Origin: Azolla caroliniana | Lineage: Eukaryota > Plantae > Polypodiophyta | Direction of reading: 5' to 3' | Assembly (NCBI GenBank): GCA_043228905.1 | Contig: JBHGNT010000008.1 | Span: forward strand, 3,472,001-3,536,000 | DNA: 64,000 nucleotides | Part shown: positions 1 to 64,000 of the stretch, piece by piece | Layout of the letters: the number at the start of each line of letters is the position of its first letter | How positions within the stretch are numbered: position 1 is the first letter of the stretch | Notes under the pieces: model-generated | Told to the model about the DNA's origin: nothing | Databases searched by the model: none | What the model saw: the letters and a program-made list of their open reading frames with translations, nothing else | Made by a program: the position numbers and the translations under genes

Positions 1-2583
1 GCCCGAAATACAGCTCATGCACGGACACCTTGTCACCGATCTTGTTTTGGATGTAAATGACCATCCGGACCGCCTCCGCCCAGTAGAAATGGGGCATGCT
101 CTTCTCTTTCAACATTGCCCTTGCCGTGTCGACAAGCAACCAGTTCTTCCTTTCGGCCACACCATTTTGCTCTGGTGTGTATCTGCAACTGAACTCTCTC
201 CGAATTCCTGTTTGCTGCAGATAACTGTTGAATTGGCCGGAAAAGTATTCTTTTCCACCATCTGACCGCAGGCACTTGATCTTCCTCTCTGATTCCCGTT
301 CCACCATGCTTTGGAGGTTCCGGAAACAGTTGAAGACTTTGCTCTTCCGCTCAATGAGGTAGATCCATGTGTGTCGGCTATAGTCGTCAATGAAGGAGAC
401 GAAGTATCGACTCCCGCCAAGACTCACGTTCTGTGCCGGTCCCCATACATCCGAATGAATAAGGTCGAGCTTGTTACGACTACGGTTTCATTCGGTGGGG
501 AATGGAAGCCGGTGTTGCTTCCCGAGTTGGCAGGCTTCACATACTTGGGCCTTCCGGCCACTGAACTTCGGCAAACCGAAAACAAATTGTTTCGATTGCA
601 GGTCTTGAAGCCTCCGGTAATTGACGTGGCCGATCCGCTTGTGCCAGAGATCGATGTCCGATTCAATCTTCTATCCTTTGGCGAACAAAGAGGTGCCGAC
701 GTCATTGGTGTTGAGGATGAATATCCTCCCGTTTCTGCGCCCTTGCGCAATAATCTGGCCCTCCTCCTCGATGAAGCACCCGAGGTGCGTAAACCGCACC
801 TGCATTCCCTGGTCGACGATTTGTCCAACTGACACCAGGTTCTTCGTGATAGTCGGAACGTGTAATACGTTCATAAGCTTCCCCCTCTGTCTGACATGGC
901 TCAAAGGGACTTCACCGATATGCACGATAGGGTGAGGAGTGTCATCTCCGGTTTTGACAACTCCCAGTTGTTCCGGTTTCTCCAGGAAGGAGAACCACTC
1001 CTTGTGGTTCGTCATGTGATTTGAAGCACCGGAATCAACATACCATACGTCCTCTGATTTGGAAGTGGTCTTCTTCATCGAATTTGCCTCGTGCTTCATC
1101 ACCAAGGTAGGCCCCTTACTGGCTTTTCCGGTTTTGGATCCTCCCGATCCTTCTGCGTAGTGCGAGTATTGCCAGTTCTCATGACCGGTTTTGTCGGATC
1201 TAGATCTGTCCGAATCGGCGCGCTTCTTCTAGCACTCGCTTTCTCTGTAGCCCTTTTTGCCACAGTACCAACATTCCGTGGCGGATTTGTCTTGCCGGTC
1301 TCCGGCGCTACCTTGACTCCCCTTGGTTGTGGATGTCCCGGAATTGCTATCGGCATGGTCTCTGTGCCGTCTTTCCTGCTCTTGCCGGCCGCCTCTAGTG
1401 TGTGCTGACCCGCCTCGTCCACCACGCCCACGGGGCCAATCCGCCTCCGTGTATAACATCCGGCTGTCAATGGGTGCATTTGTTGACGCACCGGCGTGGT
1501 TCTCCTCTACAAGGAGCATTGACTGTAAGTCGAAAAATGACGGTGTAATCTCCCTCGTACAGACCGCCGTTCGGAAAGCTCCGAACCTGGACGCTAACCC
1601 ACCAAGTCACACTTGCACCATCTCATCCTCCTCGACGTTTACATTGCCGGAGGTGAGTGAGTCACAAATTTCCTTGATTCGGGCCGTGTAATCGGCCACA
1701 AACAGATTTTTCTGTCGGACATTGCTAAGCTCCTGCCTGAGCTGCAACTTCCTGGCCGTTGTGCTTGCAGCAGAAACCTTCTTCAGGTTTCCCCAAACTT
1801 CTTTTGGCATCTTGGCATCTCAGATATGGCTTACCAGCTGGTCTCCGACACTGGACACAAAGCAGTACATCACTCTGCTTGCCGATTGTTCCCACACAGG
1901 GAAGTCCTTGTGTGTCGCATCAGGTGTTGTGTCGTTAGCTCCGTCGACATAGCTCCAATACCCATGCCCAAGCAGGTACTGGTGCATCTTGTAAGACCAA
2001 GATGCATAGTTGGTTCTGTCGAGCTTCTCCACCAGGAGTGAGCTAGCCATTCCTCTGTCCATTTTTTTTTTTACACTGTTCTGTTCTCACAACCTGTAGG
2101 GTTTGTCTTGCGAAAGCGAATGTCGGCTGCAGAGGTCTTCAACCCTCGCGCTCTGATACCATGTAGAAACAAATAGCGTGCGGAAGCAATAGAAAACAAA
2201 AGACAAAAAACAGGTTTAATGGAGAGCTTAACAGTACATGGGAGAGACAAAGAGAGAGCACACAAAAACTCAATTAAAAAAATACTACTTAGTCTGTACA
2301 TCGTATGTGTTCAGTGAACACTTTTATACAAGTCCATCCGAACTGACAAAAGTACAGTGTACTTCAATGCTCACATGAGCATCTGACACTAACTATGAGA
2401 TATTAACTCCTTAGTAGACTAGCTGCTACTTGGCTTCCGGTTCCTGCTTGATCCAGCTAACCGGCTCCCTAGCTCACCGCCTCACTTGCTCACCGCCTCA
2501 CCGATTTGGCTCATCCTTCTGGATGCCGATCCGGCTCAGGCTTATTTAGCCGATCCGGATCCGGTTGAGCTTGCTGCTCAACA
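1..2583 (-). mobile_element. Ty1/copia LTR retrotransposon (element B), 5' part, degenerate; runs off the window start
   Basis: On the minus strand: 5' LTR 2162-2583 (TGTTGAG...TCTACA) and tRNA-iMet PBS TGGTATCAGAGC at 2150-2161. Fragmented Gag (EKLDRTNYASWSYKM, 1820-2062), zinc knuckle CWYCGKKGYRESEC, protease WYVDSGASNHMT (671-1105) and integrase (YTPEQNGVAERKN, ~135-180). Inserted in the VFNE integrase motif of element A. Confidence 0.92.
2162..2583 (-). repeat. 5' LTR of copia element B
   Basis: TG...CA termini, directly adjacent to the iMet PBS. Confidence 0.85.
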
Positions 2584-3480
2584 GTCTTCAATGAAGACTC
2601 TATTCTCTCTCAGCGGAACCAACAAAAGAAAGTTGGCAAAAAGGTCTCTTTAGAAATCGTAGAAAGACCGACCCACCGGGCCGAATCGGAGATTCGACAA
2701 ACAGTCGACATAGACCGAGCCGATACCACACCTGCCAACTCCGAATCGGCAAGAGGTCCACTAGTCGAAATTGATCCGACTAAGAGATTGACAAGAGTCG
2801 ACAAAGACAAAATCAAAATGACCAAGGAAAAGACCACTCTATCAATGAATCCCACAATAGGGGAGGACAACTTGACATCGCCGAAATCCGATCACAAGGG
2901 CGGGTCATCCAACAAGACTCCTGAAGACTGTCAAAACAATACCGATCAGTCGATCGAGCCACCTAAAGAAATCGAACAGACAACATCGACACCCAAGAGA
3001 TCCAGACGAGTCAAAAGACTGACAGAGTTCTATCAACCGGGTCTCGACAAGTACACTGATGCAGGCGAACCAAGCACATATGAAGGAGCTATAGCCGCAC
3101 CAGACGCCGACACATGGCTACAAGTCATGAAATCCGAGATGGACTCGATTCATTAGAATCAGACATGGGAGCTAGTCGCACTACCAGATAGAAGGAAGCC
3201 GCTACCCTACAAATGGGTCTTCAGGTACAAATACGAACATGGAAGGATTCAAACAAGCCCAAATACAAAGCTCGGCTTGTCGCGAAAGGATTCAAACAAG
3301 AACATGGGGTCGACTATGACGAGATATTCTCACCAATAGTCAAGATGACCACCCTTTGGCTCCTACTTGGGGTCATGGTGACGAAAGACCTAGAGCTCGA
3401 GCAGATGGACGTAAAGACGACATTCCTCCACGGAGACTTGGAAGAAGACATCTACATGTCTCAACTAGTAAGCTTCACGG
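2584..3480 (+). mobile_element. Ty1/copia fragment (element A): end of integrase, linker and start of RT
   Basis: VFNEDS at 2584; DAGEPSTYEGAI...SEMDSIH*; YKARLVAKGFKQEHGVDYDEIFSP; QMDVKTTFLHGDLEEDIYM. Contains stops and frameshifts. Confidence 0.9.
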
Positions 3481-3555
3481 TGAAAATCCACCACTATGTG
3501 CGGATCGTGAGGATGAACCGCCAGGGTTATGGACTAGAAGTGTCATGATATGGCA

Positions 3556-3610
3556 AGACTCGAACCCGTGACCTTATGTGACATGGGTCGAACTCTTAAC
3601 CATTACACTA
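3556..3610 (-). promoter_or_regulatory. tRNA-type Pol III A/B-box promoter inside the chromovirus 5' LTR, antisense (second copy ~14344-14398)
   Basis: Minus strand TAGTGTAATGG (A box, 3610-3600) and GGTTCGAGTC (B box, 3566-3557), starts 44 nt apart as in tRNA genes; the cloverleaf does not fold. Confidence 0.6.
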
Positions 3611-3849
3611 TCTATTGTAATACATAGAATATTATTTTTATTTAAGTTTTAGAAAATTAATGTATATTCCAGATTTCTCTGGAACATTCTAGAAGCTTCA
3701 GGACTACTCTTGAGAACACTATAAAAGGAGGCACAAGGCATTATTTCGAACCAAATCGGTTCAACACCAGTCTTAAGCCTCCTAGCATTCCTTGTATATT
3801 CTTCTCACATAATATATCGCTGTCATCATCATTTTCTCTCCCTCGATCT

Positions 3850-3858
3850 CTCACTCAC

Positions 3859-3890
<32 letters not shown>

Positions 3891-6800
3891 TCTCTCTCTT
3901 TCTCTTAGCATTTTCTTTCTTTCTGTGCATCTGTTTCTCTCCCTCCATCATTATGTACGTTCTATAGCTCATTGGAAAGCTCTTTCAGAGAGCTTTCTAA
4001 CGAATGTTTATTTGCTGAATTTCGTTGCTGGAGTGAGGAGTTATGAGCATTTTTGTCTGCAACCCTCTTTGCCCCACGGCTCCTCAAACTCAATGTAGAT
4101 TTTGAAACCCTAAATCGATTGAAAGGTAGATTCTACTTCTTCTATCATTTTATTAATAGTAAATATGCCAAGAGGAGTAAAAGCCAATGATGATGTGATT
4201 GAAAGCCCAAACAATCAAATGCATACATTGTTAATGGAAAAGATCGCAACTATGTATATCTCATTGCAAGAGACAGTGATGCATATGCAAAGCGAATTGT
4301 ATGCTTGTAAGGAGAGGGAATTAACTCTTCACCATACACTGGAAATGCAAAAGTTAGAGATGAAAGCTTTGCGTGAAGAACTACATGCAATGAAGAACAT
4401 GACTATTCAAATGCAAGATAATAGGATGGAAGGCAAATGTCGAAATAAAATCTACAATTGAAGGGAAGGAAGACGTGATCATGACAAGGTGGAAAGATGT
4501 TCTCTTAAAAGAAACACCAAAAATCACGCAAAAACATCCTAATACCATGAATGTGTTAGATGTAAAGGAGCAATATGAAATCGAAAGAAGAAAGAATAAT
4601 ATTGTCATTAGAGGTATGCAAGAGAATGAAATAGAGAATGCATTATCTCTTGGACAAAATATTACGAAATTCTTTGAGGATCACTTTGCTATGCGAGATG
4701 TTATTGTATATGCCGCACATCGGGTTGGCAAAAAGCAACAAGAGGGAAAGACATCTGGAGCTATTATTTGTACAATCCCCAATGAAGGTAAAAGGGCAAT
4801 GATTCTAGATAGTAGTAAGGTGTACTTAAATGGGACAAGTTATTTTGTAACGGAGGATAGAACTCCACAAGAGCAAGAACGTAGAAGGCAAGCACATGCA
4901 CCACGAAAAGCAAATCAAAATGCATAGCAAGCAATGACCTATGGGACTATAAGTGCTTCACGTTTGAAAGTAATGTTTTGGAATTGTAGAGGATATCCAT
5001 GGAATAAGGGTTTAGGACTCAATGATGTAGCTCAAGGTATGGAAATTATATTTTTGGCTGAAACATGGGAGCATGAGGCAAAACGTATACCTACGATAGA
5101 CGATTACCTCATAAAATCGATATGGCCTCACTCCAAAGGGAATATTGGGCGTGCCGAGATAGCATGTATCTACCATGAGAGCTTAGATAATTCTATCAAA
5201 GTATGCAAATATGATGACTATAAGAGATACATATGGATAGAGGTTAATTTGGGGAAAGAGAAGTTGTATATAGTTGCATGTTACATTCCTCACAAAGACT
5301 CAAACTACTATAGTAGGTTTGGGTTAGATTGTGATGATCCTTTTATAGAGTTATGCCATGATATACTTTCATTTGAGAAGCTTGGTAAAGTTTTAATTAT
5401 AGGAGACTTCAATGCAAGAGTGGAAATTTCCAAAACGTGGAGAAATTTGAAGAAAATGTAGTAGAACATTGTCTATTGCATGACTTAGAGGATTGTGTCA
5501 TGTCAGATTATAGAAAACTTTTGATACATATGCTAAATTGCACAAACTTGATTATCCTAAATGGTATAAAGGCATTCCCATTGACAAATGTGCTCACATG
5601 TTTACCATCCTTGGGTGGAGGAAGTGTGGTTGATTATGCATTAATGTTGGCATGTGATCTATCATTGGTGAATGTGTTTAAAGTTGGTTCTCTATCTCCG
5701 GACTCAGACCACAGGCCATTGTACTTAGAGTTTGCAATTCCACATTCCACTAGATGTCGTGAAGTGAAAGATGAAAAGAGATGTATCATCCGACCGTGCC
5801 ACGAAAAAGCTAAGATGTATGCAAATGAAGTGGAGAACCATTTGTTAAATTTCTCTCTAAGCAACGCTGTTAAAGAAAATTGGCAACATTTGAAGGATAT
5901 AATCCTTAAGGTTGGATATCAATGGTTTAAGAGACATGTGGGTGGGCATAAGGTGTTTAATTTTCCATGTAATTCTTGGTTCGGATGTATGTAAGATGTA
6001 TCTCAAATGGTTTAAGTCCATAGAAGGGGGAATGAAAAGATTGTTGCATGGCACATATACAAGAAAGTAGTGAGGAGAAAAAGAAGAAGATATTTCCAAA
6101 TGCAAGAGATGAAAAAGAAAAACTTGTTTAAGCTCAAACCAAAATTAGCATGGGGACAACTCAAGGGTAAGAAAGAAGATGTGAAAGGTCACTTTACAAA
6201 TACAAGAAAGTAGTGAGGAGAAAAAGAAGAAGATATTTCCAAATGCAAGAGATGAAAAAGAAAAACTTGTTTAAGCTCAAACCAAAATTAGCATGGGGAC
6301 AACTCAAGGGTAAGAAAGAAGATGTGAAAGGTCACTTTACAAATGAAGAGATGCTAGACTATGTACAAAGGTTATATATGCATGAAGGTGTGGCTCCTAT
6401 GGTTGAGAAAATTGAAACTCCATGCACTACATGTATCGATATTGATGATGTCAATAAGGGAATAAAGAATATGGCAAGTGGGAAAGCAATAGATTCAACC
6501 TACGTCTCAAGTGAGCTTTTAAAATGGACAATGCCACACACTCGTCATTGGATAATGACAATTTTAGAGCAAGCTATAAAACAAGGATTTCCAAATGATT
6601 GGCTTATGAATTGGATTAAACCAATATTTAAAGGCGGAGATAAGAATCAAGTAGCAAATTATCGTACAATAATGGTGAGCTCAACTATTGCTAAATTATA
6701 TAGTACTACTATGGAGCAAAAGATAAGCACATGGGCTGAGAGTACAAGCAAAAGAGCACTTGGGCAAGCCGAATTTAGACCAAAACACTCCACCGTGGAT

Positions 6801-8482
6801 CATTAGGTCACATTAAGAGTAATCATGGAAGAGAGTCGACTACAAGGAAAAACACTTTATTGTTGTTTTGTTGATTTCAAGAAAGCTTTTGATACCATAC
6901 CACGAAGTGAGCTTTGGAATAGAATGGTAGACATTGACATGCCATTAGAGTACCTAGTTGTGGTTGCACGCCTATATGAACAAGTTAAATGCCAACTAAA
7001 AATGGATAGTGGATTCTCAAAGAGCTTTTTAAGTAACATGGGGGTCAAGCAAGGATGTCCACTATCACCCACACTCTTTGGCTTATGTATTGATAAATTA
7101 GAAGAAGTGGTGAATAAGGTTGCAAGAGAAGAAGGATGGAATGGCCCCAATTTGATGCAACATGTTATCTTATTGCTTCTATATGCAGATGATGTGGTAC
7201 TCTTCTCATATGATGTTGATAGTATGCAACATTTACTTGGGGTATTAGAAGAATTTTGCCATAGTAGTGGACTAGCAGTGAATGTGGAGAAAACAAAAAT
7301 GATGGTAGTGCAAACCATCCAACCTCATCATTACCCTATGCTCACATATAAAGGTGAACATATACAAGTTGTTAAAAGCTTTAAATATCTTGGTATTGAT
7401 GTACCTGCCACAAATAAATGGAGTGCATGCTTTGATTCTAGACTCCAAGCTAGTTGGAAATCATATTACCTTTTGGAGAACCAATGCAACCAAAGTGATA
7501 CTTGTGGATGGGAAGTAAAATTAATGTTGTTCAATGCCATGGTAACTCAAGTATTGCTTTATGGAGTAGAAGTATGGGGTGGCACCATCTCTCTTAATGC
7601 ATGGAACGAGATTGAGAAAATTCAAAAGATGTTTTTGAGGCAATTAGGAGTTAAATGCACTACCTCTTACCAGGTTATGCTCTTGGAAACGGGTGTTCGA
7701 CCCATAGAACTATTGGCACTCCAAAGAGTATATAAATACATTACAAAAGTCAAGAATATGCCGAATCATCGATTACCACATCTTTCTTGGAATGTTGGAT
7801 GTAAGCTACAAAAGAATCATAAAAGTTGACATAAAGAAATGGTTTAGAAGATGGGGTGTGGATGATCTTTTAGAGCTTTCAGGCAATGCTATGCAATATG
7901 TAATGATTGAGGAAAGGTTGGTGGAATCATTAAGGATGAAGTGGGAGGATGCTAAGAGGACAAAGCTAGAATACTACATTGCAAATGTCAACCCTAAATG
8001 TTGGTCTCAATATAAAGCAAGAATGTCTATTGATCGTATCCAACCTTATCTCATTACCAATATGAGTAGCAATGCTCGTAGAGCCCTTACACTACTTCGC
8101 ACTCGATCTCACAAGTTAGGTATTGAAGTTGCATCATGGTATCAAAATGTAACAAATTTGAAGACATGTAAAGTATGCAATGAAGGCATGGTAGAGGATG
8201 AATGTCACTTGCTCTTCACATGCTCGACATATAGTGCAATTCGTTCAAGATATGTTGACATACTAAGAGGGAGTGATAACTTAAGATCCATACTTAAGAC
8301 ACCACCTAGAAGGTTGAGCTCATATGTGTATGCTTTATTAACACATAGAGACTTTGTGCTTCAACATATGAATACCCCTTCTTAGGAAGGAGACATATAT
8401 CAAGAACACATGTATACTCTAGTCCCATAGGTCAAAATTGGCCTCTTTATGGACGATAAAAATTCTAATTCTAATTCTAATT
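3850..8482 (+). mobile_element. Near full-length LINE (non-LTR retrotransposon, RTE-X-like), degenerate
   Basis: ORF1 4165-4927, frameshifted (coiled coil then RRKNNIVIRG RRM-like motif). ORF2 4934-8385 in pieces: APE endonuclease (WNCRG, ETW, GDFNA, VDY, SDHRP), RT (GVKQGCPLSP, LLYADD, FKYLG) and C-terminal CKVC...ECHLLFTC. 3' tail (AATTCT)3 at 8461-8482. Sits in the (CT)n tract of the gypsy 5' LTR; the 5' boundary is approximate. Confidence 0.92.
6058..6343 (+). repeat. 143-bp perfect tandem duplication inside LINE ORF2
   Basis: tacaagaaagtagtgagg...gtcactttacaaa at 6058 and 6201; frameshifting length. Confidence 0.9.
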
Positions 8483-10165
8483 CCTTCTCTCGAGTGTTCT
8501 ACACCCTCTATTCCTCTTAGTACTAATTTATTCTCTGTCTCGGTACTATTCCTGACAGTTTGAATCGATTTTCCCTCCTTTCCTCTTCCTTTTATCTTCT
8601 TACATATCCCCTTTTTTCCGGTCTTCTTTCCGGTTTTCCTCATCTTCTTACCCCTTTTTTCCCTTCATACTAATCCTCTTATCCTCCCTAGCAAAATGGA
8701 AATTGTTAGCACTCAGGAATACCAATTTGTTTTCTCGAAGCTCCAGTGCTTAAAAGAGAAATTTGTAGCACTAGAACAAGAAAATCACCATTTGCTGGGG
8801 GATCTTCAACAAATAGCGCTGGAAAAACAACAACAACACGGGGAGCTGACATTACATGTACAACAACTTGAAGCGACTATTGTATCACTACAACAACAAG
8901 GATCAAGCACTCAAGGGATTCACAAAGAACCTAAGATCGGTCTTCCTGCAAAATTTGATGGGACCCAATCATAGTTTAGAGGTTTTCTGAATCAGGTACA
9001 TTTAGTGATTCAAATGCATCCTTCTCGATATCCCACCGATGCATCATGAGTGGGACTAGTAGGCACTCTACTTAGTGGCTCAACATTGGCATGGTTCGCT
9101 CCGTTGTTAGAAAAGGAATCTCCATTACTAAAAAAATTTGAAGAATTTATAAGGGAGTTTAAAACCTGTTTTGGAGATACTGACAGCATAAGGACAACAA
9201 TCAACAAAATCCGACGATTACGCCAAGGTGATTCTCTAGCCTCCGCATAGGCTGCAGATTTCCGCCTACTCGCCGCCGATATCCCTTGGGATGATCAAGC
9301 ATTGATGGAGCAATTTCGTTATGGTTTACGCAACAATGTCAAGGATTTACTCTTGACCTTCCCCAAAGAACCAAAGTCATTAACAGAATCAATCAGTCGC
9401 GCGGTGAGATGCGACAACCGCCTTTTCGAACGACATTTGGAACGGCAATTCCAGATGTCGAAGGCAAGATCAGAGCCCACCTACGCCTCAGTGGTAGCGA
9501 AACCTTTTCCGAGGGAGTCATATAATGCGTCTCCAGTGAATACTCCGACTCCGATGGAGATTGACACTACACGTCGTTGCGGACCATTATCGGAAAAAGA
9601 AAAGCAGCGATGTCGAGCAAATCGACTATGTCTTTATTGTGGTGGACCAGGGCATATTGCAGTAAATTATCCCTATAGGCCAAGAAGACAGGTAAGCCAA
9701 ATAGTTGCTAGTTCTAATTGTACTAAACCCGAGTCTATTTCAGTAGGAATATCTTATAGTCCTAATAGTACTAATAGCCGAAATCTAGCGAACAAATTTG
9801 ATGTCCTTAGTTAGTTAGAAGAAGAGTTAAACGACAAGTCTAGCCAAAATAGGAGCCGTTTGGTTGGACAGTCCTAGATCTGTGCAACCCATTAGTGGTT
9901 CCATTCCCTCTAAGCAAGTTAGCAATGTGTTCATAGCCCAAGTAACAATTAGTACTAAAAGTACCCCTCTAGTACGTGTCTTAACACTTCTAGATTCCGG
10001 AGCTACTTCTTGCTTCATGGATAGGAATTTTGCCCAAGCTCATCAGATCTCTCAAAAAACTCCCGTGTCCAGCCTTTGTAGTAGTCATTGATGGTCGTCC
10101 CATTGCTTCCGAAAATATCATAGAAGAGTCAGAGCCCGTTAATATTTTCCTAGATAATCTAGCAT

Positions 10166-11082
10166 TGTCGTGTGGTGCATGACACACATGCCAAGTGTCG
10201 GGATGTGCGCGTCACAAGTGCGGACAAGCACCGGGCCTCTATACGCTAGTGGTTATGGAGGATTGACTATGGGATTTCCGCGTCTACGGGTTGGTCGAAC
10301 GGGACCACCAAGGTCTTTGACCGAAGAGAATGAATCGGGTGAGTTGTGCCTGTAAGGAATTGGCCGTTTAGGTTTATTGTTAAGTCGTCCTTTGTTGTCA
10401 AAGACGCACCCGAACCCGACTCAACGGCACGGTGGATTGACGTGTAGGCAGTTGAAGTAACGCACTAATGTGGTTGAGAGTGTGTGAGAGAGAGAAACGA
10501 AAATTGAGGAAGTGTTTAAGATAGATAAATAGATAGACGGATTGAAATTCCAATTCTACGTTTGAACCCTTGACTTTAATTTAGAAAACCAAGACACATC
10601 ACCAATAAGATAACTAGGTTTTCTTATTAAAATATCTTGATTTAATCCATAGCTTGATTGCTTGATACATAGCTTGTTTGATTCATCGATTGATTTCCAC
10701 TTATATAGATGCCCCCATGCATATGTGCATGTGAGGGTGTAAGACATGCATACAATGCATGAAATGCATGCAATGCATGATGACCATACACCTCATCCAA
10801 GCTCTCATTATGAGCATTCATATGTGAAAAACATAATGATAGTCTAAAGAAATAACTTAGCCTAATGGTAAGTCAATTGTCTTCTATCTTGGAGGTGCAA
10901 GGTTCAATACTTGCACCCCTTCGTATGCTTGAAAATGCAAATAGGCTTTAGGTGTTCTCATTACATTTATATTTACAACATACTAACGTATGAGTGTAAC
11001 CATCACCCCTTTCATTCGTGTGCACATTACACCTTCTCGATTCCACACGATTTTCACACCGTTGCCGAAAATCTTCACGACA
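10166..11082 (-). mobile_element. Solo LTR of the Trp-primed gypsy family, inserted in the chromovirus protease
   Basis: Termini TGTCGTG...CACGACA; flanks GCAT/GCGT (4-bp TSD with one mismatch). Removing it restores FLDNLA-CVVSFNI. Shares blocks with the LTRs at 56614-57350 and 59711-60370. Confidence 0.85.
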
Positions 11083-14000
11083 GCGTGTGTAGTATCATTT
11101 AATATAATTAGTATCCCAGAACATCCCATTGTGTTAGGATTACCATAGTTCAAATTACATAACCCAGACATAGATTGGAGAACAAGAGAAATCCGGTATC
11201 GACAAGCCCGAGGATCTACTCATAAGATTGCAACCATTTCACTACATTAGTTGCGGGAAAAAGGATGCAAGGAAGAAATGTTTCTCTTCGCAATATCAGT
11301 AAAACCCTTCGACACCACTAAAGAGGAGTCCACCATTGAACTTCCAAAGAAGTATCATCATTATGCCGATGTGTTCAATAAAGTACAAGCCAATACGCTT
11401 CCTCACCATCGACCGTATGATTGCCCCATCGATTTACAATGGGAAAAGAGCCACCATGGGGACCGATCTACAATTTTTCACCAACCGAGTTAGAAGTCCT
11501 TCGAGCCTATATCAAGGAGAATTTGGAAACTGGTTTCATTCGGCATTCGAAATCTCCAGTCGGCGCACCCATTTTCTTTGTCAAGAAAAAGGATGGATCA
11601 CTTCATCTCGTTGTAGATTACAGTGGCTTGAATAAGGTCACCATCAGAAATAGGTATGCACTTCCCCTTATCTCAAGTCTTTTAGAACGGATCAATGGTG
11701 CAAGGTTCTTCACGAAGATCGACTTATGGGGAGCATAAAACCTCGTACGGATACGACATGGAGATGAATGGAAGACCGCGTTTCGCACCAGATATGGGCA
11801 CTTCGAGTATACGGTCATGCCGTTCGGCCTCATTAATGCGTCAGCAGTCTTCCAGCACATGGCAAATGTTATATTCCGAGATCTCTTAGATGTTTGTTTG
11901 ATCATCTATTTGGATGATCTATTAGGTTATTCCAAGACCCAAGAAGAGCATGATTCTCATGTACTATTAGTACTAAAACGATTTCGAGAACATGGTCTTT
12001 ATGCAAAGTTGGAAAAATGTAGTTTCGGGTGCAACCAGGTGGAATTTCTAGGCTATGTCATCTCCTCGGAAGGCATCTCCATGGATCCAACTAAGGTCAA
12101 AACGGTGGTAGAGTGGCAAACTCCGCGTTCGTTGCTAGATGTGCAATGCTTTTTAGGCTTTGCCAATTTCTACCGCAAGTTTATACAGGATTACTCAAAG
12201 TTTGTTCTGCCTCTCACACAACTTACTAAGAAGGGACAATCGTTCGTTTGGTCTGAAGAAGCAGACATGGATTTTGAGAATCTTAAGAAGGCATTTACAT
12301 CGGCTCCAATTCTAGCTCACGTTGATCCGGAAAAACCATTCATCATGGAAGCGAACGCGTCGGATTTCGCATTGGGTAGCATTCTGTCACAACAAGGTAA
12401 TGATGAAAAGCTACATCTTGTGGCTTTCCACTCATGCAAGTTTGACGCCGCCGAAATCAACTATGAAATCCATGATAAGGAGCTATTAGCAATAGTGGAC
12501 TCTTTTACGCAATGGAGGCATTTTCTAGAGGGATCCTCTCATCAAGTCACCGTATTCAGTGATCACAAAAACCTTGCCTACTTTCAGAATGCTTGTGTGT
12601 TAAATCGACGTCAAGCTCAGTGGGCCCAATTCCTCACGCGTTTCGACTTCAAAATTACATATCATCCGAGGAAGCACCAAGGGAAGGCAGATGCATTATC
12701 ACGGCGTTCATATCTAGCACCACGTCCTGGCGAGCCGGCTTTCGATAACCAAAAACAAGTAATCTTGGGACCGGCACGACTGCAAGCAACACAGGTCTTC
12801 GGCATGCCCTTGGATTCCGACGTTATCGATACCATACGTGAGGACTTGAAGACAGATGCTTTCGCCCAAGCAATTCTAGCACAAATTGATCCCTCTCGAG
12901 CATCTTGTTCACAGTCGCAACAACCAGGTACAGACTATCGACAATTCAAATATCATGATGGATTACTATTCTTTAAGAAACTGTTGTATGTTCCTAATGG
13001 TTCTTGCCGCCTTCGAACTGTCCAAAACTGTCATGACACATATACAACTAGGCATTTTGGTAGTACTAAGACATTAGATTTAGTACAAAGATCATTCTGG
13101 TTGCCCTGTATGCGACAATTTGTCGAAGATTTTGTTCGGACTTGTGATACATGTTGCAGAGCAAAAATCGCAAGGCATCATCGATATGGTTTATTAGAAC
13201 CATTACCAATTCCAAGCAAGCCGTGGCAATCCATTGCTCTAGATTTCATCACAGATCTTCCAATCTCAAAGGGATTCAATGCGATTTTAACAGTAGTAGA
13301 TCGATATACGAAGATGGCTCATTTCCTACCATGTACTAAGGAAATCTCCAGTAAAGAAACCGCCGAAATTGTCATGCGTGAAGTATGTCAGCATCATGGC
13401 CTTCCTGATAATATCATCAACGATCGTGGACCCCAGTTTGTCTCGAAATTCTGGAAGCACCTGTTTAAAATGCTCAATGTCACTTGTAACCTCTCCTCCA
13501 TCTACCACCCGCAAATCGACGGCCAAGCAGAACGAACAAATCAAACGTTGGAGCAGTATCTTTTGGTGCTTTCTAAGCTATCATCAAGATGACTGGGCAG
13601 ATATTCTCCACTTCGCCGAATTTGCCTATAATAACTCTATCCACTCATCGACTAAAGTTACGCCATTTTATGCTTACACGAGTTGTCACCCCCAGTGGTG
13701 TGTATTTGAAACCCCAGAGTTACCCACAAATCCTTGCGCAAAGGATTGTTTGGAGCATTTACGCAAGATACAAGCAGATTTATCTACTCATCTACAACAA
13801 GCTCAACAAACACACAAGGTTTACGCGGATCGTCATTGGTTCCATCCAGTTTTAACATTGGAGATCAGGTATGACTACTACGACACATCAAGACTTCTCG
13901 CCCATGCAAGAAGTTGGATTATCGGCGATTAGGTCCTTTCCGTATTATCGGAAAGATTAATGGTGTCTCTTTTCGTCTCAATCTACCCCTGTAACGTCGC

Positions 14001-14328
14001 ATACATCCGGTGTTTCATAGTTCTCTCCTCAAACCCTATCAAGACAACACCATCTTAAGACGTATTCCACAACCTCCACCCCCGATCGAACTTGAGGATG
14101 GACCTGAGTAGGAGGTTGCCACCATCCTCTATTCCAAGATTGTTCACAACAAGCTCTACTATTTAGTCGATTGGCTAGGATATAGTCCCAGTGAGCGTAC
14201 TTGGGAACCAATAGAGAATGTGACCAATGCTCGTGCTCTTCTTGAAGACTTCAATCGTCAATATCCAGATAAACCGGGTCCTCAATACAAAACGACTCGT
14301 GAGACTCGTCGTTTTAAAGGGGGGATAG

Positions 14329-14749
14329 TGTCATGATATGGCAAGACTCAAACCCATGACCTTATGTTACATGGGTCGAGCTCTTGACCATTACACTATC
14401 TATTATAATACATAAGATATTATTTTTATTTAAGTTTTACTATAGAAAATTAATGTATATTCCAGATTTCTCTGGAACATTCTAGAAGCTTCAGGATTAT
14501 TCCTGAGAACACTATAAAAGGAGGCACAATGCATTATTTCGAACCAAATCTGTTCAACACCAGTCTTAAGCCTCCTAGCCTTCCTTGTATATTCTTCTCA
14601 CATAATATATCGTTGTCATCATCATTCTCTCTCTCTCTCTCTCTCTCTCTCCCCCCTTCTCTCGAGTGTTCTACACCCTCAATTCCTCTTAGTACTAATA
14701 TTCCTCTCTTAGTACTAATTTCTTCTCTGTCTCGGTACTATTCCTGACA
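14329..14749 (+). repeat. 3' LTR of the chromovirus
   Basis: Direct repeat of 3541-3845 plus 8483-8557, about 5-6% diverged by eye; preceded by a PPT; contains TATAAAA. Confidence 0.93.
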
Positions 14750-15867
14750 AAATTTGCTTCAACCCCGCTCCCCATTAATCTTCGGCTTTCTCAGCAAGAC
14801 TGCCCTACATCCGGTTCGAATGCATCAATAGTTTGCTCCTTGATGTACGCAATGGTCGCGACACGGCCTGATATTGCTCACGCCATAGGAGTCGTCAATA
14901 GATTCATGCACAGCCCAGGTCGATCGCATTGGAATGCAGTCAAGCATGTATTCAGATAATTGGTGGGCACACAAGACCTTGGCATCCTCTTCAGTCCGAA
15001 AAAGAACTTAGGCATACTCGATTACACCGACTCGAACTTTGCCAGTGGTGTGGACAATCGAAAGTCAACAACCTGATACTGCTTCAAATTCAGCAATGGA
15101 GCAATTTACACCGACTCGAACTTTGCCAGTGGTGTGGACAATCGAAAGTCAACAACCTGATACTGCTTCAAATTCAGCAATGGAGCAATTTCGTGGAAGT
15201 TGAAACTTCAGGATTGCACGGTCACTTCAACGAGTGTAGTTGAATACGTAGCCGCGTTCGACTCGGCAAAAGAGGCTCTATGGTTCGGTCGGTTGGCATG
15301 TACGTTTCTACAAGCCAACCCCAATTCAACCCAGTTGTCTACAATGACAGTCAGGGAATTGGTGCTCTGCCGAAGAATCTGGTTCATCACAACACCTCTA
15401 AGCATATTGACATTTGGTATCACTTTGTTCGGGACTGTGTAACTTCAGGGAAGCTCGACCTCAAGAAGATCTCCACGACTGACAACATATCAGACGGAGT
15501 GATGAAGTGTCTCGCAATTGACCGATTTCAGTCACTTCGGCACCATGTGGGCTTAAGGAGTATTCAGTCCGATCGATTCGTACAACAAAGATAGCTTCGA
15601 GCACTCAACCTTGACAACCGAACCAGTTTATGCACTCAAACCAACTGATTCGGCCTTTGTTTCCTTTCGGTCGTCATTGATTCGACTACAAGCCAATCTA
15701 CTTAAGAATCTCTTAAAGTTTGTATAACCTATACATCTTGTTCTATATTATAGGTTTCTCCATAATGTATACGCCCATTACGGGGGAGTGTCAAATATGG
15801 GTTTCTAATGGTCATATTCACACTGTCCCTTGGACAAACTAGGTTACCTAGCTCATAAGGGGGTTAC

Positions 15868-18800
15868 TGTTGAAGACAAGGCCGTCAATGCGGAAGATCA
15901 AGTAGCATTCGAATGGGGTTGAGTACCTGCGTATAACAGTTTCCAAGATCTTGCACAGAGATAGAGAGAGAGAGAGAGAGGAGGCACAAAAGACTCTTTC
16001 TATTCAATAGAAACAAATAATACAACCAACCTTACAAAAAGGTTACTAGGTCACTTTATATAGTGCCAAACTTAGGGCAACTACCATTTATGCTAATTAC
16101 ACAAATGGCCCAAACTTGAGCTATACAAAGGGATAGTGTGAATACGTCCATTATACACTTGTATTCGACACTCCCCCGTAATGGGCGTATACATGGGTTA
16201 TCTAAGATTACAGGTATAAACCTAGGTTCTCGGACATATCAGTTTTGTTCGAGTCGGCAGGGTCCGAAGGCAGAAGGCCGGACTGGTCGGGTCGGAAGAG
16301 TTGAAGTCGATCATTAAGGAACTGATGTCGGTTGTCTGAAACCATCCTGCGCTGTGTCCGGCTCTAACCGGACTGGTTTGTCGTTACGCCCATCTGATGC
16401 CGAAGGGACCGAAAACGGTCTGCCGAAAGACACTTGGTCATTCCATCTGCGACATTGTCGGTTGTGGCTATTTTCTCTAGACCGATTTTCCCTGAAATGA
16501 CGCAGTCCCGAACGAAGTGATATCGAACGTCGATATGTTTGGAGGCGTTGTGGTGAACCGGATTTTTCGACAAGGCAACAGCACCTTGACTGTCGCTATA
16601 GACAACTGGGGCCGAGTCATGGTCGACTTGTCGAAACGTGTGCGCCAGCCGGCCAAGCCACAAAGCTTCTTTTGCAGCGTCGGACGCAGCTACATATTCT
16701 GCTTCGGTCGTTGAGGTCGCTGTGCACTCCTGAAGTTTCGACTTCCATGAAATTGCTCCATTGCCGAATTTGAAGCAGTATCCGGTTGTTGATTTCCGAC
16801 TGTCTATACTGCCGGCGAAGTCCGAGTCGGTGTAACCGACAACGCCCGAGGTCGAGTTCGGACCGAAAAGAATGCCGTGGTCTTTTGTGCCAGCCAGATA
16901 TTTGAACACATGCTTGACTGCGTTCCAATGCGATCGGCCAGGATTGTGCATAAATCTGCTAACGACTCCTACGGCATGAGAGATATCAGGCCGTGTCGCG
17001 ACCATCAGGTACATAAGGGAGCCGACTGCCGGTGCATACGGTACCGACTTCATATCTTCCCCCTCCGGACCGGATGTCGGGCAGTCTCGCTGAGAGAGCC
17101 GAAGATTCATGGGGAGCGGGGTTGAAGCAGATTTGGCTGATTGCATGTTGAAGCGTTCCAAGACACGTCCGATATAGTCGGTCTGAGACAAAAAAAGATG
17201 TCGTTTGTCGCGATGCCGACTAATCTTCATGCCAAGTATGTGTCGTGCCGGACCGAGGTCCTTCATGGCAAACTTCAACCGCAATTGCCGAATGAGATCG
17301 GCAAGTTCGCCCGCGTGGCGTCCAGAAATTAGCATGTCGTCCACGTAAATGATGAGGAAGATGGGTGATCCATCTTGAGCTGTGTTGGTAAAAAGACAAT
17401 GGTCCTCATCGCTTTTGGAGAAGCCGATCGATTGGATGAAGTCGTCGAACTTCTTGTACCATTGTCGCGGTGCCTGTTTGAGGCCGTATAGACTCTTCCT
17501 AAGTCGGCAGACTAGATGTTCTTGGCCAGTTGCCACGAAGCCTTTTGGCTGCTCCATATAAATTTCCTCTTCAAGATCACCATGGAGGAAGGCTGTTTTG
17601 ACATCTAGCTGAATCAGCTCCAAGTTGTCGGTTGCCACTACGCCGAGTAGAAAACGAAGGGTTGTCATTTTCACCACTGGTGAAAAAATCTCGTCGAAGT
17701 CGACGCCATATTCTTGTCGGAAGCCCTTCGCAACTAATCTGGCCTTGTACTTTGGGGTGGTCGAATCAGACGTCTCTTTTAGTCGATAAACCCACTTGCA
17801 AGGAAGAGCACGTCGATTCTTAGGTAATTCGACCAGATCCCAAGTCTTGTTTGCCCGAATGGAGTGCATTTCCGACTCCATCGCCAGATGCCAGGTGGCT
17901 GAATCAACAGATGTCGATGCTTCTTCGTAAGACGTCGGTTCGCCGGCGTCAGTGAAGAAAATTCCAGGAGAATACGTCTCCGGAGGTTGCGACAGTCTCT
18001 CGGATCGTCGAGGTATAATTGGACTGGTCGTATCGGGTATCGAGGTCGGATGGTCCGAAAGCGAATTATTCTGCTGTGCCGAGTCAGAGTTGTCCGAGTC
18101 GGTAGTGTAAGGTTCAGCTACCCGTGAAGCTGACCGTGTGTTAGGAGCGGGGCCTTCTTGAAGGGTCGGCACATCGGAAAATGTTACCCTTCGGACTTCG
18201 ATCGGTGTTTCGACTGATGGATTCATAGCCGACTCGTTGAACACAACGTCCGAACTTCGAACGATTTGTCTGCGTTCGGGGTCCCAGAGTCGGTATCCCA
18301 TTTCGCCGTCTGATCCATATCCAAGGAAAATGCATTTCCTGGACCGAGGTGCAAGTTTTCGGCGATCATCTTTCGGAATAAGGGCGTACGCCTCGCATCC
18401 GAAGATCCTCAGCTTGTCGTAATTCGGCTTACTGCCGATCCATAGTTCCTGAGGAATTTGAAGTCCTAGAGGTCTGCTTGGCGACATATTGATTATGTGT
18501 ACTGCCGTGAGTAGAGCCTCTGCCCAGAAGCCATCCGACAGTCTGGAGTGTTGGAGCATGGAAACTATCCGTTCTTGGATTGTCCGATTCATGCGTTCTG
18601 CAATCCCGTTTTGCTCCGGACTGTGTGGTGCCGTAAATTCACGTCGGATGCCGCGTTGTCGGCAGAATTTGACGAATTCTTCTGATTTGAACTCTCCCCC
18701 ATTGTCGGTCCGAAAGCATTTCAGTTTTCGGTCAGTTTGATTTTCTACCATAGCGAGCCAATCGGAGAAGATCGAGAAGACACGATCTTTGGTGCGAATT

Positions 18801-21218
18801 GGATAAGCCCACACCTTTCGAGTCGAATCGTCAATAAAACTGACGAAGTAAGAGGCACCGCCGAGAGACTGATGCGGCATTGGGCCACAGACGTCTGAGT
18901 GGACTAAATCGAGAGGTCTCGTTTCTCTTGGTGCTGATGTCGGGTGTGATGCGGCTGCTTGTTTGCCATACTGGCAATGTTCGCAGAATTGATGGTCCGA
19001 GAAGGAGAGTTTAGGGATGTATCCGGCTCTAGATAGGTGCGTAATGCCGGCCTTGCTGAGGTGTCCTAATCTTCTGTGCCATAGTGATGACACAGGAATA
19101 TCCACCAAAAACAGGTTACCCTCTCTAAGCGTAACATGTAACGGATACAGTGAGTGTATCTTGGGTCCTCTAGCAAGCAGGAGGTTCCCCCTGTGGAGTG
19201 TCCACCCTCCCGAAGAAAAACCGGCACGAATGCCGTCTTCGTCTAGTTGTCTGACTGAGATCAATGGCCTTGAGAGCTCGGGTACATGTCGGACATTGTG
19301 AAGTACAAGTGTAGAGCCACCTGCAAGGTTGAGCTCTACTGTGCCGATTCCAATGATGTCACAGTGTTGCGAGTTGCCGACTCGAACTGAGTCGGAGTGA
19401 CGGATCGTATATTGCCGAAATTGGGATCGATGAGGAGTCACGTGAAATGACGCGCCCGAATCTAAGAGCCATGTGCTCGATTCTTCAGTCGTGAGCAGAA
19501 CTTCTGATTCGACTGGATTTTCGATTGATAGTATATTCGGGTCGTTTGGTAGCACATCAGCTGAGAAGCTGACGTAATTGATCTCCTCATGCCGGCCACT
19601 CTTCTTGTCTGATTTCTGAGACTTGTCGTTCTTGTTCTTGAGTGCGCGGCAGTCGGCTTTGATGTGTCCGGGTTTCTTGCAATAGTTGCAGATTCGATTA
19701 TCCCGTGACTGGCTCCGTCTTCGCTGATTGTTCGGCTGCCGTGAGGAATCTCTTCCTCGTATGTTCGATCGTTCTGTCGAACCTTGTACTACATAAGCGT
19801 CGTCTGTTGAGTCTTTGGCGAAAGACTTTCTCCGAGCTGCTTCGGTCAGGATTGCGCTCGTGACTTTGGAGTATTTAACAGCCGTGGTTGACGCGTTGCA
19901 CACGGTTGTGACGAAAGTTTCCCATGATGAGGGAAGGCTGCTCATGAGTATCATTGCTCTGAGTTCATCCTCGATTGCCGTCCCCTGAGATGAGATTTGG
20001 GAGCTTATGCTTTCGTACTCATTGAGATGTGCTTGAACCGAATCTGATTCTTTCATCCGCAAGTTGTAGAGGCGCCGAATCAGAAACATCTTCGTTGCAG
20101 CGACCTTCTTTTCGTAGGTGTCCGACAGTGTTTTCCACAGTTCGAATGCTGTCGTACACGATTGCACCGTAAAGTATACCGATTCCGATAGGTGCGTCCG
20201 AATCGTGGCGCGGACGATTCTGTCCAGCTTCTGCCACTCAATTGGTTTGTATCCTTCTGGAGGTTCTTCATTTTCGATGGGATCGATTTGCCCCTTGACT
20301 ATGAGATAGTCCTGCATTTGCTCCTTCCAGAAGTTGAAGTTCGATCCATCGAACTTTCGTAGACTCATTTCTGACGAGCCGGATGTTGATGTCATGACTC
20401 TGCCCTAAGTCGGCTACGAACTTTGGTGAAGTGCAGCGGTTTGGCCCACTCAGTGTCGTTCTAGCCGAAGTTGGACACAAGTGATGTCGATTACGGAGAA
20501 TCGGGGATTTGGTTCGGATTGACTACCGACAACTGTCTTAGTCGAGTTGAACCTAGATTTAACGATCCGACAGTACTTCAAGCCGATTCGGTTTCGGTTG
20601 ACTGCAACGGTGAGAGCAATGGAACCGACTGGTCCTTCCGATTATTGTCCAATCGAATGAAACACGAACTGGGGTTGTCCTTGAAGTCGTCGTTGTGCAG
20701 GAAGCCCACCTCAAGCAGTTACGATCAAGGAAGTAGAGTACAGCCGACTGGTTTACTCCGAGTGATGATCTAACGCAGCGAGATTCAAGCTTGTGTTTGC
20801 CTACTTTCTTCTCTTTTTCTTCGAATGACGCAGGAAACCGAATGTTGTGCAGGCTGAGACGACGGCCGACAGCGGGTTGAGGAACCGAGTACTGTGCAGG
20901 CTCTGATACCAGATGTTGAAGACAAGGCCGTCAATGCGGAAGATCAAGTAGCATTCGAATGGGGTTGAGTACCTGCGTATAACAGTTTCCAAGATCTTGC
21001 ACAGAGATAGAGAGAGAGAGAGAGAGAGGAGGCACAAAAGACTCTTTCTATTCAATAGAAACAAATAATACAACCAACCTTACAAAAAGGTTACTAGGTC
21101 ACTTTATATAGTGCCAAACTTAGGGCAACTACCATTTATGCTAATTACACAAATGGCCCAAACTTGAGCTATACAAAGGGATAGTGTGAATACGTCCATT
21201 ATACACTTGTATTCGACA
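15868..21218 (-). mobile_element. Intact, very young Ty1/copia LTR retrotransposon (element D, Tnt1/Tork-like)
   Basis: LTRs 15868-16170 and 20914-21218 look identical except for one AG unit; perfect TSD GTTAC (15863-15867, 21219-21223); PBS TGGTATCAGAGCC (20899-20911); PPT from 16171; uninterrupted ORF. Confidence 0.98.
16364..20395 (-). CDS. Copia Gag-Pol polyprotein (Gag, zinc knuckle, protease, integrase, RT, RNase H), 1343 aa
   Basis: CNYCKKPGHIKADC; WLLDSGASFH; LWHRRLGH; HSDVCGP/RTDNGGEF/PEQNGIAERMN; QLDVKTAFLHG; IYVDDML; KHIDVRYHFVRD. Confidence 0.97.
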   Translation of the reverse strand: MTSTSGSSEMSLRKFDGSNFNFWKEQMQDYLIVKGQIDPIENEEPPEGYKPIEWQKLDRIVRATIRTHLSESVYFTVQSCTTAFELWKTLSDTYEKKVAATKMFLIRRLYNLRMKESDSVQAHLNEYESISSQISSQGTAIEDELRAMILMSSLPSSWETFVTTVCNASTTAVKYSKVTSAILTEAARRKSFAKDSTDDAYVVQGSTERSNIRGRDSSRQPNNQRRRSQSRDNRICNYCKKPGHIKADCRALKNKNDKSQKSDKKSGRHEEINYVSFSADVLPNDPNILSIENPVESEVLLTTEESSTWLLDSGASFHVTPHRSQFRQYTIRHSDSVRVGNSQHCDIIGIGTVELNLAGGSTLVLHNVRHVPELSRPLISVRQLDEDGIRAGFSSGGWTLHRGNLLLARGPKIHSLYPLHVTLREGNLFLVDIPVSSLWHRRLGHLSKAGITHLSRAGYIPKLSFSDHQFCEHCQYGKQAAASHPTSAPRETRPLDLVHSDVCGPMPHQSLGGASYFVSFIDDSTRKVWAYPIRTKDRVFSIFSDWLAMVENQTDRKLKCFRTDNGGEFKSEEFVKFCRQRGIRREFTAPHSPEQNGIAERMNRTIQERIVSMLQHSRLSDGFWAEALLTAVHIINMSPSRPLGLQIPQELWIGSKPNYDKLRIFGCEAYALIPKDDRRKLAPRSRKCIFLGYGSDGEMGYRLWDPERRQIVRSSDVVFNESAMNPSVETPIEVRRVTFSDVPTLQEGPAPNTRSASRVAEPYTTDSDNSDSAQQNNSLSDHPTSIPDTTSPIIPRRSERLSQPPETYSPGIFFTDAGEPTSYEEASTSVDSATWHLAMESEMHSIRANKTWDLVELPKNRRALPCKWVYRLKETSDSTTPKYKARLVAKGFRQEYGVDFDEIFSPVVKMTTLRFLLGVVATDNLELIQLDVKTAFLHGDLEEEIYMEQPKGFVATGQEHLVCRLRKSLYGLKQAPRQWYKKFDDFIQSIGFSKSDEDHCLFTNTAQDGSPIFLIIYVDDMLISGRHAGELADLIRQLRLKFAMKDLGPARHILGMKISRHRDKRHLFLSQTDYIGRVLERFNMQSAKSASTPLPMNLRLSQRDCPTSGPEGEDMKSVPYAPAVGSLMYLMVATRPDISHAVGVVSRFMHNPGRSHWNAVKHVFKYLAGTKDHGILFGPNSTSGVVGYTDSDFAGSIDSRKSTTGYCFKFGNGAISWKSKLQECTATSTTEAEYVAASDAAKEALWLGRLAHTFRQVDHDSAPVVYSDSQGAVALSKNPVHHNASKHIDVRYHFVRDCVISGKIGLEKIATTDNVADGMTKCLSADRFRSLRHQMGVTTNQSG

Positions 21219-21395
21219 GTTACCTCCATTTGTTGTAACTCTAAGTTTGAATAATAAAGTTACATATTGTGTGTCTCTTTGTCTCTCTCTTACTCTCACT
21301 CTACCTCCTTGATCTTTGCTCTACCATGCTAACTTGGTGATCTCTAAGCATAGATGTTGTTCTTGTTTCCGCATTGACGGTCTCAGACTCCAACA

Positions 21396-22283
21396 AGAGT
21401 GCCATAGATCTAGCCAAGAATGTTGCGTATCACTCTTGAACCAAGAACATACAGAGAAGGTATTACTGGTTACGAGAGAATGTGGATGAGGGAGAGTTTA
21501 CCCTTGGAAAGATCCATGCTAATGATAATGGATTTGACATGCTTACGAAAGCACTACCTACGGACAGACTCAAAGTCTGTTGACAGAAGACAGGACTAGC
21601 CGACTTTGCCCATAGGAGTGAAGGGGGAGTTTGTTAGGAATTTGTCTCTCCTATGGAGAAGTTGACAGTCGAAATCAAGGAAGAAGTCAGCAGTCAAATT
21701 GACAAGCCGACTTCAGGATGGTCGATCAGTAAGTTGACTTGGTACTCTACTGATTAAAGGCTACGGAGAGTTGGTTGTATTGTTTGGATGGTCGAAGGCA
21801 AGGGCGACTAGTCGGGGCAACTGGATGGTCGCAGACAAGGCCGACCAAATGATCGAAGTCAAGGGCGACAAGTCCAACCGATTAATTATTATTATAATAT
21901 ATATAATAATAATACCATATCCCTCCTATAAATAGGAATAGCTAGCCTGGGCAAACTTATTGGTAATGATGTATATAGAGCTTCTGTAGGAGTGAGCAGA
22001 AGAGAGTGTAGCAGAGAGTAGGAAGAGACTCGAGAGTGCGCGTGCGAGAGGCGTAGTTTAGTGGAACTAGCCAAAACCCTAGTGGGTATTCTCTGATTTG
22101 CAGATATTTGTAATATGTTTTTCCTTCCTATACCTCTGTTCATAGTGAAAATATGTTACAACGTGGTTTTTTAACTGCTCTAGGGTTTTCCATGTAAATC
22201 TTGTGTACTGAGTTTTGCTTGTTCTCCGTCTTGTATAATTTTCATTCTATCTTTCTTGTCTGTCTACGATCATAATCACAACA
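21396..22283 (+). mobile_element. Ty1/copia 3' end (RNase H remnant, PPT and 3' LTR 21632-22283), probably the end of element A
   Basis: SAIDLAKNVAYHS*TKNIQRRYYWLRE...DMLTKAL; PPT GGAGTGAAGGGGGAG; LTR TGTTAGG...CACAACA with TATAAATA. Confidence 0.82.
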
Positions 22284-24647
22284 GCTTGGCACCCCCCTTT
22301 CCTTTCTTTGGTCTATAATTCTTTATGTTTTGCTTTAATTGGTTAGATTCTAATAGTGCAGCTTGTGACTTTAAGAGAAATTCGTGCAAAGGATTGGGTT
22401 TAGTTGAATATGTGTGGAATGTATGATCGAATGTAATCAAAGTCAAAGCATTGTATCAAAGTGTGATACTCATAATCCCGACCTTATTTAGGGCAAATTG
22501 TGCATAGTCGATTATTACTCTCATCACTTCTGCCCCAACACCCTGCCTCACATATTATTGAGTGTGAGATAAGTCACATGGAAGCAATGGTTTAGATGAC
22601 AAACAACATGATGGGCTCTAACATGTATTGAAATGTGCAATTTCCTCATTTGACGAAGGACATGGTTTTGTAGTCATGTGCAACATATATTTTATAATGC
22701 GTTAAGCATGAGTCTCCACATTTTTCGCATGTCATGATACATTGGTGTTGCAAAAATGGCTCATTCGTAATGGAATCTTACATCAAACCAAAACATAAAA
22801 TTTCACTTTTATATGGATTTTGGATATTTTTACTTGTTTCCAATACGAGTATTGGAAGTCGATGGGAGGGACTTTTTGAACCTTAAACATGTAATGCTTT
22901 CCATTGCCATAATCTTAATGGGAAGTGACCTTGTCCTAAGAATGTTTCTTGACTTGGGCAAACTTTGTTAGAGAATGTTTTGAACATTTTCAAACTTTTT
23001 CCAAGTGGACTTACGGATGCTACTGTCCCATACTCCCACTCCATAGAGAAGCACCAATGTCACTAATGTGTTGAAAAGCTATTCCTCGAGGACCCAACAC
23101 TTAATTTCTCTAGGATTGCATGCATTATCAAATGCATAATATGCTCTCTTTCCCACCTCTTAAGAATTAGCGTCACCAAACTATCAAAAAGATATTTCTT
23201 GAGGACCTAGCACTTCATTTTCCACGATTGCATGTATCCTCAAATGCATAACATGCTTTCTTTCTTGCCCCGAATCAGTAGTGTGTAGTACATTCAATCC
23301 ATCTATGATTTGAAGGAATTTCAAGGCCAAGGTATTTACTACTTCCCACAATTTCAAGTGGCACATTATTGCACATAATGTATGGTTTATCTTTATTGTA
23401 ACCCTTCGAGCCAAAACAAAATAGTGTGTGATTGGTTTAATGTCACTCACGAGAATAGTTGTTGATATTAATGATGTTCGAGCACCTTTTTTATGCTCTC
23501 GACTAATCATGGCCCTATCCACATGGGGAGGGTGTTCTGAGCCAATTTACCATGTATGTCATAGAGCAAAATTCAAATATAATCTCCCACCAAATTGAAG
23601 CACATAATGATATAGTCGAGGAATCACATAATGATATAGTCGAGGAATCAGAGCTAGCATGTTTAACCAAGGAAGGAGGTTATAATCATGAGGCCTGTAA
23701 TTGCGTGGGAAAGAAGAGACAACACATGTTCTAATTAAGCAAAACATAAGAAGAAGAAGCTTGTAATCAGTTTTTCACGCCGTGGATTGGTCGGGCTCGA
23801 CCATTTGATGCCAAACTTTGGGTGCTCCAAAGAAGAAACTTTGGTGGACCGTGGAAGTGAAAAAGCTTCGAAAGGGGAAAAAAAAAAACGTGGGAAGCCA
23901 GAAGGCGCTCGAAAGAAAAAAGAAAAGAAAGAAAGAAGGAAAGCACGCAGTAAATCTCACAAAGCGGCAGTCATGATTGATTCAGTGTTTAGTTTCTAAA
24001 ACGGATGGGCGGTTTAGGGTTCCGGATGTGTCGGTTTAGGGTCCCGTCACGGCGGTTAAGCGTTGTGGATCGCCGGTTTCGAAGTGCCGGTTTGCCGGCT
24101 TAGGGTTCCGGCAGCCGGATGGACATTCTAAACGCACGTGGGAGAAAGGGATTCCCCCGGTAAAACACACACACACACAGAAAGAGGCGCGCAGAAAGAG
24201 AGACGATGATTGGACCCGCCAAAAAAGAAAAACCACCCAATTTATTTAGTAAACAAATAAAAGTAGTAGTATTATGTATAATTATTATTGAATAAATAAG
24301 CTTATTTGGTATTTGTTTTTTTTGTTTTTTTAAATAAAGAAATTAACACAAGGCCCTCCTCCCGGCGCCCGCCCCAAAAGCTGAGAGAAAATAGAAATTA
24401 AGAATGAATCAATTATAAACAAAAAAACAAAAAAAAAAGTAATGTGATTTTTAATTTTACCTATCCCCCCCCCCCCCACCCGCCTACCCAAGGAAAAAAA
24501 AAAGCAAAATCACACACACACAGAGACGCCGACGACGGAGAGAGAGAGATAGAGAGAGAGAGAGAGATAGTGAGAGAACGTCAACGTTAACGTCAACGTC
24601 AACGTGCAGGCGGCGGCGGCGGCGGCGGCGGCGAACGGATCGAATGA

Positions 24648-27005
24648 ATGGTGGCGTCTGCCGCTGGCGACGGCGTCGTTCCGCCTCCCACCGCGGAGGC
24701 GGCGCCGCCTAATCCTCCTCCGCCTCCGCCTCCGCCTCCTTCCCATGTCTCGCCCTCCGCTACCGCAAGCCCCGCCTCTACCTCTTCCTCTTCCTCTTCT
24801 TCTTCTTCTTCTTCTTCATCTTCTTCTTCCTCCACCGACGTCGACGCCTCCAATTCTCCTGCCACTTCTCCCTTGAATCCCTACCACCAGATCCACCCCT
24901 TCCCGCCGCCGCCGCCGCCGCCGCCGCTTCACCTCCCCCAGCAGCGCCTCCCCTCCCTAAACCTCTCCCCCACCACTACCACTACCACTACCACTACCGC
25001 CGCCGTTCCTCCTCCTCCTCCTCCGCCGCCGCCGCCGCCGCCTCCTCCCTCTGACCGCCACTTCCGAGACGACTGCTGGAGCGAAGACGCCACCGTCGCC
25101 CTCATCCAAGCCTGGGGCGACCGCTACCTGGAGCTCAACCGCGGCAACCTCAAGCAGAAGCACTGGCGAGACGTCGCCGATTCCGTCAATAACCGCTCCT
25201 CCAACTCCAACTCCAACTCCAACTCCTCCTCTAAACCGCCCAAGACGGATGTGCAGTGCAAGAACCGGCTGGACACGCTCAAGAAGAAGTACAAGATCGA
25301 GAAGAGCAAGATCGTGATGGGCGGCACCCCCAGCAAATGGCCCTTCTTTGACCGCCTCGATGACCTCATCGGCCCCTCCAAGAAGCCGAAGCTCGCGGCG
25401 CTTGTCGCTGGGAAGGTCCGCCAGATCTCTGCCTCTGCATCTGCATCTGCATCTGCTGTCGCTAGCAACCGGCCATTGGACGAAGATCTAAAGCCTTTGC
25501 CTCTCTTGCTTCCTGCACCGCCGCCGCCGCCGCTGCCCATCAGAGCTAACCCTATTTCTGCCGCCCCTGCCCCTAACACCAACACAGAAACCCCCCCCAA
25601 ATCCAAAGCCGACCACAGGTCCACCCACACCATGTCGCCTCCCCCAGCGCCTGCACCTCCTGGCAGAGAAGAGAATTATAATGGCGGCAAGAGATTGCGC
25701 AAGAAGAAGAGAATCGCAACTGCCCGGTTCTGCGAGGAGGAAGAGGAGGAAGAAGAAGAAGAAGAAGAAGAAGAAGAAGAAGAAGGAGAAGGAGAAGGAG
25801 AAGAAGGAGAATACTCGAGTTTCAGGGAATTGGCTGCTTCCATCATCAAATTCGCAGAGGTATATGAGAGAGTCGAAACGAAGAAGCAGAAACAAATGGT
25901 AGAACTCGAGAAACAGAGGATGGAATTTACGAAAGACCTCGAGATTCAACGCCTGCAACTCTTTATGCAAACGCAGGTGGAGCTGGCTAAGCTCAAGCAT
26001 AGCAACAACAAACACAGCAACAGCCACAATACTGGTAGGCACATTTCTCTCTCTGTCAATACATATCTGTATATACCTGGCCATCAAAACCCTGTAATGT
26101 CAAACATGTTGGAAGGATTGTGCTATGTTAATGCCTAACCATCAAACTGCCGTAATGTCGAACATGTTGGAAGGATTTTGCTATGTTAACATCTAGCCAT
26201 CAAAACCCTGTATTGTCAAACATGTTGGAAGGATTGTGCTGTCTTATTGCCTAGCCATCAGAACCCTTTAATGTCGAACATGTTGGAAGGATTGTGCTAT
26301 GTTAACATCTAACCATCACAACCCTGTAATGTCGAACATGTTGGAAGGATTTTGCTATGTTAACACCTAACCATCACAACCCTGTAATGTCGAACATGTT
26401 GGAAGGATTGTGCTATGTTAACATCTAGCCATCACAACCTTGTGATTTAATGTCAAAATTGTTGGAAAGCACGATATATATTATAACCAATTGCGAGATT
26501 AGAACTTGGGTGCTCGCATGGCTCTCATGCTATGGTGTAAACCACGAAGCAAGTAACCGGAGACAGAGTGAAAGAAAGGGATAAGTCTTAAGATGTAGAA
26601 TCCCCAATCAATTGTATTGATTTAAAACAAGAGAGAACTCTTATGCAAAGAGGGGGTGAGGACATGGGTTCTCTATAGAAGCGAATTCTGCTATACTTAT
26701 AAGATTACAATGTAGAGAAACATGAGAGGGACTAAGTTTATGTCTATCTTGCAAAATGGGCAGCACTGTGTCATAAAAACCCTCTTTGTGAGCTTCATCA
26801 TATCTCTCTCCACTTTATCTGTTATTGTTGTTGCTTTATCATAGGTCTTTAATTCGCTTACCTTTTCAGAGTAAAATTTCTTTTGCATTTTGTTTTAGCT
26901 ACAGCTTAGCTTGTTGTAAAAAGATAATTTTATTGCGTAACTATGTTTAGCCTTCCTGACGGAATTCTTCTCTCATGCATCATCATTGCAGAACACTACC
27001 GTTGA
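24648..27005 (+). CDS. Trihelix transcription factor, ASIL/SIP1 clade (~466 aa); exons 24648-26034 and 26992-27005
   Basis: Myb/SANT-like trihelix domain [19 protein letters not shown]...KQKHWRDVA...[14 protein letters not shown]...[10 protein letters not shown] and C-terminal coiled coil [17 protein letters not shown]...[10 protein letters not shown] donor at 26035; the TTGCAG acceptor at 26991 gives an in-phase EHYR* end. Confidence 0.9.
26081..26469 (+). repeat. 58-bp minisatellite, about 6.6 copies, in the trihelix intron
   Basis: Unit CCATCAAAACCCTGTAATGTCGAACATGTTGGAAGGATTGTGCTATGTTAACATCTAA starts at 26081, 26139, 26197, 26255, 26313, 26371 and 26429. Confidence 0.95.
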
Positions 27006-30000
27006 TCCTGATGCCGCGATATCATCTAATATATCCGGAAGCAACATATTATATATATGAAACATTGGTCGCACATTGTGGCCTCAATAGTTGTTCGCAT
27101 ACTCCGTCTCAAGACATGGAAATATAGAACATTCGCCAAGGATGGGTATTGTCTTTACAACGTTGATTGACATGTTAGTTTGACCTCTCTGCTGTTGAGA
27201 ATATGCCTATTTTGCACTCGAAATCACAACCCGGAAAATGTCTGTCTGATGGGGTTTTCCAATGAGTTGGTGGTGCCTTTAACCTTGATTTTTACTACTG
27301 TATATTACTGGAGCTTCCATGTAGTCTTTGCTCAGAAGAGAAATGCAAGAGATTTGAGGATGTAATTTTCAAAAGAAGCTCAAGTTCCAGCGTCACATTC
27401 CAAAAATGATCCAGTAGTAGGACCTGAGTTGAGGGATATATTCTTACCCTAACCTAACATGGTTTCTTTTCTTTTCTGTGTACATTCATGTTCTAGATTT
27501 AACTCATTTTTATCTGGTGCAAGCTTTATTTTGGAGAGAGAAAATGGCTATTGTTCTATTTATTTTTGCTACTACTACTGACTGCCTTTGGATTGTAAGG
27601 TAACAAAGCTTTCAACCTTAAAGCTCTCATTTTTTTTCCAGTGACAATTACTGACTGCCTTTGGATTGTAACCTAACAAAGCTTTTAACTGTAAAGCCTA
27701 ACAAAAAGAACTGAAATTGGGAGTATGATTGTGAGCTTGAGTGCATTGATGTCAAAGAAACTTCCATTTGCTCATCCATTGCTTACTAAAGATAACACAT
27801 GAATTCCATGGAAAGATATGTGTAGAAGTGTTGTAGGTAAGTGTATGCACATATGTGTAGCTGCTGGTTTCAGTGTGTTTCTACATGTTTTCTGTATGAC
27901 TGTCTACATGCCTGGTTGTGTGTGTGAATGCATATCTACTTGTAGGTCAATTTTCAAGCTAAATACGCAGTTTTCAAGCTAAGAAGAGAGATATACATGT
28001 CTGAACTATTATTATCTATGCATGGGGAATTTTACTAATCACCAGCAAGGCCAGAGGTTATTATTGTCAGTGAGACTCACAATGTGATCTAGAAGTTGTG
28101 GTTCAGAAATTTTCTGTGTTCTGGTAGTCGTCTAATGGAAGTAAATGTTCATTGTGGTGTAAATCCATGCCCATGCCCTCCTCTAATGGAGCCAATGTGA
28201 CACAAATCAAAGAGATGAGTTTTAAGCATTTGATTCTTTTCGTTCCAAAACTGTGAACTATATGGATATCGGTACGAGGCAACAATGACAACTTGAGCTC
28301 GGTAATCCCTCACTAATGGATAAACCCTAAACTTAAGCTAATTAGGTGAGCAAAACCATGTTCATCATGCACACTCTCTCTGTTGTTGCCATATTTGTAT
28401 ATGTAGAATGGTTGTCAAAAAACATATATTTCTTTACTATTTTACAATCAAAATTGGATAGCCGTGTTAGATACAATTTCTTGAAATAATTCTTCAGAAG
28501 GTACAATGCCTTAAAGGCTTGGATGCACCAAAACATTTTATCCACCCCTCAAAACTGTTGGATGAAAAGGTTACCCCTCTCTTGCACAACCGACAAGGTT
28601 TTACCAACCTGAACTCTCAAAACCTCCTTGCACCTGTTGTGGATTAAGCCTAACAAGCCTAAAAGGGAGTTTTAAACCTCAAAGATAAAAGGAACTCCTA
28701 CCATAGTGGGAATAGACTTTGTTTAGATACAAATAGAAATGCGTGCAATGCAACAATGAACCACAACAAGAGGTTCAAATTATTAGGGTATGTATAAACC
28801 GCACGATTCCAAAACATGTTCATGCTTTGCTTTGATCTTACATAATAGATCAAAACATCACTAGAATAACAATGGTTAAATGAAAATTTGATATTTGCTT
28901 CGGTAATAGAGTGAAACATCACTAGAACTAACAATGGTTAATGACAATTTGATAAATGTGTTGATGAAGCTATGTACCATATCACCCGTTATTGGATATC
29001 CCATTTGTGTCGAGGGTGTTTGTACACTCTTCGATTAGATGAGAATAGCAACCAAGTCTGATCATCCTAGCCATACCTTGCTCAACTTCATCATCAACAC
29101 TCTATGATGGACTGCAAAATATAATGAAGTTGTTCACATTTTAGTGTCAAGTTGGTAAATGTGTATTTTGCTTGGACTTCAAAGTCCGAGCCATCCATAT
29201 CTAAGTACCAATGACAAAAATTATGGGGCTCGATCCTCTATTATTTTGTATTTGGGAAAGTGATTTTCCACTTTTTCGGTATTTATCGTGATGTCTTTTC
29301 TTTCACCAGACCTCCCCCATGACATCTCAAAATAATAACTAGTGCCCATGGTTTTTAAAAAATAAAAAGATGTCAGAAAGGTAGAAACTCAGTTAGGCTA
29401 AGTTTCTTTTTTCCGGCCTAGATCCTACGTGTTCAGTTCGATGGGGGAACTGACAACACTTTTGGTTGGAACTAACGATTGGGGTTGTGTATGGGCCAAC
29501 ATAAAGTAATCAAGTTGAAGGAGATGAAGAGATTGTGTGTGTTGTCAAGTAGCAAATTAAGAAAAGAAGGTGAAGAGACAACATGTGTGTGCTCTTTTCT
29601 TTGCCTTGAACAACTATTGATTTTATAGATAGGCATGAAGCTCGATGGGGTGGGGCATTCTTGAAATCACATTTTCTGTTTCTAATGGAATGACATTGCT
29701 ACGATTTCCATCAATCAAGTTTACTTTGGTACTACAATCAGTATAAAGTTATTTATATGTCAATTCTATTAGCCTTTTCGTGTTCTTCTCGTATGTGATC
29801 ATTGACAACTTTGTTGACCTAAAGTGTAATAATTATCATGTTGATCAAAGGTATCACAACAAGACATAAATTGCAAGTTTATTCTTTGGTGAGAAGTGAA
29901 GTGGTGGAAGGGCTTCTTTCTTAATTCCAGAGGTGAGCAATCCATAATCCATTCATGAGATGTCCTTCACACATATATTACAATCCACACCCTTCCATTT

Positions 30001-30849
30001 CATTGCCCGACCATGCATTCTCTTATTGCTACTACTTTGTAATTACGTAAAACAATTAGTGGCAAATGTGGCCTATGAGAGAGAGAGAGATATAGAACAA
30101 AAAATGCCACTCTCAATCAGCATTGAACAAAGTCTTTTTCAAAATAATTGTTTGGAAAAAGAGATGAGGGAAACATGAACGTACCCTAACTTATTGACAA
30201 CTACAACAGTTGCATGTTTATCAAGTTACCAGTTGATCCGCACTTTTTTAGGTCTAACTAACTAACTTGCAATCATGAATGGTCATATACATTGGTAATT
30301 GCAGATAAAAAAAACATGCTTTTAAGAGCTCGTCGATTAGCACTGAAAGCTTGTCTTCATTGGGGAGGGGAGAGAATACTCACCCACCAATTTAAGAAAC
30401 TCACTTCCACTTGCTCACCAAGAATTCCCCCATGTTTTGCATTTTCAAGATATGGTTTAACCAAAGGCATCAGGAAAACCAACAATAATTGGATGCCTTT
30501 ATATTATTTGTGGGAGGCCTTGTGAGAAATCTTGACAATCACATTTCCTTGCTTTGAAGGGTCGCACATTTTGCCAAGAATCAACAATGGATTGTTTTTC
30601 TCTTCTAGCGAATAAATTAATAATGTTTGTTTTCCCATATTGAAAATGTGTATGTACTACATAACAAACAAACAAACTTCCTCTCATTGCGAAGAGAAAC
30701 TCGAATTTTGACGAATATTTAGTACATTGGACGACATTTGTTGAAATGAGAGTTATATGGCTAAAAATTGTTGTACAAAATATGATTAGCTCTGTCTTAA
30801 GAAAATATATATATGTACCCCATTGTCACATACTCTTAAAGTCAATGTG

Positions 30850-31450
30850 ACAAAACATTCTTATTGTGATGGTATTGACATGGTCAATGTGCACACAAAA
30901 AAATTGTGGAATTTCTATTCAAATTGAATGGTCACAAACCAAGGCATGTGAAGGTACATTCCCATAGAACCGAGCATTTGTAAAAGAAAAAGGTGCACTG
31001 TGAATCAGAAAGAAGAAGAAAAAGAAGGAGAGACATCGTTCATGTTTTGGGTTGGAACTCGTAAATATCCAAAACACATGGGTTTTGTCCCCAAAGAGGA
31101 AGGCCTCATATCCTAAGCTAAAAGAGTTAATTGGATGAGAACGTCATCTTTGACCTAAAAGATTATGTTTTTGAAATGTCCAAAGCTCTAACTTACTCCA
31201 AAAGATGAATGCTAATGATGGTGACACCTACAAGTCTCGAGTTGAAACAAAGCAAGCAGTGGAGCCGCATGTACATCAACTTATAGTGGTATTGACTATG
31301 CAACAGTAGGATGTCACATGGGCTTGGAGAAATAAGGCCAATGATCAAATGCGAGAATAACAAAGATTGGAGATAAAAGGATGGGGTTGATGAAAAACCA
31401 TGATGTGGGGAGCAAGAGCAAGAACTCTTTGAGTGTCACACATGGAGAAC
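30850..31450 (+). mobile_element. Possible highly decayed retroelement remnant
   Basis: Only weak copia-like traces (a YKSR-type RT motif near 31230); no ORF. Confidence 0.25.
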
Positions 31451-34400
31451 AAGATAAAGAACCTATTCATTTTTTAAAGTAAATACATAAAGTAGAAATT
31501 TACATTTGGAATTAAAACTTAAACCTTCCTTGGACATAGTTACAACGTTTGGAAATGGGCCCCATCTTTAGAGTTTCTCGAAATTTCATAAAAAAAGGGA
31601 TACTTTGATTTTTAGGGGAACACCTTACCTTGCATTTAATAAAAGTAAAGGGATGCCATACCTTGGGAATCTTCCTCCTACAAGAAAAAGGAAGGTGGTA
31701 ATTCAAACTTCAAAGTTGATGATATAGAAGTAATGATACATTTGCATTCCTCGTAGTATGTTGTGTTGACGAGGGTTTCATACTCCTAGGCATGGGAGTA
31801 AGATGCGCGTGTGAACCACGCATTATGAACTTGGGTAGCAACTATGCATTGTTTGAAAAGGTGTGAAATCACGAATCAAAATAGAGAGTGCCGGTTCTCA
31901 TGGTGAATTGGGGTTGTATTTGGGATTACATGACATGTATAGACTAGGTTGTGCATGTGAACCGAACTCACGTACCGAGAACCATGCCTATGAGAAGGTG
32001 TGAAATCTCAATAAAAGAGACATTACCTCATGGTTAATTGTAAATAGAGATGCATAGCTCATATTTGTAACGGAAATATTGTATGATTGTTTTCGAATAC
32101 AAAAAAGTAATTTGTATTACATTTGCGTGGCTTATGCTACCCTCGTTGTATCATCTCGTTTCCTCGTTTAGTTGCAATCCTAGCATGTAGAGACTACCTT
32201 CAAGAGTAATTTCATGCGAAAATCAATGAATTTGTTCAAAGTTACTTATGTGATACACCACATGCCCGTGCGGATTTTGATGGCCAAAATAAATGTGATT
32301 TCCTCAATAATGAAGATATTATGTTTAACTTGTTCACTTCTTATTCAATATTGTAAATTCAATGCGTATCTTCAAGAATCTAAGCGGAAAAAGGTGAGTT
32401 ATTTGGGGTATATGAGTACAGTGTATTTGTGTGGAAACACGTGCATAAGTATGTGAAAATATGTGAAAACTCAAGCAACAAGGCGAAGTCTCTAGAGAAT
32501 GAGAAATACTCACATACAAAGGCCTTTACTAAAGTTAAATTTGATAAAAATGTCGAACAAATCTCTTTATTGCATTGTGTGGCTTGTATCTACATCCAAA
32601 ATGTTCATTTGTTAAGGCAATTGATACTTTGGGTTGATAATTGAAAGGGCGTGTGATCTTTTAACTTTTCCAAGGTTTTAGCTAGCAAATATATGGTGGG
32701 TTGATAATAGAAACCACATGTGATCTTTTTTAACTCTTCATTGTATTTGCCCCACACAAGCTAGAATTAGTGGCTAGACATTTGGAATGTACATGTCTTG
32801 AATTAGGGATAAATAGGAGAAAAGAAGATTAAACTTAGAGAATCTCAATTATAGTACAATATATTGATGCTTTCATGCCTATGATTCGCAAAATTGTGGG
32901 TACATGTTCCTTTTACCTCAACACGAAAAATCTATTTGTTTTCATAAAGGAACTATAAAACAAGTATGCTAGTACCTATGATTACGGAAGTGTTTGCATG
33001 GAGAAGTTCCACTCAATCATGAAATATGTGTGACAATTGGTAGTTGACGACATGCATGTAAATATAAAATCCTATGAATAGGTTGCACTTTGAAGCATGA
33101 CATAAAAGATTGTCAATGTTTATATTACTTTTTGAAAGATTTTCACTGAATCCTCACAATGTAGATAACCTTTACTTGTACTAGACCAAAAGATTAATTT
33201 GTTTCAACGTGTCAAAGAGCAAACATAACATCAAATGGAAGAAGATGATCAAAGAAATTCATTCAAATTGTTGAAAATCAAAGGGCCTATTTATGGCATG
33301 CATTTACCTAGAACCCTTGGTGGAAGATTATATTTCCAAGTACAATTAGAGACGAATCAACATAAGTAATATTGTACAAGCCTTCGTTGTCAATGAGACC
33401 CTTGTATTAGGTGTTTTGCCTACATCTCTACAACTAATTATTCATAGTACATAAACGTGTACAAAAATTGGGACAACATTAGCCCATTATATTTGTTTCA
33501 TCTAACTTGATATAGGAAAGCAAATAACAAAAATAATACAACAAAGGAAATGTTGATTTAGTTTCATTTGAAACATCAAATATACAAAAATTGTTTGTCC
33601 AACAAAGATCTCTCGATATGATTACATGAGAAAAACACATTATGCAAGGTAAGAAGCAACATTTTCTTCTATGTTTCTACATGTTGGCCCTACAAATTTT
33701 TGCACAAAGGGGTTGCTCTTAAAAGTAATATTTGTTCACAATATGCACTTCACATGAACTTGTGGGTGAAGCTTTGAGCATCAAATATCCAATGAGAGAG
33801 AGGAATGTTTTCCATGGAGCTATTCACTATGGAGTGAGAATGTGATTTGATATCCTCTTCATTGTTAAATTGTAATAGTGCGTAGAGGCATATTTCCTTT
33901 TCCACGACAGCGGATGCTTATATTCGTCTTATTTGAAAGGGAAGCGCAACACAATATGTTCTTAGGAGTATGTTGAGACTTGTTTGTCCCATTTTATTTG
34001 TCTCATTTGAAAAGCATATAACCAAAGTAAATTCGACAAATGTAGTGCCAGTTATAACATCGGATTCAAACCAAGTTGTTAGGATATTAAAATGGATTCA
34101 TCCCATTTTTCTATAGATTATGTATATTGTTCCACCATTGCCTAACTATGAGGGTTGATGGAAGGAATATCATTCGAGTAGAAGAAGTACCATATTTTTG
34201 TTGTTTACGTGGAGAAAAAGATACATAAAGTATATCAAGATAAAGATACACGAAAAAGGAGAAAGAAAGAAAGAAATGTTAATGTCTTCTAAGACCAAAT
34301 TTGGATTTTCTATGAAATTCAAGCATCGAATTCTTAATCCGAAGTAATAAATAAAACTAGAACATCACATAAAAGTTTTTCAATGCTTTACTTTAACACC

Positions 34401-34994
34401 ACACAATTTAAGATAACTAACTAACCATCGTTGTTATGACGATAATTTTATGATGGCCCTCTATGACCTTTTTGTACGTAGTATAATTATGGGTTAGGGA
34501 TGGAATCATGCACCACTAGGCATTGAGGAAATCCTTCAATGTGGGTAAGTAGGATAAAGAAAAGGGGCAAAAATGATAGAGTACAAGGTCAACAACATAA
34601 GCATACCCATATTGTGAGCCTAAACGGTTCCACATCTAATATCACATAAGATAGAAGCGTCATTGAATTTTCCACTCTACCATCCAATATTTAGTGACCC
34701 TTATGCATGGGCCTACCCCAAGTTAGGCTAGTCATATATAGCATAATTGAAAGTTGGACAACCTAGGATCTATCCCTAATTCACATTCTTTCACATTGAA
34801 CCCTTAGCCTAACAAGTGTCCTTGTGATTGAACCCAACCATTAGACATTTTTAAATCATGCACCACCCCATACATGTGACCACCAAACGACATGATTGCC
34901 ATTGATGGACATCATACAAATGCGAGAAGAGCAAAGTTTGGACTTTTTTATGTTGGTAATTCGTTGAGTTTCCTTTTCACAGAAGGAACTTTGC

Positions 34995-35491
34995 CACACA
35001 TCATTCTCGAGTGTCATGTACTCTACAAGTGACATCCATTCCCAGTTAGTTATGTCCATTCACAATCGTTGTATGGAGACAAATGACATCCACTCCCTCT
35101 CTATTAGATAGATGGTTGGAAAGGAGCGATAGGGGTGTGTGTGCATGTAATGTAATGTAGTTTGGATTCATAGCCAAGTTTAGGATGGAGGCTAGACAAG
35201 TGTGAAACCGAATCATGTGTCATAGCTTCTTCTAGTTTGAATAGAGGAGCTCCATTCTCCTTGGTCTGTTTTGTTCAGAGTCTCTGCTTTCTATACAATA
35301 TGCTTAATCATTCATCGTATTGTGTGAGAAGAGAACAAACAAATGCGACACCCACACATCATTCTCGAATGTCTTGTACTCTACAAGTGGCATCCATTCC
35401 CAATTAGTTATGTCCATTCACGATCTCCGTATGGAGGCAAATGACATCCACTCCCTCTCTTATTAGACAGATGGTTGGGAAGGAGAGACAG

Positions 35492-35522
<31 letters not shown>

Positions 35523-36140
35523 GTAGCTTGGTTCCATAGCCAAGTTTAGGATGTAGGTGGGACAAGTGTGAAACCGAATAATGTGCCATAACTTCTTCTG
35601 GTTTGAACAGAGTGCTCCATTCTCCTTGCTCTGTTAAGCGGCATCCATTCCCAGTTAGTTATGTCCATTCGCAATCGCCGTATGGAGACAAATGACATCC
35701 ACTCCCTCTCTTATTAGATAGATGGTTGGAAAGGAGAGATAGGTGTGTGTGTGTGTGTATGTAATGTAGCTTGGATCCAGAGCCAAGTTTAGGATGGAGG
35801 TGGGACAAGTGTGAAACCGAATAATGTGCCATAGCTTCTTCTGGTTTGAACAAAGTGCTCCATTCTCCTTGCTTTGTTAAATGGCATCCATTCCCAGTTA
35901 GTTATGTCCATTCGCGATCGCTGTATGGAGACAAATGACATCCACACCATCTCTTATTAGATAGATGGTTGGAAAGGAGGGACAAGTTTGTTTGTTTGTG
36001 TGTGTGTGTGTGTAATGTAGCTTGGTTCCATAGCCAAGTTTAGGATGTAGGCCGGACAAGTGTGAAACCGAATCATGTGCCATAGCTTCTTCTGGTTTGA
36101 ACCGAGGAGCTCCTCCATTTTCTCCTTGCTCTGTTCTGCT
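34995..36140 (+). repeat. Four tandem ~245-bp units directly upstream of the CDPK 5' UTR
   Basis: CATCCATTCCCAGTTAGTTATGTCCATTC...(GT)n...GGACAAGTGTGAAACCGAA...CTCCATTCTCCTTGCTCTGTT at ~35033, ~35391, ~35642 and ~35885. Confidence 0.93.
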
Positions 36141-36792
36141 CAGAGTCTCCTGCTTTCTGCTGCTCTCCCCTTTCTCCCTGCTGCACTTCTAACACTAGAT
36201 CGCCCCCATATCTGCATTGGGTTCGCCTCATTTTCCCTTCTATTTCTTACCCCATTTCAAGACCTCGAGGTAAAGAGCGTTTTCCTTCCTTTTCTTCTGT
36301 AGCCGGAACGATTTACTTTGTTTTGACAACAGATGGAAAAAAAACAAATGCAATGTGATTCTATTTATTTATCTGTTATTTTGCATCAAGCATAGCCTCA
36401 TACATTTTGCTGTGAACACAGTTGGACCTCCTTTCTCCACAGTTTGGATGTGTATTGTGCAAAGATTGTGGAAAGGCATCAAACTCACAGTTCCTTCTCG
36501 AAATGCTTTTTCTTCAGAGATTTCCTTTTGTGTGTGGGTATAAGTCAGTGAGAATTACATGCTTTTCAACCATATTGGAATCATCCATAATGCTCACCTA
36601 TATATGTTGATAATTTGTGACTCAGAAACTAGGGTTGGTTTGATCCAATTGAATGGGTTCACGGGGAGCTTTTCCTTATATCTGAGAAAGAATCACATGT
36701 AGTTCAAGCACATTGGATTCTTCTGAGATAATGCTCGATAATAACAATCATATTTGAATCACTCAAACTAGGTTTGTTTCGATTTAGTAGAA

Positions 36793-42251
<5,459 letters not shown>

Positions 42252-43652
42252 AAGATGGAATTTGGTGTAAGATAGATTATTACTAGGGGTGGGGTATTCA
42301 TCCTCATCTGAGATCTCATTTGTGTGAACTTAAAAATCTATTGCTATATAAGTTTGGCCCTTGATTTGGGTGATTGTATCTAAAAATTGAATATATAAGC
42401 TCGAGTAATTTATACCAGCTTGTATGTGTTTTATCGTAGAATCAATCATTCAGTTTCCTCGATTTATACAAATCTTGTGTGAAGATCAATCTCAATTGTT
42501 GGAGTCCTCTCTATAAGCACAAAATGCATGGGAATTACACAAATGAATGCCATCATATTTGGCTTATGCTTCTATTTGTAGATGTCTGCTACAAATAGAC
42601 AACTATGGGTGAATTTTGGCTATCTATGACTAAATTACCACCACACTCTCTTGTGGGTGTTAATTATAATTATATATAAGGTAACATGTTTTATGTGAGA
42701 GTTGACATGTTTTCTTTTCAAGACATGATTGAAGTTGGTGATACTTATGATCAACCAACTTCATCTAGGTCATTAATGCCATAATTTCTTCCTAATGCTC
42801 CTTACATGGCATTGATATTTAATGTACATGGTTTTTGTGTGACTATGGTGGAATTTGTTGCTATAACCATTAGAAGGCATTTCCTTTCAACCTTGTAACT
42901 CAACGTATACTTACATTACAGGGCGTATTGCAGAAGCATATTGGTTATAGCTCATTTGACATACAACATTGAATACAATGCATGGAGCATCACTAAGGCT
43001 TGTCTACTTTTGAAGAATGATTGTATCGCTAAGTAGTAAAACTTGCGTGAAGTGCTTCGGGTTATAGAAATATTTGACTTTATTGCATGCCAAACCGCCA
43101 TCATTTTGCAGATGTTGTCCACCATAGAATGATTAAAAACTTGTAAAAGATTTATTAATAGGTTCCATAAATTTTTGAATAAAGGTAAATCATATTAGAT
43201 GGCAAGTGCACATGGTCACGAGTGTAAAAATGGATGTAGTGAACCTAAAATCTGGCTGTAATGAAAATCTCTTGTGGTATGGAATGATGTTTTTCATTCC
43301 AAAGAAAGTTTCCGACAACTTTGGTGGTGCGATGGTAATCGATGGGCAACTAAAAGAAGATTCAATGTGTGATGTTACAATAGAAGAACTCCCCACTTTT
43401 GGGTTTTGTATATGTAGAAGAAATGGGACATCTCCGTCGATTTGCAAGTTTTACAGGTAAAAGTGAAGACAATCTACTCGAAACTCCTTCACTTCCTTTT
43501 GATGTCCACATGAATGAGCCAAACATGTTTTGATAAAGGAAATCTTATTCCTCCACTTGTATTGCTTTATAAAATTCATAGGGATTGCTAGTGTTGTTGA
43601 AGAGTTGACATTGAAGTACCGAAAAGGAAAGTCGAAACCAAATTCGATGATT

Positions 43653-47897
<4,245 letters not shown>

Positions 47898-47986
47898 GGC
47901 TAATTACTGTATATAGGTAGGTATATAGTTGGGGAGATTTTGGATTGAAATTGGGATATGATAGACTTAGAGATGAATGTCTTCCA

Positions 47987-48040
47987 AGAAGAAGAAGAAG
48001 AAGAAGAAGAAGAAGAAGAAGAAGAAGAAGAAGAAGAAGA
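47987..48040. repeat. (GAA)n/(TTC)n microsatellite in the CYP707A 5' leader region
   Basis: About 18 perfect units. Confidence 0.9.
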
Positions 48041-49029
48041 TTAACAAATCAAAGCCATAGAATGTGTTGCCTTATGTCTCTTTTGAGTGTCTTTCTCTAT
48101 GTATATATACACATTATACATATATACATGTACATATATATATGTGTGTGTGTGTGTATATGTGGGACCTCTCTATGTCTACTAGTTCTTTCTTCCTAAG
48201 TGTGTATGTGTGTGAACGTGTGTGTTTATTATCAAGTGAATTGTAAAGGTGAAAGATAAAGACTTTAAGAATGAGAGGGTCATCACTTACCTCACTAAAC
48301 CATTTACGGAAACGTATGACCACGACAGCCCGATGGCGATGGCGATGGCGACGACGACTCCCCTTCCACTTGGCATGACCCCATTGAAAAACCCGAAAGA
48401 AACAAACCACCGAGGGGCCCACCTTTCCTTTTGTCCCCTCGCTTGCTTGACCACTCACTCTATGGGGAGGGGTGGTCTTTGTGGTCAAAGTCAAGGCCAC
48501 CTTCTGGCCTCAGTCATGACTTCTTACTTATCTCAATGTGTGTGTGTGTGTGTGGAGAACGTGGTACAACTAGCTTTCTACCTAGGACCCCGTACTTTTA
48601 TCTCGATGTTTCTCAACCCTAGTGAAGCTAGCCTTCTTCTACCTCCGACCCCTTACTTCGGCTCAATGTTTCTAGAAAAACGGCCTCGGCACCACTGGAT
48701 CACTGAGGCTTGCTTTTTAACCTTGCTTCGAGTGACTGAACATTAATTTTAGTCAAGCTCCCTCCATTCTATTCTGCCTAGTGGCTCTTGGTTTGCTTCA
48801 ATGCTTTTGGAAAGGATTTAAATGCCAAAGGCATCTATCTATCTATACTTCATGTCTTGATGCATGTTAAATAGTATTGTGCTTGGTTCATTTTTGGATA
48901 CCATGAGGTTGTATGAAGACTAGTAGCTTTCAAGTGTGAATTCTTTACCTGAGGAATCCCACTAAGAATTAGTAGCAATTCGGTATTTTAACATACTAAA
49001 AAAAATGCTATGGTAATCCAAGACTTGGG

Positions 49030-50190
49030 TTATACAATAACAAGGGTGTTGTAACACTTCATCACTACACATTAGGAAATTAGAAAGACGATACACTTCT
49101 TAAGAAACTCTCACCGTGGTTTGTGTGAGAGAGCCTTGTAAAATTTAGTAGCACAATGCTATCTAACACAAGTCTACAAGAGACGTTGTTGTAATCTAAT
49201 TTTGTGTACCACAACAAGGGCATTACAACACTTAACACTACACATAAGGAAATTAGAAAAATGACAAAATTCTTAAGATACTCTTTGACTTTAAATTATT
49301 TGTGAGGTAAGTGCACCATGTTATGTGCTAGAGAACAAAGTAAGAACTATTAGCACTATTAGATTTAACTCACTAAAAAACACAATTGTAATATGGTCTA
49401 ACATGCAACAACAAGGGCATTGCAACACTCAAGCCCTACACATAAGGAAACCAAAAAGAGGACAGAATTCTTAAGATACCCTTTGACCTTTAAGGTTTTA
49501 ATGAGGTAAGCTCACCGCGTTTTGTGTGAGAGAGATGGATTGCTATAAAAAAACATCACTTTATTCATAACTTTGACTTTCTGTAAAATATATTTATGAG
49601 GTACATAATGAACAAGGTGGGCCATCACACGGTGATAGGTGGCTAATTTGAAGTCTCAAGCTTAATTCACTTGATAGAGCTTGGTTGAGCTACAAAAATG
49701 TATCGTCCTTATGATACATTTGACTTTTTATAAATTTATGACAGTGATGAAAAGGGGTGGGAAGGCAAGTTGCTTTAAAGTCATGAGCTTAGCTTATAGG
49801 TCTCTAGAGAGAGCTTGACTCTATAGAAAGGCATCACTCTTACGATACCTTTGACCCTTAGTATATTTATGAGGTAGGTGGGTGACGAGAAGGGTTGTAA
49901 GAAGGCAAATGGCTTTGAAGTCCGGAGGCTTCTTCATTCTCAAGAGATTGACTTGTATACCAAGGGATGAGAAGAATAATACCCTCGACTTTTGATACAA
50001 CTAAAAGCTATGAGTAATGAAGATGAAGGCTTGACTACTATAGAAAGGATCCATACCAATGATACATTTGACCTTTGATGTATTAATATGATGAAAAGGC
50101 AATTACTTTAAAAATTAGTCGGAGATGAATTGATTATTATAAAAAGGCATGACACTTATGAATTGTGCCTTTGACATTTGATAAAGTATG
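49030..50190. repeat. Degenerate tandem repeat region
   Basis: ACAAGGG..TT..AACACT...CTACACATAAGGAAA...TTCTTAAGA three times (~49040, 49214, 49411), then several GATAC.TTTGAC.TTT units. Confidence 0.65.
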
Positions 50191-50399
50191 TGACATAGGT
50201 AATATTCAAAGGGGTAAGTCATATTCAAAGGGTAGGTTCACTTTTCTCTTTGAGGTGTAAAATAAATTGCTCATTTTTCTCTAAAGAAAGACGAAATTTA
50301 ACATCCCTTTCTATTGAAATGAGATGTAAAGTGCTCTTGTTTCACCAAAGAACGCGGTATGGTCGGATGTTTTTACATTTTCATAGTGAAAACTACACT

Positions 50400-51100
50400 A
50401 ATATACAACTATAGAAACTCTTGTGGATGTTATGCTACACACTAGCACATTGAGTCACCAATAGATGTTAAGTCACATCCAAGAACCAATACTATGCGAT
50501 GTTCTTCGATAGATGTTTGTGATACCAAGGTTTGATGGAGTGTGAAGATAAAGAAGGTTGTGGTCATTGGTTCACAAGCAAACACTAAGTATGCTAGGGC
50601 ATCCACAATTGCAACATCAACAAGGAGATAAGACAATGCAATATTTTCCAAGAGATAAAGACAATCATGGTGGTTGGGCCACCTACAAAAACTAGGAATG
50701 CCATGACAATCATGAGGTGGAGTTGCACCGGTGTCCCAAATTTGGAAAGCGTTTTAAAAATTGTTCAATATCCCAATATATAAACAAACGGGGATTTATA
50801 TTCAAGAAAGGACCTCAAATTGAAGGGTACAACTTTCATCATCATAGGCCATAGCTTTGATCAACCAATATTTCCATCGTTAAAAGTATTACATTAGACA
50901 ATCACTATCTTCTCATTTTTTGTCTAATTTGTATCCAATGTGTGCTTGTCAAATGAACCTCATTACATGTTCTTGAAGCTTTGGGTTGCAAGACAACCAT
51001 AGCTCCAAAATGCAGAGGCACATTTTTTACAAATGACCGAATCCTCATTAGTATTTGTCCAAGCATGTGAAGCCACACTCATTCAAGTCTTTTAAGCCCC
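50400..51100 (-). mobile_element. Highly decayed copia remnant
   Basis: Minus-strand traces of the protease (WDTGAT near 50720-50742) and a GCxAY-like integrase C-terminal motif near 50590. Confidence 0.35.
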
Positions 51101-52353
51101 ATTTGTGAACCCCAAGCTTTTATGTCTCATTTCAAGTTTCTCATTGGTTGATAGTGAGGACCAACATTCGCCATTGCTCATTGATATTGACCTCTCTTGG
51201 CTTATGTCAAGAGTTCTTAGTGAGAGGAAAAGCTTGATCACGTGTGTATAAAAATATGTATACGAATAGGGTGCAACCACATGTTATTTATCCTTTCAAA
51301 ATAACTATTATTACTTTAGATATTTGTATGACCCATTGTAATTGAAAATGGTGTTTCGCACCGTGATATGTCTTAGTCGCCCATGTGTTTTATGCTAAAT
51401 TAAATGTGATTAATTTTGACAAGTTGACAACTAGTCATGATGCCCAAGAACGTTATGCACATTTAAGAGAAACATCTATAAGTATTCTATGACTATTTCT
51501 AGCTTTATTGTACAACTGTAACATGCAACATGGTTTACGACATGTTCAAAATCGCATTTTGGTTTTGTCAAATTGCCAAGACTTGCAATACTAACAAGAA
51601 ATAATGCTAGCAATAGTCTTGGCATGAGGAGATATGTTGGATGTAGTACAGAATAGACACATCAATTTTATTAAAAGGATTTTAGTATCAACTATATCAG
51701 GTTTTGGCCTAATCAAGACCTTGCATTATGCACAAGTGGCTATGGAAGGCATTGTTTTTATATTCACAATTGCCGTATTCTAGTAGATTGGAGGCCTTGG
51801 TAGACACCACATTATTAAAGAAATTGTTTTGCAAACTTAAGATAAGGTCACAAGGAAGTCCATGTTGGAACAATAATATAAATGGTTTTAGGTGCCCTAT
51901 TATTCTAATGAATATGTGTTCGAGAAAATGTGGTTTGCATTATTGATTGGTTACGATGTTTCAAACTCAAAAGTGGGTTAAATGGTCCCAAGGCATGCCA
52001 GATGTTGAAGCTAGGTTGTTTAGAAATATAATGGAATTTACTTCTATTGGTTTACTATAACTACTTCATAGTAATAACTACTTTTAACTAGTTATTGCTG
52101 TTGCTTTCATGGTGGCCACATTTTCTTGCAAAAAGGTGTGAGCTATATATTGCATTTAGGGCAATGGATATTATGGTGATGGCATAGTTTAGAATATCAA
52201 TTCATCACAAGTTATTTTCATGTCAACATGGGATTAATTCTAGGTTTCCATTTTTTAAGTGCGATTCAATCAACATTGATTCACAAGACCTAAGTTTCTT
52301 GAATTCAACCTTGGAGAATATATTTAAAATGGAAAAGAATTTATCAAGGGTTA

Positions 52354-52561
52354 TGTGGTGGACATATCTGAGACCTCTTTGGAATACTCTAAAACTGGAC
52401 AACTATGAAACCCACATGATCAATTGGAATGTTCTAGAATATGACCCTTGATAATAGTTTAGAACTATTAAAGGATGTAACCATTGTATTGTAGTTTCAA
52501 AAACAAACAATTCTTCTCTTCTCAATCAAAATTCAAGTTAATGAAGATATTAAAGAATATG

Positions 52562-52612
<51 letters not shown>

Positions 52613-53765
52613 ATCGTTTTTGCCTTTGACCCCACCTCTAGGTCGTAGCCTAGTCTCATGCCGTAGTTTTCTCGTGAAAATTTATTTGTTTCGATGGCAC
52701 ACAATCACCATGTAGGTCAATACTTTGAACTATCTCTTCATCTATTGTAGATTATGGAAGCCCTCATCGTCACTATGCTAAGAGAATTATCAACGTTATC
52801 GAGCCCTTGCTCCAACGCCCTTCCAATCCATTAGGCACACTAGCAATGTGGCCACCCCAATCCAAGATTAGCCTACCAAAGAAGTTTGGAACTCATAGTT
52901 AATTCCATACATTCATGAAACTAGTGCAAGTTCTTTTTGCAATTGCACCCCCATGTGCGCCCTAGAGACATAACATGCATTAATAACATTGGTACATGTC
53001 TTCCTCACCAAAATCATTATTTTCTTAGTTTGCATCCTTGCTCCATGATTGCAATGATTTGGTTGAGCTAAACACCCTTGCAATGTTGGAACATACTACC
53101 CTATGAAGTCGATAATTTGGCCAAACATTGAACTTATGGGCATAATGTAATGGTTACCTACCTATAAAGCGGCATCAAGATTCATGCCCTTACAATTCAC
53201 ATAAACCAAGAAAACATTGCTCTTGAACCCCTTACTCTATGGTATATTATTCTTGCTTGCCAAACCACTTGGTGATCTACTCAATCTTCCATGTATTACT
53301 ATGAACCACATGTCTCCTTCGAGATACTAGGTTGCATCCTAAAACCACTTGAGGAAGAATGGGGGGAAATCAAAGAAATTTTCCTATAGTCATTCTAAAG
53401 AACCGCAAAATAGCTCACACACTATAAAGACCTAGCCAATGAATTTCAAATGATACTTAAACGAGCTAGGATCAATGACACTAGAAGTTACCATTGGAGG
53501 GGAGGGTGTTGTTGTGAACATATCTCAAACCTCATTGGTATGCTACAAAAATATAACAAGTATAGAATCGATACCGATATGTTTGAAACCTCACAAGAAT
53601 ACTCTAGAATTGCACAATTGTGGAATCAACTAGAATGTTTTAGAACATGACCCTTGTTAATAGTCTTACAATATAAAACGATGCAATCCATTATAATTTA
53701 GTCTCAAAATATAAAACCCATTGTACAATATAAAACTCCTTTATTTTCTTCTTTATTATGATTTA
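52354..53765 (+). mobile_element. Old, internally deleted chromovirus-like element
   Basis: Diverged LTR pair starting TGTGGTGGACATATCT (52354) and TGTTGTGAACATATCT (~53510) that share a GAA.ATGACCCTTG.TAATAGT block; PPT GGAGGGGAGGG; gag remnant PKISLPKKF (~52862) resembles EPKIGLPAKF of the 3541 element. Confidence 0.6.
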
Positions 53766-54216
53766 TGTTACAGGCATGACCATATAATATCCCGCGGTGA
53801 GAATGTACCGTAGTATTCTATACACATTGATAAAGTGTGAGGGTTAAACGAGAGTGTAAAGAAGGGGAGGATTACTTTTAATCCTCGGGATTGAGACAAC
53901 CCATTAGGCCAAGTGTGAACTTGCATGGGGGCCTTGGGTCTGGCTATAAATATGAGGCCTGGCTACCCTCATTTGATCATCTCTTGACTACGTCGAGACT
54001 CCGTTCTTGTGGTGGGTTAACTCTTGTAGCGCTAGCACCAGGTATGACTCAACGCCACGACGGTAGTATGGGACGCCGATTGAGGCTCGAGTCCGTCTTG
54101 ATCCCTTCGCTCGGGGGTGGTCGGGTGGATCGACACCCTTCTTTCTCTCTCTCCTTTCTTATTAATCTATCATTCTTATCCTTATCATATGCTTACTTTA
54201 GAACATAACTCTAACA
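53766..54216 (+). mobile_element. Solo LTR (451 bp)
   Basis: TGTTA...TAACA termini; flanks ATTTA/GTTTA (5-bp TSD with one mismatch); internal TATAAATA. Confidence 0.75.
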
Positions 54217-55315
54217 GTTTAAGCGATTGCAACCCAACATTAATGATTATTTGAATATAACTAATCCCTTTTACTCATTTCTTGCATTGTCTCTCTCTTC
54301 TCCATATTCTTGCTTTGTTATGCCTTGTCGAGCCTTAGGTTGCACCCAAGTCTCCTATGCTTCAATTGCCTAGCTTTTACATGGTGGTAACAATTTTGGA
54401 AAACAAGAACAAGAAAGTGGGCCATTTCTAGGCATGTAATAATGTGACTTAGATATACAATGGAGTTTCAACAGTTCTAATACAAATTGATTAAGTATGA
54501 TAGAATGTCCATTCAAGTCCAACATCTTAGTGATCAACAACTTATACACCATGGCCTCTATGCACAACTAAAATATTATTTTGGAAAAATATTAATGTTC
54601 GAAGATAGTATACCCTTAAAATGTTCACTATTTTTGTCCTCACAAGATGGCGTGAAATAGATTTAATAGGTTGTGGGTTCAAGTTAAGGAAATGCAACAT
54701 TTGTGGATAGGCAAAATATAATTTCTTGAATTTAAGGTAAGTGGCTCTAGGTTGCTTCTTCGATGTGGAACATTACTAAGTTAGACACACACCCTTTTGA
54801 TGATGATGATTTATGTAAGTCTAGATCCTAGATTCTAAATTTATGATCTCTTCTATGCAAATGCAACAACCTTGAGACAATTACAAGATAACATAAAATA
54901 ATGTTTGAGATGGTAAACGAGTCAAATATAAACTCCTAATGCTTAAGATTGATAGAAATAAAGATAGAAAGTGGATAAGGATGATAATAGTCATAACTTT
55001 TATTTATGAAGTGTAGTGAAGCATTGCACTCAAAACACCGCATGTGTTTACTAAATGTGATAAACTACATTCGTCTAGAAAACTAAAAATAAATCCAAAA
55101 AGGTGTAAGACAAAAGGATGTATGCGTGATGTTTCATCATTTTGCAAAGATTTTTTTGAAGCACTAACCCAATTGCAATACAAATTTCAACTTTTTGGCC
55201 GCATGCTTTGTATCTAATTATCGAGTTTAAGGTCCAAATGTCCGGAGATTCTATTCATAATAATTTATAATGAGCACATTTGACATATTTTAATTCCCCT
55301 TTTATCTCGCAATCC

Positions 55316-55990
55316 ACCTTTCTATGTTGTGTCACATTTCTTTGACACTTCAAATACGCGGATTGTTGTACTTTCATCGCACCGACATTATCCTATTGCA
55401 TCCATTACATATGCCACTTAAATATAAAATATCATATAACTTGCTTACGTCCAAATCACAACCTTTTCTCATCCATCACTTTTAAATGTTTATGAGTTGG
55501 TACATCTTCTCAAATAAGGACTCTTGATTTCTCAAATGCTTGTCACATTACTTGTGTGTCCTACAACACAAAGGCAATGTATGCCGTTTTCAAGGTTTGT
55601 TTGAAACCAGATTTTTTATTGCTTTGATTTCATGCTTCCACTTGGATGATAGATAGTGGGCTTTAGGAAGATCCAACCTCAACATATTTGAAGCCTTTTC
55701 ATGCTCCTTTACTCTTGCAACTTACCTTTCTATGTCTTGTCACATTACTAAACTCATTTCAAATACTTGAATTATTGTACTTTTATTGCACTTTAGATCC
55801 ATTACATATACCCCTTCGATAATTGTTTTATAACTTGGTTATGACCAAATCCATGCTTTCTCATCCACCCCTTTGAATGTCTATGAGTTGCTACCCCTTC
55901 ACAAATAATGACTCTTGCTTTCTCCAATATTTGTTGCATACTTATGTGCTCTCAAACCATGAATGAAATCTATCAAATTTTATTGAAATG
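55316..55990. repeat. Degenerate ~410-bp tandem duplication
   Basis: ACCTTTCTATGT..TGTCACATT...TTCAAATAC...ATCCATTACATAT...TTCTCATCCA..TATGAGTTG at ~55316 and ~55725. Confidence 0.7.
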
Positions 55991-56613
55991 CGAGATTTAT
56001 TGATCTTTTTTTAAAATCAAAGATTCAATTTAGATTCCTACGGGGAGTTCTATATATGTTCGTGCCTTGTAAATGTCTATGCCTTAATTAGTTTGCTTCT
56101 TTGTATTTATTTACATGATTGTGAAGTTTTCTAAATTTAAACGGAACTTATATAGTTCTTTTATTGCATATTTAATAATCATGAGTTAGTGGCAAATCCT
56201 ATAACAATCTTCTCATTGTAAATATTTTACAATAAACCGCAATATTCACAATTCAAGTTTCCATAGTCCTGCCTGACTCAGTCAACGTATCCTATGGAAC
56301 CCATGTATCAAGGATGAATCTAATCAACTACTGGGATCACATAAGGGGTTGTCATGGGGATACATTGTAGAAGGTCTAGGAAAAAGTATAGAATGTTGAC
56401 GATGATTTATGTCACTGCCACTACAAGATCAAGCCAACATACTCCATTGAATTAGGGGCGGATGGACTATGAGATCGGAAATCATTAATGCTCTATTGAT
56501 TAGGGAAATTGCTACTCAAAGGAAGACAATGGAGAAATGGATAGGCTATGAGGAGGAGGGATCTCTGATCCTGAGAGGTAGGGGAACACCAGATAGGATC
56601 GAAGGCTTTGAAT

Positions 56614-59600
56614 TGTGAGACACTGAGACACCAACACAAAATTACGCAATTCAAGTACTCGCGTTGTCGTGAAGATGCGTGTGTGTGCGTGCTTCGCTTG
56701 AGCGGGACCACCGGGGTCTCAGACCGGGGAGGACGTTCGCGAAATTGTCGAAAAGATGACGATGTGTATGTAGGAATCGAGGAAACTAATGTCACACTTG
56801 AGAAGATCAAAGATTTTACACTTGAGAAGAAGATAGATTTCAAGAAGAATATTAAGAAGAAGATTATAGATGGTGATGATAATGATATCACATATTGAGC
56901 CCCCCCGTTACACAAGCCTTACGAGGGTTTTTATAGGTCTATCCATGCACAAAACCATGGGCTTGGACCCATGGTTTTTGGGCACATGGTTTTTCTTGTG
57001 GCATGCACAAAACCATGGGCTTGGAACATGGTTTTGTGCACACGGTTTTTCTTGTGGCATGCACAAAACCATGGGCTTGGAACATGGTTTTGTGCACACG
57101 GTTTTGTACAGTTGTTTTCCTATGTCTTTTGAATATGAAAAGAAATTTACATAATATCGAAAGTACTTGGTAGTTGCCCTAATGGGAAGATAAATGTCTT
57201 CTATCCGAGGTGCAAGGTTCAAATCTTGCTTGCACACCTCTATATGCACTCGAATACCACTAGGCCTTATGATAATTTTCATATTTATAATCGTTTGTGT
57301 AATGTGCGTGGAACTACACTATTTCACAGTTTCTCCCACCAAATCGCACATCCTTCAGCATGTGCCAAGAAGAAAAGAGTGATGTGGTGGACTCAAAGGT
57401 GGTTGGCCTTTGATTTCTTTCTTTCTTACGCCTCGCCTACGTCGGCCTTTGTCCTCCATTTTGAGCACATGCATTCCTTCCACCCGAACCATCATCACCA
57501 CCCGATCAACCATATCATTCGCTCGCCCTTCGCATTGCCATGACCACTTTGCATAGCCCCTTTTGCTCCTCCTGAGCGTAACCCTTCATGCATCGTACAT
57601 GTGCCGCTTTCATCTCGACCATCTCCTTGGTCATCAAACTTCCTCCGATCGGCCTTTCTCGTCTCATTCTTTCCTTTCCTCATGCTCACTAGCCTCGACC
57701 GGGTGTCGCGACTCGTCTGCTTCAACCTACGGTTAGGTCGGCTCAACTTCTGTCTGGATCGGTCTCGACCAATCAACTTCTCGCTTGGTCAGCCTTCGTC
57801 CGGATTTGCATTCAGCCAAATTGGACTAAGATGAACGACTTCCATCCGGGTCGGCTTCCGTCCGGGTTTCGGTTGGGTCGGGCCCGATTGATTAGTTCCC
57901 GTCTGGAGCGGCTTCCGTTCGGGTCGGAATACTAACCACGTCATCTTCCATCCGGATTGTATTCCGGTTCTTCCTTTCTTGCCGTTCTCTGGCTCTTCAT
58001 CGAACTCTATTGTAGCTTTGTTTTTGGTCTCCTTGTTGGCCACTGTTCCTCTATATGCAGGGGCTTCGACCCTCATCTCCTCGTCGCCACCTTCCATCTC
58101 TCCGGTCTTATGTTGGCTCTCGGACACAATTGCTGAAGTCTCCGGAACCGGTGTGGAGGGATCCCTTCGTCTGTGGTCATTCACCTCGTCTTCCTCATCT
58201 CCGTTTTGGTCCTTCAATTTCTTGTTGCCACCTTCCGTCTCTCCAATCTCACATTGGCAATCAGGCACAACTGCCGAAGTCTCAGGAACAATTGTGGGGA
58301 GAGCCTCAGGCACCATCGGTCACCGTCTTTTCATCCATAGCCATCTTTCGCTCAATGTTGTTATTCACATTGTCTTCAATATTTGCTTCCCCACCACTTT
58401 CCGTCTCTTGGGTCTCATGTTGGCTCTTGGACACAACTTCCGAAGTCTCTAGATCAAGTGTTGGGAAAGTCTCGACATGGTCATCCGCCGTGGACTCTTC
58501 CATAACCATCTGCGACTCGATGTCGTTCCTTGTGACTACCGCCTCAATCACGTTGACCTCACACTCTTTACATCCCTTGATCACAAAAGCTTTCCTCATG
58601 CTTGCACCTTCATCACTCGATATTTCGGACACAACATGTGTTCCGAAATGCTCATCCACTCTTAAAGCAGCATTTCCCGTTCTTGAGTCTTCGGCCTTTC
58701 TCTTGATCTTCATTCCTCCGCAAGTCGAGAAGGTGGCTTGTTTCACACCTTCTCCCGTGGTACTGTCGTACCAAACCTGGGCCTTCGTATTGGCCGTATC
58801 ATTAGTCTGCATTTGTCGGGAGGTTTCCTCTTCGTCGATCACCAGTTGCCTCGGTTTTGGCTCCATTCTAAGCTTCTCTTTGGCCTTGACTTGCACCTTT
58901 AAACTCTTATATGCCTCCTTTACGAAGGCTTCTATGTCGAGTACCAACCTATCTCCCCACTTCGAGCTCTCTTCCTTTAGTGGTGGCACATTGTTGCATG
59001 TCGTTCCTCTTCGATCTTCCCTCATGGGTCGTGACAATGTCGACAAGATTCCTATCTTCCTCTTGTCATATCGCCGGCATACTCTTTCAACTTCGGCCCA
59101 ATTCTCGGTGAGGCCATTTGCTCCATCATCGTCTTCAAGTTGGATTCCAAGTGCCTTCCTTTCCTTTCGATCAACTGACTTTACAAACATAAGGACTTTA
59201 CTCATCCCCACCAATCCTTGATCCCTCTCCGAGAGTTGAGCGAAGCGACACTCAAACTCAATAAATGCATGCATAACACTCTGGTGAGTCTTTGTTCATG
59301 ACACCCATTGGTCAAACTCGTATAGACCTCGTCTCTTTAGCTCTTCATAACCATATACCTCTCGTAAAGCTTCCTCGAAGGACACCCATGAATCGTGAAG
59401 TTTTTGAAGCTCTTTCATCTCTTTGTAGATTGGTTCGGCCACCACTCGACAAAAGTACTCTAGCCTCATTGCTTCGTTCAAACCTCTCGAATCCATCTCG
59501 GCATTGTATGCCTTTAGAAAATTTTGGACTATGCCCCCGTCGAAATAGTCGACTTGCTTGACCACGCTTTCGACGGCTTGTTGGGCTGCATCTCGTCTTT

Positions 59601-60370
59601 TACCTTCTCTCAAAAATTCCATCATCATTTTCGACATTGCCTTCATGAGATATTCCTCGTCCATCTTCATCCTCCCCTACCGCTCTTCACGTCGGGTTCA
59701 CCACTTAAGATGTCGAGGAAATCCTCGCGTGTTTGCGAAATGAAGCGGGACCATCGATGTTTTTTAGCACCGGAAGGATTCGATGTTTTTTAGCACCGGA
59801 AGGATTCGATGTTTTTTAGCAGCGTAAGCGAGAAAGTATTTAAGATAGATAGATGGATGAACAGAGAGAGAGTGAGATTGAGATAGAGATTGAACCCTTG
59901 ACTTTAGGTTTACGAGACAAGATACATCACCATTAGGATAACTCAGATCTAGTTTCTTTTTTTACTTACATCACTTCCCTCCCTATACAAGCCCAACTAT
60001 AGGCTTTTATAGGTCTCTCCATGCAAAAACCATGGGCTAAACCACGGGCTAAAACTGTGGGCTGAAACCATGGGCTAAAACCACGAGTTGAAACCATGGG
60101 CTAAAACCATGGTTTTGTGCCCACGGTTTCTATGTATTTGCTTCCTACAAAATACTGAATATGAAAAGAAAATATACAAATTCTATAACACTCAGTAGTG
60201 GCTTTAGTGGTAAGTTAATTTGTTTCTTATCTTGGTGGTGCAATGTTCAAGCCTTGCTTCAACCCTTATGTATGCACTTAAATGTTGCTAGGCTTTAGTC
60301 TTATTTTTATATTTACAATTGAGCACACATCACACGTGCACATGTTTTAACTTTACATCTAGCTTTTCTG
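56614..60370 (-). mobile_element. Non-autonomous (gag-only) Ty3/gypsy-type element with a tRNA-Trp PBS; LTR-like ends 56614-57350 and 59711-~60370, the latter cut by another insertion
   Basis: PBS TGGTGAACCCGACGTGAA (59703-59686) matches the 3' end of plant tRNA-Trp; gag-like ORFs 59296-59670 and 58306-59274 start right after it; no pol motifs. The LTRs share TTTTATAGGTCT..CCATGC, AAAACCATGGGCT repeats and a tRNA-like block. Confidence 0.75.
58306..59670 (-). pseudogene. Frameshifted gag-like ORF of the Trp-primed element
   Basis: FDGGIVQNFLKAYNAEM...WVSFEEALREVY and FIEFECRFAQLS resemble retrotransposon capsid motifs; split between frames. Confidence 0.6.
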
Positions 60371-60371
60371 T

Positions 60372-63300
60372 TGTAGGTATGGCTGGACTAGCCGCAACAC
60401 AGGTGTCTATCCGACACTTCTCCAAAGGGGTGGTAGGGATAGGATGTTAATACACGCGTATGATAATTACACTTAAGCACAGACGAAGACAAGATTAATC
60501 AGCATAAGCAAAACTATATTAATTCTTCGCGCTTTCATTACAAAACATCGGATCCTTTTATAGGCATCCGGCCAGATTACAATCGGTGCTCGGTAAGCAA
60601 CCGTTAACCGAAACCGAATCGGTTCGGATCCGGATCGGTTACAACTACCGGATCCGTCCCTCCTAATAATTCTATTCCTATTTCTATATTTATCCGATCC
60701 GACCTTGCTTTCCCATTCGCCTTCTCTGACCGGCCAACACATGGCACGCCCGTGGGAAAGTGCATTGCACTTCGAACCCACAGCCGGTCTCAGTCTTCCT
60801 CCAAATTATCCAGCAAACTCCGCTCAGAGGTTTCAAGTGTTGTTTTGCCTGTGCCGTCTCCGACTTCCGATTGGATGGGCTGCCTTTTCGCATCTTGCTG
60901 CTCCGACTCTGCTTCTACCGGTAGTACCGGTGTTTCTTCTGTATCCTGTCCGGGTCTGTCCTGCTCTACCTCCGTTCCGTTCCCGGTATCGCTTTCTCCG
61001 GTTTCCACTGGCTGTGTCCTTTCCTCTCCAGATTCGGTACTTCTCTGTCTCCACTCTGCATCATCCCCGGCATCAACCTGCTCTTGCTCCGGAAGTTCTT
61101 CCTCGGGTAATTCTTGTCGGGTTGCATTGTTGGTTGGGTCCTCTTCAGCCGGTCGCTCGCCCTCACTAATGGAGATCGGCGTTGTGTGTCCCTCGGCTTC
61201 CTGTCGCAGTCGCTCCTTCTCGTATCCTTCCAATTCTAGTTGGGTTTCGAGCTGCCCGTCATCCAACCTCTCTACTAACCCTCGGATTTCCTTGAGATGC
61301 TCTCCTGCTAGAGCATAGAAATCCTCCGACAATTCTTCCCGGATGTTGACGATACTTTCTTCGTCCATTTTATAGAACCTATCTCCGGTTTTCTTCCGAT
61401 TCTCTGCATCAGCTCGGAGTATCTGCAGTTCAGCTGCCTGTTGTGCCCATTCCCTCCAGAGCTTCTCCGTGCTTTCATTTATGCTGGCCTGAGCTCGGGT
61501 ACTCCAACTTGACATGATGAACTTAATTCGGTCAACCCCTGCTTTAGCCTGTTCCGAAGCTGCTTGTTTTTCCTTTCTTATCCGTTTGATGATGTCGGCC
61601 ATTAACTGAGCTTGAGCTTCAGAGTCGATTTTTTGCTTGTCACAGGCACTCCGCCATTTGTTGATTTCGAAAGTCGACTTCACTTTTTCCTCGTTCCAAC
61701 TCTTTGTCAGCTCCCCTACTTTCTGCCGAAGTACTTCCATCTCTTTTCTTTGTTCCGACGTCAAGGTCTTCTCCGCCGATACTTCCTCCCTTGCTTTGGA
61801 CAATTCCAAGCGGTTTTCCTTGAGCTGCTCTTTCAGCTTCTCTATCTGTCGGTCGTACGTTGCTGCCTGATTCTTGATGTCCGACGTGGCCTGTTTATAA
61901 TCCTTACATAGTCTGTCGAATTCCTCCGTCTTCTGTTTTAGGCGTCGGTTCGCCTGAGCTCGCAACTGATCATCCCGGTCCTTTTGTTGTCGGAGTTCCT
62001 CTCGCAACCGCTCAATTTCCTGCTCCATTCGTCGGCGCAGCCTATCTTTTTCCTTTTGCAGTGTCCCGTTTTCTTCTTGTAGTCGGTCATTGGTGGCTTT
62101 GCTTCGGCGAAGGCCTTCCTCCATTCGCCGTCTGTCGTCTTCTACCAACTTCCGCTGCTCTCTTTCGTTATCTCTCAATGCCTCCTGAGCCTGTAATTCT
62201 TCTTTCAAAGTTGCTATTAACCTCTCGGTCTCAGGGCCGGTTTGCAAGGCCTTCTCCGTTTCTGGTTCGGCTTGCTTTTCTGATGTCCCGACCGGCTCGG
62301 TGCCATCTTGTGCTTGTCGGTTGCCTTCTTTTGCCTGTGCTAACTCTTCTTGCAGCTCATTTACTTGTGCCCGGAGCCTGACCATATCCTTAGTCGTCGT
62401 CCTAGTCACTTCTTCTCTTTGCTCCTCCTCTTTCTCCATCTGGTCTGCTACTCCCGACAACTGCCCTGACAACCACCTTAGCCATTGTGCCTTTGTTCTG
62501 CCTTCGTTGGTGTCAGCAGGTGTGCCTAGCTCCGGCTGTTTTTCCGGCTGTTTCTCCGGCCTCTTCTCTTGTTCCGGCGCTTGTTCCTTTCTTTGTTCTT
62601 CGAACTCCGCCGCCGTCGGTTCCGGTACTGCCGTCTTTGGTGCAGACGAACCTTCATCCTGTGTCGCTTCTGTTCCGGTTACTGGAGGCGGTTCTTTTAC
62701 CCGTTGCTGAGTTTCGTCCGCTGTTGGGGTCGGTCTTGTCGCTCGTTTCTCCTTTCCTTGCCTGGGTGGTAGTATTAACATCGGTTCGGATGAGTCTTCC
62801 TCTGTTTCTGTGTCCTCCGTCGGTGCCACTATTGGTTCCTTTACTGGTACCGGTTCCGATTCGAGCGTGACTGGTTCGGTGTCGGTTTGCCTCTTGCTGG
62901 TCTTCTTTGCCAGCTTCTCCTTGCCTTTTTCCGCCTTTTTCTTCTTCGTTGTCGGTTGCTGTTGCTGTTTCTGAGGCTGCCGTGATGAGCCTTCCTCCCG
63001 TTGCTGTCGGGAGGAGTCTTCTTCCCTCGGTTGTCGAGATGAGCCTTCTTTCCGCGGCTGTCGGGATGATCCCTCTTCTGGCGGCGCTTCTTCTTCCTGT
63101 GTCCATCCTGGAGTGTGTTTCTCTAGGATTCGTCGGCGCTTCATGGTTTGCTTCGGGGTAGTCTCCTGCCGACTTCTTTGCTTGTGCTTGATGGGGGACA
63201 CCGGTGGGACCAACACTGTTAACCATTGGGATATTCCGGCCCATGGCTTCTTCCCTTCCACCAAGTGCTTTATCGCCTCTTTCAGTCCTTCGGTGATGAA

Positions 63301-64000
63301 GTGGAGCCAGTCCACCTGCAGGCCTTCGAATGTCGCGATGACGATCGCTGCTCGGTATTTGGCTATGGCTGCCGGACGAGGGTTCACGAACCCATACTCC
63401 ATCAGGGCGCGGGCCACCTCTCCGAACAGCAGGTTCTCTCCGCCCTGTGTGCGATACGCCTTGCTGCTGAGGGAATATTCGCCGAAATACTCGAAGAATA
63501 TTTGGCTCGAGGGTAGCTCTATTGTTTGAAGTCCACCCTCCGCAATCCCGGTGAGCGCTTGTACCGCTCCTTCGGTGACTTCTGCCAGGTCCACTGCTGT
63601 TGCCGCCTGCTCTGGTTCCTTGTGTGGTGGAGCGTCAGCGACCCGCAGCAGCCCTCCTAATCCGTTCTCTGTCAGCCATTGGCGCGCTCCTTCCGACAGT
63701 GCCATCGCTTCTTCTTCCTCTGCTGCTGCCTGTGGTCTGAGGTCGGGGTGTGGGTGTTCTGCGCGTCGGATCTCGCTGTCTTGAGCCTGCGTTTGCTTGT
63801 GGGAAAATTCGTAAAAAGTGAACCCTTCTCCGGTTCTTCCTTTATATAGTGGCGTTTCCCTTGACCCGCCTTTTCCTCTTTTTCGCGCGTGCGTATCTTC
63901 TGCCATAATTAGCATGTCACTCTTTAATTTTGGCGTCTGCACGTCCTCTGCCTCGAATAGCATGTCCTATTTTTGGCGCCTGCGCATGGTCTGTCATGAA
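60372..64000 (-). mobile_element. 3' end of an LTR retrotransposon (3' LTR 60372-60643) carrying a large extra ORF; continues beyond the window
   Basis: TGTAG...TTACA termini; minus-strand TATAAAA near 60555; purine tract AGGAGGGACGG about 10 nt from the LTR; GC-rich internal region. The partner LTR is outside the window. Confidence 0.65.
60790..63963 (-). CDS. Uncharacterised retrotransposon-associated extra ORF (1057 aa; likely start at 63705, giving 971 aa): globular N-terminus, low-complexity linker, long coiled coil, acidic tail
   Basis: Uninterrupted 3.2-kb ORF with no gag or pol motifs; TATATAAA at 63848-63841 upstream of the MALSEG ATG; VDWLHFITEGL segment resembles plant retroelement accessory ORFs. 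Confidence 0.75.
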   Translation of the reverse strand: MLFEAEDVQTPKLKSDMLIMAEDTHARKRGKGGSRETPLYKGRTGEGFTFYEFSHKQTQAQDSEIRRAEHPHPDLRPQAAAEEEEAMALSEGARQWLTENGLGGLLRVADAPPHKEPEQAATAVDLAEVTEGAVQALTGIAEGGLQTIELPSSQIFFEYFGEYSLSSKAYRTQGGENLLFGEVARALMEYGFVNPRPAAIAKYRAAIVIATFEGLQVDWLHFITEGLKEAIKHLVEGKKPWAGISQWLTVLVPPVSPIKHKQRSRQETTPKQTMKRRRILEKHTPGWTQEEEAPPEEGSSRQPRKEGSSRQPREEDSSRQQREEGSSRQPQKQQQQPTTKKKKAEKGKEKLAKKTSKRQTDTEPVTLESEPVPVKEPIVAPTEDTETEEDSSEPMLILPPRQGKEKRATRPTPTADETQQRVKEPPPVTGTEATQDEGSSAPKTAVPEPTAAEFEEQRKEQAPEQEKRPEKQPEKQPELGTPADTNEGRTKAQWLRWLSGQLSGVADQMEKEEEQREEVTRTTTKDMVRLRAQVNELQEELAQAKEGNRQAQDGTEPVGTSEKQAEPETEKALQTGPETERLIATLKEELQAQEALRDNEREQRKLVEDDRRRMEEGLRRSKATNDRLQEENGTLQKEKDRLRRRMEQEIERLREELRQQKDRDDQLRAQANRRLKQKTEEFDRLCKDYKQATSDIKNQAATYDRQIEKLKEQLKENRLELSKAREEVSAEKTLTSEQRKEMEVLRQKVGELTKSWNEEKVKSTFEINKWRSACDKQKIDSEAQAQLMADIIKRIRKEKQAASEQAKAGVDRIKFIMSSWSTRAQASINESTEKLWREWAQQAAELQILRADAENRKKTGDRFYKMDEESIVNIREELSEDFYALAGEHLKEIRGLVERLDDGQLETQLELEGYEKERLRQEAEGHTTPISISEGERPAEEDPTNNATRQELPEEELPEQEQVDAGDDAEWRQRSTESGEERTQPVETGESDTGNGTEVEQDRPGQDTEETPVLPVEAESEQQDAKRQPIQSEVGDGTGKTTLETSERSLLDNLEED

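Follow-up and report, generated by a model that had tools for sequence, protein, structure and literature searches.

An antisense tRNA-derived unit with A and B boxes in the outer U3 of a Tcn1-like chromovirus from Azolla caroliniana, a candidate TFIIIC site

Introduction

RNA polymerase III (Pol III) promoters in long terminal repeats (LTRs) have been described from small non-autonomous elements, in which they drive the element itself. Three groups of short TRIMs without coding capacity, Helenus, Ajax and Cassandra, have a Pol III promoter that is believed or shown to be their driver (PMC10886601). Helenus TRIMs (TRIMp3) carry tRNA-derived sequence in both LTRs that is conserved around boxes A and B without being a functional tRNA. 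They measure 311-1263 bp, are known in a lycophyte (Helenus-1_SMo from Selaginella, whose unit is in the sense orientation and would drive the element), and have been proposed to originate by SINE insertion into an LTR (Kojima 2024, PMC10886601). The element described here likewise bears what appears to be tRNA-derived sequence in both LTRs, but it is about 5.7 kb long with gag-pol rather than non-autonomous and below ~1 kb, its unit lies antisense at the outer LTR edge, and it retains a TATA-type Pol II promoter, unlike Helenus with its tRNA-derived unit as driver. Cassandra TRIMs also have a Pol III internal promoter in plant LTRs, those of ferns included; they differ in being 5S-derived, non-autonomous and shown to start their own transcript (PMC10886601), none of which applies to the present element.

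Among autonomous retroelements, foamy viruses and bovine leukemia virus combine a Pol III unit with a hairpin: the foamy virus miRNA cassettes lie in U3, as in bovine foamy virus (PMC7693620), and A/B-box-like motifs occur in the miRNA cluster of bovine leukemia virus (PMC12498455). Those cassettes have demonstrated short transcripts and terminators, whereas the LTR studied here lacks a terminator and its predicted hairpin is limited to one family. A different mode is offered by TFIIIC-bound tRNA genes and ETC/COC insulators, at which B-box-bound TFIIIC organizes chromatin; this insulation has been shown in yeasts for host loci (PMC4370569), whereas here the box lies within a plant LTR and its binding by TFIIIC is predicted.

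The carrier resembles the Tcn1 clade of chromoviruses, which have a chromodomain integrase, no tRNA primer-binding site and predicted self-priming, and whose member SM-Tcn1 is 5704 bp long with 440-bp LTRs, similar to the ~5.7 kb and ~420-bp LTRs here (PMC6317226, PMC2864245). The accessible sections of these two papers report Tcn1 solely from mosses and lycophytes and mention no tRNA-like segment in U3; a PCR survey (Novikova 2010, PMC2864245) found no Tcn1 in ferns. In titles and abstract beginnings of papers listed by full-text searches (subscription papers and Repbase entries being outside this scope) we found no description of tRNA-type boxes lying antisense in the LTRs of autonomous elements from plants. 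Given that scope, and since Kojima, who analysed TRIMs alone, remarks that 'not a few' Repbase LTRs show partial tRNA similarity (PMC10886601), an earlier notice that is unpublished or confined to a database is likely. What would be new relative to Helenus and Cassandra is an antisense unit in an element of autonomous type, acting, if at all, as a carried TFIIIC site.

A Tcn1-like chromovirus carries the unit

The stretch of DNA analysed (the window) comprises 64,000 nucleotides of an A. caroliniana contig. The carrier element has the following parts.

3541-14749, plus strand: whole element, ends TGTCA...TGACA, ~5.7 kb without its two inserts
3541..8557, plus strand: 5' LTR; 3541-3856 and 8483-8557 match the 3' LTR, with a LINE between them
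3857..8482, plus strand: L1-type LINE in the 5' LTR, endonuclease and reverse transcriptase (RT) remnants, left boundary approximate
3720..3725, plus strand: TATA box of the LTR Pol II promoter, oriented opposite to the A box and 110 bp further inward
3753..3766, plus strand: predicted self-primer where R starts, with 11 of 14 positions complementary to 8558-8571
8558..8571, plus strand: primer-binding site of the self-priming type, no TGG tRNA site
8697..14340, plus strand: degraded gag-pol with protease, RT, RNase H, integrase and a chromodomain remnant, interrupted by stops and frameshifts
14316..14328, plus strand: polypurine tract (PPT), abutting the 3' LTR
14329..14749, plus strand: 3' LTR, 421 bp

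The order protease-RT-RNase H-integrase with a C-terminal chromodomain places the element among the chromoviruses of the Ty3/gypsy group. Its pol is closest to chromodomain-bearing proteins (59-73%), the next named matches being fungal or animal, and in the window copy two positions of the chromodomain aromatic cage are aromatic and one falls on a stop codon. The putative self-primer lies ~33 nt past the TATA box, and its pairing co-varies in relatives (12 of 14 positions in L004 and 11 of 14 in L007), so that a complementarity of 11-12 of 14 in the window, L004 and L007 accompanies the lack of a tRNA primer site, as in Tcn1. The chromovirus is thus predicted to self-prime, in which case a tRNA would not be needed for its priming. 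The occurrence of such a Tcn1-like, apparently self-priming chromovirus at very high copy in a fern is an observation in its own right.

No target-site duplication is found at the element ends (3530-3540 versus 14750-14760), and the surrounding copia element is missing ~115 codons at the chromovirus site, which together suggest deletion or recombination between two insertions; the two LTRs may therefore stem from different insertions. For the same reasons we dropped dating by LTR divergence (K2P 0.066). The LINE in the 5' LTR is near full-length, landed in a microsatellite of the LTR, and bears a tandem duplication of 143 bp (6053-6338) as well as an (AATTCT)n tail.

Both LTRs contain an antisense A/B-box unit that is not a tRNA gene

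The features of the unit are listed below.

3610-3600, minus strand: A box of the 5' LTR, reads TAGTGTAATGG
3566-3557, minus strand: B box of the 5' LTR, reads GGTTCGAGTC
3574-3570, minus strand: AGGTC (tRNA positions 44-48), preceding the 5' LTR B box
3545..3617, minus strand: tRNA-like unit of the 5' LTR, equal to tRNA positions 1-73 by register
14333..14405, minus strand: tRNA-like unit of the 3' LTR, with its A box at 14398-14388 and its B box at 14354-14345
14289..14292, minus strand: first T4 past the 3' unit, at a distance of 107-110 nt from where the A box starts

The initial annotation had described an antisense A box and B box, separated by 33 nt and 44 nt apart start to start, in the outer ~70 bp of both LTRs and directed outward, and this arrangement is borne out: both boxes lie within the outer 70 bp of U3, antisense to the chromovirus, and point toward the LTR edge at 3541. 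The T4 and the single B-box change that it reported for the 3' copy are likewise present, the change falling at tRNA position 56 and representing a minority state in the family. A scan with the general A- and B-box consensus found the strict pattern once in the 64-kb window, against 0.01 expected from 100 composition-matched local Markov simulations; with one B-box mismatch permitted it found three matches against 0.11 expected from the same simulations. The box cores TRGCY/YGG and GGTTC given in PMC10886601 agree with that consensus. Consensus A and B boxes at a spacing within 30-60 nt are the hallmark of a type 2 Pol III internal promoter, which the unit thus matches. A looser SINE-type pattern (31 matches against 10 expected in the window) was too unspecific and was dropped.

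The unit itself is not a tRNA gene. In the 5' LTR the acceptor stem is unpaired, the T stem is paired at four of five positions and the anticodon stem at two of five; ARAGORN reported no tRNA gene in the window or in 60 of the 78 metagenome loci considered below, and an Rfam search returned nothing at E<=10 for 401 and 88 bases of the region. We also built tRNA models from 87 of 223 viral tRNAs, chosen by box-like patterns, whose E-values are accordingly not independent evidence for the boxes. The sequence-only profile, a model biased toward such boxes, matches 3550-3612, and the best window match of the covariance model is partly out of register. Under default filters the sequence-only model gave no matches in 81 loci; with nhmmer --max it gave seven matches of at least 8 bits, compared with one in reversed sequence. 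For isotype assignment, no close tRNA was found among the 223 viral tRNAs compared, a set without plant tRNAs.

A reading as a primer-binding-like site (plus-strand TGG followed by a tRNA complement) was ruled out, the distance from B box to CCA-like triplet being 3 nt only. Signs of a SINE insertion (body, tail or its own target-site duplication) are absent at the unit, and the LTR ends 16 nt beyond the B box; a truncated SINE is a possible source.

Two further sequence features were noted near the unit. An 8-bp inverted repeat, AAAACGAC...GTCGTTTT, at 14289-14315 just before the PPT supplies the T4, and its PPT-proximal arm alone is found in L004. The motif TTGTAATAC, similar to the far-upstream polyadenylation elements of plants, is found at 3612-3627 in the window, on the inward side of the unit, and at 4250-4267 in L004, within the spacer of the unit; it may add plus-strand constraint.

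Variation within the family increases inward from the LTR terminus

Family copies were sampled as contigs of public runs (organism labels A-E; 7 of 22 listed runs, one used twice) aligned to the 3' LTR. The main variant table covers organisms A (n=2043 contigs), D (n=1230) and E (n=614) and includes all variants of at least 4%. Frequencies are summed contig depth, which is not copy number, and rare variants are dropped in contigs. Two aligned contigs come from a run guessed to be RNA and carry no strand or expression information. The number of matching contigs in A, D and E upholds the earlier view that the unit belongs to the replicated element, and the canonical B box accounts for 88-92% of summed depth in these organisms.

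We counted a site as variable if variants reached at least 10% in any run, excluding two changes private to the window. Variable sites number 0/11 at the terminus, 0/10 in the B box, 5/33 between the boxes, 5/11 in the A box and 10/17 in the inner flank, a steady climb inward from the LTR end. The expectation that the boxes would be more conserved than neighbouring U3 within the family therefore holds for the B box when compared with the inner flank. The terminal 30 nt as a whole, however, are as invariant as the B box, and the A box is variable at almost half of its sites. The main A-box variants in A, D and E affect position 9, a purine site (58-92% of depth), and the free position 12; at G18-G19 and in the B box no variant reaches 4% in these organisms, barring the window's own change. 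Organism D has variants of 13-27% at the conserved A-box positions 8, 10 and 14. Loose ends of contigs reveal subfamilies with a D loop one base shorter or with other A-box letters, and one subfamily with another terminal stretch followed by an unchanged B box.

Two relatives carry the unit and four do not

Relatives were collected as 78 metagenome loci (scanned with an alignment of 12 pol proteins), three viral loci and 78 genome-collection loci; neither an LTR 19-mer nor the pol of L004 had a match in viral contigs. L004, which is 70% identical to the window element in pol DNA and has an intact gag-pol with an open pol of 1235 aa and the full domain set, carries an antisense unit at ~30 nt from the edge of its LTR; the spacer measures 32 nt, AGGTC is shared with the window unit, and the B box is compatible with the consensus. 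The window and L004 units are colinear (36/54 identical, a single 1-nt gap) and agree in box spacing within 1 nt; in L004, 20 inserted nt separate the B box from the LTR edge, and the alignment of the inner U3 is rich in gaps. L006, at 59% protein identity and with an LTR that has no blastn match to the window LTR, has a unit at the same LTR location with a D stem paired at 4/4 positions, AGGTC, a T loop and 33-nt spacing; its boxes are degenerate, and the covariance model did not report it. The claim of tRNA derivation is strengthened by these comparisons, with the A box, the D-loop GG-T-A, AGGTC, the T loop and a spacing of 32-33 nt recurring in three families.

The combined motif AGGTC-NNN-RGTTCRA has three matches in 957,912 bases (160 sequences), one each in the window, L004 and L006, every one antisense in outer U3, and none in the reversed or complemented control; R at position 52 was permitted only after L006 had been inspected. 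Against L004, the boxes are identical at 7/10 (B, against the 3' copy) and 8/11 (A) positions, not above flanking U3 (49/70, 33/45), with a lower 14/25 in the spacer. Of the five differences that separate the boxes of the 5' LTR from those of L004, four are at degenerate positions, and 11/12 near-invariant box bases are kept (binomial 0.02-0.09 at a background divergence of 40-30%). Departures at conserved positions occur at 10 in L004 and at 14 and 52 in L006. The ~110-nt antisense RNA considered by the initial annotation is not supported as a general feature, as the first T4 lies at +107 in the window, +126 in L006 and +1081 in L004.

The unit is not present in the LTRs of L005, L007, L008 and L043, so that two of the six relatives with visible outer U3 carry it (L335, whose LTR ends before outer U3, was left out of this count); it is thus dispensable in the clade. 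In an RT-RNase H tree of 51 rows, made of relatives and a few fungal proteins without named Tcn1 references, L004 is grouped with the window element and L006 has the unit-less L007 as its sister, which implies two gains or one old gain with losses. Presence of the unit is not clustered on this tree (two changes; 229 of 500 shuffles were as low). As a side observation, dozens of prokaryote-assembly contigs (L335-L412) encode eukaryote-type gypsy polyproteins, most likely through contamination of bins.

Further tRNA-like units occur in a pol linker and in LTRs of an unrelated lineage

L004:999-1069 and L004:6322-6391, minus strand: L004 linker units, antisense and in frame in the protease-RT linker of intact pol
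10166..11082, minus strand: solo LTR of an unrelated lineage in the protease region of the window element, 4-bp duplication with one mismatch
10858-10915 (plus strand) and ~10562-10605 (minus strand): tRNA-like units of the solo LTR

L004 consists of two tandem copies, each with one linker unit, and these two units ranked first and third in a covariance model search of 13 loci. In the unit at L004:999-1069 the D stem is paired and the acceptor stem partly paired. The L004 linker is 22-27 residues longer than that of the window family, which is without the insert, and the two units are identical at 44/71 positions compared with 87% for the flanking coding DNA.

The unrelated lineage, on the minus strand, comprises three LTRs that are 68-73% identical (10166-11082, ~56665-57357 and 59710-60426). 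Antisense A/B-box units lie in the U3 of all three (10858, 57175 and 60200), and two of the three also have sense units past the TATA box, indicating that antisense orientation is no strict rule. This lineage also has a primer site of the tRNA type (near 59690) and a gag-like ORF that gives no Pfam match.

The unit of the window family folds as a rod

14340..14391, minus strand: predicted rod hairpin of the 3' LTR, arms of 21 and 19 nt, loop of ~12 nt
~3552-3603, minus strand: the same predicted hairpin in the 5' LTR

The minus strand of the unit is predicted to form a single rod and no cloverleaf, with fold z-scores of -3.67 (3' LTR) and -2.33 (5' LTR), the plus strand being weaker (-1.50). 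Sites varying at 10% or more number 1/40 in the arms and 4/12 in the loop (Fisher p 0.008), and the four listed arm variants (14350, 14377, 14378 and 14386) all preserve pairing; the loop-closing pair is disrupted in about one-third of depth. The rod is absent from the relatives with the unit (fold z -1.32 in L004 and 0.92 in L006), and 32 of 214 real tRNAs also give a single-rod fold.

Other features of the window

A copia element at 15868-21218 (minus strand) has a 1346-aa open polyprotein and LTRs that are 99% identical, indicating recent insertion. Another copia LTR lies at 2165-2580, with a degraded minus-strand polyprotein leftwards and a methionine-type primer site near 2150. A trihelix (Myb/SANT-like) gene at 24648-26138, whose best named matches are from Adiantum and Ceratopteris (73-78%), is followed by a 58-bp tandem array (26018-26481), and kinase exons occur at 36772 and P450 exons at 46469.

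Discussion

Sequence comparison gives good support to a tRNA ancestry of the unit. Our best reading of its present state, which we could as readily see fall as stand, is that it is a retained TFIIIC/Pol III element placed divergently to the LTR's Pol II promoter. Counting for retention are the concentration of box substitutions relative to L004 on degenerate positions and the recurrence of antisense units in the L004 linker and in the unrelated LTR lineage. Counting against it, the invariance of the B box is confounded with that of the terminus and of the hairpin arms, box identity to L004 is no higher than that of flanking U3, and most of the relatives compared lack the unit. These last two facts would also follow if a tRNA or SINE head had been captured once or twice and simply persisted as a neutral relic beside the integrase attachment site, the main rival explanation, which we think rather unlikely yet take seriously. 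A relic would fit the steady inward increase of variation, the absence of conserved stems and terminator, and the faster divergence of the L004 linker units than of the coding DNA around them; the near-perfect hairpin could then reflect quasi-palindrome correction, which takes place during reverse transcription. It fits less well with box changes that favour degenerate positions, with a box spacing held within 1 nt even though L004 gained 20 nt between terminus and B box, with the subfamily that retains the B box behind a different terminal stretch, and with survival of the motif in L006, whose LTR is otherwise beyond blastn similarity.

The hairpin could instead be the product that matters, with an antisense Pol III transcript folding into a rod with 19-21 nt arms that is diced to small RNAs tuning the element or the host. 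The strand-specific fold, the quiet arms beside a variable loop and the pairing-preserving arm variants speak for such a cassette, which we nevertheless judge improbable: neither L004 nor L006 has the rod, the loop-closing pair is often broken, real tRNAs too can fold as single rods, the LTR has no internal terminator, and the C-to-T changes that preserve G-U pairs coincide with the most frequent form of decay of methylated DNA. In yeast Ty3, a bipartite tRNA site on the genomic RNA provides a model for another function, in which the start of U3, complementary to tRNA D and T loops, would anneal a cellular tRNA or form a stem-loop for packaging or plus-strand priming. All Tcn1-like units are antisense, so that the genomic RNA would indeed bear the tRNA complement directly after the PPT; we strongly doubt this account, however, as the element is predicted to self-prime, the stems differ between families so that no single tRNA would pair along the unit, and the viral tRNA set (which holds no plant tRNAs) contained no close match. 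That the boxes merely arose by chance from an inverted repeat in U3 is scarcely credible. The empty ARAGORN and Rfam searches and the imperfect palindrome of the region would agree with it, but the simulations expect 0.01 such patterns per window, the combined motif recurs in three families of the clade with empty controls, and relatives without the palindrome retain the boxes, L006 with a fully paired D stem; L004 and L006 have thus largely refuted chance already.

For the retained TFIIIC/Pol III element, we envisage that a tRNA or SINE head was captured antisense in the outer 70 bp of U3. Exactly this position and orientation would result from a template switch that directly follows plus-strand priming at the PPT, or from antisense insertion of a SINE. 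TFIIIC would then bind the A and B boxes. By the textbook geometry of TFIIIC and TFIIIB, TFIIIB/TBP would be loaded onto the AT-rich stretch of ~3620-3660 just inward of the unit, at a distance of 60-100 bp from the TATA box (3720) of the Pol II promoter. Pol III factors positioned back to back with the LTR promoter could hold it open or bound it against flanking heterochromatin, either of which would favour the element's own transcription. Pol III transcripts, if made, would lead out of the LTR; we regard them as a by-product because their end is not conserved.

An antisense, outward-directed unit cannot drive a coding element that is transcribed by Pol II; if maintained, it would have another job, most likely at the chromatin of the LTR promoter. 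A wider proposal, offered tentatively and in our view clearly less likely to be right than wrong, is that autonomous LTR elements of non-seed plants have repeatedly captured antisense Pol III promoters of tRNA type (three chromovirus families with the unit in outer U3, a pol linker and an unrelated U3) and use the host's TFIIIC/Pol III as an anti-silencing or boundary device, with each of many solo LTRs seeding an outward Pol III site. If true, this would give plant retrotransposons a cis-acting way to resist silencing, and a very high-copy family such as the present one would scatter TFIIIC sites and outward transcription starts genome-wide.

Follow-up and report, generated by a model that had tools for sequence, protein, structure and literature searches.

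The window, a 64,000-nt stretch of the Azolla caroliniana genome, contains LTRs of gypsy retrotransposons with blocks resembling the internal promoter of a tRNA gene, which raises the question of what a Pol III-type module pointing away from its element would be used for. Three A-box/B-box pairs had been listed by a sequence-only reading, and all three are present as written: TAGCCTAATGG at 10858 with GGTTCAATAC at 10901 (spacing 43 nt), TGCCCTAATGG at 57175 with GGTTCAAATC at 57216 (41 nt), and TGGCTTTAGTGG at 60199 with TGTTCAAGCC at 60244 (45 nt). The corresponding spacing in host tRNAs is 43-45 nt in 94/98 copies. A regular-expression scan of the window finds 9 distinct A/B sites, compared with 2.2 (sd 1.6, max 8) in 100 shuffles. 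With a weight matrix trained on 98 host tRNA or tRNA-like copies, 4 sites reach at least 20 bits (0.08 expected from 12 shuffles) and 8 sites at least 16 bits (0.67 expected from 12 shuffles), and such pairs thus occur well above background frequency. Six of the eight fall within LTRs, while the remaining two (5752, 34113) are consistent with the chance rate. The three antisense modules are imperfect, with 16-22.5 bits versus a host tRNA median of 29; at the level of sequence, they are confirmed as tRNA-type A/B-box modules lying antisense in U3 of gypsy LTRs (Table 1).

Table 1. Carrier elements and modules in the window
Feature	Position	Strand	Details
Solo LTR, Phygy-type subfamily A, 917 nt	10166..11082	-	within pol of Tcn1 element; 4-bp TSD GCAT/GCGT
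Antisense module, apparently tRNA-derived, LTR A	10858..10911	+	A box 10858-10868, AGGT 10893-10896, B box 10901-10911; 21.9 bits
Likely Pol II TATA box (putative function), LTR A	10700..10708	-	~150 nt from A box
Second, weaker module, LTR A	10558..10612	-	sense to element, downstream of TATA; 14.2 bits; homologue in locus L102 21.9
3' LTR, subfamily C	56665..57338	-	~30-nt deletion at U3/PPT junction
Antisense module, LTR C	57175..57226	+	22.5 bits
Internal region, ~2.4 kb, of gag-only (non-autonomous) element	57339..59703	-	PPT remnant near 57336-57349
Gag-like ORF, one stop	58306-59676	-	inside the 57339..59703 interior
PBS, presumably tRNA-Trp type	59692-59703	-	inside the 57339..59703 interior
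5' LTR, subfamily B	59711..60368	-	outer ~145 nt beyond window (L106, ending at 6514), past nested gypsy
Antisense module, LTR B	60199..60254	+	16.0 bits; B box of this copy with G>T change
Second module, LTR B	59886..59940	-	sense, downstream of TATA (60004-60013); 17.3 bits
Antisense module, 5' LTR (start 3541) of Tcn1 chromovirus element	3556..3610	-	26.3 bits
Antisense module, 3' LTR (14329-14672) of the same Tcn1 element	14344..14398	-	21.8 bits
Chromodomain of Tcn1 element	14112-14279		Tcn1 element spanning the LTRs from 3541 to 14672

A functional tRNA gene was considered for these blocks and excluded: ARAGORN finds 0 tRNA genes in the window, Rfam returns no RF00005 match at E<=10, the anticodon stem is 49% paired, and covariation is absent. 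The GCAAG/CTTGC pairing, previously described as a T-arm-like stem, is not a canonical T-arm, as its loop has 8 nt, and it shows no covariation either. The minus orientation given to the LTRs is borne out, with PBS, gag-like ORF, PPT and TATA all in agreement, and hence the block is antisense. The LTRs had also been regarded as three copies of one family; a homologous module is indeed found in all three, but the copies represent three subfamilies (A, B and C). A location near the 5' end of U3 describes the window copies, in which the A box lies 188-312 nt in, but not subfamily E, with its module 500-750 nt in. The module position follows the TATA box more closely than the LTR end.

The modules at 57175 and 60199 flank one chimeric element, the 5' LTR of which is split by a nested ~10-kb gypsy. 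In the chimera (56665-60368), the 5' LTR comes from subfamily B and the interior and 3' LTR from subfamily C, with the junction near the PBS, and the TSDs are unmatched. The nested gypsy (window 60369-64000 and L106:1-6366) has a 5-bp TSD, TTTTC, a 1,921-aa gag-pol frame and an additional 1,058-aa frame with no Pfam match. The Tcn1 element of the window is likewise interrupted, by a LINE-like insertion with endonuclease and RT matches at ~4100-9000.

By TSD and domain content, and presumably by PBS, the module carriers match Phygy-type gypsy elements. The outer flanks of these LTRs read NCGN in 47/67 cases and the deaminated forms NTGN/NCAN in 15/67, and a 4-bp TSD with at most one mismatch is found at 14/17 solo-type LTRs. 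The pol of subfamily E contains RT, RNase H and integrase, with no family match to Chromo or to a second RNase H. In the Phygy-type elements at window 59692-59710 and in L047, L024 and L095, the LTR end and the PBS are separated by 4-7 nt, a gap longer than usual. The PBS itself, TGGTGAACCCGAC, is conserved and presumably of the tRNA-Trp type, in agreement with the Phygy row of the table in Neumann 2019. That work (PMC6317226) characterizes Phygy by a 4-bp NCGN TSD, a tRNA-Trp PBS and the lack of an extra domain, and Tcn1 by a chromodomain, the same traits as in the carriers described here, with the Trp type of their PBS presumed. The definition of Phygy is based on a moss, and mosses and club-mosses both have Tcn1. 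Unlike in the present elements, an LTR Pol III module is not mentioned in the descriptions of either lineage, as far as the consulted passages and supplementary file 5 of that work are concerned (PMC6317226).

Genome-wide, a 17-nt core of the module has ~3,470 exact matches in three forms (1,648 TTCGA, 1,070 TTCAA and 751 TTTGA, the first counted with a slightly looser pattern than the other two), while reversed-pattern controls give 0 matches. Among the first 30 of the 1,648 TTCGA matches, 29 are further Phygy-type LTRs (subfamilies E and D1-D3) and one is another repeat, which has no A box. A repeat sharing the pre-B/B-box core without an A box is seen both in the genome and in metagenome contigs (L250, L292, L309). 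Gag-pol is encoded by subfamilies E and D2, whereas A, B, C, D1 and D3 carry only gag or have an integrase remnant left; confinement of the module to non-autonomous elements was considered and rejected on account of E and D2. The LTR pairs of carriers are 87% to 100% identical, and carriers thus range from old to very recent insertions. The module is not universal: most Phygy families, abundant ones included, do not have it, and it is found in 2/30 Phygy LTRs sampled by PPT, with a pattern that misses D, and in 0/28 sampled by integrase. Neither the one copia LTR examined nor the LTR of the nested gypsy has it.

Orientation, which the sequence-only reading had named as a point to check, is strictly antisense in 23/23 element-scale Phygy loci with landmarks (24 examined) and in five clusters of Tcn1 elements. 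These clusters comprise the 26 Tcn1-type 3' LTR starts examined; the median score of the antisense module is 21-26 bits in four of them and 10 bits in one, and in sense orientation, the median of the best scores does not exceed 4.1 bits. The Tcn1 modules, or their B box, lie 5-52 nt from the LTR end. Two more Tcn1-like variants came from a 1.38-Mb scan of a sequence set enriched by sampling, and because they were found by their boxes, the conservation of these boxes is given by construction. A scan of viral contigs for the Tcn1 module gave 0 matches.

The block had been described as one of the best kept in otherwise strongly diverged LTRs, and an alignment of 54 complete LTRs of subfamilies A, B and C (90 fetched) agrees: the best-kept 20-nt window, 10886-10905, has a between-subfamily identity of 0.93 versus an LTR mean of 0.335, and the 10 nt ahead of the B box, within this stretch, reach 0.95 between A, B and C. 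Inside each single subfamily, the excess conservation is small or absent. Such a lack of excess within young subfamilies would also be expected of a neutral relic left by an old insertion of a tRNA or SINE and inherited by descent, a reading in line with the many Phygy families without module and with the integrase tree, where one gain or loss explains the spread. In this tree of 24 rows, from which L194 (too short) and L093 (no match) were left out, carriers and non-carriers are one change apart in 200/200 bootstrap trees; as the tree is unrooted, the single change is a gain in one clade or a loss in the other.

Box-specific conservation largely refutes the relic, which is very improbable. 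A metagenome scan with the B-box-side pattern only returned 64 matches, of which 33 are Phygy-like, 29 are other sequences and 2 were dropped as truncated. The Phygy-like matches, to be taken as relatives and not as independent trials, are 72-92% identical to LTRs of this genome. An A box of at least 5 bits is present in 24/29 distinct Phygy-like matches versus 3/24 of the others (Mann-Whitney p=3e-7) and 2.9% of shuffles, and the A-B spacing is 43-44 nt in 27/29 Phygy-like matches. Among 21 clustered representatives, the flanking LTR identity has fallen to ~0.3, the background level, and yet the A box, which lies outside the search pattern, persists. The module is likewise kept between autonomous lineages with pol only 61% identical, across Tcn1 families that are 53-61% identical in integrase/chromodomain, and in all five Tcn1 clusters. 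The boxes and an AGGT are its only invariant parts, while the spacer is free to vary. Among 90 subfamily-E copies, selected through a motif that lies elsewhere than in the module, substitution at non-CpG sites amounts to 1.2-2.0% in the boxes and the pre-B stretch versus 2.9-4.4% in the flanks. These patterns support selection on the module in the LTRs of both gypsy lineages, which are deeply separated. Two metagenome sequences (L297, L311) carry a full Phygy-like A/B module with no Phygy LTR match, and possibly belong to a SINE or LTR of another plant.

That two gypsy lineages had gained an outward-facing module independently was the original proposal. Two lineages do carry it, with strict orientation and pol sequences that are 23-25% identical between Phygy-type and Tcn1 elements, but their independent acquisition is not supported. 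AGGT at tRNA positions 44-47 is found in 12/12 module lineages of both groups versus 8/84 host tRNA copies, and it lay outside the scoring matrix and so was not selected for. In addition, the modules of Phygy D1 and D2 match that of Tcn1-F1 outside the boxes (p ~0.003 each, uncorrected), and this likeness extends nearly to the Tcn1 LTR terminus. In locus L093, a Tcn1 element is inserted co-oriented in a Phygy LTR, which makes capture feasible. Plain inheritance from a gypsy ancestor of both groups is an unlikely explanation, as the carriers are far apart and most Phygy families have no module; capture between LTRs or a shared donor, on one side, and independent gain, on the other, are about evenly balanced. 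The module itself appears to be tRNA-derived, judging from its sequence. In a comparison with 13 isotype labels, some of which denote mislabelled degenerate or organelle-type copies, Arg(TCT) is the best match on the D and anticodon arms (score 49, p ~0.001 with the boxes fixed), while Gly, Lys, Thr and Tyr also give p<0.01; AGGT is missing from 24/24 Arg(TCT) copies.

The arrangement of the LTR bears on what the module may do. In Phygy-type LTRs, the core lies ~150-290 nt from the likely TATA box, which is downstream, and 128-754 nt from the LTR end; the TATA boxes were called by motif, and D3 and 4/6 D1 copies yielded none. Past the TATA box, subfamilies A and B and the LTR of L172 (at L172:803) contain another module, in sense orientation. 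This second module is also seen in L102, whereas it looks decayed in E and C showed none. L172 additionally carries, at the usual place, two antisense modules that differ in sequence. With modules upstream and in part also beyond the TATA box, the Pol II promoter would have one or two Pol III-type cassettes at its sides, pointing away from it.

Established Pol III type-2 geometry dictates on which side of the boxes TFIIIB is placed. If the A and B boxes of the cassette bind TFIIIC, TFIIIB would accordingly sit on the TATA-facing side, back-to-back with the Pol II promoter of the LTR. The assembled complex could maintain this promoter in an open state and protect it against silencing or read-through from the flank, and any short antisense RNA would be a by-product. 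Such a cassette, a DNA-level TFIIIC/TFIIIB platform acting in cis as a barrier or helper for the LTR Pol II promoter, has about an even chance of being the right reading. It fits the observation that the boxes have been maintained together with their spacing and orientation, in contrast to the sequence, fold and end of the RNA. In yeast, assembled Pol III complexes are described to alter neighbouring Pol II transcription (PMC4228148). Several observations argue against this platform: abundant Phygy families do without the module, and the module of the 3' LTR lies head-on to the Pol II that makes the genomic RNA, a cost that the model leaves unexplained. The imperfect boxes of the three window copies, the mutated B-box CpG of many E copies and the motif-based TATA calls count against it as well. 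A pure barrier, as exemplified by ETC sites, would work without an A box and in either orientation, which leaves room for a function of the RNA.

The cassette might therefore be a real Pol III gene, with a short antisense RNA of ~70-200 nt as its product, serving for example as small-RNA precursor, decoy or self-limiting antisense signal, in the manner of the Pol III miRNA cassettes known from foamy-virus LTRs. Contigs of runs X1-X3, the type of which is presumed, span the module region but carry no information on strand or transcription, and they count neither for nor against such a product. Conservation of the A box and of orientation would be explained in this way, 4/8 predicted single transcripts fold with z below -2, and a T4 run is located 22-49 nt past the B box in subfamilies D, B and C. 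The folds differ among lineages, however, the other 4/8 transcripts are unremarkable, and the RNAalifold consensus of the modules is -0.44 kcal/mol, with no covariation above shuffles. Neither the RNA sequence nor the terminator position is constrained; the first T4 run is found 0 to 349 nt past the B box, depending on the lineage, so that there is no conserved RNA 3' end. An RNA product is unlikely to be the reason for retention.

A mutational hotspot in subfamily E could also speak for transcription. The CpG of the B box is changed in 30/88 E copies, with 20 post-insertion changes on the tree versus a median of 4 at 24 other CpGs, and the same hexamer elsewhere in E copies is changed in 3/71 cases. 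Read on the module strand, the changes are biased to C>T (22 TG : 8 CA, p=0.016), as transcription-associated mutagenesis could produce, and the hotspot may reflect transcription or protein occupancy, given the processes described in PMC6130373. In 30 Tcn1-F1 copies, however, it is absent, with 28% changed versus 20-50% at 7 other CpGs. An apparent 15:1 TG bias in Tcn1 was rejected as query bias, since a sample chosen by an A-box-side motif gives 5:2. Protection of the B-box CpG by TFIIIC was rejected as well: this CpG decays faster than others in E and, being mutated in 30/88 copies, is not protected once integrated.

A different step or factor might be involved: the block could be bound by a host protein and so enhance the Pol II promoter, or it could serve integration as a tether for TFIIIC on the cDNA, the resemblance to a tRNA then reflecting origin only. 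The invariant AGGT, outside the classical boxes, the well-kept 10 nt before the B box and the closeness of Tcn1 modules to the LTR end would all suit such a role. Two separate boxes at exact tRNA spacing, maintained while the spacer sequence turns over, are difficult to reconcile with it, as are the E modules that lie 500-750 nt from the DNA end, and a role of this kind is quite unlikely. In an extension of the preferred reading, a DNA-level platform beside the Pol II promoter, the two lineages may carry a self-contained insulator of the TFIIIC/Pol III kind and have exchanged it, possibly in the direction from the end of the Tcn1 LTR to Phygy U3. This insulator would bracket the promoter, allow the elements to resist silencing and spread thousands of mobile Pol III boundary sites through the genome. 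This wider proposal is tentative and somewhat doubtful; if true, an anti-silencing strategy would be encoded within the LTR itself.

The system had been proposed as possibly undescribed, which is upheld in part: an antisense module in two gypsy lineages was not found in the literature searched, but tRNA-derived LTR promoters are known from Helenus (PMC10886601). The full-text search, most subscription papers and Repbase lying outside it, gave no description of a tRNA-type module lying antisense in gypsy LTRs of mosses, and the term 'polymerase III' has 0 occurrences in the searchable text of a paper on moss TE expression (PMC7466625) and of a Tcn1 survey (PMC2864245). In Kojima 2024 (PMC10886601), Helenus/TRIMp3 elements are described as carrying a tRNA-derived sequence in their LTRs, with boxes A and B conserved but no functional tRNA, and as experimentally untested; 'not a few' Repbase LTRs are said to resemble part of a tRNA. 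The tRNA-derived A and B boxes in an LTR are thus common to both systems. Helenus elements, however, are non-coding TRIMs of 311-1263 bp, whereas the carriers described here measure ~3-8 kb, encode gag or are autonomous, and retain a TATA-like motif. The Helenus promoter is thought to drive the element's own RNA and is sense in the only plant family listed there (Helenus-1_SMo of Selaginella), while the present module is antisense at all landmarked loci. Autonomous partners are expected there not to share long LTR stretches with TRIMp3 (PMC10886601). Helenus is the nearest class, yet size, coding capacity and orientation place the present elements outside its definition.

Cassandra TRIMs likewise have a Pol III promoter that originates in a gene for a small RNA and was captured in a plant LTR, but it is a 5S type-1 promoter that starts the RNA of a miniature element, in contrast to a tRNA type-2 cassette that faces away (PMC10886601). 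The miRNA cassettes in foamy-virus LTRs are similar in being A/B-box Pol III units beside the Pol II promoter of an autonomous element; their products are structured pri-miRNAs with terminators, and their transcription by Pol III has been shown, while the present modules are known from sequence and have no conserved fold or terminator (PMC3993851). Extra-transcriptional Pol III complexes and tDNA or SINE boundaries resemble the proposed action on neighbouring Pol II transcription and chromatin (PMC4228148, PMC8136502). As reported there, these boundaries are host genes or free SINEs of yeast and mouse, with CTCF indicated at a mouse B2 SINE boundary (PMC8136502), whereas the present cassette is built into an LTR and copied along with it.

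Known Pol III promoters of plant LTRs drive tiny non-coding elements, which a backward cassette in a full-size or autonomous gypsy cannot do, and its retention thus suggests that retrotransposons use the Pol III machinery in another way, too. Provided that TFIIIC binds, Phygy elements alone would add more than 3,000 mobile TFIIIC sites, likely far above the number of tRNA genes, and these could shape chromatin boundaries in TE-rich chromosomes. The sister families without module would constitute built-in controls for testing Pol III elements as plant barriers. Also seen in the genome are clusters in which numerous tRNA gene copies, in part degenerate, lie together; Lys(TTT), Arg(TCT), Ile(TAT) and Thr(TGT) predominate (L107-L156; e.g. 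L139, L143, L144 and L151-L153).
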